From positions 256,001-320,000 of the forward strand of contig CAXXUA010000006.1 of the NCBI GenBank assembly GCA_963663765.2: a DNA stretch of 64,000 nt, read 5' to 3'. This document shows, piece by piece, positions 1 through 64,000 of this stretch. Numbering within the stretch: the first letter of the stretch is position 1; every line of letters begins with the position of its first letter. Origin of the DNA: Candidatus Poribacteria bacterium (GTDB lineage Bacteria > Poribacteria > WGA-4E > WGA-3G). A program made the translations under genes and the position numbers. Under the pieces are notes generated by a model. That model searched no databases, was not told the origin of the DNA, and was given only the letters and a program-made list of their open reading frames with translations.

Positions 1-88
1 CAGAATCTGCTGTGATGATGTCACATACTTGGCGGACCTGTTCACCCGTTGAGAGTGAACTCCCGCCAAACTTAGATACTTTTAACAA
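1..88 (-). CDS. Aspartate kinase, 5' part (runs off window start)
   Basis: Manual translation from TTG at 88: (M)LKVSKFGGSSLSTGEQVRQVCDIITADS, containing the amino-acid-kinase KFGGSS motif; GGAGG RBS upstream. Confidence 0.8.
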   Translation of the reverse strand, partial: MLKVSKFGGSSLSTGEQVRQVCDIITADS

Positions 89-181
89 TCCAATCCTCCA
101 ATTCATTACCCTGTGTATAATAGAAATAATTCACTAATATAGACATTAGACATGAAATATTCAATTCCAAATTCCATTGTC

Positions 182-210
182 ATTTTACCACGTATACATT
201 TTTATGTCAA
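182..210 (-). promoter_or_regulatory. sigma70-type promoter for the aspartate kinase gene
   Basis: TTGACA-17 nt-TAAAAT on the minus strand. Confidence 0.55.
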
Positions 211-229
211 AAAATTATACAAAGCGGAA

Positions 230-535
230 CGGATATTCAGTTTTAAGAGTTTTCTGTTCTTGAGATTTACTGAAAGTTAATTCCCAGGTTCGGTTTCCTA
301 ACCGAACTTTACGCATCAATTTTACATTATTGAAACATGAACATCGCTCTTTAGTCCCGCCAAATGCTATATGCGCATTTGGCGTTGATTTGATAGGGAC
401 GATATGTTTATAGAAACGAGTACCCTCCCCAGTTCTTTAGTCCCGTAGAGACTAAAGACATAAACAAGATGGCATCACATAAAATTAACGACATAGTAAT
501 ATATTATCAAAAATATTGAAAACAGAATAACCCGA
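230..535. mobile_element. Degenerate MITE of the CAGGGTTATTCAGTTTT-end family carrying REP hairpins
   Basis: Similar to 37853-38246; ends gatattcagtttt / aaaacagaataaccc; contains agtcccgtagggac REPs and a 34-bp insert at 359-392. Confidence 0.6.
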
Positions 536-903
536 ACAAAATGGGGTGTGTAAAGTTTTTTGCAAGGTATTATCTGAATTGTTGGTGTTTCTCTTGTGGG
601 AGGGGTTTTCAACCCCGATTTGAATTACAGATTACGCAGTTGCCATAAGAGGGAGAGATTAGGTAGGAGTGACCAGAAGGTCGCACCTACCGAGGAGAGG
701 ATCTACATTCGGCAATAATAGTCGCATTTCATAATGAAACAAGATTTATTTCAAATGGTATAACAACATGTCAAATACTTTACACTACCGTGAAACAACA
801 TTCTGTTGAAGCACAAAATGATTGTAAATGTGAAGTACGGAGTTCGCGGAATAATCTGACTCGCGGATGACAGTGATTACTATTTCTATGAACGACTCAT
901 CCC

Positions 904-3241
904 TTACTTCAAAATAAGCATTTTTCGGGTTGACGTAAAATCCTCCGCGGTAAATTTAAAATAGTAAACGCCACTTGATACATTTTCTCCATTCTCATTT
1001 TTTCCATCCCAATGCGCGGCTTTCGACTGTGAGGTGTAAAGACCGGCTTGCTGATGTCCAATATCTAACTTCCGAATTAATATTCCATCAGCAGCAAAAA
1101 CTTCAATTGAGACATTCGCAGGTTTGGAAAGTTGATAAGGTATCCACGTCTCAGGATTGAACGGGTTAGGGTAATTTTGGAAAACCGCAGTCGTCTTAAT
1201 TGTTCCCCACCTTGTATATTGCTTTCCTTTAGGGTCAACCGAGAGAGTACCATCAATTGAAAATGGCCACAATAGTATTGTGCCGTCATTACTTGCTGAA
1301 GCAAGTGTCAAGCCATCATAACTGAATGATACGCGATTAACATCAGAAGTGTGTCCAATCATTGTCTTGATAGGATTACCTGTAAAAACCTCCCAGAGAC
1401 GAATCGTTTTATCGCTACTCCCTGATGCAAGTGTGCGTCCGTTCGGACTGAATGAGACAGAGTTGACCCTATCCGTGTGACCAGTCAAAGTCGGGAGATG
1501 AGTACCGGAGTCTACATTCCACAACCGAACCGTATCATCAATACTTGCAGATGCAAGTATTTCACCATCGGGACTAAATGCTACATCCATGATTGTACCT
1601 CTATGTTCTGTCAGTATTCTTAGAAAGATACCACTATCCACTTCCCAGAGACGAACGTCTCCATCATTACTGCCTGATGCAAGCAACTTACCATCAGGGC
1701 TGAATGAAATACCTAACACCCAATCAAAATGTCCGCTCAAAGTTCGAAGATGATCACCTGTACTTACCTCCCAAAGTCGAATTGTGTGGTCTTCACTTGC
1801 TGAAGCGATGATTTGATTATCTGGACTGAAAGCAACATCTGAAATATCCTCTGTATGCCCAATCAACGTCCGTAGATGGATACCTGTGTCAAGATCCCAC
1901 AACCGAATCGTATCATCATAGCTAGCAGAAGCTAATATTTCTCCATCAGAACTGATATCTACGTTTAGAACCGGACCCGTATGTCCGGGCAGTGTACGGA
2001 CGTGACTTCGATTGGTTAAATCCCATATTTGAATACTATTGTCAAAACTCGCTGATGCAAGTAATTGGCTATCCGGAGTGAAAGAGACACCCCTAATCCA
2101 AAAAAAATATTCTGAAAAAGTCTTGATTAAATTCCCACTACTAACATCCCATAGACGCATTGTGTGATCAAGACTACTAGATGCAAGTAACTGATTATCT
2201 TGGCTGAATGCAACAGTATGGACCCGTCCAGTATGATCTGTCAACGTTCTAATTAGATCACCATTACTAATGTCCCACAATCGAATCGTGTTATCTGTAC
2301 CCGATGATGCAAGCATTTCACCATCGGAACTGATAGTGACGCTCAGAACCCATGAAGTATGTCCCTCAAGTGTCTGGAGATGATTACCAGAACTGACCTG
2401 CCACAACCGAATTGTAGTATCAGCACTACCCGTAGCGATTGTTTCTCCATCAGGGGTAAACGATAAATCATTTATAGAATATATATGCCCCGACAGGGTC
2501 CGAAGATGTTCACCAGTACGTGCATTCCAAAACCGTACCGTACTATCTTCACTACCCGAGGCAAGTATTTCACCGTCAGGACTAAAAGAAACGCTACGCA
2601 CTCTATCAGTATGTCCCTCCAGTGTATACACCTCTTCACCCGTACCAGCATCCCACAACCGGACAGTTTTATCGGAACTACCCGAGGCCAACATTTCTCC
2701 ATCTGAACTAAACGATACGCTAACGACCGGCCTAGTGCTTAGTCACGTGCTTATTGACGGATCTAAAAAGAAGTCGGGAATCGGAGTTCCCTCCTACAAT
2801 ACCAAGATTTCTGTAGGAGCGATCTCCGATTCGAAACCTACAATAGTATGTTGACTAAGCACTAGTATGTCCAGTTAATGTTCGGAGATGACTACCAGTA
2901 TTTATGTTCCATAGACGTATCGTATTGTCACTACTCGCAGATGCAAGTGTTTCTCCATCAGGACTAAGCGCAATACTGTTGACAGTGGATGTATGTCCAG
3001 TGAGTAAATCCTGTGGTTCATTTGTCTCTGCATCGTAAAACCAGATTCCGATGCTGCCTGCAACAATCAGTCTCGTGCCATCTTTCGTGAATGCAATATC
3101 TTTAATTTCACCTTTACCCAAACGTGCATTTGTATCTTCTGGTAATCCAATAGTTGTATAACTCTGTGCAAAACTGTACTGCAAATGGATATTTACTACA
3201 AACAGCAATGTTAAAGCAAACGCAATCAGCATCTTCTTCAT
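904..3241 (-). pseudogene. Secreted WD40-repeat protein with C-terminal FlgD/T9SS-like Ig domain, interrupted by a MITE
   Basis: ORF 2855-3241 (signal peptide plus first WD40) and ORF 904-2694 (WD40 repeats, NYPNPFNPETWIPY tail) join in frame after removing 2736-2865: ...TLTGHTRPVVSVSFSSDGEMLASG... Confidence 0.9.
2732..2865. mobile_element. 126-bp MITE with CTAG target duplication
   Basis: ctagtgcttagtca (2732-2745) and tgactaagcactag (2852-2865) form a perfect inverted repeat; internal GTAGGAGCGATCTCC REP hairpin. Confidence 0.9.
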
Positions 3242-3637
3242 AAAAACTACTCCTTATATCATAAAAGGATTCAGTTCTAATTTCTTAATGTTATCCTAAT
3301 CACTCTATTTTCTTAATGTTATCCTAATCACTCTATTCTATATCGTAGTACCTATTATATTCAAACTAATCATAATTAGTCAACAGGAAAAATGGGTGTG
3401 TACAGAGTTATTCAACTGTTACTCTATATCTTTGTTGGTGGGTTTTGTAACCCCGATTTGTTATGCTGCTTCTCTAAAACCAGGGTTAGAAACCCTCCCA
3501 TAATAGTCCATATCGGACAATTGAATACCTCTGGGATATATCAGATTTAGCATGAGAAGGCAAGCTATATTTGATATATACGAATATACACTAACTAATA
3601 TCTACAATTGAATGCCTCTGCGTAAGAATTCTGATTC

Positions 3638-3666
3638 TTGACAACTCAATGTTGATATGCTATACT
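3638..3666 (+). promoter_or_regulatory. sigma70 promoter
   Basis: TTGACA-17-TATACT upstream of the 3750-7890 gene run. Confidence 0.7.
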
Positions 3667-3749
3667 AATAAACAGTTTTTCTTATGGAAAATAAAGTCCA
3701 AATTTATGTATTTTCAAACATTTTAGATTAGAAATGGAGTGCAATACTC

Positions 3750-4340
3750 ATGGATATCAAACAAACTTTAGACAATAGAATCTCAGAATACAATCTTCTT
3801 AAACATCCCTTCTATCAAGCATGGAGTGCCGGTGAACTACCAATTGATGCATTGAAGTGTTATGCACGTGAATATGGTGCATTTATCTCTACAATGCCAA
3901 AGGGATGGGAAACATTGAATGATGTAGAAACAGCAGAAGAAGAAACAGAACATATTGAATTGTGGCAAGATTTTGCTGACGGTCTTAATACAGAAATTTC
4001 TGATGCACAAATCCCCCAGGTGAAGACTCTTTTAGATACAGCAGACAACCTTTTTTCAAACAGTAACACCGCATTAGGGGCGCTCTATGCTTTTGAGGTA
4101 CAGCAACCTGAAACCGCGAAATCAAAATTAGCAGGTTTGAAGGAATTCTATCAATTACCTGATAAAGTTGAACCGTATTTCGTAACACATTCACACAATG
4201 AACACGAAGCTGAAAAACTACTTGAGCAGATAAATACATTACCAGCAGATTTGCAGGAGACAGTGATACAAGCGTGCGAACAGATGAGTCGTGCTTTATG
4301 GGATGCACTTACAGGAATCCACGATGCCGAATGCGCTTGA
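3750..4340 (+). CDS. CADD/PqqC-like heme-oxygenase-fold diiron protein
   Basis: LKHPFYQAWSAGEL, YAREY, EEETEHIELW and LYAFEVQQP..AKSKLAGL motifs resemble the CADD family. Confidence 0.75.
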   Translation: MDIKQTLDNRISEYNLLKHPFYQAWSAGELPIDALKCYAREYGAFISTMPKGWETLNDVETAEEETEHIELWQDFADGLNTEISDAQIPQVKTLLDTADNLFSNSNTALGALYAFEVQQPETAKSKLAGLKEFYQLPDKVEPYFVTHSHNEHEAEKLLEQINTLPADLQETVIQACEQMSRALWDALTGIHDAECA

Positions 4341-4710
4341 TACGGTGAAAGCATATTTTGACGCACTTGTTGCAAAAGATGCTGAAACCCTTATTGCAAT
4401 GATGCTCCCTGTTACACACTATGTAAAAATAGGTACAGATGCAGGTGAAATTATTGTTGGCGAGGAAGGTCTTGTGGAATATTACCGTAACCATGTTGCG
4501 AGTACTGAGGATTTCAGCATCAATCTCATCAACCTTGATGTACAAGAACGCGAAAATGTTGCTTGGTTCTACACACGTCAACTTTGGAAACTCAAGTGGA
4601 AAGGTAATTCAGAAGAATTTGTGATGCGAATAACAGGTGTTTTAGAAAAGATTGATGAGTCTTGGAAGTTCGCACAAATTCATGCGTCCATTGGAGTTTC
4701 TATATCTTAG
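4324..4710 (+). CDS. SnoaL/NTF2-like domain protein
   Basis: IGTDAGE..., RITGVLEK..WKFAQIHAS pattern; ATG at 4324 overlaps the upstream gene. Confidence 0.75.
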   Translation: MPNALDTVKAYFDALVAKDAETLIAMMLPVTHYVKIGTDAGEIIVGEEGLVEYYRNHVASTEDFSINLINLDVQERENVAWFYTRQLWKLKWKGNSEEFVMRITGVLEKIDESWKFAQIHASIGVSIS

Positions 4711-4728
4711 TACTTTGAGGTAAAGTTC

Positions 4729-5424
4729 TTGAATATTTCTGTTATCTCATTTGATGGTGATATGACCTTATGGGATTTTGTTAAGGTCATGCGACATTCT
4801 CTGAATCAGACATTGATTGAATTACAAAAATATGTTAAAACCCAACATGCTTCAGATCTCACCATTGATAAGATGATTGAAATCAGAAATACGTATGCGG
4901 AAGAAGTTAAAGGTAAAATCTGGAACCTTGTAGAAATTAGACGCGGTGCATTTGAACGGACTCTTGAACTCGTTGGTTCTCCAAACAAAAAACTTGCTAA
5001 ACATCTTCATAATAAATATATTAGACACCGTTTTGAAAATATAGAACTATATCCTGATGTCATTTCAACACTTGACATGTTAGCACCACATTTCAAGTTA
5101 GGTCTACTCTCAAATGGAAATACCTACCCTGAACGATGTGGACTTGAGGATCGGTTCGCGTTTGTTGTATTTTCTCAAGATGTGCAAGTTGAAAAACCAG
5201 ATCCAAAAATCTTTGAGATAACTGCTCAGAGAGTAGGTTGTGAATTCACAAAATTGCTTCATGTAGGAGATTCACTCAAAAATGATGTAGCAGGAGCAAA
5301 GAATGTTGGTGCATCATCAGTTTGGCTCAACCGTGAAGGTGTAAGGAACGATACAGGAATTCAACCTGACTACGAAGTGACTTCCTTGACTGAAATCCCC
5401 GAAATATTAGGATTGAAAAGGTGA
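4729..5424 (+). CDS. HAD-superfamily hydrolase
   Basis: SFDGDMTLWD motif I, LSNGN, EKPDPKIF, HVGDSLKND. Confidence 0.9.
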   Translation: MNISVISFDGDMTLWDFVKVMRHSLNQTLIELQKYVKTQHASDLTIDKMIEIRNTYAEEVKGKIWNLVEIRRGAFERTLELVGSPNKKLAKHLHNKYIRHRFENIELYPDVISTLDMLAPHFKLGLLSNGNTYPERCGLEDRFAFVVFSQDVQVEKPDPKIFEITAQRVGCEFTKLLHVGDSLKNDVAGAKNVGASSVWLNREGVRNDTGIQPDYEVTSLTEIPEILGLKR

Positions 5425-5425
5425 A

Positions 5426-5710
5426 ATGATGATTACAATTTCTGAAGAACTTAAACAGGCAGTACAGGATTCCAAAGACAACTTTGTGCGTCTTGTGGAT
5501 CCAGAGACAAATGCTGAATATGTTGTTTTACCCGCAAAAACATTTGATCAAATTCAAGAAGGACTATTTTACGACGACGGTCCACTTTCCGATGAGGAGC
5601 AGAGTGAGTTACTTGTAGAAATGGGGCTGAGCATGGGATGGGATAATCCTGAAATGGATGTTTACAACGAACTTGATCCACGGAGGAATAATGAAGGTTC
5701 AACGCAGTGA
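5426..5710 (+). CDS. Putative antitoxin (small acidic protein)
   Basis: Overlaps the downstream PemK/MazF gene; acidic C-terminus GWDNPEMDVYNE. Confidence 0.6.
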   Translation: MMITISEELKQAVQDSKDNFVRLVDPETNAEYVVLPAKTFDQIQEGLFYDDGPLSDEEQSELLVEMGLSMGWDNPEMDVYNELDPRRNNEGSTQ

Positions 5711-6050
5711 CATAGTTCTTGTGGATTTTCCTTATAGTAATCAGATGGAAAGTAAAATACGCCCAGCACTTGTTGTTCAAGCGGATGTTTGGAACCAAAG
5801 GCTCAATAGCACAATTCTCGCAGGTATCACAAGTAGTCGTCTTCGAAGAGTCGGTGCACCTACACAGTATTATATTGATATTTCTGCGATTGAAGGGGAA
5901 GAAACAGGACTTCGTCTTAATTCAGTAGTTCAATGTGAAAAGTTAATCGCTTACAATCAAAACCGAATCCTACGCGTTATTGGTAACTTTTCCGATGCTG
6001 TAATGTTGCAGATAGATAAATGTCTCCAATCCGCATTAGGCATACGATAA
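5691..6050 (+). CDS. PemK/MazF-family toxin
   Basis: RSDIVLVDFPYS..SKIRPALVVQ..GITS; GGAGG RBS before ATG at 5691. Confidence 0.85.
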   Translation: MKVQRSDIVLVDFPYSNQMESKIRPALVVQADVWNQRLNSTILAGITSSRLRRVGAPTQYYIDISAIEGEETGLRLNSVVQCEKLIAYNQNRILRVIGNFSDAVMLQIDKCLQSALGIR

Positions 6051-6065
6051 ATACAGGTACTTTTG

Positions 6066-7076
6066 ATGCAAAAACGAGATTATTACGTAATACTAAATGT
6101 ACCTCGTGATGCCTCTGCTGACGAAATAAAAAGAGCATACCATAAACTTGCACTCAAATACCACCCAGATAAGAATCCCAACGATGACATTGCAGCTGCG
6201 AAGTTTAGAGAAGCAACAGAAGCTTATGAAGTGCTGTCAGATGATACGCAACGAGAACGTTACAATCAAAATCTCACATCAAAACCTGGGTACGAAATGG
6301 TTTATGGGGATGACGGTGCAGAGATGGTGTTGATACCAGATGGAGAATATCTGATGGGATGCACCACTGGAGATACTGACGAAACTCCTATCCATTCAGT
6401 TTATCTTGACAATTTCTATATGGATAGGTACGCAGTGAAAAATGAACAATATCAAGCTTTTGTTGATCAAAACCCGCAGTGGAGCAAAAACAATATACCA
6501 AATGAATACCACGATGGGAACTATTTAAAACTTTGGGATAGAGAGAAGGGTTACGGGCAGGGAAAATACAATCATCCTGTCGTTGCTGTCAGTTGGTATG
6601 CAGCAATGGCGTATGCACAATGGTCAGGTAAACGATTACCAACAGAAGCTGAATGGGAAAAAGCCGCAAGAGGTGGATTAGTCAGTAAAACCTATCCCTG
6701 GGGAGACACAATAAGTAGAAACAAAGCAAATTACGGTATCCGTTGGGACGGCAGAGTCTCTTCAATCGCTACGACACCCGTCGGTAGTTTTCCACCAAAT
6801 AAATTCGGGTTATATGATATGGTAGGTAATGTTCGGGAGTGGTGTCTGGATGTCTACCAATCTGATTTCTACGAAAATTCACCAAGAAACAATCCAATCG
6901 CTGGTGAAAATATGGACATATTGTTATCGCACTATTTAGAGATAGACGGTTCTCGTGTTTTTCGCGGAGGAACATGGTATTATTCTCCTGATTCCTTACG
7001 ATTGACACGAAGGATGAGAGACATACCCTCCTTCGCTACTACGAGTGTTGGATTCCGATGTGTAAAAAAGGACTAA
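6066..7076 (+). CDS. J-domain fused to FGE-sulfatase (SUMF1/C-type-lectin-fold) domain
   Basis: [17 protein letters not shown] (HPD motif), then [36 protein letters not shown]. Confidence 0.9.
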
Positions 7077-7077
7077 T

Positions 7078-7890
7078 ATGATGATGACTCCAGAACAACG
7101 GTATCTGTTTGATGTCATGGGTTACCTGCATCTCAAAAATGTAATCAAGGGAGAAGAACTCAGGGCTGCACAGGAAGCTGCTGATTCATACATAAATGCA
7201 AATCCACAGGAACTACCAACCGGTTTCGATTCAAGTGGGAAACATCTACCAAACGGTTTTGCATTCGCCAAACCTTTAGAAGCACTTACACTCCACCCAG
7301 CGAGTTGGTCCATCATCAAGGAACTAACGGATAATAAACCACAACTTGCACGTGGCACGATGATTGCCGACAGGCTTGGTGTACCAGAGGGGGGAGAAGC
7401 CTTACGACTACATTGCGCACGAGAAGATTATGGACGCGACAGAAACTGTTTCGAAAACCGAAACGGTAAAATCTACTGCGATGATTTTGTCGTTTTTCCT
7501 TACCTCACTGATGTACAGCCCGGTGATGGAGGACTCCTAGTTATTCCCGGTTCACACAAAGCCGAATTTGACCGGCCTCTAACCCTTTTCAACAATGGAA
7601 CACCTGACGATGTCATTGATATACCAGAGGGTGTCGTCAACATCACACCAAACGCTGGAGATATAGTGATTATCTCCGAACTCTTGTCACACGGTGCACT
7701 GCCTTGGATACCAAAAGATCGATACCGTTGCATCTTAACCTTACGCTATAGACCACAAAATCGAGGTGAGAGCAGAGTGTCTGCAGAAGTTAGAGAAAGA
7801 CTATCCCCAGAAACTATAGAACTTATTTCACACGCCGACCTTTCACATACAAAAGATATTGTTAAGCATGATGTTATCACGCTGACGTAA
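7078..7890 (+). CDS. Phytanoyl-CoA dioxygenase (PhyH) family protein
   Basis: YLFDVMGYL, GGLLVIPGSHK, AGD...LSHG. Confidence 0.8.
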   Translation: MMMTPEQRYLFDVMGYLHLKNVIKGEELRAAQEAADSYINANPQELPTGFDSSGKHLPNGFAFAKPLEALTLHPASWSIIKELTDNKPQLARGTMIADRLGVPEGGEALRLHCAREDYGRDRNCFENRNGKIYCDDFVVFPYLTDVQPGDGGLLVIPGSHKAEFDRPLTLFNNGTPDDVIDIPEGVVNITPNAGDIVIISELLSHGALPWIPKDRYRCILTLRYRPQNRGESRVSAEVRERLSPETIELISHADLSHTKDIVKHDVITLT

Positions 7891-7895
7891 TCGGG

Positions 7896-8771
7896 CTAAT
7901 GAACTGGTCTCACCGATGGTGCGCCATGTTTTTCGCACCATGATGCAAGCGGACTTTCTCCACCACTGGGAATAAATTCTTTCGTTTTATTGAAGGATTC
8001 ACCCACTAAATACTGCTCAAGTGGGGTGAGTTTGTCCAACAATGTCTTCTCCTGTGTCCGATAATCCATCGGCATCACCCATCGGTATCCGTAACCGATC
8101 ATCACCCCCTTACGGGTCCGGTCAGTTAAATTCGCAGCACCAGCATGAAAAGTACGGTTTTCAAACAGAAGACAATCACCAGGTTGTAGACTTGCTTCAA
8201 GTGCACCATCGGGATCCGTCTGTCCTTTCGGAATGGCAAAACTTTCCAGAAGGTGGTTGCTTCCGGGGGCAACAAGCGTTACACCAGAATTGGGTTCACT
8301 CAGATCAGTGAAGTAGTATGCACATTTTAGCAATAGACGGGGTACCGTATTTCCATGTGTTTTCTTTGCCATGCTGTAGTCACGATGCCAACCGGGTTCA
8401 CGCACGGTATCTGGTGTACCCGATGGGTTTGGGTATTTGTATATCAGGTGTGAGGTCATCAGTTGTAAATGCGCACCAAGCAACTGCACCACAATCGGGA
8501 GGATAGTCTCCTGCGTGAGCAATGGAATAAAGGCATCGTCAATAGAGATGCAATTTCGGAAACCATCGTATGAATTGCGACTATTGAGTTGACGGTACTC
8601 ACGACGATCACTCGCTATCATTCTGTCGCTCACCTCAATCAATTGCCCGATGGAATCTGAGTCCAGAACATTACGTATAATGAGATAGCCTTTGTCGTCA
8701 AAATGGCGGATCTCTTCATCAGAGAGTGGATGCCAATCAAGATTATTTACTGCTTCGTTAGCGTGTGTCAT
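7896..8771 (-). CDS. Phytanoyl-CoA dioxygenase (PhyH) family protein
   Basis: GWHRD, VAPGSN, PGDCLLFENRTFHAGAAN...R. Confidence 0.88.
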   Translation of the reverse strand: MTHANEAVNNLDWHPLSDEEIRHFDDKGYLIIRNVLDSDSIGQLIEVSDRMIASDRREYRQLNSRNSYDGFRNCISIDDAFIPLLTQETILPIVVQLLGAHLQLMTSHLIYKYPNPSGTPDTVREPGWHRDYSMAKKTHGNTVPRLLLKCAYYFTDLSEPNSGVTLVAPGSNHLLESFAIPKGQTDPDGALEASLQPGDCLLFENRTFHAGAANLTDRTRKGVMIGYGYRWVMPMDYRTQEKTLLDKLTPLEQYLVGESFNKTKEFIPSGGESPLASWCEKHGAPSVRPVH

Positions 8772-9282
8772 TGTTTTACCTCCTATGTATTATTTAGGAA
8801 TGAGAACATAGATTGTAATATGAGAACTACTGGGGTATTATCATAACCTAAGTTGAAACAAAGATGTACAAACATTTATAGTAAAATCCATAATTACTGA
8901 TACACAACGGTAGGTTCGGTTTCCTAACCGAACCTATGGGTCAATTTAATAAAAATATGTTGGTGTTTCTCTTGTGGGAGGGATTTTCAACCCCGATTTA
9001 GCAATTTGAAACCTGTATAATCGGGGTTGAAAGCCCCTCCCATATTGGTGAAAACTTAAAAATACGCTTGTATTACTATGACTCCTTGTCAATACCCAAT
9101 GTTATTGGGATTGTCTTATATACAGTCCCGTAGGGACGATATGTTTATAGAACATACACGAACAACCATTCGTTAGTCTCGTAGGGACGATATGTTTGTT
9201 CGAACCCCATCTTATATACAATTCGTCCCTAATGAAGATTAAGTTATTAAACGGGTAATTAAATATTTCTCACTCGGTAAGC

Positions 9283-9419
9283 GGGGAATGCCTTAATGGC
9301 ATTCATACCGTTGATTTGGACGAATGCCATAGGCGCATTCGGCGTTGATTTGGGGGAATGCCAAAAGGTATTCATACCGTTGATTTCTTGATTTCTTGGT
9401 TTCTTGGTTTCTTGATTTG
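9283..9419 (-). mobile_element. Stack of three 34-36 bp CAAATCAACG mini-elements (B-A-B) inside a REP
   Basis: 9283-9318, 9319-9352 and 9353-9419 (last one with an 8-bp slippage repeat) split the REP gtaagc^gtgctttgtaag. Confidence 0.8.
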
Positions 9420-9551
9420 GTGCTTTGTAAGTGCACCCACAATGGTATGCGTGCTTTGTAAGCGCACCAACGAATGAGTTAACTGACACAAGTCGTTATA
9501 CTAATTCATGTTTGCAAATTGTCCAATCTATAGTATAGTTATCAACTTGAA

Positions 9552-11630
9552 TTATCCTAACATCTCCACAAACGCATCAACATCCGTTGTCGGTTCTTGA
9601 CAAACATAATTTTCACAGACAAAAGCAGTTGCACTATTTTCAACCTGCGGTTTATTAACAAGGAGTGGTAATTGCGATTCTTCAGTCGGTTCACATAAAG
9701 CAACGACTTTGTTTGGCAAATACATTCCATGCATCGCAGCTAACATTGCCTTTGTTTTAGCATCCTCTTTATTGCCAATGATAGCAATTTCTTTCGGTGT
9801 AGATAGCAAAAACGCTAACTCACACAACAATTGACCAGAACCGGTAGGCATCACATCCATTTGGTGATAATAGAGTCTTAACGTCCTTACTGCTTTATCG
9901 TGCAATTCAGGTCTATCAAGATGTTTTGCAATTCGTAACAGACTATGAATTGCCATAGATGCGCCAGATGGTGTCGCACCATCGTAGGCAGATTTTGATT
10001 GGACAATAAGTGATTCGTGTGCTTTTCCAGTAAAGAAAAATCCTTCACCATCATCATCACCGAATTGTTCAATCATCCGATCTGTCAGACGTTCTGCTTC
10101 TGTAAGCCATTTTGAATCAAAACTTGCTTCGTATAACGCAATTAAACCAGCGATAAAATAAGAATAGTCCTCAAGATAAGCATTTAGATGACTTTTACCA
10201 GCACGGTAAGTACGGAACAACAAACCATTATCTTGAGTAAGTGTGGTTAAAACAAACTCCGCAGACTTTTCACATGCAGTCAGATACGCAGAATTACCAG
10301 TCAACTGATATCCCATTGCCATTCCACGTATCATGATCCCATTCCAACTAGTAAGGATTTTGTCATCAAGTCCCGGTTTGATCCGTTGTTTTCTTTCTGC
10401 AAATAATTTCTTTCTCCCATCAGAAAGGAGCGATTCCAATTCATCTTGATCCATTCCCAACTTACGTGCAAAGATGTCTGAGGGTGTTTGCACATGTAGA
10501 ATGTTTTCACCTTCAAAGTTACCATGTGGAGTGATGTCGTAATACTCGCAGAATATTTTTGCATTATCTTCTCCAATTATATCTTCAACTTCGGAGGGTT
10601 CCCAGACAAAAAATTTACCTTCCACTCCTTCACTATCTGCATCTTGTGTGGAATAGAATCCCCCATTTTCTGCATCATACATCTCCCGCAGCACATAGTC
10701 TAACGTCTCAGTGCCTATGTCACGATAGAAAGTATTTTGTGTCGCTTGGTATGCTTCAAAATAAGCTACAACAAGTTGTGCATTGTCATAAAGCATCTTT
10801 TCAAAGTGTGGAACTAACCATCGTTGATCTGTGGAATATCGATGAAATCCACCACCAAGTTGGTCATACAAACCACCACGCGCCATCTTCTCAAGCGTAA
10901 GCTCAACCATTTCTAAAGCATTCGCATTCCCACTATGTTGCCAATAACACAATAGGAACGGCAAACCCATACTCGGTGGAAATTTTGGCGCATTCCCAAA
11001 GCCACCATACTGAGAATCAAATTGGGATCGGTATTGTTGAAATGCTTTCGTCATGAGTTCGTCAGTGAGTTCACTTATACTGGGATCCACAAGGTTACTC
11101 ATCCGATTTAGCTGCTGTGTAAGCTGGTCAGCTTGTTCGAGCACTTGTGTGTGTTTTTCGTTAAATGCTTCTGCAACAGCATGCATCACTTTGGGAAATC
11201 CGGGTCTTCCATACCTGTCTTCCGGTGGATAATATGTACCCCCAAAAAATGGTTTCAACTCAGGAGTAAGGAAAACAGTCATTGGCCAACCACCTTGACG
11301 AGTCATTGCTTGCACAGCACTCATATAGATTTCATCTAAATCAGGACGTTCCTCTCTGTCTACCTTGATGTTGACGAATAATTCGTTCATTATAGCCGCA
11401 ATCTCCTCATTTTCAAAAGATTCGCGTTCCATCACATGGCACCAATGACAAGCAGAATATCCAATACTAAGCAGGATAGGTCTCTGTTCACGTTTCGCAA
11501 GTTCCAACGCTTCTTCACCCCAAGGATACCAGTCAACGGGGTTATGTGCATGTTGGATTAAATAAGGACTCGTTTCGTTGATAAGACGGTTGCTGTGTTT
11601 GGGAGTTTCATGCATGTGTGCATTCTCCAA
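9552..11630 (-). CDS. YyaL/SSP411-like thioredoxin-domain protein
   Basis: [47 protein letters not shown]. Confidence 0.93.
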
Positions 11631-11904
11631 AATATAAGAAAATTAAGGTGAATTATGAAAATAATTATACATAGTTATCACTTAACTGATTTAAAAGACA
11701 GACTATTTATTATCCATCTTGAATTCGGTAGGTGCGACCTCATGGTCGCGACCCAGGAAATGCCAAAAGGAATTCATACCGTTGATTTGAAGGTCGCTAC
11801 TACCTGTGCAAGTGTAAAATTAATTCCATAATCTACCATAGTTTAGTACAGATTTACACTATATCAAAACAGACGGAACTTTTTCTACCGTCTGTATAAA
11901 AAAA

Positions 11905-11976
11905 TACCGCTACGGGGATTCGAACCCCGGTTTGATGGCTGAGAACCATCCGTCCTCACCCATAGACGATAGCGGC
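11905..11976 (-). tRNA. tRNA-Glu(CTC)
   Basis: Cloverleaf GCCGCTA...TAGCGGT; anticodon arm GATGG-TTCTCAG-CCATC; GGTTCGAATCC T-arm; CCA not encoded. Confidence 0.93.
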
Positions 11977-12002
11977 ATAATAAGTAAGCTATGACTTGAT
12001 GC

Positions 12003-12437
12003 TCAAGATTCCTTTTCTGATGTTATTCTTCCAGCATGTGTAATCATCTCACTTAACACATCAAGGTTCACATCTTCCAATTTCCGAAAACTGATATTAC
12101 TTTTTCCCACTTTGACTTTACCAAGTTTGGAAGCATATATCTCTGCAAGATACTTCTTACCTTCAACAGCGTTCACATACACACTGAAGTAATTCTTCTG
12201 GCGAGCCAACCCAACAAGAAACCATTCGACTTTCTTTTTATCAGAACGCACGTAGGAAAAATTGCCGTAACCGATGATCTGTTGTTGACTACCTCCCCAG
12301 AAAACACCTTCCCATAAACAATATTCCTGATCTGGTAACGCCCTTCTAATGAGTTTGTGAATTTTTTCTAAAACTGACTGAGTTTCTGTTTCTTGATTTG
12401 CAATAAAATCTTCTGGTCGAGTATCAACACGTTCCAT
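12003..12437 (-). CDS. DUF1801-like protein
   Basis: IIGYG.F.Y, GLARQKNYFSVYV, LGKVKVGKSNISF. Confidence 0.75.
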   Translation of the reverse strand: MERVDTRPEDFIANQETETQSVLEKIHKLIRRALPDQEYCLWEGVFWGGSQQQIIGYGNFSYVRSDKKKVEWFLVGLARQKNYFSVYVNAVEGKKYLAEIYASKLGKVKVGKSNISFRKLEDVNLDVLSEMITHAGRITSEKES

Positions 12438-12488
12438 CTTGTATCCTTTCCGGTTGGTTCATTATATTCCTGTCATGTGTCAGAAAAA

Positions 12489-12559
12489 CTGCCCGGGAAG
12501 GATTCGAACCTTCACTACATGGTCCAGAGCCATGCGTCCTACCATTAGACGACCGGGCA
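12489..12559 (-). tRNA. tRNA-Gln(CTG)
   Basis: TGCCCGG...CCGGGCA; anticodon arm CATGG-CTCTGGA-CCATG; GGTTCGAATCC; CCA not encoded. Confidence 0.93.
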
Positions 12560-13003
12560 TCGCTTCAAAAATATGTATGGTTTATGCCAATAATTTGCGA
12601 AAAATTATTGATAACCGATATATGACATATCAATATTTTATTATACCATATTTTGATTTGCAATAAAAATTAAAATAGGTGGGCGATACCAGCGGCATTC
12701 AATTGTCACTTGAGTTTCTTGTGGGAGGGGTTTGTAACCCCGATTACTTGAATAGAATCGGCTCCTGAGTCGCGTAAATCACCAAGATATTTTGAAAAAT
12801 TCGACAATTGAATACCTCTGTATGCGATTCGACTTCAAGCAGGTATCTTATCCACGTCCTCCGCGTCCCCCGCGATTCCGCACACACCCTACACTCCGCA
12901 TAATCCTTGAAATACCATACGGAGAATGCCGAAAGGCATGCATACCGTTGATTTCTTGTATTGGCGATTCTGTCTGCGAAAAACTTTATACATCCCCAAA
13001 GAA

Positions 13004-13123
13004 CAGGGTTATTCAGTTTTCTTAATTTTTGGACTTTTCCAAAAAGAACCCCGCGGTAGGAGCGACCTCCCGGTCGCGATTTTCTCAGAAAACGACTAAA
13101 ATGCTTAAAAGTAAATAACCCTG
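13004..13123. mobile_element. 120-bp MITE (CAGGGTTATT ends) carrying a GTAGGAGCGACC REP
   Basis: cagggttattcagtttt / aaaagtaaataaccctg; related inverted copy at about 49465-49580. Confidence 0.7.
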
Positions 13124-13196
13124 TCCATAGAAAATCACACTTGCATATTATGCCTTACTATGATAATATATCAGAAAAGTTACAAAGGAGAAATAT

Positions 13197-14066
13197 ATGT
13201 TTAAAGTAGGTGTAATTGGTGACGAAGTATCACAAGACTTTGCAACCGTAGTCAATTTTGTAAAAGAATTCAACCTTGATTCCATAGAAATACGGTCGGT
13301 ATGGGACAAACTCCCACATCAACTCACAGATTCCGACATTGACGAAATGAAACGTATGTTAGATGGGACGGATATACAGATCATTGGGGTTGCATCTCCA
13401 TTTTTCAAATGCGATATGGACAACGTTGAGGAACGTAAAGAACATCTTGACATTTTGAAAGGATGCATCCGCACAGCAAAAGCATTTAATACCAATCTTA
13501 TTCGCACATTTGTCTTTTGGGACACTGGCAAAACAGTGGTTCGTTGGGACGAAATCATCTCTGCTTATGATGAACCACGCAAAATAATAGATGGTGAAGG
13601 TATTATACTGGGAATGGAAAACGAATCTACAACTTCGCTAAGTACTGCCAAACTCACAGCAAAGTTTATTGAAGAAATTGATTCTCCTAACATACGTGGA
13701 ATTTGGGACCCAGCAAATGAAGCACACGCAAAAGACGGTGTTACACCATTTCCCGACGCATACCAGCAGATGAAACCGACCATGATCCATGCACACCTAA
13801 AGGACGCTGCACCAAATCCTGATACCGGTGAAATGGAATCCGTACCTGTCGGCGACGGTGTCATTGACTGGCAAGGGCAGCTTCAAGCATTTGTTGACGA
13901 TGGATATGAAGGACATCTCTGCCTTGAAACGCATTGGCGACCCACTCTCAAAATTGACGATGATCTCATTAACAGACCCGGTGGAAAAGCCTTCTCCGAA
14001 GCAGGTGAAGAAGCATCGCGTATTTGCATTGAAAAACTACAAGGAATGATTGGAAAATTACAGTAG
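13197..14066 (+). CDS. Sugar phosphate isomerase/epimerase (xylose-isomerase-like TIM barrel)
   Basis: GMENE, WDPAN, HAHLKD, VPVGDGVIDW, CLETHW. Confidence 0.85.
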   Translation: MFKVGVIGDEVSQDFATVVNFVKEFNLDSIEIRSVWDKLPHQLTDSDIDEMKRMLDGTDIQIIGVASPFFKCDMDNVEERKEHLDILKGCIRTAKAFNTNLIRTFVFWDTGKTVVRWDEIISAYDEPRKIIDGEGIILGMENESTTSLSTAKLTAKFIEEIDSPNIRGIWDPANEAHAKDGVTPFPDAYQQMKPTMIHAHLKDAAPNPDTGEMESVPVGDGVIDWQGQLQAFVDDGYEGHLCLETHWRPTLKIDDDLINRPGGKAFSEAGEEASRICIEKLQGMIGKLQ

Positions 14067-14108
14067 TTGTTTCAACTTTTCTTCTGATCACTAATTTAGG
14101 AGTTTGTT

Positions 14109-14885
14109 ATGTCAACCCAAAAAACAGATAAACGTTTTCAATACGTCCCAACAGATGATGCAGGTATCTACTATCCGGAAACGGATGATAGACCCTTTGC
14201 TGAATCCGACCTACACCTTATCCATATAATCGACACATACCACAGACTAAATGCTTATTATGAAGAAAGAGAGGACGTTTATGTTTCTGGGAACTTACTC
14301 ATCTATGATGTTCCCGGCAAAACACAACGTTCTATTTCTCCTGATGTCATGGTTGTCTTTGGTATTGAGAAAAAAATGAGACGCACTTACAAAACTTGGG
14401 AAGAAGGAAAAGCTCCTGACCTCGTCATGGAGTTTTCAAGTAAAACCACATATAGATCCGATCTCAATAAGAAAATGAAAAGATATGCACAATTAGATGT
14501 AAAAGAGTACTTTCTATACGACCCTGAACGCAGCTACTTAGACGATCCATTGGTTGGACTAAGACTCAATGATGATGCACAATTTGTAACAATACAACCA
14601 CAACTAAATGGTGGAATCCCATCAACTGTTTTAGGGTTAGAGTTTTATATTAAAGAAGATGATTTAGGAATTTACAATCCTACTTCAGATGAATGGCTAC
14701 CAACACCATCTGAAAAAGCAGAGAAAGAAGCTGAAGCAAGACGTCAAGAAGCACAAGCAAGAAAGCAAGCAGAACAAGCAAGACGTCAAGAAGCACAAGT
14801 AAGAAAGCAAGCAGAACAGGAAAACACACGACTTCAATCAGAAATTGAACGACTAAAAGGCTTATTAAACACAAATGAAAAATAA
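14109..14885 (+). CDS. Uma2 (DUF820) family endonuclease-like protein
   Basis: ISPDVMVVFG, PDLVMEFSS, VKEYFLYDP; coiled-coil tail. Confidence 0.88.
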   Translation: MSTQKTDKRFQYVPTDDAGIYYPETDDRPFAESDLHLIHIIDTYHRLNAYYEEREDVYVSGNLLIYDVPGKTQRSISPDVMVVFGIEKKMRRTYKTWEEGKAPDLVMEFSSKTTYRSDLNKKMKRYAQLDVKEYFLYDPERSYLDDPLVGLRLNDDAQFVTIQPQLNGGIPSTVLGLEFYIKEDDLGIYNPTSDEWLPTPSEKAEKEAEARRQEAQARKQAEQARRQEAQVRKQAEQENTRLQSEIERLKGLLNTNEK

Positions 14886-14959
14886 GATTGTAGTAAAAGA
14901 TACAGATGCTGTCTTATGTCACGCATTAACTATACGAATGACAAAGGTAATATAACCAT

Positions 14960-15081
14960 CAGGACTTACGCACCCAATAATAGGCGTGCTTTGTAAGCGC
15001 GCTGGAAACATAAATAATGCTGAAAATTACAGCATTATTATCACAATTCTTGATTAAATCATGTCAAATGTTTAAGTCCTG
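14960..15081. mobile_element. MITE with CAGGACTTA ends and 5-bp TSD
   Basis: caggacttacgca / tgtttaagtcctg flanked by ACCAT on both sides. Confidence 0.75.
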
Positions 15082-15121
15082 ACCATAAAATAAACACCAT
15101 ATTAGGAGTAGAAAATGTCAA

Positions 15122-15404
15122 CCTAATGAACTTTGACGTTCAAGTTGGGTATTCGTAGGGGCGTGGTCTCCACGCCCGATCTACACAAACTCACAAACCA
15201 AACGGGTTGGGGAACCCAACCCCTACGAATTCAACTACCGATTTTGATTGTCAAAGTTCATTAGGTGTCAACTTAAGAAAATATTGTTTGCATTTTCTCT
15301 TGTAGGAGGGGTTTTCAACCCCGATTTGAGCGGAAATGCACTAAAAAATCGGGGTTGAAAACCCCTCCCACAAGAGGTTAAAATCCTTAAGTTGACACCT
15401 ATAG
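15122..15404. mobile_element. Long-TSD MITE with a nested TA-duplicating MITE (15126-15261)
   Basis: GAGTAGAAAATGTCAA repeated at 15106-15121 and 15405-15420; inner ends atgaactttgac / gtcaaagttcat flanked by TA. Confidence 0.7.
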
Positions 15405-15413
15405 GAGTAGAAA

Positions 15414-16169
15414 ATGTCAAACCAAAAGACAAATAAACGATTTCAATACGTCCCAACAGATGATGCAGGTATCTACTATCCGGAAACGGATGGTAGACCC
15501 TTCGCAGAATCCGACCTACACCGTATCCATATAATCGACACATATCACAGGTTAAATGCTTATTATGAAGATAGAGATGATGTCTACGTTTCTGGGAACT
15601 TACTCATCTATGATGTTCCCGGTAAAACACAACGCTCTATTTCTCCTGATGTCATGGTTGTCTTTGGTATTGAGAAAAAAATGAGACGCACTTACAAAAC
15701 TTGGGAAGAAGGAAAAGCACCTGACCTCGTCATGGAATTTTCAAGTAAAACCACATATAGATCCGATCTCAATAAGAAAATGAAAAGATATGCACTTTTA
15801 GGTGTAAAAGAGTATTTTCTATACGACCCTGAACGCAGCTACTTAGACGATCCATTGGTCGGTCTAAGACTAAATGATGATGGACAATATGTAACAATAC
15901 CACCACAACCAAATGGTGGAATCCCATCAACTGTTTTAGGGTTAGAGTTTTATATTCAAGAAGATGATTTAGGAATTTACAATCCTACTTCGGATGAATG
16001 GCTACCAACACCTGTTGAAAAAGCAGAGAAAGAAGCTGAAGCAAGACAACAAGAAACACAAGCAAGACAACAAGAAGCACAAGCAAGACAACGTGCAGAA
16101 AACGAAGTCACACGACTTCAAGCCGAAATAGAACGACTGAAAGGTCAAGTTAACAGACATGAAGATTAG
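15414..16169 (+). CDS. Uma2 (DUF820) family protein, close paralog of 14109-14885
   Basis: Near-identical sequence to the upstream paralog. Confidence 0.88.
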   Translation: MSNQKTNKRFQYVPTDDAGIYYPETDGRPFAESDLHRIHIIDTYHRLNAYYEDRDDVYVSGNLLIYDVPGKTQRSISPDVMVVFGIEKKMRRTYKTWEEGKAPDLVMEFSSKTTYRSDLNKKMKRYALLGVKEYFLYDPERSYLDDPLVGLRLNDDGQYVTIPPQPNGGIPSTVLGLEFYIQEDDLGIYNPTSDEWLPTPVEKAEKEAEARQQETQARQQEAQARQRAENEVTRLQAEIERLKGQVNRHED

Positions 16170-17244
16170 ATCGGTTCGTACTTCCTTATACGATATTCCA
16201 CCGCAAGTCCAACGTACTGATGCTATACAAGCATTTGTCTCAATGGAATTTCCTTTCATTGAAATAGAAGATACAAATGGCATCGTTGGCACTGGATTTT
16301 CATATACAATTGGTAAAGGTGGAAAAGCAATCAAACAAATTATAGATGCATACCTAACACCTATTCTGCTTGAAGAGGACGCATCTAACATTGATCGTAT
16401 CTGGAACCGTATGTGGATGGAAACGCACTGGGTTGGTAGAGGTGGCATAGTCGGATTAGGGATGGCAGCTGTAGATATTGCCCTATGGGATTTAATGGCA
16501 AAACGCGCTGAACTCCCACTATATCAACTCCTCGGTGGTGCACGAGATTCTGTGCCTGTTTACAACACTGATGGCGGATGGTTACATCTTACGCAGGACG
16601 AACTCGTTAGACAATCAGCAGGTTATGTGGAACAAGGATTCAAGGGTGTAAAAATAAAAGTTGGTCTTGACAATTTACATGAGGATGTTGCACGTATATT
16701 CGCAGTACGAGAAGCTATCGGACAAGAACCCTACCTGATGATTGATGCAAACATGAAGTGGAATGCACGTGAAGCAATCCAACTCGCTTGCCGTATTGAA
16801 GAAGCAGACATTTTTTGGTTCGAAGAACCGATAGAAGCAGATGATGTTGATAGCCATATAGACTTGCGTGAAAAAACAACTATCCCCATCGCTATCGGAG
16901 AAACAATCTACAATAAATATGTCTTTCAGGAATATATCGCACAAGGGGCAGCCGATATACTACAACCAGATGCTGTCCGCGTCGGTGGAATTACCGAATG
17001 GATGAAAGTCGCGCATACCGCTGAATGTTTCGGTCTTTCAGTTTCTCCCCACTTTCTCATGGATTTACACGTACATCTATCTGCGGCTGTACCACATTCA
17101 CTTTTTGTAGAATATATTCCATCACTTGACCCAGTACTAAGTGATACACTAACACTCAAAGATGGACACTTTTCTCCCCCAAATCGACCCGGACACGGCA
17201 TTCTGTTTGATAAACAGAAACTAAAACAATATCAAATCTCATAG
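16159..17244 (+). CDS. Mandelate racemase/muconate lactonizing enzyme family
   Basis: KIKVG, MIDAN, WFEEP, IGET, QPD, SPH. Confidence 0.9.
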   Translation: MKIRSVRTSLYDIPPQVQRTDAIQAFVSMEFPFIEIEDTNGIVGTGFSYTIGKGGKAIKQIIDAYLTPILLEEDASNIDRIWNRMWMETHWVGRGGIVGLGMAAVDIALWDLMAKRAELPLYQLLGGARDSVPVYNTDGGWLHLTQDELVRQSAGYVEQGFKGVKIKVGLDNLHEDVARIFAVREAIGQEPYLMIDANMKWNAREAIQLACRIEEADIFWFEEPIEADDVDSHIDLREKTTIPIAIGETIYNKYVFQEYIAQGAADILQPDAVRVGGITEWMKVAHTAECFGLSVSPHFLMDLHVHLSAAVPHSLFVEYIPSLDPVLSDTLTLKDGHFSPPNRPGHGILFDKQKLKQYQIS

Positions 17245-17269
17245 ACAATTACTATGCGAGGAAATCTAA

Positions 17270-17980
17270 TTGAAACTTAAAAATCGTGTCGCAATCATCA
17301 CAGGAGGCGGACGCGGCATCGGACGCGCAACCGCATTAGCATTTGCAAGAGAAGGTGCAGATATCATTCTCGCAGCTCGGACTTCATCAGAGATAACCGA
17401 TGTCGCAAATGTAGTTACAACACTCGGTAGACGTGCTCATGCAATCACAACTGATGTCCAAAACAAATCCGAAGTTAACGACATGGTTACACATACTCTT
17501 GACACTTTCGGTAGAGTGGATATTCTTGTCAACAATGCCGGCGTTGCAATCCATAACCCCATTCCTAACATACGTGAGGAAGATTGGGACATCACAATGG
17601 CAGTCAACCTAAAAGGTGTTTTTCTTTGCACTCAAGCTGTCTTTAGCAACATGTGTGACCAAAAACGCGGGCATATTGTCAACGTTTCATCGGTCTCCGG
17701 TAAATTTGGTCATACCAATGGAGGTGCATATTGTGCATCAAAATTCGCTGTTATCGGTTTTACCGAGACGACCAATAATGAAGGTAAACCACACGGTGTA
17801 AAAGCATCAGTCGTATGTCCCGGTCCAGTTGACACCAAGATGCGACGAGATAACCACCCAAACGATGTCATCGAAAACCTCACACAACCAGAAGATGTCG
17901 CTGACCTGATACTATTCCTTGTTTCACAATCTCCCCGCGCACATACTCTTGAGACTGTTATCCGAACACAATTAATGTAA
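17270..17980 (+). CDS. SDR family oxidoreductase
   Basis: TGGGRGIG, NNAG, YCASK. Confidence 0.93.
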   Translation: MKLKNRVAIITGGGRGIGRATALAFAREGADIILAARTSSEITDVANVVTTLGRRAHAITTDVQNKSEVNDMVTHTLDTFGRVDILVNNAGVAIHNPIPNIREEDWDITMAVNLKGVFLCTQAVFSNMCDQKRGHIVNVSSVSGKFGHTNGGAYCASKFAVIGFTETTNNEGKPHGVKASVVCPGPVDTKMRRDNHPNDVIENLTQPEDVADLILFLVSQSPRAHTLETVIRTQLM

Positions 17981-17999
17981 ATTACATACCAGAGATAAA

Positions 18000-18776
18000 A
18001 TGTACATTGATTCACACGCACACATTCAGCTTAATCAATTTCAACATGATCAACAAGAAGTACTCAAACGTGCAATCCAAGCCGAAGTCAACACAATCCT
18101 TGTAATAGGATTTGACTTAGAAACCAGTAGGAGTGCGATTGAACTCGCCGAAAAACATGATAATCTCTATGCCACAGTTGGAATGCACCCACACGACGCA
18201 AAAAGACTAACACCAGACACTCTCACGACCTTCCGTGAACTCATAAAACATGAAAAAGTAATTGCATACGGGGAAATAGGGTTGGACTATTACCGAAATC
18301 TATCACCAACAGATATACAAAAAGACGCGTTCGAGAAGCAATTAGACATTGCTGAAGAAAACAACTTGCCAATTATCATACATAACCGAGATGCTTATAT
18401 GGATATACTCCCAATCTTAGAAGCACGATGCGGTAAAGTCAAAGGCGTCCTACACTGTTTTACTGGCGATGTTGAATTAATGCACAGAACGCTACAAATC
18501 GGATTTCACATAGGTATTGGGGGTATTGTAACATACCCAAATGCAAAAGACATACAAACTGTCGCAAAGGCAGTTCCTCAAGATAAACTACTGATTGAAA
18601 CCGATTGTCCATGGCTAACTCCTCAATTCCGACGTGGTAAACGCAACGAACCGGCTTACGTGGTAGCAGTTGCAAAAAAAATCGCTGAGCTTCGTCATAC
18701 CTCAACTGAGGCAATCGGTGAAATCACTACAAAGAATTTCAACACACTCTTTGGTATCTCAAAAAAGAAACCATAA
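18000..18776 (+). CDS. tatD: TatD family deoxyribonuclease
   Basis: DSHAH, GEIGLDY, HNRDA, HCF, ETDCP. Confidence 0.92.
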   Translation: MYIDSHAHIQLNQFQHDQQEVLKRAIQAEVNTILVIGFDLETSRSAIELAEKHDNLYATVGMHPHDAKRLTPDTLTTFRELIKHEKVIAYGEIGLDYYRNLSPTDIQKDAFEKQLDIAEENNLPIIIHNRDAYMDILPILEARCGKVKGVLHCFTGDVELMHRTLQIGFHIGIGGIVTYPNAKDIQTVAKAVPQDKLLIETDCPWLTPQFRRGKRNEPAYVVAVAKKIAELRHTSTEAIGEITTKNFNTLFGISKKKP

Positions 18777-18785
18777 TTATTATCT

Positions 18786-19898
18786 ATGAAGCATCTGAAT
18801 CTTCGTATGTATGCGATGGTCATTGCACTCGTCTGTATCTGGATCATTTTTGCATTCCTCACTGGTGGAACTTTCCTTAGCAACCGTAATCTATCCAATC
18901 TATCACGACAAGGAACTGTGACTGCAATACTCGCATTAGGTATGGTGTTAGTCATCATTTCCGCAAATATAGATTTATCTGTCGGTTTCGGTGCAGGACT
19001 ACTCGGAGCTATCACAGCAATTATCCATGTACAGTGGAAGATACCAATCATCGTAACGCTAATGGCAGTTATCGGTATAGGATGCATTATAGGTGTTGTC
19101 CAAGGCTACCTTGTCGCTTATCAACGAATACCAGCATTTATTGTCACACTCGGTGGATTCCTGGTTTTCAGGGGTTTGATGTTGGCATTTACAAAAGGTG
19201 AGACCATCCTTTTACACGACAACTGGCTAAGAGACATTGGAGACGCATATCTTCCACATAGTATCGGATGGGGACTCATGGGTGTCGGTCTCGCTCTTAG
19301 TGGTTTTGTGTTTTTCCGACAAATAAATACAGCAAATTTACAAGAAAACAATAAATCACTCATACCAATTATAATAAAAACTCTGGTTACATGGGGATGT
19401 ATTATAGCGTTTGTAGTTTCCATGAATTCCTATAGAGGCATACCAATTCCCGCATGTATCCTTTTAGGTTTAACCTTTATCTTCCACTTCATTGCGAATC
19501 ACACTCGTTTCGGTAGATATGTCTATGCTGTCGGCGGTAACGCAGAAGCAGCATACTTATCTGGTGTCAATGTCCGAAGTATTACGCTACTTGTGTTTGC
19601 TCTAATGGGCGCATTGATGGCAATCGCAGGTATTGTCATGACTACCCGTCTCGGCAGTGCTGGACCAGGTGCTGGTAGGTTACTGGAATTAGACGCAATT
19701 GCCGCATGTGTCATCGGCGGCGCAAGTCTTATGGGAGGACGCGGCACCATCTTCGGCGCAATCTTAGGCGCATTCGTTATGGCAAGTCTCAGCAACGGAA
19801 TGAGCATGGCAAATATGGACATCGCATGGCAGGACGTCATCAAAGGTATAGTCCTTGTCACCGCTGTCGGATTTGACATGGCTTCACGAAAATCATAA
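18786..19898 (+). CDS. Sugar ABC transporter permease (XylH-like)
   Basis: IDLSVG, IPAFIVTLGG, TRFGRYVYAVGGN, ELDAIAACVIGG. Confidence 0.9.
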   Translation: MKHLNLRMYAMVIALVCIWIIFAFLTGGTFLSNRNLSNLSRQGTVTAILALGMVLVIISANIDLSVGFGAGLLGAITAIIHVQWKIPIIVTLMAVIGIGCIIGVVQGYLVAYQRIPAFIVTLGGFLVFRGLMLAFTKGETILLHDNWLRDIGDAYLPHSIGWGLMGVGLALSGFVFFRQINTANLQENNKSLIPIIIKTLVTWGCIIAFVVSMNSYRGIPIPACILLGLTFIFHFIANHTRFGRYVYAVGGNAEAAYLSGVNVRSITLLVFALMGALMAIAGIVMTTRLGSAGPGAGRLLELDAIAACVIGGASLMGGRGTIFGAILGAFVMASLSNGMSMANMDIAWQDVIKGIVLVTAVGFDMASRKS

Positions 19899-20015
19899 CT
19901 GACTTTTCAAAACCTTCACTTTTTCTACAAAAATCAAACTTTTCTTATATTTTTTTAAACCGTTCTTAAGAATTTCCTACTCATTATAACCGAAATCTAA
20001 TTAGGAATTCTGTAT

Positions 20016-21800
20016 ATGTACTTCAATTTTATACCCATAAGCGACCTGAAAGATGAAGATCTCGTCCCGCTTGTTCAAGCTCGTGACGAAACAGCATTCA
20101 AGGAATTGATGAATCGTTACAATCCAAAAATCTGGTTTGTAGTTAACGAAAATTCAAGACAACGCCAAGATGCTGAAGAGATCCTTATGGACATCTGGAT
20201 GGCAGTTTGGGATAACATTATCGGTTTGCGAAAACCAGAAAGTTTTGGCGGTTGGTTACGCAGAATCGCACATAACGCCTGCAAAAGATACTACGCATCG
20301 GGAAAAAATCAGCATAGTGAAATACTATTAGATTACGATGAACTAACTCTACAGATTGATAGAGAAGCGGAACAACGTTTTCAAAACGCAAGACTACGAT
20401 CTGATGCAAGAGAAGCAGTACATCAACTTCCACAACGCATAGTGTCTGTCGCGAGATTATACTATCTTGAGCAGTGGAACGTCAATGAGATCGCTACTGA
20501 ACTCAACTTAGCTGTCGGTACTGTAAAGTCAAAACTCAGTGAAGTACGGAAACTGCTAAGAAAAGAATTTGAGGTTGAACCTATAAGGAGAGAAACTATG
20601 TCAGCTAACATGCAAAACAATGAAAACGAACAGAAAAAAATAAAAATTATAGGTGTTGGCGGTGCTGGATGTAACACTGTTAAACGCCTAATTGATGAAA
20701 GTTTGAGAAACACTGAATTCTATGTTGTTGATACTGATAAGGAAACCCTTAGTTCTTGCAATGAGGTGACACAAGTACAAATCGGTATAAACAATCTTAA
20801 AGGGCAAAGTACCAACGGAAACCTGGAACTTGGGAAAAGGGCAGCTGCGGAAAGTATGGATGAACTACGTACTATCGTCTCAGACGCAAATCTAGTTTTT
20901 GTAATTGCAGGTATGGGGGGAGGAACTGGTACTGCCGTTGCACCAGTTATTACTTCACTGGCACGCCAACAAAAAGCATTGACGATCTGTATGGCAACAC
21001 GTCCATTTGAAGTAGAGGGAAAACTACGCTCAGAACAGGCAGAAGAAGGGATAAGGGAACTGCACAGTAACGAGCATCCCCAAGCTGATGCAGTTATCAT
21101 TGTCCCAAACCAGCGAATACTCGATTTAGTTGACGTGGATTTACCTATACCACAAGCATATTTGGAAAGTGATGAAATTTTGGTACAAGGTGTAAGTCTT
21201 ATCGCAGAAATGGTTACACATAATGGTGAAATAAGTGTAGACTTAGAAGATATTCAATCAATACTGCAAGACAAAGGAACTGTTCTAATGAGTTTCGGCA
21301 AAGCTAATGGCGAAAATAGAGCAAGAATCGCTGCACGGAACGCAATATCCTCACCCTTATTGGAAGAGAGTAAAGTCAATGAGGAATCTGCAGTCATTGT
21401 TGGTATCGCATCTCCACCAGATTTTACCTTTCATGAATTAGATGAAACCATGAAGGAAATAGTTAAAGAAACCCCACCTGAACAGATTATGTTTGGATTA
21501 GTATATAAAAAAGAACTGGAGGCAACTGGGGAAGTGATAGTAACAATCATTTCAACAATACCTGATTCTTCTAAACAGCAAGTACTTACAATTGACACCA
21601 GTAAGGACACAGAAGCTCCCACTGATGATAAGACCGTTTCCGCATCAAAAAAACAAGAATTTACACATCAACCCAAATACAGTAATTATGATCTTTCATA
21701 TCTTATAAATCAAGTACCCGTAAATGTTAAAACAACCATTGAACAAGGTATTACTGCCACAGTAAAAAATCAACCACAGTCAGCAAAACTACAAAGTTGA
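20016..21800 (+). CDS. ECF-type sigma70 factor fused to an FtsZ-like GTPase domain
   Basis: aa 1-190: sigma region 2 (DAEEILMDIW, FGGWLRRIAHN) and region 4 (EIATELNLAVGTVKSKL); from aa 195: IKIIGVGGAGCN, AGMGGGTGTA, TRPFEVEG..R, IIVPNQRI. Confidence 0.88.
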   Translation: MYFNFIPISDLKDEDLVPLVQARDETAFKELMNRYNPKIWFVVNENSRQRQDAEEILMDIWMAVWDNIIGLRKPESFGGWLRRIAHNACKRYYASGKNQHSEILLDYDELTLQIDREAEQRFQNARLRSDAREAVHQLPQRIVSVARLYYLEQWNVNEIATELNLAVGTVKSKLSEVRKLLRKEFEVEPIRRETMSANMQNNENEQKKIKIIGVGGAGCNTVKRLIDESLRNTEFYVVDTDKETLSSCNEVTQVQIGINNLKGQSTNGNLELGKRAAAESMDELRTIVSDANLVFVIAGMGGGTGTAVAPVITSLARQQKALTICMATRPFEVEGKLRSEQAEEGIRELHSNEHPQADAVIIVPNQRILDLVDVDLPIPQAYLESDEILVQGVSLIAEMVTHNGEISVDLEDIQSILQDKGTVLMSFGKANGENRARIAARNAISSPLLEESKVNEESAVIVGIASPPDFTFHELDETMKEIVKETPPEQIMFGLVYKKELEATGEVIVTIISTIPDSSKQQVLTIDTSKDTEAPTDDKTVSASKKQEFTHQPKYSNYDLSYLINQVPVNVKTTIEQGITATVKNQPQSAKLQS

Positions 21801-21816
21801 TATAATAATTACTGTG

Positions 21817-22612
21817 TTGTGGTAGGGGTTTCCAACCCCGATTTCTGAATCATGGATGACGCGAAATGCACAAATCTAAAACCCTTGATGAGGTAAATCC
21901 TGAAAATCTCAAAATCCTGAAAATCCTAGTTCAAACAGAATCGCGGAGTAGATCCCTGTATAAAGTCTTATTGCATAGTATAAGCGTTTTCAAAGCCAAA
22001 ACACTTTATGCAGGTATCTTCTCCGCGCAATCCGCGTAATCCGATATTTCGCACCCAACCTCTTGTGGTAGGGGTTTCCAACCCCGTTTTCTGAATCATG
22101 TATGACGCAAAATGCACAATTCAAAAACCTTTGATGAGGTAAATCCTGAAAATCTCAAAATCCTGAAAATCCTGGTTCAGACAAACTGTCTTCTCCGCGC
22201 AATCCGCGTAATCCGTGATTTCACACCCACCCTCTTATGGGCTTACAATTACCCATAAGTTTTTGGGTATAGTCCGTTAAGTCTTTTGTGGGTGCCTATT
22301 GCTCAAAAACACCTGAAAACTGACCAATATTTTAGATGTAGAATACCGTTATAGGCCTATTAGACAAGTTTCACAAGATTTTTCAGTTCTTATGACCAGT
22401 TTTCTGTAATCTATCGGGGTTAGAAACCCCTCTTACAGCAGCATGGCGTGCCTTTGTACCTCCAATTTGACTTATGGGTAAAAGTAGGTCTTGTGGGAGG
22501 GGTTTTCAACCCCGATTTCTGAATCATGTATGACGCGAAATGCATACATCAAAAACCTTGATGAGGTAAATCCTGAAAATCTCAAAATCCTGATAATCCT
22601 GGTTCAGACAGA
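21817..22612. repeat. Three copies of a ~120-bp REP + AAAATCCTG composite repeat
   Basis: Copies start near 21817, 22063 and 22491 (GGGGTTTCCAACCCCG...AATCCTGAAAATCTCAAAATCCTG). Confidence 0.8.
22242..22488. mobile_element. 247-bp MITE with CTTAC..TTACCCATAAGT ends and 9-bp TSD
   Basis: TSD tcttatggg / tcttgtggg; inverted sister copy of the same length at 42092-42338. Confidence 0.85.
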
Positions 22613-22831
22613 ATCCGCAATCCAGATTCAGACAATCCCCCAAATCCAATGTATATCTATTAGAAATCCCTTGTCCTTAACCCCACATAAACCCCCATCC
22701 GCACCCAACCTCCAATTATAATAATAACATTATTACTGATCTTTGTAGCACAAACTGTTAGTTTGTGCATTATTCCGCATCACTCCTAACAACTCAACGA
22801 GGACAAAAACATGCAACAACAAATCTTCCAA

Positions 22832-24288
22832 GGGTGTGTAAAGTTTTTATCACAAGAATGTACTGAATACAGATCTTGCTTAGTATTAGGTAAAATGGTA
22901 TCCTTCTATAAAACAGAATTTTTATCAGAGAGGATACCAATGTTTAGTATATCATTAGCAAGTTGTGAAGTCAAAGAGTTTAGAGAAGATGCAAACCATT
23001 TTGTAGAAAAGATCAATAATGTTTTACAAACCCTTAGTTCAGACAGTCTTTATGTAGACGCTATGGAGATATTAGTCTTTGAGACGATGCGTTCGTTAGG
23101 TCAAATGATGTTAGAAATGGTTGTTCTCAAACATTCCGTTGAACAAGTTTCTGGATCTGTTGAATGTCCACAATGTCAACAAGCATGTCGTCCGTATCGT
23201 AAAAGAGAACGCCGTATTACGACGCTATGTGGTGTTATTCGTGTTGACCGTTGGGTGTATCGTTGTGCTTCGGGTCATTATCATTTTCCGTGGGATACGA
23301 AAGAAAAGTTGAAAGGTCAATACACACATCGTGTAGCTGAAGTGATGTGTCGTATGCCTGCGCGTCTTGACTTCAGGGAGGCAGCAGAGGAGTTGTTTCG
23401 TCAAGGGATAGAAGTCAGTCGGACGACCCTCAATCAAAATGTGCGTGAATGGTCAAAAGCGTTGCGGGATTCACAACAAGTGGAAACACAAAAACTTGAG
23501 GCAAATCAGCGTTGGTATGTGAGTTGTGATGGATGCCACACCAACTCACAAGAGGGGTGGAAAGAAACCAAAGTTGGTTGTATTTATAGAGATTATCCAC
23601 AACCTCCAAATAGTTCTGATGTGACACCGAGTGCGAGAACACCAAGCATTCGTTATGTTGCGGAGCGTGAGAATGCGGCTCATTTCGGTAAAGCGTTGTA
23701 TAAGTTAGCAACGCAGAGCGGCATCTATTAAGAAGATATAGGGACGCAAGAGGTCGTGTTTATCGGAGATGGAGCGGCGTGGATATGGAACTTAGCGGCT
23801 GAATACTTCCCGAATGCTGTAGAGATTGTGGATTAATGCATGCCAAATCACATCTTTATGATGTGGCTAAAGTTGCCTTTGGTGAGACAGAAACAGAAGT
23901 CGTAGAAACTTGGGTCACAGAGACAGAACCCTTTCTTTTTGATGGCAACATTCCAGAAGTTGTCTCACGTATCCGTGCTTTAGTCACACAGCACCCAGAC
24001 GTTTGTGAGATTTTAGTAAGAGAAACAGGTTATTTTGAAAAACACGCGAAACGGATGTAATATAAAACGTTTAGAGAAAAGGGGTATCAGGTTGGGAGTG
24101 GTGTGATTGAGAGTGCGTGTAAACATGTTGTGGGACAAAGGTGTAAACAAGCTGCTATGAGATGGAAAAAAGAAGGTATCAACTCAGTGCTTGCTTTACG
24201 GTGTTTAGTCAAAAATAAGGCGTTGGACAGATATTGGATGCAACGCCCACAAGCAGCATGAAACTTATAACCAAAACTTTACACACCC
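22832..24288 (+). mobile_element. Decayed ISKra4/ISLre2-type (UPF0236) insertion sequence
   Basis: TIR GGGTGTGTAAAGTTTT / AAAACTTTACACACCC; transposase motifs CPQC, IGDGAAWIWN, GSGVIESACK..MRW; stops at 23729 and 24058 and a frameshift near 23835. Confidence 0.85.
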
Positions 24289-24380
24289 TAAATGATAAAT
24301 AAACTTGTATTTCAACGCATATTATGGTACAATTGACATTAACAAAATATTTAACTTTGTTGTAAAAAGAGGTGAGACCG

Positions 24381-24584
24381 ATGCCTGATAACGACACATA
24401 TAAATACCATTTGAAGAAAGGTAGAGAGATTATCCGTAGTGGTATTACGATTGATTTAGATCGGCGCGAAAAAGAACTCCAACGTAAATATGGTGACAAT
24501 GTTCATGTTCATAAGGTTGGTAATAAAACAACAAGAGAAGGCGCTAAGGAATGGGAGAAAAAACAGAAACTGGGCACTCCTTAG
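24381..24584 (+). CDS. Small basic protein, minimal GIY-YIG-like
   Basis: TYKYHL..IIRSGITIDLDRREKE..AKEWE; GAGGTG RBS; followed by a terminator. Confidence 0.65.
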   Translation: MPDNDTYKYHLKKGREIIRSGITIDLDRREKELQRKYGDNVHVHKVGNKTTREGAKEWEKKQKLGTP

Positions 24585-24615
24585 TATTCAATTTATTCAA
24601 TAAAAATTATTCAAT

Positions 24616-24660
24616 AAAAACTGAATATCTCAGAACCAATTTAGAGATATTCAGTTTTTT
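24616..24660. terminator. Bidirectional intrinsic terminator
   Basis: AAAAACTGAATATCTC..GAGATATTCAGTTTTT between convergent genes. Confidence 0.75.
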
Positions 24661-24673
24661 GCTGCTAATACAA

Positions 24674-25450
24674 TTAACGTGTAAGTCCTGATTTTTTAAT
24701 GTTTGCCCAACTTGTGGTAAGTTTGTTTGTAGGTTGTACTGGAGAGGCTGCGTCAAACCCATTACCCAAATCAGCAATTTCATTTTCTGTTAATGCACGA
24801 GAATATACCGCAGCATCATCTATCGCGCCACCATATCCTTCTCCATCTGCGCCTCCAAGTCTGTAGGTGTCATTTGCACCGACGGTTTCTTGAAAAGCCT
24901 CTTCTATAACTATTTCACCGTCAATATATATTTTAAAATTGGAGTTGTTACTCTGTACTACCACATGCGCCCACACATCCATCTCAATGGTACCAGGGTC
25001 AGTTTCACAAAGCACAGACCAACCGGCAGCTGTCCGTCCGCGCCAAGAAAGATAACCCCCAACCCTATTGAGAAAGAGTGTGTTGTGTCCTGAAGCACCT
25101 GGTAAACTTCTCCATATATGTTGAAAATCACCACCTTCAAATGTGGGATTAATCCAAACTGAGATTGTGTATGGGTCTGTCTTAAATAGGTCACCATGTA
25201 GTGTATCGGATGCTGACATCTGAATATGCGTACCCGCATTTAAGTGAATTGCTTGACCAAATTGCCCCGTATCCCAGTCTGATGAGCCTATTATTTCGCC
25301 ATTATTCTCATTTCCAGATGCATCATTTGCATTATCCTCTAATGGATAATAAGCAACCAAACCATCATCCAAGGCTGTCATTCCTAAACTCACACACATA
25401 AAGAGAAATGTAATAGACATAACATAATACATAATTTTCATTAGAATCAC
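24674..25450 (-). CDS. Secreted LamG-like (ConA-like) domain protein
   Basis: Signal peptide, GLVAYYPLE, GAIDDAAVYSRALTENEI, tail VQPTNKLTTSWANIK. Confidence 0.85.
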   Translation of the reverse strand: MILMKIMYYVMSITFLFMCVSLGMTALDDGLVAYYPLEDNANDASGNENNGEIIGSSDWDTGQFGQAIHLNAGTHIQMSASDTLHGDLFKTDPYTISVWINPTFEGGDFQHIWRSLPGASGHNTLFLNRVGGYLSWRGRTAAGWSVLCETDPGTIEMDVWAHVVVQSNNSNFKIYIDGEIVIEEAFQETVGANDTYRLGGADGEGYGGAIDDAAVYSRALTENEIADLGNGFDAASPVQPTNKLTTSWANIKKSGLTR

Positions 25451-25557
25451 TTCCTTTTTTGTAGAGTAGTCTTTAATTTAATTCCATTTTTTAATTCAAA
25501 TGTAGCAGAATTTTAACACAACATATAGAAAAAGTCAAATTTTGATTGTGGAACAAA

Positions 25558-27585
25558 TTATCTTTGCTTAAGAATTAGGTTTCCATAAACATCAACAACA
25601 GCGGAGAAATTGGGAGGAATTATTGTCGTTGCACTGAATTCTGTTACAACTGCAGGACCCATTATTTTATTACCGGGTAGTAAAGACTCACGTTTATAAA
25701 AACCTATTAGATACTTTTCATTTTCAAAGATAACAGAGTTCTCAGCGATCTGTGCATGCAATGATTCAGAACTTGCTAACGGTTCGGGTGTGAGTGTTGG
25801 CTTCTCGGTTTCCCCGATAGCAGAGAGTCTTAGGGTTACAATCTCTGCCGACGCATTATGGCGTGCATAACTAAATCTCTTTTCATGCATGTCATGGAAT
25901 CGTGCAACAAAATCTGTATCAATTTCCTCATAAGGGACATTTAACTCATAAGATTGACCAACATAACGCATGTCCAAAGAACGTCTGATTTTGAGATGCG
26001 ACAGATCAAATCCCTCTGATGTCATATCATCTCTTGCCCTATTCAGAAGAGTCTCAAATCCGTTATTCAGTTTTTGTTGTAAATTACTACCGAGGTCTTC
26101 AGTTTTCCATAAGACTGTTTGGGAATAATCTTTTACGACATCAGCAAATAACATTCCATAAGCAGATAACAATCCTCCATTTGGAGGAATCAACACATTA
26201 GCGATACCCAGATTTTCTGCGAGAAATGCTGCGTGCAGTCCACCTGCGCCACCAAAAGATACAAGCGTAAAATCACGTGTATCAAATCCGCGTTCAACTG
26301 AAATAACCTTGATAGCACGTTCCATTGCTGCGTTTGCAACTTTCAAAATACCGTCCGCAGTTTCAAATGGTGATAATCCGAGTTGATTAGCAATTTGTTC
26401 TATATGTTGTTGTGTTTTATCAGTTGTGAGAGACATTCTCCCACCCAAAAAATGTGTCGGTGAAATGCGTCCAAGGAACAGATTTGCATCTGTCACTGTA
26501 ATATCTGTGCCTTTGTTACCATAACAGATAGGTCCGGGGACAGCCCCGGCACTTTCAGGACCGACCCGCAACGCACCACCAGAATCCACCGTTGCTATTG
26601 ACCCGCCACCTGCACCGACTGTATGGATATCAATCAACGGGATTTTAATAGGTAACCCACTGATAGTACTCTCTGTCGTCATAGAGATGCCAACATCACA
26701 CAGGCTCACATCAGTAGAAGTTCCCCCCATATCAAAAGTAATTATTTTATTGTATCCAGCAGTATTTGCGGATTGATATGCACCAACGACACCTCCTGCA
26801 GGACCCGATAACACAGTCTGTATACCTGCTGATTCAAATCTCTTTGCAGAGATACAACCACCGTTGGAAAGCATCAGACGGAATGACTTTGGAAATGTAT
26901 CAGAGTCAATAAGCGTCGAGAGATGTTTCTCCAAAGTCGGACGAATGTAAGTGTTTGCAACAGTAGTGCTAAACCGAGAATATTCTCTATATTCTGGTAA
27001 TATTTCATGGGAGCATGAGATGGGTATATTTAGTGAGGAAAGATGGTCTGCGACAATTTTTTCGTTTTTTGGGTTCACGTACGAAAAAAGGAAACAGATA
27101 GCAATTGCATCTATTTTTAATGTGGTAAGTTTGTTAGAGAGTTTCTCAAGTTCTGTAGTAGTAATTTTTGTTTGAATTTCACCAGTGTGCAGCGTGCGTT
27201 CGATGATGCCAAAACGTCTTTCAGTAGGTATTAGTGGCGCGGGTCGTTGTACATTAATATCATAGAGATTTGGACGTGTCTGTCTACCGATTTCTATGAC
27301 ATCTTCAAAACCTTTTGTTGTAATCAGTGCAATTTTTGCACCTCTATATTCCAGTAACGCGTTTGTTGCGACAGTAGAACCGTGAACAATCTCAACATCA
27401 GAATGAGAGTGAATATTGTGTTGTTCTAATATTTCACTGACTCCCTGAATAACAGCATATGCAGGATTCATTGGAGTAGATAGTACCTTGTGTGTTAATA
27501 GTGAACCTTCCAAAGACATAACAATGTCAGTGAAAGTTCCACCAGTATCAACTCCAATTTTCTTTATATTTTTATCTTTTTGCAT
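25558..27585 (-). CDS. Hydantoinase/oxoprolinase A subunit
   Basis: GVDTGGTFTD, HGSTVATNA, SGPAGG, DMGGTSTD, GAGGGS. Confidence 0.93.
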   Translation of the reverse strand: MQKDKNIKKIGVDTGGTFTDIVMSLEGSLLTHKVLSTPMNPAYAVIQGVSEILEQHNIHSHSDVEIVHGSTVATNALLEYRGAKIALITTKGFEDVIEIGRQTRPNLYDINVQRPAPLIPTERRFGIIERTLHTGEIQTKITTTELEKLSNKLTTLKIDAIAICFLFSYVNPKNEKIVADHLSSLNIPISCSHEILPEYREYSRFSTTVANTYIRPTLEKHLSTLIDSDTFPKSFRLMLSNGGCISAKRFESAGIQTVLSGPAGGVVGAYQSANTAGYNKIITFDMGGTSTDVSLCDVGISMTTESTISGLPIKIPLIDIHTVGAGGGSIATVDSGGALRVGPESAGAVPGPICYGNKGTDITVTDANLFLGRISPTHFLGGRMSLTTDKTQQHIEQIANQLGLSPFETADGILKVANAAMERAIKVISVERGFDTRDFTLVSFGGAGGLHAAFLAENLGIANVLIPPNGGLLSAYGMLFADVVKDYSQTVLWKTEDLGSNLQQKLNNGFETLLNRARDDMTSEGFDLSHLKIRRSLDMRYVGQSYELNVPYEEIDTDFVARFHDMHEKRFSYARHNASAEIVTLRLSAIGETEKPTLTPEPLASSESLHAQIAENSVIFENEKYLIGFYKRESLLPGNKIMGPAVVTEFSATTIIPPNFSAVVDVYGNLILKQR

Positions 27586-27622
27586 CTGTTGGTTATATAT
27601 ATATTAAGGTAACAAGTATATT

Positions 27623-28582
27623 TTACTCTACCACGTTTTTTGGTTTACCTTGTAAATATGCGATGATATTGTCAACCGCACCTTCATTAAGGAGATCAAC
27701 ACCTTCTGGAGTCATATCCGCGCAATGTGGAGACAAAATTACCTGTTCACAAGACAAGAGTGGATGGTTTTTTGGTATGGGTTCTTGGTCAAACACATCA
27801 ATTGCAGCACCACCGATATTTTCATTGTTCAAAGCTTCAACAAGTGCATCCGTCTCAATTATATTTCCACGTGCGACGTTAATCAGGAGTGCATTGGATT
27901 TCATCATTGCAAGTTCTCTTTCACCTATAAGGTGATAACTATCATCTGTCAATTTTATGTGAAGACTTACCACATCAGACATTTTGAGCAAATTTTCTAA
28001 TTGAACATACCGAATTCCGAGTTTATTTTCCTTTTCGGTAGTAGGATTATATGTCCATGCAATAACGTTCATACCGATAGCATTTGCAAGTCGTGCCATC
28101 TCCGAACCGATATGACCTGTACCGATAATCCCAAGCGTCTTACCTTGTAAATAGATGTTATCCATTCGGGGCCAGATTCCTGATTTCAAGGATTGGGTCA
28201 AGTATGCTGTCCGTTTAGCAAGCCCGAACATCAATCCAAAACTGTGTTCAGCAACAACAGGAGCAGTACGTCCCGGTTGATTACAAACAACAATTCCTTG
28301 CTGTTTTGCAGTCTCAAGATCAATCATATCAGTGCCGATTGAACATAAGGAAATTAGCTTTAGCTTAGGTAGTTGTTTTAGAACATCAGCATACCATTTC
28401 ACCATCCCGCGGGAATTGATAAGAATGTCAGCATCTTTTGCCCGACAGATTTTTTCTACGTCCGTATCGGGACGATCTTTATATATGACTACATCTCCAT
28501 AAGGTTCCAATCGTTTTAGATGATGCGATCCTTGTATTTGTTGAGGTGCGTCGCCAGGGACAACAATTTTGAGACGGTCCAT
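27623..28582 (-). CDS. D-isomer-specific 2-hydroxyacid dehydrogenase
   Basis: GIIGTGHIG, SDVVSLH, INVARG, DVFDQEP, SPH. Confidence 0.9.
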   Translation of the reverse strand: MDRLKIVVPGDAPQQIQGSHHLKRLEPYGDVVIYKDRPDTDVEKICRAKDADILINSRGMVKWYADVLKQLPKLKLISLCSIGTDMIDLETAKQQGIVVCNQPGRTAPVVAEHSFGLMFGLAKRTAYLTQSLKSGIWPRMDNIYLQGKTLGIIGTGHIGSEMARLANAIGMNVIAWTYNPTTEKENKLGIRYVQLENLLKMSDVVSLHIKLTDDSYHLIGERELAMMKSNALLINVARGNIIETDALVEALNNENIGGAAIDVFDQEPIPKNHPLLSCEQVILSPHCADMTPEGVDLLNEGAVDNIIAYLQGKPKNVVE

Positions 28583-28583
28583 A

Positions 28584-29333
28584 TTATGGTAAGTCAAGGT
28601 ATTCAAATGGATCAATACCTGAAGACACATAGTCAAAAACCTTTATGTGGGGTGGTGGATTAAACAGGTCTACACCAGGAGCACTACCTAATTGCCGCGT
28701 TATATACGGCACTACAGTTCCATCTGGGTATTTAAGGTCCTTCACAGTAATATAAACTGTGTCAGGGAAATTGGGATAAACTTTGCCGGTATTCCCATCT
28801 CTTATGGCTCCTGTGAAAGTTTTATTGCCCTCAGACCAGAGTTTGATTAAAACCCGATCAAACAGCTCAGAATTTCTCTGATCTGCGGGTGAGAGCTTGT
28901 GATAGTTTATCCTTCGCCAGACAGCACCTAGAGGGTAATCCTCAGGTACTTCTGGAAATGGTCCAAACCCGTGAGGGGAGACCTCAGGTATAGGAGGAAT
29001 ATCTGAAAGACGTATGACTCTACCTGCTACGGTAATTGTTTCATCTGATTCATCTTCCTCCTGCAAGGTTTCATCAGAATAAGAAATATCAGATATATCA
29101 TTGGTGTTTACCGATTCAGATTCTTCAGAGGTTGGTGTATTGCCTTCAACAGATACATCCGCCGTTTGCTGTGTTGTATTCTCAGTTTGGTCTTGAAGTT
29201 CAACGGACTCGTCTAACTCTTGTTTGTAAGTTCCAGTATTGTATTGATAATAAATTACACAACCAACACAGAAAAATATTAGGAAGACGAAACTGCCTAT
29301 AACAAACTTTTCAGTAATTATAAAACGAAACAT
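28584..29333 (-). CDS. Membrane-anchored hypothetical protein
   Basis: N-terminal TM segment, acidic linker, VSPHGFGPFPEVPEDYP domain. Confidence 0.7.
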   Translation of the reverse strand: MFRFIITEKFVIGSFVFLIFFCVGCVIYYQYNTGTYKQELDESVELQDQTENTTQQTADVSVEGNTPTSEESESVNTNDISDISYSDETLQEEDESDETITVAGRVIRLSDIPPIPEVSPHGFGPFPEVPEDYPLGAVWRRINYHKLSPADQRNSELFDRVLIKLWSEGNKTFTGAIRDGNTGKVYPNFPDTVYITVKDLKYPDGTVVPYITRQLGSAPGVDLFNPPPHIKVFDYVSSGIDPFEYLDLP

Positions 29334-29513
29334 TTAGTACTCCTTTCATTTTGTTTGAGATATATGGAATGCAACAGTCAACCCAAATTAAAATAAATTA
29401 CAGATGATTAACTCAAAATTAGTTTACACCAATTATCCAAAAAAATCAAAAGGTGATCCTTGTTTCTGTGGAGTTGCGTCACCGGGGACAACAATTTTGG
29501 GACGGTTCAATCG

Positions 29514-30524
29514 TTATTTCCTATTCTTTTCTTTAGTATTCTTTTTTTGCCGCTTAGAAGGCACTTCAATTTCACCTGCGATAATCTTTGCTTTAAAATC
29601 CTCGACCTGTTTTAGGATCTCTTCAGTTAATAGCGTTTTATTATGTTCATCTACAATATATTCAATACCACCCTCTTTTAGACCGTAGTTTTTTACGCCA
29701 CCTGTGAACGTATCCGTCACAACCTTTTCAATCATTTGATATATAGACAATTCTACACCTTTAATAATGCTTGTCAATACTTGTCCAGGAATAAGATGAT
29801 TTCCGTTAGAGTCCACCCAGATAATATATTTATTTGTCTGTTTTGCAGCTTCAAGTACACCTAAACCACTTGCGCCAGCTGCTGCGATGATAACATCTAC
29901 ACCTTTATTATATTGTGCGAGTGCGAGTTCTTTTCCTTTAGCTGGATTATCAAATGCTTGTGGGGTAACACCGACATAGTTGACGAGAAGTTCTACATCT
30001 GGATTCGTATGTTTTATACCTGCGGCGAAACCGATTTCAAAAGCTTCCACCAGTGGAACTTTCATACCTCCGACGAATCCCACTTTTTTTGATTCAGTTT
30101 TTAGTGCTGCGATGACACCTGCGAGGAAAGTGCCTTCGTGTGCTTTATAAATAAGGGATGCTACGTTTGAGTGTTTTGCTTCTTCATCAATAAGTGTGAA
30201 GTTGACATTTGGGAAATCGGCAGCGACTCGGTTCATAGGTTCTTTGAATACGAAACCGACTCCGATGATGATGTCATATTTTAGTTTTGCGAGTCTTCGC
30301 ATTGCCAGTTCGTATTCAGCATTTTGTGCGGGATATATTTCAGTAAGTTTTATATCCCATTTATCTTCAGCTTTTTTTGCACCATTGTATGCTGCGTCGC
30401 AAAAAGAAAGGTCACCGCGTCCGCGCACGTTATAAATAAGACCGACTTTAACAGTAGCAGTAACATTATCGATAAATGCAAGACTCATGGTTATTATTGT
30501 TAGCAACAGAAAAAATTTTTTCAT
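29514..30524 (-). CDS. BMP-family ABC substrate-binding protein
   Basis: Signal peptide, GRGDLSF, GFVGGM, AAAGASGLG, WVDSN. Confidence 0.9.
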   Translation of the reverse strand: MKKFFLLLTIITMSLAFIDNVTATVKVGLIYNVRGRGDLSFCDAAYNGAKKAEDKWDIKLTEIYPAQNAEYELAMRRLAKLKYDIIIGVGFVFKEPMNRVAADFPNVNFTLIDEEAKHSNVASLIYKAHEGTFLAGVIAALKTESKKVGFVGGMKVPLVEAFEIGFAAGIKHTNPDVELLVNYVGVTPQAFDNPAKGKELALAQYNKGVDVIIAAAGASGLGVLEAAKQTNKYIIWVDSNGNHLIPGQVLTSIIKGVELSIYQMIEKVVTDTFTGGVKNYGLKEGGIEYIVDEHNKTLLTEEILKQVEDFKAKIIAGEIEVPSKRQKKNTKEKNRK

Positions 30525-30592
30525 TAGGGAGCACTCCGACTATTGATTTTGGATTTTTTGTATGAATTTTGACGAAGCAGCGATAAAACCAT

Positions 30593-30773
30593 ATTTGAGA
30601 TACGATCTCAAAATCAAACTGTTTATTGAGACATATTCTCAAAAACACATTCTGTATTGAGAAACGGTCTCAAAAGTTGCGAAATTGTCATATTGAGAAT
30701 ACATATCAATAACAATCTTCGTATTGAGATTTATTCTCAAAAGCATGTTTTTATTTGAGATACGATCTCAAAT
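30593..30773. repeat. Array of six TTGAGA-N5-TCTCAA palindromes
   Basis: TTGAGA at 30595, 30626, 30657, 30693, 30724 and 30755 (spacing 31,31,36,31,31); unit 4 right arm is TATCAA. Confidence 0.92.
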
Positions 30774-31081
30774 ATTGTAATTGCTGTTAATTATCCAAAA
30801 TAGAACGAATCTTTTGTGAAAATATCAAAACTTATTAATTGAAAGCTAAAAAAGAATCTCATGGTGAAAAAACGTTCATGAGAATACCAGTTGGAAAAAT
30901 GTCACATTTTTAATTAGGGATAGGAAAATTGAATAAAGATTATTAATTAGAATACACCATCGCGAAAACAAATGCAACATTTTTCGTTGGGTAGGGTTTG
31001 TAGAAAATTTTAGGTTGGGTTTAAAGGTTGGAAGAGAAGAGATGTGAAAATAACATGATAGGAAATGAAACTGTACGAGCA

Positions 31082-31117
31082 TTTAATGACGTATTGTACG
31101 TGCAAAACGTCATTAAA
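31082..31117. other. 36-bp near-perfect palindrome, candidate recombination or operator site
   Basis: TTTAATGACGTATTG-TACGTG-CAAAACGTCATTAAA, 16 of 18 pairs match, about 60 bp upstream of the recombinase. Confidence 0.6.
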
Positions 31118-31179
31118 ATGTTGGTGTGAAAAACAGAAATATGATAGAATTATCTGGTCAATATTAATGGAGAACCTTA

Positions 31180-31791
31180 ATGTCGAATTCAAGAAGAAGA
31201 AAAACACAACAACCCAGAGTCCTTGACGAAATACAACAGAGAATCATTTTAGACTCACTCAGAAATAGAGAACGCGATAGAACACTCGTACTCTTCTGTC
31301 TACGTACCGGACTTCGCAATGCTGAAGCATGTGGTATGAATATCGGGGATGTCATGAAATTCGGCAATATCGTAACGACTTTAGAAGTTCGGTCAGAAAT
31401 CGCAAAAAACAATGTCTCCAGAAGAATACCCCTCGTCAATGATGTACGAGACACATTATACGACTTCTTGGATTGGAAGTTAGAACGTAAAGAGAAAGAC
31501 GATTTAGATAGTCCCCTTTTCTGTACTCTCCGTACAAAAAATAGACTCGCCCCCCGCGACTTTCAACGTATCATGGAAGCAGCATCCGAAAACATCGGAC
31601 TCAGGTTCACACCACACGACCTGCGACATACCTTCGGCACTGAACTCTATAGAGCTACACACGATTTAGAATCTGTACGTATTGCATTAGGACACACCAG
31701 TTTAGATGCAACACTTATCTATATGCACACAAGTCCCGATATATTGCGGCAACGGTTTGAGACTGCGTTCGGTGGGCTTTCGCAAGACTAA
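31180..31791 (+). CDS. Tyrosine recombinase, catalytic domain only (203 aa)
   Basis: TGLRNAE (R), AKNN (K), HDLRH (HxxR), LGH, TLIY (Y); GGAG RBS. Confidence 0.92.
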   Translation: MSNSRRRKTQQPRVLDEIQQRIILDSLRNRERDRTLVLFCLRTGLRNAEACGMNIGDVMKFGNIVTTLEVRSEIAKNNVSRRIPLVNDVRDTLYDFLDWKLERKEKDDLDSPLFCTLRTKNRLAPRDFQRIMEAASENIGLRFTPHDLRHTFGTELYRATHDLESVRIALGHTSLDATLIYMHTSPDILRQRFETAFGGLSQD

Positions 31792-32003
31792 TATCTTCAT
31801 GTGTAGAACCTTGGCATAAGACAATTCTCTTGAAATGATTCTTAGTGTATTATCATATCAAAACGAATAAAAAAATGCGTTATACGCTAACGTGAGCATT
31901 AATTATTTTGGTGGTTTTATGAAATATACATATTTTGAATCTGCTTCATTTAAGTATAAAGTATTTGCACATTCATTTTTCCAGGATAACTTTTCATTTT
32001 ACG

Positions 32004-32032
32004 TTGACTTTTTTCCTGTTTAAGAGTATGCT
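32004..32032 (+). promoter_or_regulatory. sigma70 promoter
   Basis: TTGACT-17-TATGCT. Confidence 0.5.
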
Positions 32033-32087
32033 GTTAACCTAATCTTGTGACTCTATCAACCTATTTTTACATCTTGGACTTAAGAAA

Positions 32088-33533
32088 ATGGCATATTCCA
32101 GTTTAAGAGATTTCGTCAAAGCACTCGAAAAAGCTGGTGAACTTAAGCGAATTAATACTAAAGTATCACCGGACCTTGAAATCAGTGAGATAACGGATCG
32201 CATAAGTAAATCTGGTGGTCCTGCACTTTTGTTTGAAAATGTTGAGGGTAGTGATATGCCCTTGCTAATCAACACCTATGGGTCTTACTCACGAATGGCA
32301 ATGGCACTCGGCGTTGACGACCTGTCAAGGATAGCTTACGAGATCGAAGGTATGATCAAAATTGGTCCACCCGAATCTCTTATGGATAAGGTCAAAATAC
32401 TCCGCATCCTGTCACAACTTACGAACTTTCCACCGAAAAATGTTAAAAAGGGTGCATCTCAAGAAGTAGTATTAACAGGGGAAGAGGCTTCGTTGGATAA
32501 ATTGCCCCTGATTAAATGTTGGCCGATGGATGCTGACAAATATATTACATTGCCACAAGTATTCACACACAGTCTGAAAACTGGTCAACGAAACGTAGGC
32601 ACTTACAGATTGCAAAAGCTCAATCAATATGCTTTAGCAATGCACTGGCAGATACATCACGATGGTGCATCACATCATCGTGAATATAAGCATGCCGGGG
32701 AACAGATGCCCGTAGCTATCGCCATCGGTGGGGATCCTATCATGTCTTACATCGGCACAGCACCACTACCGTCAGGGATAGACGAACTGTTGTTCGCTGG
32801 TTTCCTCAGAAAATCAAATGTAGAAATGGTTGATGCAAAAACCATTGATATGAAAGTGCCTGCAAATGCGGACATCGTTATTGAAGGTTTCATTGAACCA
32901 GATGAAACCTGTATTGAGGGACCTTTTGGTGACCACACAGGCTTTTATTCCATGCCAGACGAGTACCCCGTTTTTAGAATCACCGCAATTACGCATCGCA
33001 AGAATCCAATCTACCAATCAATTATTGTTGGTAAGCCTCCCATGGAAGATTGTTTTATGGGGAAAGCCACCGAACGCATCTTCATGCCGCTGATAAAAAC
33101 ACAACTTCCTGAACTTGTTGATATGAATCTACCGCTATTCGGTGTGTTTCATAACTTTGCTTTAATTTCAATTGACAAACGGTATCCATATCATGCGAAA
33201 AAGATTATGCACAGTTTTTGGGGACTCGGTCAATTGATGTTTAGCAAAATCATCATCGTTGTTGACAAAGATGTAGATGTGCAGAATGTTGAAGAAGTGC
33301 TTTTTTACGTAGGTAGTAATGTCGACCCAAAACGTGATGTAACCATCGTTGAGGGACCGGTTGACGTGCTTGACCACGCTGCACCATTACTTGGAGCAGG
33401 TTCGAAAATGGGTATTGATGCAACAACGAAATGGGAAGAAGAAGGCTACCACAGAGATTGGCCCCCAGAGATAATTATGTCTGATGATATAATTGAACTT
33501 GTCAACGAAAAATGGAAAAAATACGGGTTGTAA
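32088..33533 (+). CDS. UbiD-family decarboxylase (menaquinone-biosynthesis type)
   Basis: GGPALLFENV, NVGTYRLQ, EGPFGDHTGFY, GSKMGIDAT. Confidence 0.92.
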   Translation: MAYSSLRDFVKALEKAGELKRINTKVSPDLEISEITDRISKSGGPALLFENVEGSDMPLLINTYGSYSRMAMALGVDDLSRIAYEIEGMIKIGPPESLMDKVKILRILSQLTNFPPKNVKKGASQEVVLTGEEASLDKLPLIKCWPMDADKYITLPQVFTHSLKTGQRNVGTYRLQKLNQYALAMHWQIHHDGASHHREYKHAGEQMPVAIAIGGDPIMSYIGTAPLPSGIDELLFAGFLRKSNVEMVDAKTIDMKVPANADIVIEGFIEPDETCIEGPFGDHTGFYSMPDEYPVFRITAITHRKNPIYQSIIVGKPPMEDCFMGKATERIFMPLIKTQLPELVDMNLPLFGVFHNFALISIDKRYPYHAKKIMHSFWGLGQLMFSKIIIVVDKDVDVQNVEEVLFYVGSNVDPKRDVTIVEGPVDVLDHAAPLLGAGSKMGIDATTKWEEEGYHRDWPPEIIMSDDIIELVNEKWKKYGL

Positions 33534-33605
33534 ACATTAACATTGTTTCTGTAGTTGTACCTCATATCTTTTCGTTTAAATAGATAGAAATCGTGGAGGG
33601 AACAA

Positions 33606-34679
33606 ATGAAAGAGACAATTTACGATGTTGCAGTAATTGGTGCAGGTCCCGCAGGTACACAGGCAGCAGTCTCAGCAAGTCATCAGATGCGACATGTATT
33701 AGTGCTTCATTCTGGTAAGGTGAGTTTCAGTAGAGGGAGAGCCTATTGGTCGAAGTCGGTAGAAATTGAGGATGCCCCAGTTTTCCCCGGTATTACCGGT
33801 CCCCATTTTGCCAAAGAACTGATGAAATGGATGGAGAGTCGACCTGTAGTAGATTTCATGCTGGGGGACGAACACCGAAAAACAGGTATTGAGATCAGAG
33901 ACGGTCTCGTAACTCGACTGACAAGAGATAACGATGTTTTTGAATTAGAAGCCTCTATAGCAGTCCTAAAGAAAAATACCCCTATACAAATAGAACATTA
34001 CAAATCACGAACCGTCGTTGTTGCTTCAGGTTTTGACGATAAGTGGCCAGATATTGAATTTGAATCCAATGCTGAACGTTTGTATAAGCAGTACGCAACT
34101 GTGTTTCGGTATGCTGGAAATCGTAAAGGATGGCACGTCTGTATCCGTTGTGATGGACATTTGCATGTAAATGAGCATCTTGCATTACTCGGTGTCGGTG
34201 ATTATATTTATGAAGCTGCTATTGGCGCACAAGATTTTACTGATAAAATTACTATCCTTACAAATGGAAGACCCCACGGAATTTCCCCTCCCGTTCTCAA
34301 CCAGATAAAAGAACGAAAAATCAATATCATTGAGACAAAAATAAAGCGACACATTGGAGAAAAGACTGATCTCCTCGGTTTTGAAATGATGGATGGATCA
34401 GAGTTGTACTTCCACGGTTTCCTCGTAGACGAAGGGTTAATACCTAATACCAAGTTCTTGGATGGGTGGGACTACCAAAAAGATGAGGAGGGTTTGATTA
34501 TTGCTAACGAAGATATGCAGATGCTTGATAGTACTGGTGAAGCTATTCCCGGTCTTTATGCTGCGGGGGACATCATATCAGGTGAACGGAACCTGATTGC
34601 AACGGCATTTGCACTCGGTCAAGAAGCAGGTTTATCTGCATCGGATTCACTGCGAAAGTGGCATTATCCAAAAGCTTGA
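33606..34679 (+). CDS. FAD-dependent thioredoxin-reductase-like oxidoreductase
   Basis: DVAVIGAGPAG, CIRCDG (CxxC), GLYAAGD. Confidence 0.85.
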   Translation: MKETIYDVAVIGAGPAGTQAAVSASHQMRHVLVLHSGKVSFSRGRAYWSKSVEIEDAPVFPGITGPHFAKELMKWMESRPVVDFMLGDEHRKTGIEIRDGLVTRLTRDNDVFELEASIAVLKKNTPIQIEHYKSRTVVVASGFDDKWPDIEFESNAERLYKQYATVFRYAGNRKGWHVCIRCDGHLHVNEHLALLGVGDYIYEAAIGAQDFTDKITILTNGRPHGISPPVLNQIKERKINIIETKIKRHIGEKTDLLGFEMMDGSELYFHGFLVDEGLIPNTKFLDGWDYQKDEEGLIIANEDMQMLDSTGEAIPGLYAAGDIISGERNLIATAFALGQEAGLSASDSLRKWHYPKA

Positions 34680-34689
34680 TTATTGTTGA

Positions 34690-36849
34690 CTATTCTTCAG
34701 TGGCAGCAACCGTATTCCCAAGTGCGTTTGCCACTATCACTAAGTCCTGAATATTTACAACACCATCACCGTTGAGATCCGGTGTCCCTTTGCCAAAAGC
34801 GTTCGCAACAACAACCAAATCCAAAATATTCACTACACCATCTGAATTGACATCTTCAGTCAGGGGTAAAGAGGCAAAGTCCCACAAAAGCACCGTGCCA
34901 TCACCCCTGCCACTTGCGATTTTTTCTCCATCTGGGCTGAACGCAACGTTATAGATATCAACACCTATGTGCGTTAAGTCATCGCTATCACCTGCATGCC
35001 CTGTGAACGTACGAAGATGTTGTCCCGTTTCTGTATCCCATAAGCGGAGGGTGCCGTCGCTGCTGCCACTTGCGATTGTTTTTCCATCTGGGTTGAACGC
35101 GACACTATAGACAGGCCCCGTATGTCCTGTTAGAGTGCGGAGGTGTTCTGTCGTTTCTGCGTCCCACAAACGAAGCGTTCTGTCCCAACTACCACTTAGG
35201 ATTTTATTTCCATCCGGGCTGAACGCAACGCTTCTGACAGTACTAGTATGCCCTATGAGGGTGTGGATGTGTTTTCCTGTTTCTGCGTCCCACAAGCGAA
35301 TGGAGAAATCTGGAACACTTACCCCACTTGCGATTATTTTTCCATCTGGGTTGAACGCAACACTATAGATACGCCCCGTATGTCCTCCCGTATTTCCTGT
35401 TAGAGTGTGGATGTGTTGTCCCGTTTCTGTATCCCACAAGCGGAAGGTGCCGGAACTGCTGCCACTTGCGATTATTTTTCCATCTGGGTTGAACGCAACA
35501 CTATCGATATCACCTACATGCTCTGTGAACGTACGAAGATGTTGTCCCGTTTCTGCGTCCCACAAGCGTAGGGTGTTATCAAAACTGCCGCTTGCGATTA
35601 TTTTTCCATCTGGGCTGAACACAACGGTGAGGACACCACTTGCATGCCCAGTGAGCATACGGATAAGTTTTCCTGTGTCTGTATCCCACAGACGGATGGA
35701 CCTATCATGACCTCCACTTGCGATTTTTTTGCCATCTGGGCTGAATGCGATACTCTTGATAGAATTTGCATGGTCTGTGATCATCCGGATCTGTTGTCCC
35801 GTGTCCACATCCCAGAATCTAAGGGTGCCGTCATAACTGCGGCTTATGATTATTTTTCCATCCGGGCTGAACACGATTCCCGAAACAGTCCCTAAATGTC
35901 CAATGAGAGTGCGGAGAGGTTCTCCCGTGTCTGTGTCCCACAAGCGGATGGTACCATCGTCATTGCCACTTGAGATGATGTTGTTATCTGGGCTGAACGC
36001 GAGACTCCTCACATATTTCGTATGTCCTGATAGCATGCGGCGTTGTCTTGTGTTTACATCCCATATATAAACGTTAATATCCCCACTTGCGATTTTTTTG
36101 CCATCCGAACTGAATTTTACACGAGGGCTCAAATCAGACACAGGGAAGGCAGCATCATACGTTGAGATTGTGAAGAGTTGTGTGCCTGTGTCCACATCCC
36201 ATAGAACGATGATGTCTTGCTCAAGAAATCCAGTAGCGCCACTGAGGATTGTTTTTCCGTCCGGGCTGAACGCGATGTATGAGACATTATACTGATGCTG
36301 CCCAAAGGTGCGGATGAGTTTTCCTGTGTCTGCATCCCACAGACGGATAGCGTATGCGCGTCTTTCATTAAATGCTAAATACAACGGCGTCTTACTACAA
36401 CTTACGATTTTTTTGCCATCCGGACTGAACGCAACGCTAAGTATCGTACTTCCAGGTGCTGTGGGATTCGGAAAGTGTGTGATAGTGCGGATGAGTTTTC
36501 CTGTGTCTGCATCCCACATATCAATGTTAGACCTCGAACCTCCGCCTACAATTTTCGTCCCATCCGGGCTGAACGCAACGGATGAATAGTAGAATGGTTC
36601 TGTTTCTCCTCTGAGTAGGTCAAGTTCTTCATCAGTTTCTGCGTCGTAAATCCAAATTCCGACAGGACTTGCCACTGCAAAACGCGTGCCATCCAGAGAA
36701 TATGCTATATCCGTTACTCTGCCTTTACCAAGCCGCAGGACGGCTCCTTCGGGTAGATGCCAGTGTGGTGAATTTTGGGCAAAGGTGTTGGGTATAAATG
36801 TAAGCATCGTAAACAAAACGACTAAAATCAAAAATAATTTGAATTTCAT
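34690..36849 (-). CDS. Secreted WD40-repeat protein with C-terminal dockerin-like domain
   Basis: Signal peptide MKFKLF.., LPEGAVLRLGKG, many GH..SVAFSPDG..WD repeats, DVNSDGVVNILDLV tail. Confidence 0.92.
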   Translation of the reverse strand: MKFKLFLILVVLFTMLTFIPNTFAQNSPHWHLPEGAVLRLGKGRVTDIAYSLDGTRFAVASPVGIWIYDAETDEELDLLRGETEPFYYSSVAFSPDGTKIVGGGSRSNIDMWDADTGKLIRTITHFPNPTAPGSTILSVAFSPDGKKIVSCSKTPLYLAFNERRAYAIRLWDADTGKLIRTFGQHQYNVSYIAFSPDGKTILSGATGFLEQDIIVLWDVDTGTQLFTISTYDAAFPVSDLSPRVKFSSDGKKIASGDINVYIWDVNTRQRRMLSGHTKYVRSLAFSPDNNIISSGNDDGTIRLWDTDTGEPLRTLIGHLGTVSGIVFSPDGKIIISRSYDGTLRFWDVDTGQQIRMITDHANSIKSIAFSPDGKKIASGGHDRSIRLWDTDTGKLIRMLTGHASGVLTVVFSPDGKIIASGSFDNTLRLWDAETGQHLRTFTEHVGDIDSVAFNPDGKIIASGSSSGTFRLWDTETGQHIHTLTGNTGGHTGRIYSVAFNPDGKIIASGVSVPDFSIRLWDAETGKHIHTLIGHTSTVRSVAFSPDGNKILSGSWDRTLRLWDAETTEHLRTLTGHTGPVYSVAFNPDGKTIASGSSDGTLRLWDTETGQHLRTFTGHAGDSDDLTHIGVDIYNVAFSPDGEKIASGRGDGTVLLWDFASLPLTEDVNSDGVVNILDLVVVANAFGKGTPDLNGDGVVNIQDLVIVANALGNTVAATEE

Positions 36850-37341
36850 TGTAGTGTTCTCCTTTTGGGGGTTTTCGGTAAAATAATGAGATAGAGGTCC
36901 CTCATACCGCTCTTGCCTCATTTCTGATTAATAATTTTAATTCGTAGGGGCGTGGTTTCCACGCCCGATCACGCAAACTCAAAAACTAAACGGGTTGGGG
37001 AACCCAAACCCTACGTATTCAACTACCGATTTTGATTTCAAACTGCATTAGGTGTCAATATAAGGCAATATTGTTAATATTAACCATACGCTTCAGTCCC
37101 GTAGGGACGATATGTTTATCCTTCTATGTCGTTCATACGGAATTCAAGAGAAGGATGATAACGTCTTTCTATAAACATTGCGTCCCTACTGGACTAAAGA
37201 CATGGACAAGATGGCAACACATAAAGTTAACGTTATAGCAAAATATTATCAAAAATATTGAAAACTGAATAACCCTGTTATCATAGCGTCTAATTTGAGA
37301 ATAGAAATGACTATATCAGCAATCTGTCAGAATAATTTATA

Positions 37342-37468
37342 TGCACAATCTGGCAGAATGTGCTACAACTACACGCACAGTCTGGAAGAATGTGCTACAA
37401 CTACCCGCACAATCTGGCAGAATGTGCTACAACTTCATGCACAATCTGGCAGAATGTCTATTATTGGC
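37342..37468 (+). repeat. Tandem 32-bp repeats ending in a TATTATTGGCGAAGGTATTG element end
   Basis: Unit GCACAATCTGG(C/A)AGAATGTGCTACAACTACCC, about 3.5 copies; also near 38650-38740, 60362-60562 and 60967-61010. Confidence 0.85.
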
Positions 37469-37852
37469 GAAGGTATTGGTCTATGTGAAGTAGTTTTTAT
37501 AAATAGTTATTTAGTACAAGTCGCTACTTACAGGAAATTGGTAATTTTTTCTGTACACGGACCTTGTCTATGACTGGGTTTTTCCGATCAAAAAAATACC
37601 AATTTTACCAATTAGTGACTTAACGTAAATTGACTATAGTTTGGACAATTTTCATCTTGTAGAAGTTGATTATTCAACAGAATGTCTATTTTTCTACGAG
37701 TTTCATATATTTGTGAAACTGGAGAAAATAATGTGCTCCAGCGGAGTGTTATGTGCGGCTCCAACATACCGCTCCGCTGGAGCGGAGATGCGGGCTGACA
37801 ATGTGACTATAAACATATTGCTCCGTTGGAGCAAAGAAAGTTCCGTTTTGGT

Positions 37853-38246
37853 CAGAGTTATTCAGTTTTAAAAGTTTTCTGTTATTGAGATTTACTGAAA
37901 GTTAATACCCAGATGCAGTTTCCTAACTGCACCTTATACATCAATTTTAGACTATTGAAACCTGAACATCGGTCTTTAGTCCCGTAGGGACGATATGTTT
38001 ATAGAAAACGAGTGCCCTTCCCAGTTCTTTAGTCCCGTAGGGACGATATGTTTATTCTTCTATGCCGTTCCTACGGAACTCAAGAGGAGTAAATAACATT
38101 ATTCTATAAACATAGCGTCCCTACCAAATCAACGCCAAATGCGCGTATGGCATCTGTCGGGACTAAAGACATGGACAAGATGGCAACACATAAAATTAAC
38201 GTTATAGCAAATAATCATCAAAATACCCTAAAACTAAATAACCCTG
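37853..38246. mobile_element. 394-bp MITE (CAG(G/A)GTTATT ends, ISAs1-like) with 9-bp TSD, nested in another repeat
   Basis: CGTTTTGGT duplicated at 37844-37852 and 38247-38255; empty-site version of the host repeat at about 42990-43320. Confidence 0.85.
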
Positions 38247-38481
38247 CGTTTTGGTCATTATGTCTTGATTTGGTAACATAATCGGTGAACCAATTTCTTA
38301 TAAAACATGTTGGAAAAAAATTATCCAAACTATAGTAATTCGTATAAAATAGTTAATATCAACAATGATTTAGTGGTTTTCTTGCTAAGTATTTATTATA
38401 TGAAGGACTTACGTAGTTTTCATGATCCAATCAAGAATTAAGACGAAAACGATGTAATTTTCAGCATTTTTTAGGTTTCCG

Positions 38482-38602
38482 GCGCGCTTACAAAGCACGC
38501 CTACCATCGGGTGGCGCGCTTACAAAGCACGCCTACCATCGGGTGGCGCGCTTACAAAGCACGCCTACCATTGAGTGGCGCGCTTACAAAGCATGCCTAC
38601 CG
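38482..38602 (+). repeat. Four tandem GCGCGCTTACAAAGCACGCCTAC REP units
   Basis: Direct inspection. Confidence 0.85.
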
Positions 38603-39004
38603 TGGGAAAATATATGATTACCCAATAAATAAATTAATCTTCATGAAGATTGTGCTACAACTGACCGCACAATCTGGAAGAATGTGCTACAACTGACCGC
38701 ACAATCTGACAGAATGTCTATTATTGGCGAAGGTATTGATTTAGTGTTAATGGTATATTTTCTCCTTTTGTATAAAAGTAAGCAAAGAATTTTCACTACA
38801 AATTTCTGTTGATTGATGCGCGGATGACACGGTACATGCGGATCACGTAGTTTGTGTTTTTAATGTTATCTATCCAAACAATCTAAAGAATGTGTCACAA
38901 AAGACCTGCACGTTATAATGACACAACAGGTGCGGTTTCCCGCTAAATCCGTGTATGGTATTTGTCGGGAAACCGCACAAACTTTTCGTGTGGCATTAAA
39001 CGTG

Positions 39005-41104
39005 CTATTCATCAGTGACAGCAACCGTATTCCCAAATGCTTGTGCAACAATCACCAAGTCTAAAATGTTGACAATCCTATCGCCGTTGAGATCCGGTGC
39101 CGCTTTGCCAAAAGCGTTCGCAACAACAACCAAATCCAGAATATTCACTACACCATCTGAATTGACATCTTCAGTCAGGGGTAAAGAGGCAAAATCCCAC
39201 AATAGCACCGTGCCATCACCGCTGCCACTTGCGATTTTTTCTCCATCTGGGCTGAACGCAACGCTATTGACATTATACGTATGCCCCGTGATTGTGCGGA
39301 GATGTTGTCCCGTGTCTGCGTCCCACAAGCGGACGGTGCTGCCCCGCAAACGGATGTCCCCACTGCCGCTTGCGATTTTTTTTCCATCTGGGCTGAACGC
39401 AACACTATAGACAGACCTCGTATGTCCTGTTAGGGTGTGGATGCGTTCTCCCGTTTCTGCGTCCCATAAACGGATGGTGCCGTCGCTGCTGCCACTTACG
39501 ATTTTTTTTCCATCTGGGCTGAACGCAACGCTATTGACAGAACTCGTATGCCCAGTGATTGTACGGAGCTGCTCGCCCGTGTCTGCGTCCCACAAACGGA
39601 GTGTTCTGTCGTCACTTCCGCTTACGATTTTTTTTCCATCTGGGCTGAACGCAACGCTATTAACATCATTTGTATGCCCAGTGAGTGTGTGGAGGTGTTC
39701 TTCTGTGTCTGCGTCCCACAAACGGAGCGTTCTGTCGTCACTTCCGCTTACGATTTTTTTTCCATCTGGGCTGAACGCAACGCTATTGACATCTCTCGTA
39801 TGCCCATCCGGGTCGAAACCGCGGACAAGCGGATCCCCCGTGATTGTGCGGATATGTTCGTCCGTGCCTGCGTCCCACAAGACGATGGCCTTATAACTTC
39901 CGTATACGATTGTTTTCCCATCTGGGCTGAACGCAACGCTACGAATAGTATACCAAGACCCCCCACGGAGGCCGAGCAAGTGTCCTGTGTCTGTGTCCCA
40001 AAAAATGAAATTTTTGTCTTCACCTCCGCTTGCGATTTTTTTTCCATCTGGGCTGAACGCAATGCTATTGACAGGCCCCGTATGCTCTCTGATTGTCCGG
40101 ATATGTTCGCCCGTGTCTGCGTCCCAAAATTTGAGGGTGCCGTCTTTACTGCTGCTTGCGATTTTTTTTCCATCTGGGCTGAACGCAACGCTATTGACAT
40201 CTCTCCTATGCCCTCTGATTGTGCGGATATGTTCGCCCGTGTCTGCGTCCCAAAATTTGAGGGTGCCATCGGAATCGCCGCTTGCGATTTTTTTTCCATC
40301 CGGGCTAAATTCGACGCTATCGACCGTACTACCCCTACGCCCTATGAGCGTGTGGAGAATTTTTCCTGTATTCGTATCCCAGATATAGATGTCCGAATAT
40401 GGATACTCGCTTGCGGCTGTTTTGCTATCTGGACTGAATGTTACACTCCCATATATCACATGCGATATACCTTGCGTTATACCTTGCGGTGCCCTGAGAA
40501 TTGTTCTTTTGCCTGTGTCCACGTCCCACAGAATGTACCCCATGAAGATGCTGTGCCAGTGATAGAAGCTTGCGAGTTTCTTGCCATCCGGGCTAAATTC
40601 TAGGAATAGAATACGTAGTGGGCGACCCGTGTCCTGATCCTGTCTAATGGTGCGGATGAGTTTGCCTGTGTCCACATCCCACAGATGGATAGTGTATCTA
40701 CCATTTTCCAAATCATCTTCACTGCTACTTGCGATTGTTTTTCCATCCGGACTTAACGCGACAGTAGTGCCCCTTCCAGGCTCTGCGATCTCCAGAATGT
40801 GTGTGGCGGGGCGAAGGTGTTGTCCTGTGTCCGCATCATCCCACAAGATGATGCCCTTTTGTCCTGTGAGTAGGTCAAGTTCCTCACCCGTTTGTGCGTC
40901 GTAGAGCCAAATGCCGAGAGCACTAGACACCGCAAGCCGCGTGCCATCCGGAGAATATTCAATATTGTAAATTACGCTTTTACCGAGCCGCAGGACGGCT
41001 CCTTCGGGTAGATGCCAGTGTGAAGAATTTTGGGCAAAGGTGTTGAGCATAAATGCAAACATCGTAAACAAAACGACTAAGATCAAAAATAATTTGGATT
41101 TCAT
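39005..41104 (-). CDS. Secreted WD40-repeat protein with dockerin-like tail, paralog of 34690-36849
   Basis: Near-identical N- and C-termini, homogeneous WD40 repeats. Confidence 0.92.
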   Translation of the reverse strand: MKSKLFLILVVLFTMFAFMLNTFAQNSSHWHLPEGAVLRLGKSVIYNIEYSPDGTRLAVSSALGIWLYDAQTGEELDLLTGQKGIILWDDADTGQHLRPATHILEIAEPGRGTTVALSPDGKTIASSSEDDLENGRYTIHLWDVDTGKLIRTIRQDQDTGRPLRILFLEFSPDGKKLASFYHWHSIFMGYILWDVDTGKRTILRAPQGITQGISHVIYGSVTFSPDSKTAASEYPYSDIYIWDTNTGKILHTLIGRRGSTVDSVEFSPDGKKIASGDSDGTLKFWDADTGEHIRTIRGHRRDVNSVAFSPDGKKIASSSKDGTLKFWDADTGEHIRTIREHTGPVNSIAFSPDGKKIASGGEDKNFIFWDTDTGHLLGLRGGSWYTIRSVAFSPDGKTIVYGSYKAIVLWDAGTDEHIRTITGDPLVRGFDPDGHTRDVNSVAFSPDGKKIVSGSDDRTLRLWDADTEEHLHTLTGHTNDVNSVAFSPDGKKIVSGSDDRTLRLWDADTGEQLRTITGHTSSVNSVAFSPDGKKIVSGSSDGTIRLWDAETGERIHTLTGHTRSVYSVAFSPDGKKIASGSGDIRLRGSTVRLWDADTGQHLRTITGHTYNVNSVAFSPDGEKIASGSGDGTVLLWDFASLPLTEDVNSDGVVNILDLVVVANAFGKAAPDLNGDRIVNILDLVIVAQAFGNTVAVTDE

Positions 41105-42091
41105 TGCAACGTTCTCCTTTTGTAAACAGCACAGTCGCATTTTCTCTTTTGAGGTCCTCGCGTCTGTCCTGAAAGATATGAATATAACTCAAGTTGCTAC
41201 CTATAGGATTTTAGACCTGCAGACACCGTTTCTAATAGATTACAATGCACTTTTGGAAGTTTTTGTAGTGCAAACTTTAGTTTGTGTGCTAAGTGGTTCA
41301 CTCGCTAAACATTTATCATGTAGAGAACGGACAGAATAAACCCAAAAGTTCCTTCCCCCCGCTTGCTGGGGGATAAAGGGGAGTGGATTTAGGGAAGTCA
41401 AAACACAAATACTTAGCGAGTCAACCACTAAGATGCACAAACTAACAGATTATGCTACAAGGTAGCAACTTGGGTGAATATAGTGTAATTCCAAATTAAC
41501 GGAATATGTCTTTTTCCGACGGTAGGTGCGGTTTCCTAACCGCACACTTAACAAGATAAAACACATTAATTAGGTATTAGTGGTTAAGGAAATGCGTAAG
41601 CCCTGGAGAATAATCTCCAAAGTATTTTTGGATTAGTATATATCTTCTGTATAGCGTCGATTCGCTTGCTTGTTTTTCATATAGTCGTATCATTAAACTC
41701 TTAGCGAGTAGAAGCAAAGATTTTAAAGCAAGTGTGAATTTGTGTGGAAAGAAATAAACATAAATTGCCTCTCTATCTTTCCCAATATTGCCTCATTATT
41801 CTATATTGCTTAAAATGATTTAATACTCTATTGCCGAGCATACACCAAAAATTCATTTTTGTCAAATATTTTCTAATAAATTACAATATTAATTAGTTTT
41901 AGTAGTTTTTGCAGATATTTAATAAATTCGTGAATTATATGCGTATGTCCAAAAAACGTTATATACGTTACTATAGTTTGGACAATTTTTATGGGTGTAT
42001 AAAGTTTTTGTAGAAACCCTGATATTAAAAGAAGGCTGTCCAGTTTCTATCAAAACTTGCTTGACGTTAGGGAACTGTGGGCTTCGTAGGG

Positions 42092-42338
42092 CTTACTATT
42101 ACCCATAAGTCGAATTGGAGTGACAAAGGCTTGACATGCTACTGTAGGAGGAGTTTCTAACCCCGATAGAGGACAGAAAACTGGTCATAAGAACTAAAAA
42201 ACCTTGTGAAATTAGTCTAAAAGGCCTATAAAGGTATCCTACATCTAAAATATTGGTCAGTTTTCAGGCGTTTTTGAGCAACAGGCACCTACAAAAGACT
42301 TAACGGACTATACCCAAAAACTTATGGGTAATAGTAAG
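42092..42338. mobile_element. 247-bp MITE with perfect 9-bp TSD TTCGTAGGG
   Basis: CTTACTATTACCCATAAGT / ACTTATGGGTAATAGTAAG ends. Confidence 0.88.
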
Positions 42339-42399
42339 TTCGTAGGGGCGGGGTCTCCTCGCCCGCATAAAGACTCTGTTCGGGCGGGGAGACCCCGCC

Positions 42400-42937
42400 C
42401 CATAGGCGTCAATTTAAGAAAAAAGTGTTGGTGTTTCTCTTGTGGGAGGGGTTTTCAACCCCGATTTGAGAGGAAAAGCGCGTAAAATCGGGGTTGAAAA
42501 CCCCTCCCACAAGAGGTCAAAATCCTTAAATTGACGCTTATGGGGTGCGCTTACAAAGCAGGTCTACCATCGGGGGTGCGCTTACAAAGCACGCCTGCAG
42601 GTGGGCGGCGAGGATGGCGCGCTTACAAAGCACGCCTGCAAGAGGGATAAGAGGGGTGCGCTTACAAAGCACGCCTGCAGGTGGGCGGCGAGGATGGTGC
42701 GCTTACAAAGCACGCCTGCAAGAGGGATAAGAGGGGCGCGCTTACAAAGCACGCCTGCAGGTGGGGGGCGAGGATGGTGCGCTTACAAAGCACGCCTACC
42801 AGCAGGGGCGCGCTTACATAGCACGCGTATCTCTTGTGGGAGGGGTTTTCAACCCCGATTTGAGAGAAAAAGCGCATAAATTCGGGGTTGAAAACCCCTC
42901 CCACAAGAGGTGAAAATCCTTTAATTGACGCTTATGG
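42400..42937. mobile_element. Long-TSD MITE enclosing REP doublets and about 8 tandem REP units
   Basis: CCATAGGCGTCAATTTAAG / TTAATTGACGCTTATGG ends; 17-bp GGCGGGGAGACCCCGCC on both sides. Confidence 0.7.
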
Positions 42938-43960
42938 GGCGGGGAGACCCCGCCCCTACGCACAGTAACCAAAACTTTACACACCCAATTTTATCTTGTA
43001 GAAGTTGATTATTCAACAGAACGTCTATTTTTCTACGAGTTTCGTATATTCGTGAAACTGGTGAAAATGCTGCACTCCAGCGGAGTGCTATGTTTATAGA
43101 AAACGGACTATCCACATGCTTTCACTCCAGCGGAGTGCTATGTGCGGATCTCACATACCGCTCCGCTGGAGCGGGGATGTGGACTGACAATGTGACTATA
43201 AACATATTGCTCCGCTGGAGCAAAGAAAGTTCCGTTTTGGTCATTATGTCTTGATTTGGTAACATAAGCGGTGAACCATTTTCTTATCAACACATGTTGG
43301 AAGAAAATTGTCCAAACTACCTTATACGTTAAGTAACTTTCATCGACAGATAATTCTCAAAACTGAATAACCCTAAATGTCAAATCAGATGCATTCAATT
43401 GTCACGGAGTATCTTTGTTGAAGGACATTTCAACAATAGAATCCCACTTGATTATACATCAATTCTATTGTTCTCAAATCATAAAACACAACATACCCAC
43501 ACCACCATAAGGTATAATAACATGAGTATGATAATTAACTGGACGGTGCAAATTGAACAGAGAACGGGTATATTTGTTGAAAAAGATCGTTATTTTGGCG
43601 TTTTTAACCCCCACGTTCCCATACGCTATCGCTATGGGAACCCTTCCCCCTTATTAAGGGGACTTTAAGAAGATACGTGGAAGTCCTAACTATTTATCAA
43701 ACTCACGTTATACTACAAGAGTACATTTCGACAATTGAATGCTTCTGAATGTCTATATTTTTAATATTGACAAGAAATCTAAATGTAAGTTAAATGTAGA
43801 ATCTACTATCATATTGAAGATTTATTTTCATGGTTCCTATGATATTTTATGTCAAAAACTTTACACACCAATGAAATATAATATAAGTTTATTCGTTTTA
43901 ATTTATAGTGTAGATGCTTACTTGATTTTATTTTCACTATACTCTCATAAGGAACATGAT

Positions 43961-46789
43961 ATGACACCAAGCGAAGAACCAAAAAAGTTATACATTATTG
44001 ATACATTAGCAGAGATTTTTCGTGCATTTTATTCCATACAAACCAGATTAGTCAGTGCTGTGACTGGTGAACCGACCAATGCAATCTTCGGTTTCACTGG
44101 AACATTGATGAAACTATTAACTGACTACAAAGCAGAATACATTATTGCTGCGATTGATATGCCCGGTGATACCTTCCGCAACGAAATGTATGAAGAATAT
44201 AAGGGACATCGCAGAACTCCACCAGATGACCTTGTCACACAAATTCCAAGAATACAACAGATACTTGAAACCTTTCAAATACCAGTAATTGGTCAACCCG
44301 ATTTAGAAGCAGACGATATAATTGCTTCTGTCACACAACACGTTTTGGATTCTCCAGATACACAAGATGTACATGTTAGTATAATCTCTAAAGACAAAGA
44401 CCTTGAGCAACTACTGTGTGATAGAGTAACGATGTTTGATATCCGTAATGAAAAGACTATTGATGTTGCGTCATTGTGGGAAGATAAAGGTATTAAACCC
44501 GATCAGGTTATTGATGTTCTCGCTTTGATGGGTGATACTTCTGATAATATACCTGGCGTGGAAGGTATTGGATTGAAAACCGCAGCGAAGTTAATCCAAG
44601 AATTTGGTTCGATTGAAAACATCTATGCAAATATAGACCAGATAAAGGGGAAACGTAGAGAGAATTTGGAGAAAGCCCAAGAGTATATATCCTTATCTCA
44701 AAAACTTGTAACCCTAAGGTATGATGCTGATCTGGATTTTTCATTGGAACAGGCACGGTTCAAACCGCCCGATCTTAGTAAAATCACACCACTGTTTGAG
44801 CAACTTGAACTAAATAGATTTCAAAAGTCTATTGCTGAACTTGCATCAGGTAGCGATGCTACGGATCAGGTAAAAGCAGAAGTGAAGACGACAAGAAAAG
44901 AACGATTAGAAGCAATGGAACAGCAGAAAGATGCTATTCTGGAGGAAGGCAATTTCACGACAGCTGAAACAGCAGACTACTCTGCAATTACAACAGAAGA
45001 ACAATTGAAATCACTTGTTGAAATACTAACAAAGCAACCAATAATTGCGGTTGATACCGAAACAGATGGGTTATATCGTAATTCAGCATTGTGTGGAATT
45101 AGTTTTTCATGGGAACAACATCAAGGAGTCTATGTTCCTGTTCGCTCTCCTAATCCCAACAAGCATTTGGATGAGGATACAGTCGTTTCACATCTCAAAC
45201 CGATATTGGAAAATCCTGATTTACCTAAATGTGGACACAACCTAAAGTTTGATGCAAGTATCTTCATTAGACATGGTATTCAACTACAAGGTGTTGTTTT
45301 TGATACGATGTTGGCTAGTCAGCTTGTTGACCCACGACAACCCTCACATAATCTGGATAACCTTGCTCTTTTACATTTAAATCATAAGATGATTCCGATT
45401 TCAAAATTACTCGGTGAAGGAGAAAACTCTACATCCATTGATAGAATCCCTTTTGAAGAGGTCACACAATACGCTTCCGAAGATACGGATATTGCACTAC
45501 AACTCTATCACTATTTCAAACCGAAACTGAAGGAAACGGATACGGCAGAATTGGTTAGGGAGATTGAGTCACCACTTGCTCCAGTGCTTGCTCTAATGGA
45601 GTTTAATGGAATCGTATGTGACACAGAGGAATTGCAACGACAGAGCAAAGTGATTGAGAATTTGGTGAATGAACGCGAGAAAGAAATTCATGATATTGTC
45701 GGTTACTCATTTAACATTGATTCACCCACGCAATTAGCGGATATTCTGTTTGATGAAATTGGATTCAAACCTGTGAGACGTACCAAGAGTGGTAAACGAT
45801 CAACTGATGTTAATGTATTAGAAACACTTGCGTTATCAGAAGATATTAATGATCCTAAGAGTACGGTGCCAGGTAAAATTGTTGAGTACCGTCAATACCG
45901 GAAACTCCAAAGTACATATTTGGGACAGTTGAGACATTCCGTAAATTCTGACACACGCCGTATTCACACACACCTATATCAATTGACAACAGCGACGGGA
46001 CGTTTAAAATCTGATAGTCCAAATCTACAAAATATCCCTGTTCGGACAGAAATTGGACGACAATTAAGACGTGCATTTAGATCTCCGGATGGACATAAAT
46101 TGATCTGTGCAGATTATTCACAAGTTGAGCTCCGCATCCTCGCTCATTTTAGTAAAGATGAAAAACTGATTGATATATTCACTCAAGACATGGATATCCA
46201 TACATCTGTTGCTGCTGAAGTCTTTGGTGTAGCCCACGATGAAGTATCGCGTGAACTGCGAGATAAAGCAAAAACCATCAATTTCGGTATTATCTATGGT
46301 GTCTCACCATCGGGATTGGCGAGACGGATTCAAGGCATGAAAGTAGATGAAGCGCGAGAGTTGATAACGGATTACAAGGAACGTTTCCCAGGTATTAATA
46401 CTTTTCTGCATCGATGTGTACAACAAGCGTTAGATCAAGGGTATGTATCAACGTTAACAGGACGACGTCGTGCTATACCTGAGATCTTTGAATCGTCCCA
46501 TAGTCGTAGAAGTTTGGGTGAACGTCTTGCGATTAATACGGTAATTCAAGGTACTGCAGCAGATCTGATAAAAGCAGCGATGGTGAAAGTTCAACACCGT
46601 ATTGACCGCGACGCACTTCCTATCAAGATGTTACTGCAAATTCATGATGAGTTGATCTTTGAAACACCGAAAGAATTAGCAGAAACACATGCAGAAATAG
46701 TATCAAAAGAGATGGAAAATGCAATGTTACTTCGAGTCCCTCTTCGAACAGAAACAGGGATCGGTGATAATTGGATGGAAGCGAAATAA
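43961..46789 (+). CDS. polA: DNA polymerase I
   Basis: 5'-3' exonuclease (EADD, GDTSDNIPGV), 3'-5' exonuclease (VDTET), polymerase motifs ADYSQVELR, AKTINFGIIYG, QIHDEL. Confidence 0.97.
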   Translation: MTPSEEPKKLYIIDTLAEIFRAFYSIQTRLVSAVTGEPTNAIFGFTGTLMKLLTDYKAEYIIAAIDMPGDTFRNEMYEEYKGHRRTPPDDLVTQIPRIQQILETFQIPVIGQPDLEADDIIASVTQHVLDSPDTQDVHVSIISKDKDLEQLLCDRVTMFDIRNEKTIDVASLWEDKGIKPDQVIDVLALMGDTSDNIPGVEGIGLKTAAKLIQEFGSIENIYANIDQIKGKRRENLEKAQEYISLSQKLVTLRYDADLDFSLEQARFKPPDLSKITPLFEQLELNRFQKSIAELASGSDATDQVKAEVKTTRKERLEAMEQQKDAILEEGNFTTAETADYSAITTEEQLKSLVEILTKQPIIAVDTETDGLYRNSALCGISFSWEQHQGVYVPVRSPNPNKHLDEDTVVSHLKPILENPDLPKCGHNLKFDASIFIRHGIQLQGVVFDTMLASQLVDPRQPSHNLDNLALLHLNHKMIPISKLLGEGENSTSIDRIPFEEVTQYASEDTDIALQLYHYFKPKLKETDTAELVREIESPLAPVLALMEFNGIVCDTEELQRQSKVIENLVNEREKEIHDIVGYSFNIDSPTQLADILFDEIGFKPVRRTKSGKRSTDVNVLETLALSEDINDPKSTVPGKIVEYRQYRKLQSTYLGQLRHSVNSDTRRIHTHLYQLTTATGRLKSDSPNLQNIPVRTEIGRQLRRAFRSPDGHKLICADYSQVELRILAHFSKDEKLIDIFTQDMDIHTSVAAEVFGVAHDEVSRELRDKAKTINFGIIYGVSPSGLARRIQGMKVDEARELITDYKERFPGINTFLHRCVQQALDQGYVSTLTGRRRAIPEIFESSHSRRSLGERLAINTVIQGTAADLIKAAMVKVQHRIDRDALPIKMLLQIHDELIFETPKELAETHAEIVSKEMENAMLLRVPLRTETGIGDNWMEAK

Positions 46790-46810
46790 GAATATAAAGT
46801 AAATTCAAAT

Positions 46811-46839
46811 TTGACAATTTTAAATATTTATAGTATCAT
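46811..46839 (+). promoter_or_regulatory. sigma70 promoter
   Basis: TTGACA-17-TATCAT. Confidence 0.7.
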
Positions 46840-46849
46840 GTTAACGTTT

Positions 46850-47052
46850 GGGAAATGTGACGGTGTCTGCGAAGAACGATATACGTAGTATTTTGACAGT
46901 TTTACAGTTTGGAACCAGAAGCATTCTTGAAGATTGTATTGCGGCTTCCGACAAAGATTGATGAAAATCCCGAGTTCATTTTTACCAATCTTTGCACTGC
47001 CAAATGTCTGCCTATAGAACATGCTGACAGTACTCAGTTTTCTCACATTCCC
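46850..47052 (+). ncRNA. Candidate structured leader or ncRNA upstream of the RRM gene
   Basis: 5' GGGAAATGTGA pairs with 3' TCACATTCCC; inner CAAAGATTG / CAATCTTTG hairpin. Confidence 0.4.
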
Positions 47053-47082
47053 GTTTATTTCAATATTAAAAGGAGAAACGAG

Positions 47083-47370
47083 ATGAACATCTACGTTGGC
47101 AATGTGCCCTATGCAGCAACAGAGACTGACTTGGAAGAAATTTTTGAGCCGCATGGACCGCTCACCTCAGTAACAATTATCCGCGACCGTTATGATGGTC
47201 GTTCTAAAGGATATGGGTTTGTAGAGATGGAAAACCAAGAAGATGGCGAACGTGCAATTGAAGCTCTTGACGGTCAAGAGATAATGGGACGTCCATTGAA
47301 AGTCAATCCCGCACGTCCCCGTGAAAGGCGACCTGAACCCAGATATCAAAATCGTTACGAAGAAGAATAG
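47083..47370 (+). CDS. RRM (RNP-1) RNA-binding protein
   Basis: MNIYVGNV (RNP2), KGYGFVEM (RNP1); AGGAG RBS. Confidence 0.93.
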   Translation: MNIYVGNVPYAATETDLEEIFEPHGPLTSVTIIRDRYDGRSKGYGFVEMENQEDGERAIEALDGQEIMGRPLKVNPARPRERRPEPRYQNRYEEE

Positions 47371-47492
47371 TAGCATTCTGTGAGATATTTCTAATATTTT
47401 TAGAAATACTAAGCGGATTACAATACTCCTGTTGTTTACAACGGGAGTATTTCTGTTTTAAAGGTCTATACCTATTGGGTACAACCCGAATT

Positions 47493-49346
47493 CTACACAC
47501 TCATACCGAGTTCCTTACTCAGTTCTATAATACGTGCGTTGATCTTTGTCTTGTCAATCCTATTTTCAGAAACAAATTCTTGATATGGCGGTGGGATTCT
47601 GTCTGGTATCATTGCACGAGAATTTGCTTCCTGCATTGCGAGTAGAGCCATAAACATTTGCATCTCACGTGAATAGTCCGGCATATAATCTGCTACTGCT
47701 TCGCGCAAATCTTCCTCATTGAATGTATTTCGTTTTTTTCGCTTCGCTATATTATGGCTGCGTTGTGCAATTTGTGCAAGGTCATTAACGGTCACTCCAC
47801 GTAATTTTTGTTCTCTTGAAATTTCTTGAAAGTTTATATTTTCACGTGTGTGGAACCGACAGAAAAACTGCAAAATATTTGCACGACTGTCACGTACAGG
47901 GGGTAAAAGGACTAATTTATGACTGAAAATATCGGAACGGCGGAATATTGGTGGAATTAGATCTGGACGACTTGAGGATCCAATCCATATTACCTGACCG
48001 TGTTGTGTAGCATCACTGATGGCATTTGTAAGAATTGCTGGAAATCCGCGTTCAGTATCACCAGAATTCATACTTGATTGCGGTGCAGAACGTTCAATTT
48101 CATCCATAAAAACTACAACAGGGGCAAGGCCACGAATGAAACTTATAGCGGAATTTAGGTTTCTGTCATAGTTATTACCGTTCTCATTTATATTGATTGT
48201 AATCTCACTTACTTGACTTGCATAACGAAGCTGAATAAATGCCATGTTTGTCTGTCCTGCTAACATACGAGCTGCAAAGATATTTCCATTACCAGAGGGA
48301 CCAAGAATCAACAAACCGCGTGGTACACGTCTCATATCTTGTTCTTTCAAACCATCAGCTATATCCTCTATCACTCTTGTAACATGGGGTGACCAATGTT
48401 GTCTTGGATTATTAATGGGTTCATTGACTTCAATAATACCGTGACTGAAAGTTTTTACACTTTCACGTCGATAATTTGCAAGGAGTCGTCCCTCAGGTTT
48501 CTGTTTTTCTGATGCTGCATGCCGCACTAAATCGTGAATTCCGAACAGATTTAAACCCGCAGTTTCTCGTGCTAATGCTTGCTTGTCACGATTATTCCCA
48601 AGGTTCAATTCCACTTTTACTTTCTCATCAGGAGAATCTTCTTGTAAGATTTCCTGTGGTATTTTACTCATGTGTTGAATAAATTTCAGGCGTTCATCGT
48701 AATCTGGAAATGGTATTTCTACGACAGGTATTTCTTGATTTGAAAGGAAATTTGGATGAATATCAAGTGTATTTTGTGCTACAAGTAAGATGATATGCTT
48801 TTTTCTTCTAATATCCAGATTTGAAGCCCAATTCTGGAGTCTATGGAAAAAAATCTGTAGATTGTCCTTTGCACCCGTATCAAGGAATGGGTCGTTGGGA
48901 GAAATCTGTTCAAGATGATTAATTATCAAACCGACTCTGACTCTATCTTGCTTGAACAACTCGTTTATTCTATTTGCTAAGTCTTTCGTAGGTAATGGAT
49001 CAGTTCCCAAAAATGGATCTTTATGAAGTTCGTGGGTGTTTACTTGAGAATTTATTCTTTTGCGTTCTTCAGTCGGTTCCGGTAATTTATATTCTTCTGG
49101 AACCAGACCTAAAATGCGTTGAGTTTGTAGCCAGTGGTTGACATGGGGCCACAAGAATCCTTCAGTTGCATTGTATCTGATTACAATTTGACACCCGAGT
49201 ACGTTTAGTTGTTCCATCAGAAATTCCATTGCTGGAAGGTAACCGAATATTTCGTCATGTAGCAAATCATTCACGTTAAAATGCAGTAAAAATTGGTGTG
49301 CAGCTGAGACTTTGTATTGTGCTTCTATTCTATCCCAAAACATCAT
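47493..49346 (-). CDS. AAA+ ATPase-like protein with degenerate Walker A
   Basis: PRGLLILGPSGNGNI, VVVFMDEIE, SSRPDLIPPIFRR. Confidence 0.8.
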   Translation of the reverse strand: MMFWDRIEAQYKVSAAHQFLLHFNVNDLLHDEIFGYLPAMEFLMEQLNVLGCQIVIRYNATEGFLWPHVNHWLQTQRILGLVPEEYKLPEPTEERKRINSQVNTHELHKDPFLGTDPLPTKDLANRINELFKQDRVRVGLIINHLEQISPNDPFLDTGAKDNLQIFFHRLQNWASNLDIRRKKHIILLVAQNTLDIHPNFLSNQEIPVVEIPFPDYDERLKFIQHMSKIPQEILQEDSPDEKVKVELNLGNNRDKQALARETAGLNLFGIHDLVRHAASEKQKPEGRLLANYRRESVKTFSHGIIEVNEPINNPRQHWSPHVTRVIEDIADGLKEQDMRRVPRGLLILGPSGNGNIFAARMLAGQTNMAFIQLRYASQVSEITININENGNNYDRNLNSAISFIRGLAPVVVFMDEIERSAPQSSMNSGDTERGFPAILTNAISDATQHGQVIWIGSSSRPDLIPPIFRRSDIFSHKLVLLPPVRDSRANILQFFCRFHTRENINFQEISREQKLRGVTVNDLAQIAQRSHNIAKRKKRNTFNEEDLREAVADYMPDYSREMQMFMALLAMQEANSRAMIPDRIPPPYQEFVSENRIDKTKINARIIELSKELGMSV

Positions 49347-49679
49347 TTTCTCCAGAATAACTCTTTGTTAATGCTATTTTCAATTAATCAATATGATTGG
49401 AATTTTTATGCTTTATCTGTATATAGAATACCATATTACCTTTACACAAGTCAAATGATTCCAAGGTTTTTCAGTTTTAGGTATTTTACCTGTTTCCTGA
49501 GAAAATCGCGACCAGGAGGTTGCTCCTACCGCGTGGTTATTTTTTAAAAAAATTCAAACATTAGGAAAACTGAATAACCCAAAAATGATTTAGGTATGGT
49601 TTTTCAGTATTAGGTATTCTCTTCGAATGTTTTTCACCTGCTGTATACCCAGGCTGGTAGGAGTATTTTCCTAACCGCA

Positions 49680-50704
49680 CCATAAGCGTCAATTTAAGGA
49701 TTTTGACCTCTTGTGGGAGGGGTTTTCAACCCCGATTATAGTAAGACATATAATTATTTGGACAATTTGTAGCACAAACTCTATGATGATTAATTTATTA
49801 ATTCGGTAATAAATTTTTCTCACACGGTAGGTGTGCTTTGTAAGCGCGCTGTTGAGACTTGATGTGCCAGCGCGCTTACAAAGCACCAAATCAACGGTAT
49901 GAATGCCATTTAGGCATTCCCCGTCTACCATCGGGGCGCGCTTACAAAGCACGCCTGCAGTTGGGGGGCGCGCTTACAAAACACGCCTGCAGGGAAGTGC
50001 AGTTAGGGGGCGCGCTTACAAAGCACGGCTTGCAGTTGGGGGGCGCGCTTACAAAGCACCAAATCAACGGTATGAATGCCATTTAGGCATTCCCCGTCTA
50101 CCATCGGGGCGCGCTTACAAAGCACCAAATCAACGGTATGAATGCCATTTAGGCATTCCCCGTCTACCATCGGGGCGCGCTTAAAAAGCACGCCTGCAGT
50201 TGGGGGGCGCGCTTACAAAGCACGCCTGCAGGGGAGTGCAGTTGGGGGCCGCGCTTACAAAGCACGCCTGCAGTTGGGGGGCGCGCTTACAAAGCACACC
50301 TGCAGTTGAGGGGCGCGCTTACAAAGCACGCCTGCAGTTGGGGGGCGCGCTTACAAAGCACGCCTGCAGGGGAGTGCAGGTGGGGGGTGCGCTTACAAAG
50401 CACGCCTGCAGTTGGGGGCGCGCTTACAAAGCACGCCTGCAGTGGGGGTATGCCTGCAGGTGAGGGCGGGGATGGCGCGCTTAAAAAGCACGCCTGCAGT
50501 TGGGGGGCGCGCTTACAAAGCACGCCTGCAGTGGGGGTATGCCTGCAGGTGAGGGCGGGGATGGCGCGCTTACAAAGCACCAAATCAACGGTATGAATGC
50601 CATTTAGGCATTCCCCGCCTGCAGTTTGGGAGCAGGTGGGGGGCGCGCTTACAAAGCACGCTTACCGTTGGGTGCGTAAGTCCTGCTTAAATTGACACCT
50701 ATGG
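49680..50704. mobile_element. Long-TSD MITE shell containing a large REP array
   Basis: CCATAAGCGTCAATTTAAG / CTTAAATTGACACCTATGG ends; AGTATT(T/C)TCCTAACCGCA (18 bp) on both sides. Confidence 0.7.
49827..50670 (+). repeat. Array of about 18 GCGCGCTTACAAAGCACGCCT REP units, four carrying a 36-bp insert
   Basis: Inserts at 49887-49922, 50060-50095, 50126-50161 and 50581-50616. Confidence 0.9.
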
Positions 50705-50812
50705 AGTATTCTCCTAACCGCACCATAGCAGTGAATTTAAGAAATTGTTAGTATTTCATTCTGGGTATGGTTTTCAATCCCGATTTGAGGTGAAATATAC
50801 ATAAAAATCAGA

Positions 50813-50841
50813 TTGACAATGGTGATAAATAATGATATTCT
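50813..50841 (+). promoter_or_regulatory. sigma70 promoter
   Basis: TTGACA-17-TATTCT. Confidence 0.6.
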
Positions 50842-50888
50842 ATATTTGCATGATAAAAATTATTGTATTGGAATATACGTATTGAGAT

Positions 50889-51536
50889 ATGGATAAGACA
50901 GGTATTTTTACCCCAATTACAGTTGGTGTAATGGGTGGTTCAGCTTCTGGGAAGACAACTTTTGCGAATGCTTTAGGAGAACTCCTGGCGGAATTCTCAC
51001 CTATTATTCTGCATCAAGACTCTTATTTTAGAGATTGGTCTGAATTCACAGCTGAGGAACGAGAACAGGTGATAACAGCAAACCATCCAGATGCTGTATG
51101 TTGGGATGTTCTTATAGCTGATTTAGAAAAACTTCGTTCTAACACTACAATTGAAATACCTGCACCTGGTACACGTGCTGCAAATCGTGGCGATGATCAA
51201 CAAACTATTCAACCTAGTGATGTCGTGATTGTAGAGGGACACCTTATCTTTTGGAATCAGGAATTACGTGAGTTGTTAGACATTAAACTTTACTTAGAAG
51301 TGGATGCGCATGAACGTGTGCTACGACGTATGCTCCGAGATGTCGGTACACGCAGTGCGAATCTTGAAAGTGCAATTGGTTGGTATCGCCGTGATGTCCT
51401 ACCAAATTATCCGATTTACACGGAACCGTGTAAGAAATACGCTGACCTTATTATCCCCTTCCTAAACGAAAATCCGATTGCATTGCAAACTGTTACAGCT
51501 GGAATCCGCACCCAACTGACCAAAAGAAATTGTTAG
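50889..51536 (+). CDS. udk: Uridine kinase family protein
   Basis: GGSASGKTT, HQDSYFRD, NHPDA, IVEG, RRMLRD, YADLII. Confidence 0.8.
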   Translation: MDKTGIFTPITVGVMGGSASGKTTFANALGELLAEFSPIILHQDSYFRDWSEFTAEEREQVITANHPDAVCWDVLIADLEKLRSNTTIEIPAPGTRAANRGDDQQTIQPSDVVIVEGHLIFWNQELRELLDIKLYLEVDAHERVLRRMLRDVGTRSANLESAIGWYRRDVLPNYPIYTEPCKKYADLIIPFLNENPIALQTVTAGIRTQLTKRNC

Positions 51537-51806
51537 AATTTTCATCTAATACCCTTACAATACACAATCAACTAATCAGTAGGTCTTTTTGGCATATTCA
51601 CTATTTCAAAATGGCAAATGTATGTCAATGTGGCATCCTTATATTCCTTAATCTCAGAAGTATAATTTTAGGATATTTTCTGTTAAGAGTTGGAATCACT
51701 ACCTATTGATTTCAATACCAAAGAGATGATTATTCCGCATCGGTATTGATGTGAGAAGTTGATTCCATACATTTCATCAACCCATTTGAGTATAATAATT
51801 TATTTT

Positions 51807-51883
51807 TGGCATACAATTTGCTAAATAAATATCAGAGATTGAGAAGGCATTACAAGTGTCTTGAACATCGGCATAGAATTTGC
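51807..51883 (+). promoter_or_regulatory. Two tandem sigma54 (-24/-12) promoter motifs
   Basis: TGGCAT-ACAAT-TTGC (51807-51821) and CGGCAT-AGAAT-TTGC (51869-51883), both GG-N10-GC. Confidence 0.65.
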
Positions 51884-51925
51884 ATTTTATATTTCAGAAA
51901 ACTAATATATAAAGGAGAAAGAAAA

Positions 51926-52378
51926 ATGGCATATTTGACAACTCGCAAACCAATCGGAAATCTGTTCGGTCTACATAACGAAATGGGAAGACTATTTGGA
52001 GATCTACTGTCCTCTCAGGATGGAGATTCAAACACAGAAAATTCGTCTTGGATGCCTACGGTAGATATATCCGAAAATGAGAATGGTTTTGAAATTCATG
52101 CTGAACTCCCAGGTGTAACTGATAAGGATCTCAATGTTTCAGTAACCGACAACCTTCTGACAATAAAAGGAGAAAAACGGCAAGCGGAGAAAACAGAAGG
52201 TAAGAACTACCATCGTGTAGAAAGAAGGTATGGTAATTTCCAAAGAAGTTTCACACTGCCACGTCAAGTGAATACATCTGACATCAAGGCTGGATTTAAA
52301 GATGGTATTTTGACGTTATCAATCCCAACAGTTGAAGAAGCAATGCCGACTGAAATCCAGATCGCTACCAGTGAATAA
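51926..52378 (+). CDS. Hsp20/alpha-crystallin small heat-shock protein
   Basis: WMPTVDISE, AELPGV, ERRYGNFQRSF, DGILTL; AGGAG RBS. Confidence 0.93.
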   Translation: MAYLTTRKPIGNLFGLHNEMGRLFGDLLSSQDGDSNTENSSWMPTVDISENENGFEIHAELPGVTDKDLNVSVTDNLLTIKGEKRQAEKTEGKNYHRVERRYGNFQRSFTLPRQVNTSDIKAGFKDGILTLSIPTVEEAMPTEIQIATSE

Positions 52379-52468
52379 CAGGAAAACAATAGACATGCTT
52401 CGTATATTCTATATGTTCGAGGCATGTCCAATACACATAATTTTTCAAACAGAATAAGGAGTAAGACA

Positions 52469-52894
52469 ATGACATATATGACTTTAAGCAGACCTGTTCC
52501 GAAACCTTTCAAGTTCTACAACTCCATGCTTTCACCGTTTTATACACGTCCAGTAAAACAAACTCACAATTGGCAACCACATACGGACATTTCTGAAACT
52601 GAAGACGGATATGAAGTTAGGACAGAACTACCCGGTGTATCAAAAGACGATGTGCAAATCTCAGTCAAGGATAACTGTCTTACCATACAAGGTGAAAAAC
52701 GATGGGAAAATGGAGATGAATCAAAAGATTACCGTCGGATTGAACGTCAGTTTGGGAACTTTGAAAGGAGGTTTTCACTTCCCCCCAAAGTTGATGTTAA
52801 CAACATCACGGCTGAATATACAGATGGTGTTTTGACCTTATCTATACCAAAGCCTGAAGAAGTGAAACGGAAGGAAATTCCAATCGGTTACTGA
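52469..52894 (+). CDS. Hsp20/alpha-crystallin small heat-shock protein
   Basis: WQPHTDISE, ELPGV, ERQFGNFERRF, DGVLTL. Confidence 0.92.
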   Translation: MTYMTLSRPVPKPFKFYNSMLSPFYTRPVKQTHNWQPHTDISETEDGYEVRTELPGVSKDDVQISVKDNCLTIQGEKRWENGDESKDYRRIERQFGNFERRFSLPPKVDVNNITAEYTDGVLTLSIPKPEEVKRKEIPIGY

Positions 52895-52936
52895 TTAGGA
52901 GACAAGTGTTCAATAGTTTCTTACGTCACGGCAATA

Positions 52937-52978
52937 ACCAATAGGGTTGACATAGTCAAATATGTCAACCCTATTGGT
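52937..52978. terminator. Perfect 18-bp-arm inverted repeat after the hsp20 pair
   Basis: ACCAATAGGGTTGACATA-GTCAAA-TATGTCAACCCTATTGGT. Confidence 0.55.
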
Positions 52979-53276
52979 GTTACCTGTTTATAGTAAATTA
53001 TGGAATTAATTACACACATGTACAGGTAGGAGCGACCTCCTGGTCGCGACCGTATAGAGACTAGGAATCAAATCATTCGCGACCGAGAGGTCGCTCCAAC
53101 CGAATACAAAAGGTAGAATAAATAGTTGACCTACCAAAGCAGCTAACTGAAAGCAATGTCCAATTATTTTCATATTTCACCATAGCAATCCATATATTAC
53201 GAACAATTATTGGTTTTAATGGTCAAACAAAATGAGTGAAGAAAACTAATAATAAAACAAGAGAAGGAGAAATTAG

Positions 53277-54080
53277 ATGAGAAACTCACCAAGACCAGAC
53301 CAAAGAAGAACTTTTCAAGGTCCAGGTAGTCCAAGTACCCCACGTTCTGAAAGAAGACATCATCGGGAAGAACAGCATCGAGGTCAAGGGAGACATAGAC
53401 CCCAACGACCAACCAGAGAAGATAGAACCCAACGACCATCCAGAGAAGATAGACTCCAACGGTCACCCAGAGAAGATAGACCCAAACGACCATCCAGATT
53501 AAAAAGAAATCAGTCAAATCCTGAAATGCAAGGACAGGGTCCACCCCCACACGTAAGGGGTAATCGACAGAACCGTCCGAAAGAAGACCGAGAAAATAGG
53601 CGACGACGTCAGCATAAGCGAGCACATCATTCAAACTTCGGTTCACAGAATCCGATGAGACTACCGATGCAACGTAACAGTCGGATGAGGCACTTTTTTG
53701 ACAGAGGATTTACGGACGGTAAGCGAAACCCGAAAAGAGGTAGATCCAGATGGAATCCACCTGTTGAGTTTTCAGTTTATGAAGATAGATTTGAAGTGAA
53801 AGTTGAACTCCCAGGTGTTAAGCAAGAAAAAATCAAGGTTTCTACGACTGACAAGGTTCTGATAGTTAGAGGCGAAAAAAAGCGTGGAGAATCGGACGAA
53901 AAAAGGAAGGTCATGCATTCTGATCTCAGATATGGAAAATTTAGACGAATTTTACCACTTCCACCTCATGCTAATACAGATGGAATCAACGCTAAATTCA
54001 AGGATGGAGTATTAACTATTGTGATTTCAAAAACTGAAGATGCTAAACCAAAGGAAGTCCCTATTAATACTGACGACTAA
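53277..54080 (+). CDS. Hsp20 with long Arg-rich, repetitive N-terminal extension
   Basis: About 160 aa of R/P/Q/E-rich sequence with QRPxREDR repeats, then an alpha-crystallin domain; AAGGAG RBS. Confidence 0.88.
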   Translation: MRNSPRPDQRRTFQGPGSPSTPRSERRHHREEQHRGQGRHRPQRPTREDRTQRPSREDRLQRSPREDRPKRPSRLKRNQSNPEMQGQGPPPHVRGNRQNRPKEDRENRRRRQHKRAHHSNFGSQNPMRLPMQRNSRMRHFFDRGFTDGKRNPKRGRSRWNPPVEFSVYEDRFEVKVELPGVKQEKIKVSTTDKVLIVRGEKKRGESDEKRKVMHSDLRYGKFRRILPLPPHANTDGINAKFKDGVLTIVISKTEDAKPKEVPINTDD

Positions 54081-54163
54081 AGTAGAAATGCTTTGTTTGG
54101 ACGTTGATAAGAGGCTTATATTGAAGGTTAGTGCTGATAGACACTAACCTGTTTCTTTTTAAG

Positions 54164-54826
54164 CTAATTGCTGTTTTCCTTATCCTTTAGAATACCTGTA
54201 TAGACAAGTGCAGCAAGGACTGCACCTATACATGGACCGACAATATAGAGCCAGATGTTTCCCCACTGAGCATACTCTGCCCCAGCAAACATTGCAGGTC
54301 CTAAAGTCCGTGCAGGATTGAGCGATGCACGTGTCAATGGTCCTCCCATGAGTATACAAAATACAAGGGTTGAACCGATTGCAATCCCAGAAAAGTTTCC
54401 TGCTTTCCCACTTACCGCAGTGTTAAATATTGCATTTACGAGGAAAAATGTTAATATTATTTCAACGAAGAATCCTTGTGTTACGGTGACATTTTCTGCT
54501 AAGATTGTTACCCCTAAATCACCATACACTGGTAGGAGTCCTTTTAGCATCCTTGCTGCAAATATTGCACCAGCAAACTGAAAAAACCAATATCCCATTG
54601 CTGTAGAAAATCGGATCTCTCTTGCTATGAGAAAACCCAAAGTTACAGCCGGATTTATATGTGCTCCTGAGATGTGTCCAAACGCATAAATGACGCCGAC
54701 AACAACTAATCCGTGCGCAAGAGCAACTTCTAACAAAGCATCTTGATTGATTGCTAACGCACCAGCACCAATAAAAATAAGGGCGTAAGTACCTATAAAT
54801 TCTACAACTAATTTTCGTAAAACCAT
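54164..54826 (-). CDS. MIP-family aquaporin
   Basis: HISGAHINPAVT and SLNPART (two NPA motifs). Confidence 0.93.
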   Translation of the reverse strand: MVLRKLVVEFIGTYALIFIGAGALAINQDALLEVALAHGLVVVGVIYAFGHISGAHINPAVTLGFLIAREIRFSTAMGYWFFQFAGAIFAARMLKGLLPVYGDLGVTILAENVTVTQGFFVEIILTFFLVNAIFNTAVSGKAGNFSGIAIGSTLVFCILMGGPLTRASLNPARTLGPAMFAGAEYAQWGNIWLYIVGPCIGAVLAALVYTGILKDKENSN

Positions 54827-54882
54827 AAAATGTATTTTTTTCTAATCATATTCTTTTGTTTAGTCATCACAGACTTTTAGCA

Positions 54883-56241
54883 CTAAAGTGGCCATCTATT
54901 TTGGAATTGTGCAACCATAGCATCAGGACCACCGTGCTGCCCTAAAAAGTGCAAAAAGGCTTGATAGAGTCGGCGTGCTTCGTCTGTGTCTGAGTCGAAC
55001 CGATTATGGTTCTGTTCTGGATCAGTTGTTAGATGGAATAAACTTTTTGGTGCGCCTTTGTTTTCTAACAATAATGACCATTCACCATCAGTGACGTTAC
55101 CGTGTGGACTTCCGCCATCAGGACTCCAACCACCACCCCAAGCACCGTGAGAGACAGCATACTCACTACCTTTATCGGTGTCTCCGACGATTATGGGTAG
55201 GAGACTGTTCCCTTCAACCTGCTTACCGCGTTCAGCGCCAAATGCTTCAATCACGGTGGGTGGAATGTCAATAATACTTACCAGTGCATCAGTTTGTCTT
55301 GGTGCGACATCTGGATGATATATTAAGAGAGGAATATGGATTATCTCCTCATACATACTCAGGTTTTTCGCAATGAGATCGTGTTCTCCCAACAGAAATC
55401 CGTGATCAGCCATGAAAACAATCATCGTGTTTTCCATCAATCCCATATAGTCTATTTTTCTCAAAAGATGTCCAATCCATTTGTCAACAAGGCATGCTTC
55501 AGCACGGTAGAGTGCATTGAGACGTTGAGTTGTTCGTTCATCCATCTGATTTGGACCATAAGTAGGATAGATGGGTTCTGGACCGTCGTAATCATCAGGA
55601 TCAAATCGTCTGATGTGCCAATCTGGTACATCCCAAGGTTCGTGTGGGTCAAAGGTATCCACCATCAGATAGAAATTCTTATGCTGATAGTTGCGTTCAA
55701 GCCAATCGCATGCGGTTTGCATTGTTTGTGCAACAAAGGTATCACCCTCATTCTGTCGAAAATCTGAATTTTTGAGATGGTTAACGAGGCCTGGTGGTAA
55801 TCTGTTCGGATTAGGACGTGTGTGTTCTCTATAACGTAACACTTCTTCTGTATCAAAATCGTAAGGATGTGTTTCATACAGGTCGGATTCCTGTCCTCGG
55901 ATCCAGTTCCAACCTGTAAACCCTCTGTTATAGAAGAAGCCGTTATTGAGATGGTGTGGTGTATCTGCTATCATCATGCTAACAACACCTGCTTTTGTTA
56001 GATTGTTTGCTATGACAGGGACGTTGCGAGGTAAGGGTTCCCAGCCGCGCCGACAGATCCCTACTTCCCCAGTGACCAAATCTCCGCGAATCGGGACGGT
56101 TGGGAAGCTGCAGATGTATGCCTTGTTAAAGACAACACTCTTTTCTGCAAAGGCATTGAGTGCAGGACAATAACCCTTACCCCCAAATACCTCTAAATTG
56201 TCTCGTCTGAATGTATCTGAAATAATGTGAATGATGTTCAT
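54883..56241 (-). CDS. Sulfatase-like hydrolase (alkaline phosphatase superfamily)
   Basis: IISDTFRRD, PTVPIRGDLVTG, FDPHEPW, ADHGFLLGEH. Confidence 0.88.
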   Translation of the reverse strand: MNIIHIISDTFRRDNLEVFGGKGYCPALNAFAEKSVVFNKAYICSFPTVPIRGDLVTGEVGICRRGWEPLPRNVPVIANNLTKAGVVSMMIADTPHHLNNGFFYNRGFTGWNWIRGQESDLYETHPYDFDTEEVLRYREHTRPNPNRLPPGLVNHLKNSDFRQNEGDTFVAQTMQTACDWLERNYQHKNFYLMVDTFDPHEPWDVPDWHIRRFDPDDYDGPEPIYPTYGPNQMDERTTQRLNALYRAEACLVDKWIGHLLRKIDYMGLMENTMIVFMADHGFLLGEHDLIAKNLSMYEEIIHIPLLIYHPDVAPRQTDALVSIIDIPPTVIEAFGAERGKQVEGNSLLPIIVGDTDKGSEYAVSHGAWGGGWSPDGGSPHGNVTDGEWSLLLENKGAPKSLFHLTTDPEQNHNRFDSDTDEARRLYQAFLHFLGQHGGPDAMVAQFQNRWPL

Positions 56242-56271
56242 AGTTTTCCTCTTTGATATTTATGTTTTAGA

Positions 56272-57672
56272 TTATACCGTATATTCGCTTTCTTGTGGTG
56301 ATATTTCCTTTTCTCTATCAGCTATTTGCACGACTGCAGGTAGTAAACCGTATATCCCCCAGAAAGGTACACCGATCGCATCACCGTTAAGCAAGTTGTT
56401 CACAACGAAATGTACCATCAATGAAATTTCTGCTGCCATGAGGCCAATAATAATTGACCGGTAAAACCCATCATCAATTCGTTTGATAGCACGAAATCCG
56501 TATATAAGAAAAGCGAGATTAAGCCATAGCCAAACGACTAAACCGATACTACCGAGTTCTGCCATAACTTGAAGGTATTCACTGTGTGCACCTAACTGAA
56601 ACTGAGCAATATAGCTGCCGACAAGCGCAACATCCTCCTCATATAGCATTCCAAATGCACCATAACCCTTTCCTAAAATTGGACTGTCAAGGAACATTGA
56701 GAACGATTGTCCCCAACGTAACAAGCGTGCTCGATTGGAAGCGTAGTCTAAATCCACCGTCGTTGAAATCCTATCCAAAACTGCACTATACACACCCGGT
56801 AAACTCAAACATATCAGTAAGATTGCACCTGCAGCCCCTACGAATAGTACCTTTTTATGTGTAAAACCTTTACCCAACTGCAACAACATGAATCCAACGG
56901 CAACAATAACTGACAACCATACCCCGCGTGAGAAACACATGGTTAGACCCACACTGAAGCATAGAAACCATCCGACCCACATGACGCGGTCATATTTTTG
57001 ATTATCAAATAGCAAGCGACTCAGACAGATTAGGAAAAAAACAGCAGTAAATGACCCGTAAACAGAATAATTCGTGAAGGGTGAACTCCTATACGCACTT
57101 GTCCACTGCCATTCGTCAATATGGTAAAACAGCACGATAACTGTCCAAATAACTGCTATTGCTGCACTTGGAAATGAAGCTATAAATAGGTGTTTCAGAC
57201 TCTGACGATGTTGGACTAAATCAAAAACGACTAAGCTGAACAGGACATAAGTAGAATACCTGATTGCACCTTTCAATGTTCCAAATAGGTCAGGTGTGTT
57301 AATTGCAGATAGGAACGTAACGAAGATAAATAAACACAGAGGCAAAAGAAATGGAAAGGTAGGCTTGTGTTGCTGTTTACCAAGTGCAAAATCCAAAATC
57401 TTCTTAAGCAAATAGACTGCACAAAGCATCCCTAACAACGGTTCGGTAGGTGTCTGTATTTCAAGTAGATTGGGTATAATATAACGAAAGGAAAACGGTA
57501 GGCAGATTAACAACAAATAAGTTGCCATATCCATACCGATAAAAACAAAGGCACCGGTTGCAGCTAATAGGCACAGAACAGTAAGCGGTGTTTCAGAAAA
57601 GTAGCCAACGATTGTCCCTAACACAATGCAAACTATAAAGGGTAAAATACGGTATGCTTGCTTAAAGGACAT
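56272..57672 (-). CDS. O-antigen ligase (Wzy_C) family membrane protein
   Basis: Multiple TM segments, FSRGVW, SNRAR, PILGKGYG, AHSEYLQVMAELG. Confidence 0.88.
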   Translation of the reverse strand: MSFKQAYRILPFIVCIVLGTIVGYFSETPLTVLCLLAATGAFVFIGMDMATYLLLICLPFSFRYIIPNLLEIQTPTEPLLGMLCAVYLLKKILDFALGKQQHKPTFPFLLPLCLFIFVTFLSAINTPDLFGTLKGAIRYSTYVLFSLVVFDLVQHRQSLKHLFIASFPSAAIAVIWTVIVLFYHIDEWQWTSAYRSSPFTNYSVYGSFTAVFFLICLSRLLFDNQKYDRVMWVGWFLCFSVGLTMCFSRGVWLSVIVAVGFMLLQLGKGFTHKKVLFVGAAGAILLICLSLPGVYSAVLDRISTTVDLDYASNRARLLRWGQSFSMFLDSPILGKGYGAFGMLYEEDVALVGSYIAQFQLGAHSEYLQVMAELGSIGLVVWLWLNLAFLIYGFRAIKRIDDGFYRSIIIGLMAAEISLMVHFVVNNLLNGDAIGVPFWGIYGLLPAVVQIADREKEISPQESEYTV

Positions 57673-57684
57673 GCTTAATACGGA

Positions 57685-58425
57685 TTAGAACTGGGTTCTA
57701 ACTCCCATTCCAATCGCGGTTCCGTCTAAAATAATATTTAAAGGAACGGTGCCTTTAGTTTCAACGGTTTTTAAAATCCTTTTTAATTCAAAGGAGACAT
57801 AAGCGTTATTCCCTATTTTTGCTTGTGTGTTTGTCTGTGATTGCCATTGAAATAACTCAATACCTACTATAACGTAACCTGTTGAACTAATAGTACTATT
57901 TGAGAGCACGATACCTTGTTCTTTAAGTATTTCAACAACATTCCCATGAAAACTCGCTCTCAAGAAACCGAATCCGACTCCCAAATAGACAGGGATATAT
58001 TGATTTAGCAGGATGGGACGATACAAGAGTTGGTAAGACAAAGGGACAAGTGTTGTCGTTAGTGTTAAAGAGTTTTGTTCCGCGGTTTGAAGTTCTGTAC
58101 GCCAATACCCAATTTCTAACCGAGAATCAAGTTCAGGTCTGTGTTGAAAGACTGCTGAAAGTGTTGGCATAAGTGCTACAGGCGGATTTGTTACACCAAC
58201 ATTCTGAAGAAAATTAGTAAGATCACCTAACTCTGGTTTATAAGAATAGAGTGCGAATTGCAAGGATGAGTTCTGTATGTTGTGATCCCAGAAATTGTTG
58301 CCGATGGTAGATGGGTTTTTCATTTGTGCATCAGCAACATCGGCAATTGTGGGTATAGAAATGAAATAAAAAATGATTAATAGGCATATAAAATACCTAT
58401 TGTGTTGATTCATTTTATAGACCAT
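57685..58425 (-). CDS. Secreted hypothetical protein, possible small outer-membrane beta-barrel
   Basis: Signal peptide, amphipathic strands, C-terminal Phe. Confidence 0.6.
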   Translation of the reverse strand: MVYKMNQHNRYFICLLIIFYFISIPTIADVADAQMKNPSTIGNNFWDHNIQNSSLQFALYSYKPELGDLTNFLQNVGVTNPPVALMPTLSAVFQHRPELDSRLEIGYWRTELQTAEQNSLTLTTTLVPLSYQLLYRPILLNQYIPVYLGVGFGFLRASFHGNVVEILKEQGIVLSNSTISSTGYVIVGIELFQWQSQTNTQAKIGNNAYVSFELKRILKTVETKGTVPLNIILDGTAIGMGVRTQF

Positions 58426-58533
58426 CTATTTCTTCTCTGTTACATTTTTATATCATAAAAAATTTAGGATGCCCGAATAAGGACATCCTAACTATAATAG
58501 ACAGAAAAATAAAGGTAATACATTAATTGAAGC

Positions 58534-59409
58534 TTACATCATTGAGCCAGTTGGGTTAAGAATGACCTCAACGCGGCGATTCATTGCTCTTCCAGCAGAG
58601 TTATTCTGCGGTGCTACCGGATCAGTATGAGCTTTTCCTACGGCTTTTATCCTTGCTGCATCTATACCTTTATCTTTCAGGTATTTCGCTGCAGCGTTTG
58701 CTCTTGATTGAGACAGATCCCAATTGCTCTTGTGTGAACCACTTAGTACTGGTGTTCCATCAGCATGTCCGACAACAAGTACTGTTGCTTCTGGATTTTC
58801 CATGATCTGTCCGACAATGCCATCCAGCATTTCCATGCCTTCTTTAGACAACCTAGTGTGGCCACTGGCAAAATTAACGGTAACCAAGAGTGTAGGTTTA
58901 TTTGCAACTTCAGCTTTGAGTTCTGAGATGTCCGCTATAATAGAGGCGATTTGTGCCATGACTTTTTTCAAATCAATGTCTTGTGTCTTCAGTGCATTTG
59001 CTAGATTCACCAAATCTTTCTTTAACTTGGCATCTTCTGCTTTTGCAAATTCGTTTGATTTGTTACCTTGAGTTTCAATATCTTTTGATAGGGCTGCTCG
59101 TAGTTTTGCGTCATTTTCTTTTGCTTTCTGGTCAGCAGCAGCGATAGTATCGGCATCTCCTTGTTGTGAAGCAGCAATAGCCTCGTCTTTTCCCTTAGAG
59201 ATTGCCTCCATCGTCGATTTGTTGTTCTGATCAACCTTTCCTTCAAGTTTAGTAATTTTTGTATTTACTTCTGTATTGGATTGGTTAATCTCCGCAACGT
59301 GTTGATTTTTCCACATTTCAAACTCTTTTTCATCTAACTTACCGCAACCTATAGCGATAATACAAATGACCAAAAGAGATGTAATGGTAAATATTCCTCT
59401 GATATTCAT
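58534..59409 (-). CDS. OmpA/MotB-domain lipoprotein with coiled coil
   Basis: Lipobox-like AIGC, VVGHAD, NWDLSQSRA, GRAMNRRVE. Confidence 0.9.
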   Translation of the reverse strand: MNIRGIFTITSLLVICIIAIGCGKLDEKEFEMWKNQHVAEINQSNTEVNTKITKLEGKVDQNNKSTMEAISKGKDEAIAASQQGDADTIAAADQKAKENDAKLRAALSKDIETQGNKSNEFAKAEDAKLKKDLVNLANALKTQDIDLKKVMAQIASIIADISELKAEVANKPTLLVTVNFASGHTRLSKEGMEMLDGIVGQIMENPEATVLVVGHADGTPVLSGSHKSNWDLSQSRANAAAKYLKDKGIDAARIKAVGKAHTDPVAPQNNSAGRAMNRRVEVILNPTGSMM

Positions 59410-59539
59410 GGAATTCCTCCAAAAAATTGATGGGTAAACTGAGTGTTCAAATTATTTCACAATATCTGCGTCATAATAGTTTAACACAATTTAGGATTTA
59501 ATTCAAAAAAAATTGTTTTTGTATCACTATTACATTTAG

Positions 59540-59732
59540 CAGGACTTAAGCAGTCTCAAAGAATATCGATGGATTTGAGAGTTGAAATCGCATATAATCA
59601 TCCAATAAACTTTTTTAAGTTCATAAATTGATTTGCCAATACCAGTGACTTGTTTGATCATATGATTCGGAAAGTGTAAATGTAATGATAATGAAATAGT
59701 ATAACACAAATCTATATAGTGCGTAAGTCCTG
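59540..59732. mobile_element. MITE with CAGGACTTA ends and 5-bp TSD TTTAG
   Basis: caggacttaagca / tgcgtaagtcctg flanked by TTTAG. Confidence 0.78.
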
Positions 59733-60044
59733 TTTAGTTAACGCCCTCAAAATTTTAGTACCCTCCCAGTTTTTAGATTCCGACTAAATCCTTACCTATA
59801 CAGGCGTGAGAACGAATTTGGATTTGAAGCAAAAACTAAAATAGTAGAGTTGTAGAGTTGTAGCGTAATTTTTTGATGTAGTATTCGGTTTTTGAGGGTA
59901 GCCTCTAAAAACACAATTCTTAGGATTATCTTTTGAGCTTGGGTTAAGATTGGTGAATATATATTAACGACTTGTGCCAGTTAACCCATTGTTTTCAAAG
60001 TTTTTACATATATTAGGTTTATAATGCACACATATCGTCCCTAC

Positions 60045-60236
60045 CAAATCAACGCCAAATGCGCCAAATCAACGGTATGAATGCCATTTAGGCATTCCCC
60101 GTATGGCATTTGTCGGGACTAAAGAGGATGTACTATGACGTTTTTCTATAAACATATCGTCCCTACCAAATCAACGCCAAATGCGCCAAATCAACGGTAT
60201 GAATGCCATTTAGGCATTCCCCGTATGGCATTTGTC
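60045..60236 (+). mobile_element. Two nested mini-element pairs (36-bp B inside 34-bp A inside a REP)
   Basis: A 60045-60114 containing B 60065-60100; A 60167-60236 containing B 60187-60222. Confidence 0.88.
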
Positions 60237-61283
60237 GGGACTGAAGATCGTTTCAAACTATGAAGGACACCTGCAAAACGTCATGCTTATGTGAAACAAT
60301 GGTTAACATATAGTTATTTAGCACAACTCGTTATATCAGCAATCTGACAGAATAATTTATATGCACAATCTGCCAGAATGTGCTACAACTACACACACAA
60401 TCTGGAAGAATGTGCTACTACTACCCGCACAATTTGGAAGAATGTGCTACAACTAACCGCACAATCTGACAGAATGTGCTACAACTAACCGCACAATCTG
60501 ACAGAATGTGCTACAACTACCCAGACAATCTGGAAGAATGTCTATTATTGGCGAAGGTATTGTTAAACATGAACATCGCTTTTTAGTACCGTAGGGACGA
60601 TATGTTTATAGAAAACGAATACCCTCCCCAGTTCTTTAGTTCCGCCAAATGCCAAACGCGCATTTGGCGTTGATTTGGTAGAGACGATATGTTTATACTT
60701 CTATGTCGTTCCTACGGAACTCAATTGGGGTAGAAAGCATTTTCTATAAACATATCGTTCCTACGGAACTAAAGACATGGTCAAGATGGTCAATACCTTC
60801 GCCATTTTTGAGTGCTTCAGTTGAATGAGTATATAGTGTTGTTCTACCAATGCTTTGTGATATTGTTAGGATTACATAAATAAAAATAACTTCAGGTTTT
60901 CGTTGAAGTATTTTTTATTATCATAGCGTCTAATTTGACGATAGAATCTGACAGAATAATTTATATGCACAATCTGGAAGAATGTGCTACAACTGACCAC
61001 ACAATCTGGATGAAGATTAATTTATTAATCGGGTAATAAATATTTTTCAGATGGTAGGCGGGGAATGCCTAAATGGCATTCCCCGCCTACCGTGGCCGGA
61101 TTAGTAGAATTACCCAAAGTATTTTTTAATCTTCATGAAGATTGTGCGGTCAGTTGTAGCACATTCTTCCAGAATGTCTATTATTGGCGAAGGTATTGGA
61201 TGGCATTACATAATATTAACGACATAGCAAAATACTATCAAAAATATTGAAAACTGAATAATCCTGCTGTTCATAGAAAATTG

Positions 61284-61312
61284 TTGACAATAAATATCAA
61301 CTTTTATACAAT
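61284..61312 (+). promoter_or_regulatory. sigma70 promoter
   Basis: TTGACA-17-TACAAT. Confidence 0.7.
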
Positions 61313-61375
61313 TCCAATTATGACATGTGTAAACCCTTATTGAACGAAGGTAATATCTTCTAAGGAGGCTTTTTC

Positions 61376-62548
61376 ATGGCGGAACGAATTAAAATGGGAT
61401 TGGTCGGATGTGGAGGAATGTCCGGTGCCCACATGAATGGGTATCGTGAGTTGTGGTCAAAAGAGTTGAGAGAATATGAGATAATCGCCGCATGTGATAT
61501 TGAAAAAGGAAGAGCGGAACAACGAGCAAATCAGGCGTATGAGTTTCAAGGAGGTACAAAACCTGCAGTATATACAGACCTTGATGAGATGCTTGATAAA
61601 CATCCTGATTTAGATTGTGTTGATATATGCGCCTTGCATAGCGCGCATCATGTTCTTGCTGTACCAGCATTGGAAGCAGGGAAGCATGTTATTATTGAAA
61701 AACCGTTTGGTGTAACAATGCGTGCATGCAAACTGATGATGGAAGCGGCAGAACGTAATAATAAAATTATTTCTGTTGCTGAAAACTATCGTTTAGCGAG
61801 GATTCAACGCACCCGCAGTTGGGTGATTGCACAAGGACGTATAGGTGATCCCCGTATGTTCTTTTGGATTGAAGTGGGTGAAGCCCTGGGTAAATGGGGT
61901 TGGCGAAACTTTAAGATGGATGCTGGTGGTGGATGGGCATTAGACGGTGGTGTACATTTTACGGATTTGATGCGATATATCCTCGGTTTAGAAGCTGAAG
62001 AAGTATATGCAATCAATAAGGCTTATGAACCCTACCGTTACGATAATGCTGGTGCCCGTGAAGGTGGTTATTCAGTCGATGTTGAAGACGCAATGATAGC
62101 AACCATCAAGTTTGAACAGGGTGTAACAGCTCAATGGACTTGGGTCGGTTCTGCTCCCGCACACGGTTTTGGTCAACACACAATCTATGGAAGTGAAGGT
62201 GCTCTTGATTGGGGAAGAGGATTAATTCCTCGTGGTGGTGAAGCGATTTCTAATGACGATCTGATGAAAGAATTTACTGACAGTCTCACCGATGAGGAGA
62301 AGGAATACTACAACCCTGCTGGTATTGGTGACACAGTAGCGATTGAGTTGAAATATTTTGCGGATGCAATAAAAACTGGTGGTAAACCTGAAGTAGATGC
62401 GGTTGAAGGCATGCGTTCCGAAGCGATCTGTATGGCTGCCTATGAATCTGGTTATTGGGGTCGTCCTGTTACAATTGCAGAAATAGAAAACTGTGAACTT
62501 GAAGGATACCAAAAGGAAATTAACGATCACTTAGGAATAAGTGATTAG
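61376..62548 (+). CDS. Gfo/Idh/MocA family oxidoreductase
   Basis: GLVGCGGM, AGKHVIIEKP, GGWALDGGVHFTD. Confidence 0.92.
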   Translation: MAERIKMGLVGCGGMSGAHMNGYRELWSKELREYEIIAACDIEKGRAEQRANQAYEFQGGTKPAVYTDLDEMLDKHPDLDCVDICALHSAHHVLAVPALEAGKHVIIEKPFGVTMRACKLMMEAAERNNKIISVAENYRLARIQRTRSWVIAQGRIGDPRMFFWIEVGEALGKWGWRNFKMDAGGGWALDGGVHFTDLMRYILGLEAEEVYAINKAYEPYRYDNAGAREGGYSVDVEDAMIATIKFEQGVTAQWTWVGSAPAHGFGQHTIYGSEGALDWGRGLIPRGGEAISNDDLMKEFTDSLTDEEKEYYNPAGIGDTVAIELKYFADAIKTGGKPEVDAVEGMRSEAICMAAYESGYWGRPVTIAEIENCELEGYQKEINDHLGISD

Positions 62549-62727
62549 AAAAAAGAAAACAATAAGGGTGGAATATCTGTCATATTAGATTAAACCGATT
62601 TTAAACATGAATGGTTCAATTAAGCATTTTTCGGTATTAATCCTTTTATCATAAATGTTCTCACCCTTAAATTGTTTAATATAAAAATAAGAAATTCATT
62701 CTGAGTAAATTTCTCTAAACAAAAATT

Positions 62728-64000
62728 ATGCCAAAACCAACCGATATACGAATACTTGATGTCCAATATGATTTTGAAGAACACCAATACCGGACTCCCC
62801 TAAAGTTTGGTGGAGTCCCTACAGATCACTGTGTACTTTTTAATGTTCGCATACATGTGCAAACATTAAATGGTTACGAAGCTGAGGGTAAAGGTTCTAT
62901 GCCTCTTGGAAATGTTTGGGCATTTCCACCTCGCTATGTGCCGTTTGACCAGAGTCTTTCTGCGATGATAACTCTTGCTGAAAAAGCAGTAGACGTCACA
63001 TCTAAATGCAGCCTAACAGCACATCCGCTTGAATTCTCAGAGATACTTGAACCTCAATTCTTACAAATTGCAGATGAAATATCTCAATCAATGGAACTAT
63101 TAACACCCATTCCTAAACTGTGTACTGTCGTTACAACAAGTCCGATTGATGCCGCTATTCACGATGCGTTTGGTAAAGCAAATGGCATAAATAGTTATAA
63201 TGGATTGGATGAAGACTATGTTCAGAAGGACTTATCACATTTCTTAGATGGACAGTTTGCAGGAAAATACCTTGATCAGTATACATCTCGCCATCCAAAA
63301 CCTAATATCCCGATCTATCACCTGATTGGTGCATTAGATCCTCTCACAGATGCGGATATCTCTGAACGACTAAATGATGGCTTACCGGAAACTCTTCCCG
63401 AATGGATCATCGCTGATGGGTTGACTCATTTGAAGATAAAACTAAACGGAGATAATCTTGAATGGGATGTATCCCGTGTTCTGGATATAGACAGGATAAC
63501 GGCAGAAACACAGGCATGGAGAGGGTTCAATACATGGTATTACTCGGCTGATTTCAATGAGACATGTCAGAATGTTGATTACCTTTTGGAGTTTCTTCAT
63601 CGTATTCAGGAAGAAGAACCTAAAGCATTTAACCGCCTGGCATACATTGAGCAACCTACGGATCGCAACCTTGAAGCACACCCAGAAAATAAGATGCACA
63701 AAGCAGCGGCGATAAAGCCAGTTGTCATTGATGAATCACTCACTGATTATGAGACGTTGCTATTAGCACGCGATCAGGGTTATTCTGGAGTTGCGTTAAA
63801 AGCGTGTAAGGGTCAATCCCAGGCATTGCTGATGGGTGCGGTTGCGCAAGAATTTGATATGTTCCTTGCTGTGCAAGATTTAACCTGTCCAGGAGCTTCG
63901 TTTTTGCATTCTGCGGGACTTGCTGCGCGTATTCATGGCGTTACTGCTATTGAAGGCAATGCACGTCAATTTTGTCCAAGTGCAAATGATGGTTGGCGGG
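62728..64000 (+). CDS. Enolase-superfamily (mandelate racemase-like) protein, runs off window end
   Basis: Manual translation MPKPTDIRILDVQYDFEEHQYRTPLKFGG; later HLKIKLNG, ADFNE, YIEQP, VIDESL. Confidence 0.8.
   Translation, partial: MPKPTDIRILDVQYDFEEHQYRTPLKFGGVPTDHCVLFNVRIHVQTLNGYEAEGKGSMPLGNVWAFPPRYVPFDQSLSAMITLAEKAVDVTSKCSLTAHPLEFSEILEPQFLQIADEISQSMELLTPIPKLCTVVTTSPIDAAIHDAFGKANGINSYNGLDEDYVQKDLSHFLDGQFAGKYLDQYTSRHPKPNIPIYHLIGALDPLTDADISERLNDGLPETLPEWIIADGLTHLKIKLNGDNLEWDVSRVLDIDRITAETQAWRGFNTWYYSADFNETCQNVDYLLEFLHRIQEEEPKAFNRLAYIEQPTDRNLEAHPENKMHKAAAIKPVVIDESLTDYETLLLARDQGYSGVALKACKGQSQALLMGAVAQEFDMFLAVQDLTCPGASFLHSAGLAARIHGVTAIEGNARQFCPSANDGWR

What the first reader, a model, noticed from the sequence alone, without database searches (positions are those of the whole stretch)
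20016..21800. ECF sigma factor fused in frame to an FtsZ-like GTPase, with an internal RBS
Seen: sigma regions 2 and 4 followed by a full FtsZ fold with altered motifs (GGGTGTA signature; DTD instead of NTD; T7 loop SVDLED instead of NxDFAD) and no canonical FtsZ C-terminal peptide. AAGGAG lies 7 nt before the in-frame ATG at 20598, so a free FtsZ-like protein could also be translated. The gene is outside any dcw cluster. Known: ECF factors with regulatory C-terminal extensions exist, but I know of no described tubulin/FtsZ extension. Inference: GTP- or polymer-dependent sequestration of a sigma factor, which could couple transcription to division state.
Basis: partly seen in the sequence, partly recalled or inferred. 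Interest (0 to 1): 0.8.

Follow-up and report, generated by a model that had tools for sequence, protein, structure and literature searches.

The report
Sigma factor fused to FtsZ paralogue
A sponge-symbiont bacterium (Candidatus Poribacteria) really does encode one protein joining a stress-type sigma factor to an extra copy of the division protein FtsZ, and it is the shortened form of a larger, apparently undescribed sigma-FtsZ-DNA polymerase fusion common in this lineage.

Summary
Window 20016-21800 (+) is one uninterrupted 594-aa ORF: ECF sigma (regions 2 and 4), then a complete FtsZ fold. It is neither an assembly error nor strain-specific. Contigs from two independent studies bridge the junction without indels, and more than 200 protein clusters share the architecture.

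Syntenic orthologues in other Poribacteria encode sigma-FtsZ-PHP-DNA polymerase III alpha in one ~1430-aa frame. The window's last ~49 residues are a decayed PHP N-terminus, so this gene is a derivative that lost its polymerase.

The genome keeps a canonical ftsZ beside ftsA, two dnaE, a sigma-FtsZ twin, a sigma-half-FtsZ gene and three sigma-WD40 paralogues. All six sigma fusions share one promoter-like motif. The five that my junction scripts covered also carry a conserved Shine-Dalgarno plus ATG at the domain junction.

A complex prediction docks sigma region 2 onto the FtsZ domain (0.74; best control 0.00).

Best reading: a probably self-activating ECF sigma factor with an FtsZ-derived built-in regulator. 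The mechanism is inferred, not shown. I found no paper describing it; this scan has noted sister fusions in other genomes.

The parts
19950..19961 (+). -35-like promoter block TTTTTTTAAACC
   Evidence: Present in 29 of 29 upstream regions that could be anchored. In the 6.35-Mb genome the two-block motif marks the six sigma-fusion genes; they are the top 6 PWM hits.
19980..19986 (+). -10-like promoter block CTCATTA, 18 nt after the -35-like block
   Evidence: Its role as an ECF self-promoter is inferred, not shown.
20016..21800 (+). CDS of the sigma-FtsZ fusion, 594 aa including the stop codon
   Evidence: dN/dS to orthologues is 0.23-0.26.
20106..20300 (+). Sigma-70 region 2 (residues 31-95)
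   Evidence: Pfam. dN/dS for sigma residues 1-190 is 0.10-0.18. Residues 18-24 and 62-72 lie in the predicted interface.
20412..20558 (+). Sigma-70 region 4 (residues 133-181)
   Evidence: Pfam.
20585..20590 (+). Internal Shine-Dalgarno-like AAGGAG inside the disordered junction linker
   Evidence: The 16S 3' end carries CCTCC. The linker, residues 188-205, has pLDDT under 50.
20598..20600 (+). In-frame ATG (Met195), candidate start of a free 400-aa FtsZ-like product
   Evidence: ATG in 41 and GTG in 1 of 42 distinct junctions. It aligns close to the start region of the canonical FtsZ.
20637..21131 (+). FtsZ N-terminal GTPase domain (residues 208-372)
   Evidence: Pfam. Motifs. Predicted sigma-contacting residues are 260, 271-285, 307-318 and 348-354.
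21276..21557 (+). FtsZ C-terminal domain (residues 421-514); the T7 loop SVDLED sits just before it
   Evidence: Pfam.
21561..21650 (+). Disordered spacer (residues 516-545)
   Evidence: pLDDT is about 26-33 over most of it.
21651..21797 (+). Vestige of the PHP-domain N-terminus (residues 546-594), with the HxH motif lost
   Evidence: It aligns with the PHP N-terminal segment (FVHLHNHSEYS and the ~30 residues after it) of the triple fusions. A helix at 569-584 is predicted. dN/dS is 0.34-0.54.
21817..22611 (.). Array of a ~121-nt multi-copy repeat directly after the gene (copies at 21817, 22063 and 22491). Synteny with relatives and with the paralogue ends here.
   Evidence: Contig depth jumps about 7-fold from 21776.

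Best explanation
The gene encodes a member of a Poribacteria-specific family of ECF sigma factors. Its C-terminal extension is a diverged paralogue of FtsZ.

Shown:
- It is the positional orthologue of a ~1430-aa sigma-FtsZ-PHP-PolIII-alpha protein found in related genomes. It has lost the polymerase and keeps only a ~49-residue PHP vestige.
- Sigma and FtsZ parts are under purifying selection.
- All six sigma-fusion genes of this subfamily in the genome carry one shared promoter-like motif, TTTTTTTAAACC-N18-CTCWTW. The six are two sigma-FtsZ, one sigma-half-FtsZ and three sigma-WD40 genes.
- The five of them covered by my junction scripts, and the family's relatives elsewhere, carry a Shine-Dalgarno plus ATG exactly at the sigma/partner junction. 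The short form in this genome has only a weak 5-mer match (GAGGT).

Inferred:
- The sigma domain is a working ECF sigma that activates its own promoter and probably those of its paralogues.
- The gene yields two products: the 594-aa fusion, and a free 400-aa FtsZ-like protein starting at Met195.
- In the fusion the FtsZ domain acts as a built-in anti-sigma. Its H3/H4/H5 face and T3 loop cover sigma region 2. From general knowledge of sigma-70 proteins, that is the surface that binds RNA polymerase core.
- A change in the FtsZ domain releases sigma. Candidates are nucleotide state, co-assembly with the free product or with the division FtsZ, or a bound partner.

The FtsZ domain lacks the FtsA-binding tail. 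It is therefore not the division FtsZ.
For: Architecture.

Conservation: 45 sigma-FtsZ, 5 sigma-FtsZ-PHP, 119 sigma-FtsZ-Pol and 71 sigma-half-FtsZ clusters among the 242 proteins classified.

Orthology and loss of the polymerase:
- The same four upstream genes precede the gene in L007, L010 and the window.
- The tail aligns with the PHP N-terminus.
- The window protein sits in a 29-row sigma-FtsZ clade (support 97) beside triple fusions.
- The careful FtsZ tree puts it in a 100/100 clade together with triple fusions.

Selection: dN/dS is 0.10-0.18 for sigma and 0.23-0.25 for FtsZ against orthologues.

Promoter: the motif is in 29 of 29 anchored upstream regions. In the genome the regex gives 7 hits, 6 of them the six sigma-fusion genes, against a block-shuffled mean of 1.7. 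The PWM top 6 are the same six, at 21.5-31.2 bits; the next hit scores 19.5.

Internal start:
- An SD match of 4 or more letters occurs at 42 of 42 distinct junctions, against 106 of 676 other in-frame ATGs.
- A match of 6 or more letters occurs at 18 of 42, against 3 of 676.
- The purine run persists although the encoded residues differ (RRE, RRG, KGK, RSG, RGA, QGD).
- The anti-SD CCTCC is present in the 16S rRNA.

Docking: the model supports binding of sigma 1-195 to FtsZ 196-540. The score is 0.74 (runs 0.64, 0.74, 0.74) and the best of 3 controls is 0.00. That mark was reached by 58 of 80 solved complexes and 2 of 110 mismatched pairs. The runs agree in at least 59% of contacts, and partner pLDDT is at least 70. 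These counts hold only roughly because my own alignment was used. No solved chain covers both halves, so the pass is not from memory of a known complex.

No anti-sigma domain in the neighbours searched (four upstream, five downstream).

A canonical ftsZ lies beside ftsA elsewhere in the genome.
Against: - No experiment, transcript start or protein evidence exists. No RNA run was on record among the holders listed.
- The sigma/FtsZ interface is a prediction from a co-evolving fused alignment, and it could describe a stabilising contact rather than an inhibitory one.
- The related sequences are kin, so the SD and promoter counts overstate independence. A few members have Val or no Met at the junction (P0009, P0010, P0016; L023).
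- The promoter motif was found only in front of the sigma-fusion genes themselves, so no output regulon is known.
- The T1, T3 and T4 loops are altered, so GTP binding, hydrolysis and assembly are all uncertain.
- dN/dS of the FtsZ part between the two in-genome copies is 0.56, which points to some relaxation.
Confidence: 0.5

Rival explanations
1. The FtsZ paralogue is the working part, and the sigma domain only tethers it. In this reading a second, non-division FtsZ of this lineage works with the replication machinery. It is fused to PolIII-alpha in orthologues and to the beta clamp in a sister genus. The sigma domain merely anchors it to RNA polymerase or DNA. The window's protein would then be a cytoskeletal or replisome-associated factor, not a transcription switch.
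For: All fused FtsZ domains form one clade (94/86) apart from the canonical FtsZs of the same family. This includes those of the DnaN-FtsZ proteins of genus g5. In the triple fusions the polymerase catalytic residues are kept: the Asp pair in 114 of 119, the third Asp in 118 of 119, and the PHP N-terminal HxHxH motif in 117 of 119. An earlier scan note reports a sigma-DnaN fusion in Poribacteria.
Against: The sigma domain is the most constrained part (dN/dS 0.10-0.18). It has a paralogue-shared promoter typical of self-regulated ECF sigmas. The same sigma module is fused to WD40 repeats, which have no replication role. The polymerase part has been lost repeatedly while sigma-FtsZ was kept.
Confidence: 0.2
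2. The gene is effectively a two-gene unit. The main product of the 3' part is the free FtsZ-like protein made from the internal SD-ATG. That protein acts in trans as the anti-sigma, or as a competitor, for the sigma-FtsZ fusion and its paralogues.
For: The SD plus ATG is conserved at the junction in every paralogue class. The junction Met aligns close to the start region of the canonical FtsZ. The predicted sigma-FtsZ interface was obtained with two separate chains. An earlier scan note reached the same reading on other genomes.
Against: There is no protein evidence. The SD could be inherited from an ancestral two-gene arrangement. This reading complements the best explanation rather than excluding it.
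Confidence: 0.15
3. The gene is a decaying leftover of the triple fusion with no function of its own.
For: The polymerase part is gone and the tail is a degenerate PHP fragment. Several GTPase motifs are altered. Some relatives carry frameshifts or stops (G044; rows with stops inside).
Against: The frame is intact in both in-genome copies and in the 29-row sigma-FtsZ clade, whose members are only about 50% identical. dN/dS is 0.23-0.26 overall. The promoter and SD are conserved.
Confidence: 0.07
4. The fusion is an assembly error or a strain-specific stop loss joining two genes.
For: None found.
Against: Contigs from two studies bridge 19948-21218 without indels. A 95%-identical second copy exists in the same genome. 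Fused orthologues occur in 74 of the 150 other genomes sampled from the phylum (my hand count from the listing), and in more than 200 protein clusters.
Confidence: 0.01

Closest known systems
ECF sigma factors with fused C-terminal regulatory extensions: ECF41 (SnoaL-like), ECF42 (TPR), ECF57 (WD40-like), ECF238 (Cys-rich). I read passages of PMC8999054 sections 3.5.1-3.5.2 and of PMC7826278.
   Same: A two-domain ECF core with a long in-frame extension conserved across orthologues. No anti-sigma domain was found in the neighbours searched. The extension is predicted to touch the sigma core. The closest paralogues in the genome carry WD40 extensions, as described for ECF57.
   Different: The extension is a whole FtsZ fold, plus a PolIII-alpha core in orthologues. 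Neither 'tubulin', 'FtsZ' nor 'GTPase' occurs in the main texts of PMC7826278, PMC8999054 or PMC7671368. Their supplements could not be read. A conserved internal SD-ATG at the junction is not part of the described ECF extension types, as far as the passages I read go. Membership of a numbered ECF group could not be tested.
Cell-division FtsZ (TIGR00065)
   Same: Tubulin GTPase plus FtsZ_C domains. About 52% identical to the genome's own FtsZ. The best solved relatives are bacterial FtsZ structures, at E 4.7e-67. The G-box core, the PNQ motif and both T7 aspartates are kept.
   Different: It scores under the equivalog cut-off (285.3 against 295.2). T1, T3 and the last G-box residue are altered. 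There is no C-terminal FtsA-binding peptide. It is not in a dcw context. It is fused to sigma. It belongs to a separate paralogue clade.
Sigma/anti-sigma pairs encoded as adjacent, co-translated genes
   Same: The sigma part is followed directly by an SD and ATG that start a partner predicted to cover sigma region 2.
   Different: There is no stop codon between them, so partner and sigma are also covalently joined. The partner has no anti-sigma domain fold.
Nested in-frame genes with an internal start (recalled general class; also named in earlier scan note e1-5086433)
   Same: A conserved SD plus ATG inside a longer frame could give a full-length product and a C-terminal product.
   Different: No protein evidence here.

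Membership tests
ECF (group 4) sigma-70 factors | Only regions 2 and 4 are present; the score is above the family threshold | tested here: met
   Sigma70_r2 and r4_2/r4 hits, no region 3 or 1.1 hit. TIGR02937 scores 71.1 bits against a cut-off of 42.9.
ECF (group 4) sigma-70 factors | A conserved group-specific promoter upstream of its own gene (self-regulation) | tested here: inconclusive
   A conserved two-block motif is present in 29 of 29 anchored upstream regions and marks the six paralogues in the genome. Recognition by this sigma was not tested.
ECF (group 4) sigma-70 factors | A cognate anti-sigma factor encoded next to it | tested here: not met
   The neighbours searched are an enolase-family enzyme, an SDR, TatD and an ABC permease upstream. 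Downstream come repeats, a 306-aa ORF with no Pfam family, and a LamG-like protein, a hydantoinase and two further enzymes or transport proteins. ORFs under 120 aa were not searched. This fits the extension-bearing ECF classes.
ECF sigma factors with regulatory C-terminal extension | An in-frame extension longer than 50 aa, conserved in orthologues | tested here: met
   A 400-aa extension that is conserved.
ECF sigma factors with regulatory C-terminal extension | The extension contacts the sigma core and modulates activity | tested here: inconclusive
   The contact is predicted: 0.74 against a best control of 0.00. Modulation was not tested.
ECF sigma factors with regulatory C-terminal extension | Assignment to a numbered ECF group by the ECF Hub models | not testable with these tools
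   No ECF group models are on hand. The best NCBIfam subfamily hit, TIGR02985, scores 83.5 bits, under its 126.4 cut-off.
FtsZ, cell-division protein (TIGR00065 equivalog) | Score over the curated cut-off | tested here: not met
   285.3 against 295.2 bits. The genome's canonical copy scores 390.1.
FtsZ, cell-division protein (TIGR00065 equivalog) | Tubulin GTPase and FtsZ_C domains with the GGGTGTG and NxDFxD motifs | tested here: inconclusive
   Both domains are present. The motifs read GGGTGTA and SVDLED, with both Asp kept. T1 is GGAGCN and T3 is diverged.
FtsZ, cell-division protein (TIGR00065 equivalog) | A conserved C-terminal peptide that binds FtsA or ZipA | tested here: not met
   The tail is a PHP vestige. 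The canonical copy carries ...DIPAFLRVQ.
FtsZ, cell-division protein (TIGR00065 equivalog) | Position in the dcw cluster next to ftsA | tested here: not met
DNA polymerase III alpha (DnaE), as in the orthologues | PHP, polymerase core and finger domains with the catalytic Asp triad | tested here: not met
   The window keeps only ~49 residues that align to the PHP start, with the HxH motif lost. No DnaE remnant lies downstream. The orthologues have all these domains and keep the triad.

The most novel reading that the evidence does not exclude
In one family of Poribacteria a second FtsZ paralogue may have become a hub that physically couples transcription, replication and cytoskeletal assembly. 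It is covalently joined to an ECF sigma factor and a catalytically intact PolIII-alpha core in most genera. It is joined to the beta clamp in another genus, and to sigma alone in the window's lineage. Each fusion gene would also release its partner from an internal start. Sigma activity would then report the state of the replication or division machinery. This would be a kind of cell-cycle-to-transcription coupling with no described counterpart. A bolder variant is that the fused housekeeping paralogues are built-in decoys that sense phage proteins aimed at FtsZ or the replisome.
Probability: 0.15. Interest if true: 0.9.

Novelty: new variant of a known kind. Interest (0 to 1): 0.72.

Why it matters
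[quoted passage not shown] The described extensions are small ligand-binding or repeat domains. Here the extension is a whole cytoskeletal GTPase, and in the orthologues also a DNA polymerase core that keeps its catalytic residues.

If the FtsZ domain gates sigma activity, this would be a direct molecular link between nucleotide or assembly state and transcription.

If the internal start is used, one gene would encode both a regulator and its own free partner.

The family is abundant in an uncultured sponge-symbiont phylum. In the public records I saw, it is named only as 'DNA polymerase III subunit alpha', 'cell division protein FtsZ', 'sigma-70 family RNA polymerase sigma factor' or 'hypothetical protein'. 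Genome-based inferences about replication and division genes in these bacteria may therefore be miscounting paralogues.

Tried and rejected
- RNA evidence: no RNA holder was listed for the stretch. Run X10 is only guessed to be RNA and gave one 246-nt contig over 20325-20570. I draw nothing from it.
- ESM Atlas: the best hits were plain ECF sigma clusters at 0.78, below the level that counts as more than a lead, and no structure search was possible.
- PADLOC: no defence-system family hits P0001 or P0122. The decoy idea has no support from that library.
- Regulon search: a PWM of the two promoter blocks finds nothing convincing beyond the six sigma-fusion genes. The seventh regex hit, on C4, is within chance expectation.
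- Stand-alone FtsZ-like gene: the G044 hit that seemed to start at the junction is a copy with a frame break in sigma region 4 and an internal deletion of the polymerase. It is not a free gene.
- Sigma-DnaN fusion, reported by an earlier scan note: not present in this genome, which has two tandem stand-alone dnaN genes.
- Jogler et al. 2012 (PMC3497475) is not held. What I remember of it was not used.
- P0239, P0243 and P0070 were dropped from that tree because my G-box pattern did not find them.
- 28 of 57 sources were not anchored by my N-terminal pattern or had too little upstream DNA. They were not examined for the promoter.
- 10 of 57 sources were missed by the junction pattern and 5 exact duplicates were dropped. 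Of the 10, one search found SD+ATG in 5 and no junction Met in L023. The other 4 lacked the T1 motif in the fetched stretch.
Full report
**1. The observation**

Window 20016-21800 (+) is a single open frame of 594 codons.
- Pfam finds Sigma70_r2 (residues 31-95), Sigma70_r4_2 (133-181), the Tubulin/FtsZ GTPase domain (208-372) and FtsZ_C (421-514).
- NCBIfam places the N-terminus in the ECF superfamily: TIGR02937 scores 71.1 bits against a cut-off of 42.9.
- Residues 196-528 score 285.3 bits on the ftsZ equivalog model, just under its 295.2 cut-off.

T1 reads GGAGCN. The T3 loop reads GQSTNGNLELG where the genome's canonical FtsZ has GLGAGADPEIG. Both T7 aspartates are retained.

AAGGAG lies at 20585-20590, 7 nt before the in-frame ATG at 20598.

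The neighbours are metabolic and transport genes.

Contigs of two public runs from different studies cover 19948-21218 with substitutions only, so the junction is continuous outside this assembly. A third run's contig stops at 20581 and says nothing either way.

**2. What else the genome holds**

A family search of the whole genome finds four FtsZ-like places:
- A canonical ftsZ (390 bits, 447 aa, ending in ...DIPAFLRVQ) directly beside ftsA.
- The window's gene.
- A 95%-identical second copy on another contig. It matches the window only over 19929-21846, so this is a gene-sized duplication that includes the promoter region.
- A 406-aa gene made of the same kind of sigma domain plus only the N-terminal GTPase half of FtsZ.

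The closest other sigma paralogues are 51-57% identical over residues 1-195. They are three genes in which the same sigma module is fused to WD40 repeats.

The genome also has two full-length stand-alone dnaE genes and two tandem dnaN genes.

**3. The family and where the window's gene comes from**

A search of 5.8 billion proteins returned 120 listed relatives. By precomputed Pfam domains, all but one (P0051) carry sigma and FtsZ domains together. They comprise forms of about 500-710 aa and a class of about 400 aa. The few that carry a name are from Candidatus Poribacteria.

All 11 related loci found in species-representative genomes encode relatives. Ten bear that name and one is titled 'uncultured bacterium'.

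In loci with the same four upstream genes as the window, the frame does not stop after FtsZ. It runs on for about 850 more residues. Those residues are a PHP domain, the DNA polymerase III alpha core, its finger domain and a helix-hairpin-helix domain. The frame ends about 300 residues short of the C-terminus of the genome's own DnaE. By recall of DnaE architecture, that missing part holds the clamp-binding and OB-fold regions.

A second search listed 120 clusters. By the Pfam domains listed, 118 have this sigma-FtsZ-polymerase architecture and 2 stop within or just after PHP. The few named ones are called 'DNA polymerase III subunit alpha' or 'cell division protein FtsZ'.

Of the 242 proteins I classified:

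| Architecture | Clusters |
|---|---|
| sigma-FtsZ-polymerase | 119 |
| sigma-FtsZ-PHP | 5 |
| sigma-FtsZ | 45 |
| sigma-half-FtsZ | 71 |
| FtsZ only (probably fragments) | 2 |

In a sample of 150 other genomes of the phylum, long sigma-FtsZ matches occur only in one family, in genera g1, g2 and g4. By my hand count of the listing:
- 51 genomes have the match in an open frame of 1300 aa or more.
- 22 have it in a frame of 554-700 aa.
- One has it in a frame of 994 aa.
- The 51 genomes of the other eight families give only canonical-FtsZ-level matches.

The window's last ~49 residues align with the first residues of the PHP domain of the triple fusions. The His-x-His motif is lost. No polymerase remnant lies downstream.

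On a FastTree of the sigma-FtsZ part, the window protein lies in a 29-row sigma-FtsZ clade (support 97) beside triple fusions. In a careful tree of the FtsZ domain, it lies with triple fusions in a clade supported 100/100 whose inner order is unresolved.

The direction of change, loss of the polymerase, rests on the PHP vestige.

Other sigma-FtsZ groups end at other points in the first residues of PHP (P0005, P0032 and P0038 groups). One locus of the P0005 type still has a fragment of the far C-terminal end of the polymerase in another frame. The polymerase was therefore lost several times while sigma-FtsZ was kept.

**4. Signs of function**

Against orthologues, dN/dS is 0.10-0.18 for the sigma part, 0.23-0.25 for the FtsZ part and 0.34-0.54 for the tail. 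Between the two copies in the genome, the FtsZ part stands at 0.56.

A two-block motif, TTTTTTTAAACC then 18 nt then CTC[TA]T[TA], lies about 30 nt before the start codon.
- It is present in all 29 upstream regions I could anchor. These include sigma-half-FtsZ genes and two of the WD40 paralogues.
- In the whole genome a regular expression for it hits 7 places. Six are the six sigma-fusion genes. Block-shuffled genomes give 1.7 hits on average.
- A weight-matrix scan ranks the same six first, with a clear gap to the next hit.

A shared motif in front of paralogous sigma genes is what self-regulated ECF groups show. That this sigma reads it is inference.

At the domain junction, a Shine-Dalgarno-like purine run followed by ATG is present in every class of paralogue, although the encoded residues differ.
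- A match of at least 4 letters to the SD core occurs at 42 of 42 distinct junctions, against 106 of 676 other in-frame ATGs of the same genes.
- A match of at least 6 letters occurs at 18 of 42, against 3 of 676.
- The sequences are kin, so these are not independent trials. A few members have Val or no Met there.
- The 16S rRNA ends in ...CACCTCCTTTCT.

**5. Structure**

The AlphaFold2 model (mean pLDDT 74.8) shows a folded sigma region 2, a folded region 4 and a confident FtsZ fold. They are joined by a disordered junction (188-205). A disordered spacer (517-565) and a short helical tail follow.

I then asked whether sigma (1-195) and the FtsZ part (196-540) sit together as two chains. The model supports binding; it does not show it.
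- The score is 0.74 (three runs: 0.64, 0.74, 0.74) and the best of 3 controls is 0.00.
- That mark was reached by 58 of 80 solved complexes and 2 of 110 mismatched pairs. These counts hold only roughly because my own alignment was used.
- The runs agree in at least 59% of contacts, and the partner's pLDDT is at least 70.

The confident contacts are FtsZ residues 260, 271-285, 307-318 and 348-354. In the model's secondary structure these are the T3 loop, helices H3 and H4 and the end of H5. The last stretch includes a 4-residue insertion specific to this clade. On the sigma side the contacts are residues 3, 5, 18-24 and 62-72.

By position in the Pfam region-2 profile and in the model's helices, sigma 62-72 falls in the second long helix of region 2. 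From general knowledge of sigma-70 proteins, that helix belongs to the surface that binds RNA polymerase core. That assignment is inference.

No solved chain covers both halves, so the pass does not come from a known complex.

**6. Most likely mechanism**

Shown: the architecture, the orthology with the triple fusion, the conserved promoter-like motif, the conserved internal SD-ATG and purifying selection.

Inferred:
- The sigma part is an active, self-activating ECF sigma.
- The gene makes both the fusion and a free FtsZ-like protein.
- The FtsZ domain masks sigma region 2 until something acts on it. Candidates are nucleotide state, assembly or a partner.

I put about 0.5 on this package.

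The main rival (0.2) is that the FtsZ paralogue is the working part, with a replication-linked role, and sigma is a tether. In its favour:
- All fused FtsZ domains form one clade (94/86) separate from the canonical ones. This includes those of a beta-clamp-FtsZ fusion found in 2 of 2 genomes of a sister genus that lacks sigma-FtsZ.
- The polymerase part of the triple fusions keeps its catalytic residues.

**7. Comparison with what is known, and novelty**

The closest described kind is the ECF sigma factor with a fused C-terminal regulatory extension. For ECF41 the extension inhibits by contacting the sigma core region. ECF57 carries WD40-like repeats (passages of PMC8999054; passages of PMC7826278).

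The words tubulin, FtsZ and GTPase do not occur in the main texts of those two papers or of PMC7671368. Their supplementary lists could not be read and might name more extension types.

Full-text searches found nothing that describes the fusion. They combined ECF or sigma factor with FtsZ, tubulin, fusion, Poribacteria, WD40 and DNA polymerase III.

Earlier notes of this scan, on other genomes, report the sigma-half-FtsZ gene, a sigma-clamp fusion, and the SD-ATG at such junctions. I reached the first and third independently here. This genome has no sigma-clamp gene.

I rate the finding a new variant of a known kind. The principle, an ECF sigma with a built-in regulator, is known. A cytoskeletal GTPase, with or without a polymerase, as that regulator is not.

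Noticed in passing
L007:5986-10293 and L010:6001-10287 (orthologous loci); P0122-P0242: Sigma-FtsZ-PHP-PolIII-alpha triple fusions of about 1345-1440 aa (one of 1743). They keep the polymerase Asp triad and the PHP His motif. The stretch corresponding to the last ~300 residues of the genome's own DnaE is missing. Public records name them DNA polymerase III alpha or FtsZ.
   Followed up: partly
L056 (G079:C1:2873068-2875185) and L057 (G108:C1:622931-625006); P0270: Beta sliding clamp (DnaN, all three domains) fused N-terminally to a full FtsZ, 706 aa. It occurs in 2 of 2 genomes of sister genus g5, which lacks sigma-FtsZ and keeps a stand-alone dnaN and a canonical ftsZ. Its FtsZ domain groups with the sigma-fused ones.
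   Followed up: partly
G000 contig C11, about 45.8-81.4 kb (outside the window): A dense run of WD40-repeat genes. It includes three sigma-WD40 fusions with the same promoter motif and SD-ATG junction as the window's gene, and several other ECF-WD40 proteins with a transmembrane segment.
   Followed up: partly
window 21817-22611: Three copies of a ~121-nt repeat with a GGGGTTTCCAACCCC hairpin core directly after the gene. Contig depth rises about 7-fold there, so the repeat is multi-copy in the community. Both synteny with relatives and the paralogous duplication end at it.
   Followed up: partly
window 22811-23731: A 306-aa ORF with Cys-x2-Cys pairs and no Pfam family. It lies between the repeat array and the next conserved genes.
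   Followed up: no
P0269 (456 aa, from a 2078-nt contig): A divergent sigma (r2+r4) plus Tubulin-domain protein, only 35% identical. Its FtsZ part branches outside the Poribacteria family clade on a long branch. It may be an independent sigma-FtsZ fusion.
   Followed up: partly
P0244, P0251, P0292, P0297: Proteins of 730-840 aa with two complete FtsZ units in tandem, among the best hits of the representative search.
   Followed up: no
L069 (G044:C1:4938253-4942015): A copy of the sigma-FtsZ gene with a frame break inside sigma region 4 and an internal deletion of nearly the whole polymerase. A fragment of the polymerase's C-terminal end is left in another frame.
   Followed up: partly
G000 C5:1144413-1146686 and C5:312224-315679, 1491083-1494631: Two tandem dnaN genes and two full-length dnaE genes in one genome, so replication genes are duplicated even apart from the fusions.
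   Followed up: no
window 14085-16023: Two adjacent stretches (about 14097-14717 and 15402-16022) both match the same single ORF of relatives. This is a local tandem duplication upstream of the syntenic block.
   Followed up: no

Follow-up and report, generated by a model that had tools for sequence, protein, structure and literature searches.

A helically phased palindrome array, a candidate operator of bmp, beside the gene for a minimal Xer-like recombinase in a sponge-associated Poribacteria genome

The window, by which we mean the whole stretch of 64,000 nucleotides analyzed here, belongs to a MAG of a sponge-associated Poribacteria organism. It contains a spacer of 655 bp with 30.1% G+C (40.7% for the window) between the divergent genes for a substrate-binding lipoprotein, bmp, and for a short tyrosine recombinase, which agrees with the AT-rich divergent region of about 650 bp described in an initial annotation of this DNA. 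The scanned neighbours include no phage or island genes, so that the absence of prophage or island genes noted at the outset holds within that range. The features of the locus are as follows.

29514..30524, minus strand: bmp, encoding a Bmp/PnrA-like ABC-transporter substrate-binding lipoprotein (PF02608, E 4.2e-68)
30593..30774, no strand: array of six palindromes, 17-bp units (pattern matching in the window)
30595..30679, no strand: copy 1 of a three-unit block (units 1-3; direct-repeat family D1)
30693..30777, no strand: copy 2 of the three-unit block (units 4-6; direct-repeat family D1), 72% identical to copy 1 in a 98-bp register
30949..30977, minus strand: putative bmp promoter, denoted block A (hexamers and spacing conserved in orthologous loci)
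31082..31117, no strand: invariant 36-bp palindrome, denoted block B (inverted repeat I2; 28 of 28 recombinase loci)
31121..31150, plus strand: putative recombinase promoter (alignment of 25 loci)
31180..31791, plus strand: Xer-like tyrosine recombinase of 203 aa, catalytic domain only (Pfam, NCBIfam and fold matches)
31874..31903, plus strand: conserved hairpin flanked by an A-run and a T-run, about 85 bp past the recombinase stop codon

The hairpin is retained also in genomes without the recombinase, and is a probable terminator.

The array consists of six units of the form TTGAGA-N5-TCTCAA, starting at positions 30595, 30626, 30657, 30693, 30724 and 30755 (span 30595-30771), and the steps between them of 31, 31, 36, 31 and 31 bp are exactly those first reported. 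A distance of 31 bp corresponds to about three helical turns. The unit at 30693 has one mismatch (right arm TATCAA), and the arms read from orthologous arrays extend the site to approximately TTATTGAGA-N5-TCTCAATAA. Shuffled sequences contained a mean of 0.27 matches to the unit, and none of 100 shuffles reached six. Units 1 and 6 have the core TACGA in common, as had been pointed out, and are in fact identical in direct orientation over 21 nt (30592-30612 and 30752-30772). On the other hand, the description of the array as two symmetric triplets had to be abandoned: it is a direct tandem duplication of a three-unit block of 85-98 bp, with no mirror arrangement. The suggested scan of the complete 6.35-Mb genome gave one other exact unit, located within a 905-aa ORF, and no second cluster of units, while units with one mismatch occur 28 times elsewhere in the genome compared to about 22 expected (an estimate from base composition).

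The recombinase gene is confined to one genus, where 27 of 39 other genomes carry it, and it was found in none of 72 genomes from five other genera of the family. Wherever present it adjoins bmp. Among the 26 orthologous recombinase loci that have at least 600 bp of upstream sequence, ten lack units, seven have one, and nine have two to six (numbers of 0, 1, 2, 3, 5 and 6 are represented), and the 31-bp period recurs in every multi-unit array. Co-conservation of array and recombinase had been proposed as a check on the initial annotation, with orthologs lacking the array counting against it, and the outcome is divided: units are present at 16 of the 26 loci, but ten have none and seven a single unit only. 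Since ten loci carry no unit, the function of the array is dispensable. The three-unit block is the ancestral form, which was duplicated to six units here and trimmed, always in register, to five, two, one or none in other species. In 40 genomes of the genus the clustered motif occurs only at the bmp-recombinase locus, with scattered singletons elsewhere, and no unit with up to one mismatch was found in 15 loci of bmp paralogues and distant recombinase homologues. The array is absent along with the recombinase in both recombinase-less clades examined (four loci with the spacer intact), and a functional tie of the one to the other is possible. In other species the variable DNA that follows the recombinase gene contains genes for FG-GAP/ASPIC, LamG-type and TPR proteins but none for mobility, and a mobile-element origin was rejected.

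In an alignment of six species that have three units, 35 of 36 columns of the arms are invariant (pairwise identity 0.99), whereas only two of 16 linker columns are (pairwise identity 0.52). Because the arms have remained nearly invariant while the linkers drift, the sites are functional. Conservation in these species extends even to the weaker outer half-sites TTGATA and TATCAA. The N5 centres are conserved in nine of 15 columns, a pattern that would suit not only an operator but also a crossover region.

Block A comprises, on the minus strand, a -35 hexamer TTGCAT (30972-30977) and a -10 hexamer TATTCT (30949-30954) with a 17-bp spacer. The pattern TTGCAT-17-TATnCT is kept on the bmp strand whether or not a locus has the recombinase; in four recombinase-less loci block A is located 45-170 bp from the bmp start, and in one recombinase-less locus about 45 nt separate the pattern from a strong ribosome-binding site. 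These arrangements suggest that block A functions as the bmp promoter. Because block A is near the ribosome-binding site in that locus, the array of the window would be downstream of it, and would thus sit within the bmp leader, between the conserved putative promoter and bmp. The opposite promoter-like sequence, at 31121..31150, has the hexamers TTGGTG and TAGAAT separated by 18 bp (TTGACC, 17 bp and TACAAT in most relatives), and may likewise serve transcription of the recombinase gene. A sigma-54 promoter by unit 1, which would have made the array an enhancer, was considered and rejected; the GG/GC spacing fits in the window and is lost in the two nearest relatives. A hidden regulator in the small ORFs of the spacer was also rejected, as none of these is conserved and those on the bmp strand between promoter and array encode at most about 23 aa.

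The explanation that we prefer, albeit tentatively, is that the array is a phased operator for a dimeric DNA-binding protein acting on bmp, situated beside a mini-Xer/dif-like module. Dyad sites under selection, spacing by integral helical turns and proximity to promoter-like hexamers are the properties looked for in an operator array, and all three were observed here. The six units would be operator-type sites for a dimeric, sequence-specific protein, and would lie on one face of the helix, letting bound dimers interact. Because the array is located between the putative bmp promoter and the bmp start, the most likely consequence would be that bmp is repressed cooperatively, through a roadblock or a loop in the transcribed leader. 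The dedicated nucleoprotein locus proposed in the initial annotation is thereby retained as regards selected, locus-specific sites of a protein-binding type with strict 31-bp phasing, but the conserved partner of the recombinase is block B, and the supposed tie of the array to the recombinase is weakened by its place in the presumed bmp leader, past a promoter that persists in recombinase-less genomes. As to the cognate protein, no candidate regulator gene was found in a Pfam scan of about 18 kb on either side, and the motif forms no other clustered target in the 40 genomes of the genus. The gene for a factor that has just one target usually lies next to that target, and the lack of a nearby regulator gene therefore points back to the recombinase as the binder of the array.

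The recombinase matches the Pfam family Phage_integrase (PF00589) with 103.3 bits against a cut-off of 27.1, over positions 3-169 of the 172 in the profile and residues 15-185 of the protein. Residues R46, K76, H146, R149, H172 and Y181, corresponding to the R-K-H-R-H pentad and the tyrosine nucleophile, are invariant in an alignment with 14 homologues. About 14 residues precede the catalytic domain and the N-terminal core-binding domain is absent; alignments begin at residues 101-130 of XerA-type chains. An AF2 model of the protein (mean pLDDT 88.2, pTM 0.82) has low confidence for residues 1-8, and in Foldseek it matched XerA (5hxy, TM 0.76-0.77 on the query) and XerH (5jjv) best. Alignment, Pfam match and model thus bear out the earlier view of an enzyme that keeps all catalytic residues and has lost its core-binding domain. 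XerA, XerC, XerS and XerH are the best matches in sequence and fold, although the NCBIfam scores are all below the cut-offs (XerA 95.4 vs 220, XerC 90.6 vs 335, XerS 82 vs 267, XerD 72.7 vs 330 bits), and two models of tyrosine-type DNA invertases with 198-200 positions score 36.6 vs 221 and 30.3 vs 222 bits. The impression that the locus matched no recognised system proved correct in the sense that neither array nor recombinase fits a curated family.

Block B has 18-nt arms with 89% complementarity and abuts the putative recombinase promoter. It can also be parsed as 14-bp arms with an 8-bp asymmetric centre, GTACGTGC, or as invariant outer arms of 10 bp placed 16 bp apart. It occurs at -89 to -97 in all 28 recombinase loci, and in the genome of the window it is a single-copy, intergenic, low-G+C sequence adjacent to the recombinase gene. 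Since it is kept in every recombinase locus, unlike the array, block B is the likelier binding or recombination site of the enzyme, comparable to lox or dif, and the two may constitute a minimal module with a single recombinase, as in Xer/dif or Cre/lox. A homologue with 60% identity, encoded in an unrelated context, is accompanied by an inverted repeat with the same geometry (8-bp arms with 14 bp between, arms alike at 6/8), and six exact copies of its heptamer lie within -270 to +160, compared to 0.32 expected per strand in 5.6 kb. Two further candidates were discarded. The hairpin at 31874..31903 as a second block B in an attL/attR pair gave a local alignment score of 14, whereas unrelated tiles of the window gave 22-27, and simple excision at this hairpin does not fit the left flank in recombinase-less genomes. 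A second AATGACGT...ACGTCATT inverted repeat, at C5:348637, forms a hairpin that separates a thyA-like from a dut-like ORF, labels that derive solely from reading the translations and not from a family search, and was taken as unrelated.

It is possible, but unlikely, that the array belongs to the recombinase instead, as accessory (architectural) or secondary core sites. The units could then replace the missing core-binding domain, give topological selectivity, or loop to block B and enclose the bmp promoter. In line with such a role, no DNA-binding protein other than the recombinase is encoded near the array among the scanned neighbours, and neither of the two recombinase-less clades has an intact array, block B or recombinase gene, each being absent or decayed. 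Arms of 8-9 bp around a centre of 5-7 bp fit the core site of a tyrosine recombinase, the direct 21-nt identity of units 1 and 6 is suggestive as well, and distant homologues have clusters of short repeated motifs at their 5' ends. However, the ten of 26 loci without units retain an intact and equally conserved recombinase together with block B. Moreover, the array half-site is unlike the block B arm, whereas in the distant homologue the motif of the array is that of the inverted repeat. Contigs from four runs of four studies exhibit no joint, deletion or inversion, albeit rare forms are hidden in contigs, and the six-unit form was unchanged among the strain variants in them. The search for inversion or excision products proposed with the initial annotation was thus negative at this level, and there is no inverted-repeat pair flanking a promoter segment between 30400 and 32200.

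The locus lies 42-49% of the chromosome away from dnaA in all five complete genomes of the genus, which in effect is one observation since synteny is shared. The densest cluster of DnaA boxes, seven within 177 bp, is located beside dnaA on contig C5. A cumulative GC skew analysis, recommended earlier as a marker of origin or terminus, was uninformative: the locus is in a broad skew minimum on its own contig and likewise in a complete relative, but the skew is equally erratic around dnaA and tracks the coding strand bin by bin. Such dependence on gene orientation means that skew cannot place origin or terminus in these genomes. Octamer strand-skew trained on the arms around dnaA was dominated by REP-like repeats, with no motif that flips polarity, and consensus patterns for a canonical dif gave no convincing site; the best candidate, on contig C15, was conserved no more than the control in five complete relatives.

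With these data we consider it quite unlikely that the locus is a chromosome-maintenance module of the terminus region, in which the recombinase would resolve dimers at block B and the array would be accessory, a fork barrier or a segregation site. The position relative to dnaA and the oriC-type clustering of DnaA boxes beside dnaA are compatible with it, and a search at E<=1e-35 found no full-length Xer in any of the family's 88 good genomes, while a Xer of 303-329 aa is present in 13 of 16 genomes of sister families. Block B by its recombinase also resembles difSL/xerS and difH/xerH in being single-copy, intergenic and low in G+C (PMC2731167). On the other hand, the gene is missing in 12 of the 39 genomes in its genus and in all 72 of the five other genera, and thus cannot be generally required; the antipodal position counts once, skew marks no terminus at the locus, all six units point in the same direction, many species are unit-less, and a Pfam scan of 22 neighbouring ORFs found no parA/parB-type genes. 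The same low probability applies to the most integrated version, a self-contained near-terminus machine made up of array, block B and the 203-aa enzyme, in which a mini-Xer would recombine sister chromosomes at block B, the phased array substituting for the core-binding domain or conferring selectivity, in a family otherwise without XerCD.

It is less probable still that the units act as RNA, i.e., as a row of hairpins, each with a 6-bp stem and a 5-nt loop, through which the bmp leader would affect mRNA stability or translation. The array is downstream of the putative bmp promoter and every unit can fold in this way, but the stems are weak, and an Rfam search gave only a chance-level snoRNA match (28.4 bits, cut-off 55). 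The TTGATA and TATCAA changes break pairs and are nevertheless conserved, and because arm changes are uncompensated across orthologous arrays, recognition of the DNA sequence is favoured over RNA pairing.

A functionless, neutral tandem repeat (minisatellite) or the remnant of a small mobile element is disfavoured as very improbable. Copy number has changed in register, as by slippage or unequal exchange, and in two genomes of the genus a similar palindrome recurs elsewhere, within 3-4 paralogous regions that are each about 770 bp long. In contrast to neutral expectation, the arms of six species are nearly invariant next to linkers with 52% identity; further, the clustered unit is unique to the locus in the genome of the window, and the spacer has no similarity to the 770-bp regions past the palindrome itself. 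Finally, a replication origin or a set of iterons, for which the AT-rich divergent spacer and its place at a local minimum of cumulative GC skew on the contig would speak, is disfavoured almost to the point of dismissal, as the spacer has one DnaA-box-like 9-mer compared to the seven beside dnaA on another contig, skew tracks gene orientation, the units are palindromic while iterons are directional, and there is no rep gene among the scanned neighbours; the locus is not an oriC.

If the array is an operator of bmp and nothing else, it represents ordinary, tidy gene regulation in an uncultured symbiont. The natural series of 0, 1, 2, 3, 5 and 6 units at fixed 31-bp phasing would be usable for studies of cooperative DNA binding once the binder is found. 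The recombinase, vertically inherited, single-copy, Xer-like, next to an invariant lox/dif-like site and roughly opposite to the origin, in a family that lacks canonical Xer, is a candidate for the smallest chromosome-acting recombinase module, and, if active, could serve as a compact recombination tool.

To our knowledge, tyrosine recombinases working without a core-binding domain are rare and are mainly fimbrial phase-variation invertases. FimB/FimE-type invertases have about 200 aa, consist essentially of the catalytic domain alone and act by a promoter region. The recombinase resembles them in size, domain content, promoter-side location and weak NCBIfam invertase matches, but its scores are far from the invertase cut-offs, and neither a flanking inverted-repeat pair nor an inverted form in contigs was seen. 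Centromeres of the F-plasmid sopC type consist of tandem direct repeats that each include a short palindrome; the number of repeats varies, and one may be enough. The array is similarly made of tandem palindrome-bearing repeats in variable copy number, but it is chromosomal, has no parA/parB-type genes nearby and is absent from many species. Paired NrdR boxes lie 15-16 bp apart (bioRxiv 10.1101/2024.05.27.596032). Like these and like phased enhancer or operator sites, the array has 16-17-bp dyads at about three turns, which would place dimers on one face; unlike NrdR boxes, it has another motif, up to six sites instead of two, and a single target locus instead of a regulon.

Lineages without canonical XerCD can have a single recombinase of their own, such as XerL in Legionellales and the Arch1, Cyan and Cand subgroups (PMC9765430; PMC8138268). 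The family of the window is likewise without full-length Xer, but whereas those enzymes have core-binding and catalytic domains and are lineage-wide, the present one has the catalytic domain only and occurs in part of one genus. In XerS/difSL and XerH/difH one Xer-like recombinase is encoded by a single palindromic, intergenic, low-G+C site, the two forming one genetic module (PMC2731167; PMC2965235). Compared to XerS and XerH, with about 350 aa including a core-binding domain, the enzyme described here has 203 aa and no such domain, its Xer model scores are far under the cut-offs, its site would be 36 bp instead of 28-31 bp, 12 of the 39 genomes in its genus lack the gene, a phased palindrome array is foreign to those systems, and the terminus position is here only suggested. 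The usual Xer/dif geometry is two arms of about 11 bp and a 6-8-bp centre, and block B may be parsed either as 14-bp arms and an 8-bp centre or as 10-bp outer arms 16 bp apart. Nevertheless, with block B abutting the gene and XerA, XerC, XerS and XerH as the best matches, these modules share with the present locus the arrangement of a single recombinase beside its probable site.

The initial annotation had placed a palindrome array beside a minimal tyrosine recombinase, in the spacer between the recombinase gene and bmp, which encodes a Bmp/PnrA-like ABC-transporter substrate-binding lipoprotein. The elements of the locus are as follows.

29514-30524, minus strand: bmp
30595-30771: array of six 17-bp units, TTGAGA-N5-TCTCAA
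30949-30977, bmp strand: putative bmp promoter, from conservation
31082-31117: 36-bp palindrome (18-nt arms, 89% complementarity), core of the conserved block 5' of the recombinase gene
31180-31791, plus strand: gene of the 203-aa mini-recombinase

The spacer (655 bp, 30.1% G+C compared to 40.7% in the window) contains six matches to the unit with at most one mismatch, at 30595, 30626, 30657, 30693, 30724 and 30755. The claimed spacings of 31, 31, 36, 31 and 31 bp were thus borne out, and shuffled sequence gave a mean of 0.27 matches, with six matches in none of 100 shuffles. The right arm of unit 4 reads TATCAA, the centre TACGA is common to units 1 and 6, whose identity spans 21 nt, and the extended unit approximates TTATTGAGA-N5-TCTCAATAA. 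The "two symmetric triplets" of the initial annotation are instead a direct duplication in tandem, with units 1-3 as one block and units 4-6 as the other, 72% identical in a register of 98 bp; duplication of a three-unit block accounts for the lone 36-bp step.

The three-unit arrays were compared column by column across six species.

Conservation by column class (invariant columns; mean pairwise identity)
Arms: 35/36; 0.99
Three-base flanks: 12/18; 0.84
Centres: 9/15; 0.83
Linkers: 2/16; 0.52

Weaker half-sites, TTGATA and TATCAA, occupy the outermost positions, and their weakness is conserved in the six species as well. Judged by these columns, the units are under selection. No compensating changes on the partner arm were found in these arrays, which favors sequence-specific recognition of DNA by a dimer over pairing in RNA.

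The best-supported explanation is that the units would be bound by a dimeric DNA-binding protein and act as operator-type sites in the bmp leader. On the bmp strand the spacer contains a block (TTGCAT, 17 bp, TAT-n-CT) which is conserved with and without the recombinase, and which in one recombinase-less genome stands ~45 nt from the strong ribosome-binding site of bmp; we infer that this block is the bmp promoter. With the promoter at this position the six units would lie downstream of it, within a leader of ~420 nt. Phasing by three helical turns would favor cooperative binding of dimers, and the array would likely repress bmp via a roadblock or looping. Next to the array, the recombinase and the 36-bp palindrome would make up a minimal module of their own, Xer/dif-like or Cre/lox-like.

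One further exact unit is present in the 6.35-Mb assembly (15 contigs), within a 905-aa ORF, and one-mismatch units elsewhere number 28 versus ~22 estimated from base composition. These 28 showed no clustering, so the proposed genome-wide scan revealed no second cluster in this assembly, and throughout 40 genomes of the genus exact matches were clustered at the array locus only. A unit-like palindrome, TTTTGAGAATCGTTCTCAAAA, is found in genomes G023 (L196-L199) and G004 (L200, L201), in 3-4 paralogous regions of ~770 bp that are 83-87% identical, contain an open but odd-looking reading frame, and have nothing in common with the window spacer beyond the palindrome. In both genomes the recombinase locus is without a unit.

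The missing binder is the weak side of the operator explanation: a scan of 22 neighbouring ORFs gave no regulator gene, and nowhere else is the motif clustered at a target. The recombinase is therefore still a candidate for the array's binder. The strongest rival explanation takes the units for accessory or secondary sites of the recombinase. Co-occurrence of the array with the recombinase was scored in 28 species-representative loci with the recombinase gene, with units (at most one mismatch) counted in the 26 that have at least 600 bp upstream. Units are present in 16 of these (seven with one unit, one with two, six with three, one with five, and the window, with the largest array, with six) and absent from the other ten. 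The 31-bp period is kept in every multi-unit array, and unit gain or loss among the three closest species is exactly in register. On a quick bmp tree, with SH-aLRT support only and many forks open, multi-unit arrays occur in the two earliest-branching groups and the one-unit and zero-unit loci are derived, making a three-unit block the likely ancestral form. Four recombinase-less loci with an intact spacer, from two clades on this tree, have the gene deleted and possess neither units nor the 36-bp palindrome; in one of them a degraded remnant of the latter may be read.

The clade of loci L041, L043 and L044 is without palindrome units. Upstream of the recombinase, with the bmp-promoter block on one side and the 36-bp palindrome on the other, tandem 17-bp direct repeats (up to ~nine copies) stand there in place of the variable spacer; in L041 and L044 the repeated sequence includes the half-site TCTCAAAA. 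At the recombinase-less locus L058 (G001) a long open reading frame takes the place of the spacer upstream of bmp; we interpret it as a mobile-element insertion.

The 203-aa protein matches Pfam Phage_integrase across nearly the full profile, and the pentad R46, K76, H146, R149 and H172 together with the tyrosine Y181 is invariant in 14 homologues, down to 27% identity. Only ~14 residues precede the catalytic domain, leaving no core-binding domain, in agreement with the minimal enzyme first described. The predicted fold is confidently that of a catalytic domain (pLDDT 88, pTM 0.82), with XerA and XerH as the closest structures, and the protein scored far below every cut-off of the curated Xer, integron-integrase and invertase models.

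In an alignment of 25 loci the block just 5' of its gene shows stronger conservation than the coding sequence. Its core, the 36-bp palindrome, can alternatively be read as 14-bp arms flanking an asymmetric 8-bp centre, GTACGTGC, and is directly followed in most species by TTGACC, 17 bp and TACAAT. At a 60%-identical homologue (L074), which adjoins a DnaG-type primase gene on a metagenome contig that is G+C-rich and unrelated, there is an inverted repeat of matching geometry: 8-bp arms separated by 14 bp, with 6/8 positions alike. Because the palindrome is found at -89 to -97 in 28/28 recombinase loci, is unique in the window's genome and has this counterpart at the homologue, it is the leading candidate for the recombinase's target site. 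The L074 heptamer occurs in six exact copies from -270 to +160 around the promoter of the homologue (expectation 0.32 per strand over the whole 5.6-kb locus); this cluster beside a primase gene suggests a mobile element as the older home of the family. More distant sediment homologues have a related repeated motif close to promoters.

Close relatives of the recombinase (78-93% identity, 198-203 aa) were found in 27/39 other genomes of the genus and, at E<=1e-20, in 0/72 genomes from five further genera of the family; most named isolates compared are metagenome-assembled genomes, and one run holding part of the window stretch is labelled sponge metagenome. Bmp is divergent and upstream in 22/24 named loci, and a contig end precedes it in the other two. 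On the 3' side ubiD follows directly, or inserted DNA intervenes, coding for FG-GAP/ASPIC, LamG-type and TPR proteins and for no mobility functions. On these grounds the recombinase gene is a vertically inherited, single-copy, genus-specific chromosomal gene. A hairpin 3' of it (31874-31903) recurs genus-wide in 27 other loci and persists where the gene has been lost; other organisms' contigs give it a higher summed depth in one run. Elsewhere in the window (plus strand), a 594-aa ORF (20016-21800) unites Tubulin/FtsZ GTPase and FtsZ C-terminal domains with a Sigma70 region-2 match at residues 31-95, an unusual fusion, and two neighbouring ORFs (14109-14885 and 15414-16169) both match Uma2, a putative restriction endonuclease.

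A second rival takes the locus for a terminus-region chromosome-maintenance module. Positions and chromosome lengths of five complete genomes of the genus put the recombinase gene at a distance of 42-49% of the chromosome from dnaA, which amounts to little more than one observation as gene order is common to the five. At E<=1e-35, 0/88 good genomes of the family gave a full-length Xer, the two family hits both coming from 81%-complete genomes; in three sister families, by contrast, 13/16 genomes encode a single Xer of 303-329 aa. The family thus gets by without canonical Xer, and the mini-recombinase is also missing from most of its members. No joints, deletions or inversions were seen at the locus in contigs from four runs of four studies, where rare forms are invisible, and strain variants in two of the runs have the same unit arrangement over the covered parts. 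Cumulative GC skew, suggested as a marker of ori or ter, has a broad minimum at the locus (window's contig and one complete relative), yet it is equally erratic around dnaA and tracks the coding strand, and therefore tells nothing on replication here; octamer skew was discarded for the same reason. Within 540 kb either side of dnaA on contig C5 of the window's genome, REP-like octamers such as CGTGCTTT and GTAAGCGC are strongly one-strand on both sides (for example 208 vs 18, 71 vs 16). The same genome has two near-identical tyrosine recombinases of 313-316 aa, Cre-like by eye (C3:89337-90287 and C4:696135-697076), probably copies of one mobile element.

Leader RNA hairpins, a third rival, would account for palindromes in a transcribed leader, but the arm changes are uncompensated. 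A neutral repeat would fit the duplicated blocks; the near-invariant arms beside variable linkers stand on the other side. That the locus is oriC is rejected, since the densest DnaA-box-like cluster of the genome (seven 9-mers in 177 bp) adjoins dnaA on C5 and the spacer has one such 9-mer.

A full-text search returned no paper joining Poribacteria and "tyrosine recombinase". Centromeres of the sopC type are tandem repeats with a palindrome in each, and the array is likewise made of palindrome-bearing tandem repeats; motif and partner genes are not shared. The same holds for paired NrdR boxes, whose geometry resembles that of the array (bioRxiv 10.1101/2024.05.27.596032). FimB and FimE are like the mini-recombinase in size only. 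Interest would be high should the mini-recombinase prove to act on its palindrome, or should the array take part in its reaction. In XerS/difSL and XerH/difH one recombinase is encoded beside one palindromic site (PMC2731167, PMC2965235). The mini-recombinase departs from XerS and XerH in its domain architecture, in how it scores against the models and in not being general in its lineage, but like them it adjoins a single palindromic site.

What the first reader, a model, noticed from the sequence alone, without database searches (positions are those of the whole stretch)
60045..60236. Ultra-small (34-36 bp) CAAATCAACG-hairpin elements that insert at C^G in REP hairpins and nest in each other
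Seen: element A (CAAATCAACGCCAAATGCGCGTATGGCATTTGTC, 34 bp) and element B (CAAATCAACGGTATGAATGCCATTTAGGCATTCCCC, 36 bp) share a 10-nt end followed by a stem-loop. Filled and empty sites both occur in the window. A splits ccctac^gggact (38125-38158; reverse copies at 359-392 and 60644-60677). B splits aagcac^gcct (49887, 50060, 50126, 50581). Here B sits in the loop of A's hairpin, which itself sits in a REP, and this nesting is present twice. There is no TIR and at most a 1-nt duplication. The A copy at 9319 has a compensatory A-T to G-C stem change. Inference: non-autonomous elements smaller than typical MITEs, moved by a structure-guided mechanism such as an HUH/Y1 (IS200/IS605- or RAYT-type) single-strand enzyme, or scars of a larger element. 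The reverse end contains TTGAT, which is the ISDra2 target motif; this may be coincidental. No mobilising enzyme lies in this window.
Basis: partly seen in the sequence, partly recalled or inferred. Interest (0 to 1): 0.85.

Follow-up and report, generated by a model that had tools for sequence, protein, structure and literature searches.

The report
Self-nesting 36-base hairpin elements in Poribacteria
A sponge-symbiont (Poribacteria) genome carries hundreds of copies of tiny 34-36-base DNA hairpins with a fixed 10-base tag that have inserted into the loops of other hairpin repeats and of each other, and the enzyme that moves them is unknown.

Summary
CAAATCAACG occurs 14 times in the window (0.22 expected) and 462 times in the 6.35-Mb genome. 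It heads three hairpin families (A, B, C). About 894 such hairpins exist, and their tag is often extended by 8-nt units.

The organism belongs to one genus of Candidatus Poribacteria. B is in 40 of 40 genus genomes, at 1 to 466 copies, and in 0 of 16 genomes of three other families.

B has identical boundaries in about 60 different sequence contexts, with C at -1 in 41 of 60 and G at +1 in 49 of 60. It is usually in or beside a hairpin loop, with no terminal inverted repeat and no target duplication. Stems covary. Of 134 A copies, 79 have an empty loop and 55 a filled one, with several B variants. Repeated insertion of a discrete unit is therefore well supported.

The proposed HUH/Y1 mobiliser is not supported. 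Y1 genes do not track copy number (rho -0.05) and were not found in genomes holding 96-131 copies. The local RAYT and IS200/IS605 ends are unrelated. Reverse transcriptase was not found in four of the five high-copy genomes searched, including this one.

Verdict: a REP-like and SDR-like mini-element family, real and apparently undescribed, with an open mechanism.

The parts
60037..60044 (+). Left arm GTCCC and loop TAC of host hairpin 1 (host repeat ...ATAAACATATCGTCCCTAC^GGGACTAAAGAG)
   Evidence: In the genome the empty form CGTCCCTACGGGAC occurs 595 times and the filled form 119 times.
60045..60064 (+). Element A copy 1, 5' part: tag CAAATCAACG, 5' stem CCAAATGC and loop bases GC
60065..60100 (+). 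Element B (36 nt) inserted in the loop of A at GC^GTATG
   Evidence: In the genome 55 of 134 A copies carry an insert at this exact site.
60101..60114 (+). Element A copy 1, 3' part: rest of the loop GTATG, 3' stem GCATTTGT and terminal C
   Evidence: The fold shows host stem, A stem and B hairpin nested.
60115..60119 (+). Right arm GGGAC of host hairpin 1
60167..60236 (+). Second nested composite: A (60167-60186 plus 60223-60236) holding B (60187-60222)
   Evidence: It is part of a ~370-bp composite repeat found at 97-98% identity at 4 other places in the genome, plus one at 91%.
60644..60677 (-). Element A, uninterrupted, reverse orientation
38125..38158 (+). Element A, uninterrupted, with a weakened stem (GCATCTG)
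359..392 (-). Element A, uninterrupted, reverse orientation
49887..49922 (+). Element B in host repeat 2 (GCGCTTACAAAGCAC^G...). Further copies lie at 50060-50095, 50126-50161 and 50581-50616 in the same array, which also has many empty units.
   Evidence: In the genome there are 1080 empty and 194 filled host-2 sites.
9283..9318 (-). Element B (loop ATTAA). It is the last of three consecutive elements in one host-2 site.
9319..9352 (-). Element A' (stem CCGAATGC/GCATTCG, compensatory variant of A)
9353..9419 (-). Element B with a five-unit tag (CAAATCAA followed by four GAAAYCAA units, then CG)
11754..11789 (-). Degenerate B inside a GTAG-type REP pair. The whole ~205-bp REP+B block is missing at the orthologous site of the two closest species genomes.

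Best explanation
These are non-autonomous, REP-like mobile DNA hairpins.

Anatomy. One unit has a single-stranded tag, CAAATCAA (optionally followed by GAAATCAA units) plus CG. The tag is followed by a 7-10-bp stem-loop and 1-3 C. The stem sequence differs between families but stays paired.

Insertion. The unit is inserted as a whole, without inverted ends and without target duplication, immediately 5' of a G and usually after a C. The site lies in or at the edge of the loop of another hairpin repeat: REPs, other host repeats, or the GC^GTATG loop of a sister element. The target G then completes the closing C-G pair of the new hairpin. Because an insertion recreates a C^G junction at its 3' end and offers a new loop, tandem runs and nesting follow.

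Inferred mechanism. I infer that a trans-acting enzyme recognises tag plus hairpin and cuts and joins single-stranded or extruded DNA. It is encoded elsewhere in genomes of this Poribacteria genus and is not yet identified. HUH-type enzymes remain the best known class that works this way, but the Y1 genes found here do not fit.

Shown: the anatomy, the site preference, many independent contexts, covariation, genus restriction and burst-like copy numbers.
Inferred: single-strand chemistry and the existence of a dedicated enzyme.

After insertion, host-plus-insert composites are further amplified as larger repeats.
For: - Discrete unit with fixed boundaries. All 76 simple A copies are 34 nt. Of 205 simple B copies, 168 are 36 nt and 37 are 35 nt. 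All 15 C copies are 34 nt.
- Contexts. 470 simple B units from this genome and 88 loci of other species lie in 178 distinct 7+7-nt contexts, which merge into 60 classes. C is at -1 in 41 of 60, G at +1 in 49 of 60 and G at +2 in 32 of 60.
- Different hosts in other species, for example TCGGGAATC^GGAGTTCCC, GGGGCAC^GGGACCCC, CGTTCCTAC^GGAACT.
- Empty versus filled counts: 595/119, 1080/194 and 85/15 for the three main hosts.
- At the A loop, 79 copies are empty, 44 hold a simple B in 5 tail/loop variants, and 11 hold complex inserts. Single host subclasses hold empty loops together with up to four kinds of filled loop.
- Stems: 221 of 256 cells pair in register against 71-119 when slid, with both-sided changes at stem positions 3, 4, 6 and 7.
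- Folds put the C^G site in the loop or at a loop edge for host 1 and the REP, and in one of the two host-2 folds; the host-3 fold was not informative. The composite folds as nested stems.
- 262 of 527 B copies are identical over 34 nt to one of six variants. Flanking genes of most sister species are only 78-83% identical, yet the same 36-mer is present there.
- B is in 40 of 40 genus genomes at 1 to 466 copies. One-contig genomes range from 1 to 404 copies.
- The 10-mer occurs 29-550 times per genome in 24 genus genomes against 14-50 in 57 genomes of 14 other genera.
- All four repeat-bearing intergenic tracts of the window that could be aligned shrink to between about 10 and 180 bp in the two closest species.
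- 423 of 462 tag hits lie outside crude ORFs, although 76% of the genome is ORF.
Against: - No enzyme was identified.
- No direct presence/absence polymorphism at one orthologous site was seen. Public contigs break at these repeats, and the two closest genomes differ by whole repeat tracts, not by single units.
- Every insertion seen is inside another repeat, so gene conversion among host copies can mimic part of the filled/empty pattern.
- Composites certainly spread as units. The finding's own locus is one of six copies (itself and five others) of a ~370-bp composite, and a REP+B block recurs in a sister species.
- In the GGATT-heptamer host, the filled sites read GGGATT where empty sites read CAGGATT. 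The simple 'pure insertion' picture does not fit that host.
- Strand bias relative to replication could not be judged because GC skew is weak.
Confidence: 0.55

Rival explanations
1. The units are substrates of a Y1 HUH enzyme (IS200/IS605 TnpA or a RAYT) that binds the hairpin and cuts single-stranded DNA at the tag and after the stem.
For: - The anatomy fits: one hairpin with a single-stranded flank, no TIR, no duplication, loop targets.
- This genome has 6 Y1 matches: 4 IS copies, one RAYT-like gene and one fragment. It also has about 20 full-length copies of a TnpB-only IS200/IS605 relative.
- The end of that IS upstream of tnpB reads TTATCAAGAATCACG, then a spacer, then a hairpin with a TTTA loop. 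This resembles the two-unit tag ATCAAGAAATCAACG plus hairpin.
- REPs inserted into small palindromes are on record for other bacteria (PMC3733652, passages read).
Against: - No Y1 hit at E<=1e-8 in 5 of 40 genus genomes. These hold 131 B copies (one contig), 96, 109, 28 and 35.
- A genome with 20 Y1 hits has 3 B copies.
- Spearman B versus Y1 is -0.05 (p 0.74), and B versus RAYT-query hits is 0.11 (relatives are not independent).
- The RAYT is flanked by GTAG REPs of another family.
- The ends of the TnpA-bearing IS are unrelated, and none of the 5 Y1 genes checked has a tag within 1.5 kb.
- The resemblance to the TnpB-IS end is weak. 97 of 5000 shuffles score as well, before correcting for the roughly 18 ends I looked at.
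- Only one hairpin is present and there is no conserved 4-5-nt target 5' of the insert.
Confidence: 0.2
2. Mostly passive spread. A handful of old insertions (or de novo hairpins) were carried along when host repeats amplified, and were homogenised by gene conversion among host copies. The units themselves no longer move.
For: - Each family is dominated by one host. A sits in CCCTAC^GGGACT in 54 of 76 simple copies (62 of 76 counting near variants). C sits in A[AT]AATC^GGGGTT in 14 of 15 simple copies, the 15th reading AGGGTT.
- Arrays of identical filled units exist, for example 8 units at contig C4 110-112 kb.
- Composites recur as units.
Against: - B lies in about 60 context classes.
- The same host subclass holds empty loops and several B variants.
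- The 36-mer is identical in species whose genes differ by about 20%.
- Copy number differs more than 100-fold between complete genomes of one genus.
Confidence: 0.15
3. RNA-mediated spread. A small RNA (tag plus hairpin) is reverse transcribed and integrated.
For: The unit looks like a small structured RNA. A few copies of a related 91-bp MITE have the tag-like sequence next to TATAAT-like motifs.
Against: - No RVT_1 match in 4 of the 5 high-copy genomes searched, including this one. The control genomes did give matches.
- No 5' truncations, A-tails or target duplications were seen.
- No Rfam family matches. The best hits are two microRNA models at E 0.18 and 0.64, far below their thresholds.
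Confidence: 0.03
4. These are cis-acting functional sites, for example protein-binding iterons plus a hairpin, or mRNA 3' stabilisers. Selection keeps them alike and they are not mobile as such.
For: They are intergenic (423 of 462 tag hits). Their sequence is conserved across species. The tag repeats look like iterons beside a hairpin.
Against: - Copy numbers run from 1 to 466 among sister species.
- Nesting destroys the loop of the host element.
- There is no orientation rule relative to flanking ORFs: 126, 119, 113 and 58 for the four arrangements.
- Whole tracts are absent from the nearest species.
Confidence: 0.07

Closest known systems
REP / REPIN elements with RAYT transposases
   Same: Both are 20-40-nt imperfect palindromes. 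Both are extragenic, occur in hundreds of copies, form clusters and vary between strains and species. Some REP families sit inside small palindromic targets (PMC3733652, passages read; PMC3116915, passages read).
   Different: The tag here is CAAATCAACG, not GTAG or CGTC. Single hairpins rather than inverted pairs appear to be the unit. The RAYT of this genome is flanked by a different, GTAG-tagged REP family. RAYT and Y1 presence do not track copy number.
Small dispersed repeats (SDR) of Nostocaceae (Elhai et al. 2008, Genome Res 18:1484)
   Same: Both are very small elements inferred to be mobile, with precise insertion at a fixed position of a short target. SDR5 inserts between nucleotides 3 and 4 of HIP1 (PMC4390886, passage read; PMC5861425, passage read). 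Both are lineage-restricted and lack a known enzyme. That SDRs are 21-27 nt and nest in each other is my recollection of the original paper, which is not held.
   Different: The phylum differs: Poribacteria, with no HIP1 enrichment (29 GCGATCGC in 6.35 Mb). The units here are longer (34-36 nt) and have a tag-plus-hairpin anatomy. Sequences could not be compared because the paper and its supplements were not available.
CGTC-tagged REPs
   Same: Both have a tag, a stem-loop and a short C-rich tail, and both lack a dedicated transposase (PMC3733652, abstract and passages).
   Different: The tag sequence and length differ. Self-nesting and 8-nt tag expansion are not described in the passages I read.
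IS200/IS605 ends and their non-autonomous derivatives
   Same: Both have a subterminal hairpin with a single-stranded flank, no TIR and no target duplication. Single-strand targets are inferred here and known there (recalled knowledge).
   Different: There is one hairpin instead of a left and a right end. There is no conserved 4-5-nt target on the 5' side. The ends of the local IS copies are not the same sequence.
Helitron / IS91-type rolling-circle elements (recalled)
   Same: Both have a fixed 5' end, a hairpin just before the 3' end, insertion between two fixed nucleotides, and neither TIR nor duplication.
   Different: These units are 36 nt rather than kilobases. No Y2 transposase was found in the 5 genomes searched, but the control genomes were silent too, so that search shows nothing.

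Membership tests
REP/REPIN-RAYT | Short imperfect palindrome, extragenic, high copy number | tested here: met
   About 894 hairpins are present. 423 of 462 tag hits lie outside ORFs.
REP/REPIN-RAYT | Conserved GTAG (or CGTC) tetranucleotide at one end of the palindrome | tested here: not met
   The end is CAAATCAACG. GTAG REPs exist in the genome but are a separate family that serves as a host.
REP/REPIN-RAYT | A RAYT gene flanked by the same repeats | tested here: not met
   The only RAYT-like gene (contig C4, about 621.6-622.1 kb) is flanked by GTAGGAG... REP arrays. None of the 5 Y1 genes checked has a tag within 1.5 kb. No gene family is bracketed by the elements: 25 of 3771 crude ORFs have one at both ends, and none of them is transposase-like and recurrent.
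REP/REPIN-RAYT | Co-occurrence of repeats and RAYT across genomes | tested here: not met
   A RAYT homologue is in 29 of 40 genus genomes while B is in 40 of 40. Spearman is 0.11.
IS200/IS605-derived miniature elements | Left and right ends, each with its own subterminal hairpin | tested here: not met
   Each unit has one hairpin.
IS200/IS605-derived miniature elements | No TIR and no target-site duplication | tested here: met
   Filled versus empty comparison leaves a one-base ambiguity only.
IS200/IS605-derived miniature elements | Insertion 3' of a conserved tetra- or pentanucleotide | tested here: inconclusive
   Only -1 C (41 of 60) and -3 C (33 of 60) are enriched on the 5' side. The strongest signal is +1 G (49 of 60).
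IS200/IS605-derived miniature elements | Ends shared with a resident autonomous IS, and a Y1 transposase in the genome | tested here: not met
   The ends of the TnpA-bearing IS are unrelated. The resemblance to the TnpB-only IS end is not significant. Y1 is absent at E<=1e-8 from 5 of 40 genomes that carry the elements.
Classical MITE | Terminal inverted repeats and a target-site duplication | tested here: not met
   Neither feature is present. True MITEs of this genome look different: the 91-bp MITE and the 130-bp MITE.
Nostocaceae SDR families | Sequence identity with SDR1-8 consensus sequences | not testable with these tools
   The original paper is not held and supplements are closed. Only secondary mentions were read.
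Known RNA families (Rfam 15) | Match to a curated covariance model | tested here: not met
   Window 49000-61500 gave two sub-threshold microRNA hits only, at E 0.18 and 0.64.

The most novel reading that the evidence does not exclude
The tag-plus-hairpin units are moved by an enzyme class not yet linked to transposition, or by a known nuclease acting in a new way. This enzyme recognises an 8-nt iteron-like tag beside a hairpin and splices the 36-nt unit into single-stranded loops 5' of G. If so, it would be the smallest defined self-nesting transposon, independent of Y1 and RAYT enzymes.
Probability: 0.3. Interest if true: 0.85.

Novelty: new variant of a known kind. Interest (0 to 1): 0.65.

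Why it matters
- How DNA pieces well under 100 nt can move has been open since the Nostoc small dispersed repeats were described. Here is a second, independent case in another phylum. It has clean anatomy (fixed tag, covarying hairpin, defined C^G loop target), dozens of independent insertion contexts, and 40 related genomes spanning 1 to 466 copies. That spread makes a comparative hunt for the enzyme, and simple oligonucleotide cleavage and joining assays, feasible.
- The elements and their hosts go with intergenic tracts of 0.2 to 2 kb, and a 9-kb block, that are lacking in sister species. This genome is 6.35 Mb and those sister genomes are 4.5-5.2 Mb.
- Short-read contigs break at these repeats, which matters for assembling sponge-symbiont genomes.

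Tried and rejected
- Cyanobacterial origin. This was my first guess, from the likeness to Nostoc SDRs. I rejected it because 79 of the 80 listed loci with the B 21-mer (of 86 matching stretches) come from records titled Poribacteria and one from an 'uncultured bacterium' record, and HIP1 is not enriched.
- A long parent element bounded by inverted tags. None was found among all convergent tag pairs within 6 kb.
- Replication-strand bias. GC and TA skews are too weak and inconsistent to assign strands, so no conclusion.
- Orientation relative to flanking ORFs. No rule was seen.
- Public reads. One search and one laying gave only short contigs that stop at the repeats. They gave no information on presence or absence of single units. 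Joints listed there have depths far above the local depth and come from repeat copies elsewhere.
- Metagenome contigs. A search with the neighbouring 692-aa protein found only distant relatives, 57% identity at best, so there were no same-species loci to compare.
- Viral contigs. No exact B or A match.
- Y2/IS91 family. No hit in 5 genomes, but the control genomes were silent as well, so this shows nothing.
- TnpB. It is present in all five high-copy genomes searched, so it does not discriminate.
- Likeness of the tag to the TIR of an IS630-type 91-bp MITE (ATACCAAATTAACG) and to the TnpB-IS end. Both are noted as leads. The second is not significant after shuffling. The first places the similar bases inside the TIR, not at its tip.
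- A 2.1-kb element with two DUF1670 genes contains the 10-mer inside a coding region. I judge this to be chance.
- Literature. Searches for Poribacteria with 'palindromic', for Poribacteria with MITE/REP terms, and for the 10-mer in either orientation found no description of these elements. One search gave CRISPR mentions, none of the 15 papers listed holds the word Poribacteria, and one search gave primers and unrelated sequences only. Supplements are closed and the Elhai 2008 paper is not held, so overlap with SDR sequences cannot be excluded by me.
Full report
**What is there**

At 60045-60236 the window holds two copies of a three-level nest.
- The outer layer is a small host hairpin, GTCCC-TAC-GGGAC.
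- Between its loop and its 3' arm sits the 34-nt element A (CAAATCAACG, CCAAATGC, GCGTATG, GCATTTGT, C).
- The loop of A is split at GC^GTATG by the 36-nt element B (CAAATCAACG, GTAT, GAATGCC, ATTTA, GGCATTC, CCC).

The 10-mer occurs 14 times in the window against 0.22 expected, and 0 of 100 shuffles reach that number. As single-stranded DNA the composite folds into nested stems: -14.9 kcal/mol, z -2.6, with 5 of 200 shuffles folding as well.

**Scale in the genome**

The genome laid for this window has 6.35 Mb in 15 contigs at about 41% G+C. It holds the 10-mer 462 times, against about 12 expected from length.

By the eight bases after the tag, 254 hits are B, 124 plus 12 are A and its compensatory variant A', and 15 plus 2 are a third family C (stem TCAGAAGC/GCTTCTGA). 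A looser classification of the 462 hits gives B 269, A 140, C 17 and 36 others, most of them chance hits.

It is CAAATCAA followed by 0 to 4 further GAAATCAA units and then CG. Of 894 A, B or C hairpins:
- 444 have one unit, 129 two, 22 three, 11 four and 2 five;
- 109 follow CCCCGG without a tag, as the second hairpin of double forms;
- the remaining 177 have a degenerate or unrecognised upstream sequence.

The stem includes the CG of the tag and closes on the first base of the target, a G.

The units are strongly extragenic. 423 of 462 tag hits lie outside crude ORFs that cover 76% of the genome, and the rest are chance hits or spurious ORFs across arrays.

**Organism and distribution**

Of the 80 listed, 79 are titled Candidatus or uncultured Poribacteria and one 'uncultured bacterium'.
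- B is in 24 of 24 sampled genomes of the same genus and in 0 of 16 genomes of three other families of the order.
- In a fuller draw B is in 40 of 40 genus genomes, from 1 copy to 466 here. One-contig genomes hold 1, 3, 4, 53, 59, 131, 154 and 404 copies, so assembly quality does not explain the spread.
- The bare 10-mer occurs 29-550 times per genome in 24 genus genomes and 14-50 times in 57 genomes of 14 other genera.
- No exact match exists in the viral contig collection.

**Evidence that the unit inserts as such**

Simple copies have fixed lengths. All 76 A copies are 34 nt. Of 205 B copies, 168 are 36 nt and 37 are 35 nt. All 15 C copies are 34 nt.

Pooling this genome with 88 loci from other species gives 470 simple B units in 178 distinct 7+7-nt contexts, which merge into 60 classes at up to 3 mismatches of 14. 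With one vote per class, -1 is C in 41 of 60, +1 is G in 49, +2 is G in 32 and +4 is T in 35.

The hosts are of many kinds:
- GTAG-type REPs (TCGGGAATC^GGAGTTCCC, GCGACCGG^GGGTCGC);
- other small palindromes (GGGGCAC^GGGACCCC, CGTTCCTAC^GGAACT);
- heptamer arrays;
- the loop of A;
- the 3' junction of another B, which gives tandem runs. One run of nine units has a 36-nt period on contig C5.

Natural empty sites fold so that the C^G lies in the loop or at its edge for host 1 and for the REP. For host 2 this holds in one of the two folds (the terminal-type unit), while in the array unit the site falls inside a stem. The host-3 fold was weak and not informative.

Empty and filled counts in this genome are 595/119 for host 1, 1080/194 for host 2 and 85/15 for host 3. 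The REP loop GGGAATC^GGAG is empty 253 times and never filled here, although it is filled in other species.

Of 134 A copies, 79 have an empty loop, 44 hold a simple B in five tail/loop variants, and 11 hold more complex inserts. Within single host subclasses, empty loops occur together with up to four kinds of filled loop.

Half of all B copies (262 of 527) are identical over 34 nt to one of six variants. The same 36-mer is found in species whose flanking genes are 78-83% identical to this genome.

**The hairpin is kept by compensation**

Among 32 distinct A-type units chosen by tag and loop only, 221 of 256 stem cells form a standard pair in register. When the partner is slid by 1 or 2 columns, 71-119 do. 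Both-sided changes occur at stem positions 3 (A-T 18, G-C 11), 4, 6 (T-A 25, A-T 6) and 7. Other species add further stems under the same tag: CAGCATGC/GCATGCTG, CTGAATGC/GCATTCAG, CCGAATAC/GTATTCGG.

**Turnover**

The two closest species genomes are about 88-91% identical in the flanking genes. All four repeat-bearing tracts of the window that can be aligned are missing or tiny in them.

| Window tract | In the closest species |
|---|---|
| 59410-61375 | about 180 and 70 bp |
| 11660-11870 | about 10 bp in each (9 and 12 by alignment coordinates) |
| 49461-50813 | 24 and 132 bp |
| 34670-43925 (9.25 kb, holds the A at 38125) | 47 and 21 bp |

Composites also travel as units. The finding's own locus belongs to a ~370-bp repeat with four other copies at 97-98% identity and one at 91%. 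A REP+B block like the one at 11724-11840 lies elsewhere in a sister genome.

**The search for the mobiliser**

The genome has six Y1 matches:
- four copies of a 1.75-kb IS200/IS605 element whose ends are unrelated to the tag;
- one RAYT-like gene flanked on both sides by arrays of GTAG REPs of a different family;
- one fragment at a contig end.

No tag lies within 1.5 kb of any of the five Y1 genes checked.

Across 40 genus genomes the RAYT query hits 29 and the Y1 family hits 35. The five genomes without a Y1 hit at E<=1e-8 hold 131 (one contig), 96, 109, 28 and 35 B copies. A genome with 20 Y1 hits holds 3. Spearman correlations are -0.05 and 0.11. Relatives are not independent, so these are only descriptive.

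RVT_1 gives no hit in four of the five high-copy genomes searched, this one included. TnpB is in all five. The Y2 search was uninformative. No gene family is bracketed by the elements.

A TnpB-only IS with about 20 full-length copies has, upstream of tnpB, an end that resembles the two-unit tag followed by a hairpin with a TTTA loop. However, 97 of 5000 shuffles score as well, so I keep it as a lead only.

**Reading**

The data fit a family of non-autonomous, structure-dependent mini-elements that insert as whole units 5' of a G in hairpin loops and are afterwards amplified with their hosts. The chemistry (single-strand cutting and joining by a trans-acting enzyme) is inferred. The specific Y1/RAYT proposal is not supported by co-occurrence or by end sequences.

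One observation does not fit a pure insertion. In the GGATT-heptamer host, filled sites read GGGATT where empty sites read CAGGATT.

**Comparison with what is known**

The elements work like REPs and like the Nostoc small dispersed repeats, but they fail the defining tests of REP/RAYT (tag, flanking RAYT, co-occurrence), of IS200/IS605 derivatives (two ends, shared ends, Y1 present) and of MITEs (TIR, duplication). No Rfam family matches.

Three literature searches found no description of them. The key SDR paper and all supplements were not available to me. My statements on SDR size and nesting are recalled. The SDR5/HIP1 insertion point is from passages read.

**Verdict**

The elements are a new variant of a known kind.

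Noticed in passing
window 2732-2861: A 130-bp MITE with terminal inverted repeats CTAGTGCTTAGTCA...TGACTAAGCACTAG carries two REPs. A public contig of a ~98% identical strain (run X7, record 26) joins 2731 directly to 2862, so the MITE is absent there.
   Followed up: partly
window 60330-60540: A tandem array of a ~33-36-nt unit (CACAATCTGACAGAATGTGCTACAACTAACCG-like) lies next to the finding. It is unrelated in sequence to A and B.
   Followed up: no
window 34670-43925: A 9.25-kb repeat-rich block is present here but replaced by 21-47 bp between the same flanking genes in the two closest species genomes.
   Followed up: partly
G000 contig C4 about 620.1-623.5 kb (locus L099): A RAYT-like Y1 gene (159 aa, Pfam Y1_Tnp E 1.3e-10) is flanked on both sides by long arrays of GTAG-tagged REPs (GTAGGAGGGAACTCCGATTCCCGA and relatives). 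It looks like a classic REP-RAYT unit. These REPs are among the hosts of element B.
   Followed up: yes
G000, e.g. contig C2 189515-190954 (about 20 full-length copies): A 1.44-kb TnpB-only IS200/IS605-family element has copies 93-99% identical. Four copies of a 1.75-kb TnpA+TnpB relative are also present.
   Followed up: partly
G000, e.g. contig C4 872.6-873.0 kb and 33 sites in all: A 91-bp MITE with ends ATACCAAATTAACG / CGTTAATTGGGTAT is present, together with an IS630-family transposase copy that starts with the same end. Ten of eleven bases of CCAAATTAACG match the tag plus its usual preceding C.
   Followed up: partly
G000 contigs C2 about 65 kb, C3 about 572 and 609 kb, C13 about 130 kb: A 2.1-kb repeated element encodes two paralogous DUF1670 proteins (279 and 294 aa). 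It has four copies, two of them with truncated reading frames.
   Followed up: partly
G000 and loci L010, L017, L030, L040, L046 and others: A second kind of mini-hairpin carries its tail on the other side (hairpin followed by CATGATTC). It is nested inside B hairpins, for example GTATGAAT|CATGGAGCATGCCATACGCGCATGCTTCTTTAG|GCATTCCCC.
   Followed up: no
G000 contig C4 107366-107412: A single 47-nt perfect palindrome has B's tag and 5' arm mirrored on the 3' side. Its flanks are themselves palindromic (GTAGGTC...GACCTAC).
   Followed up: no
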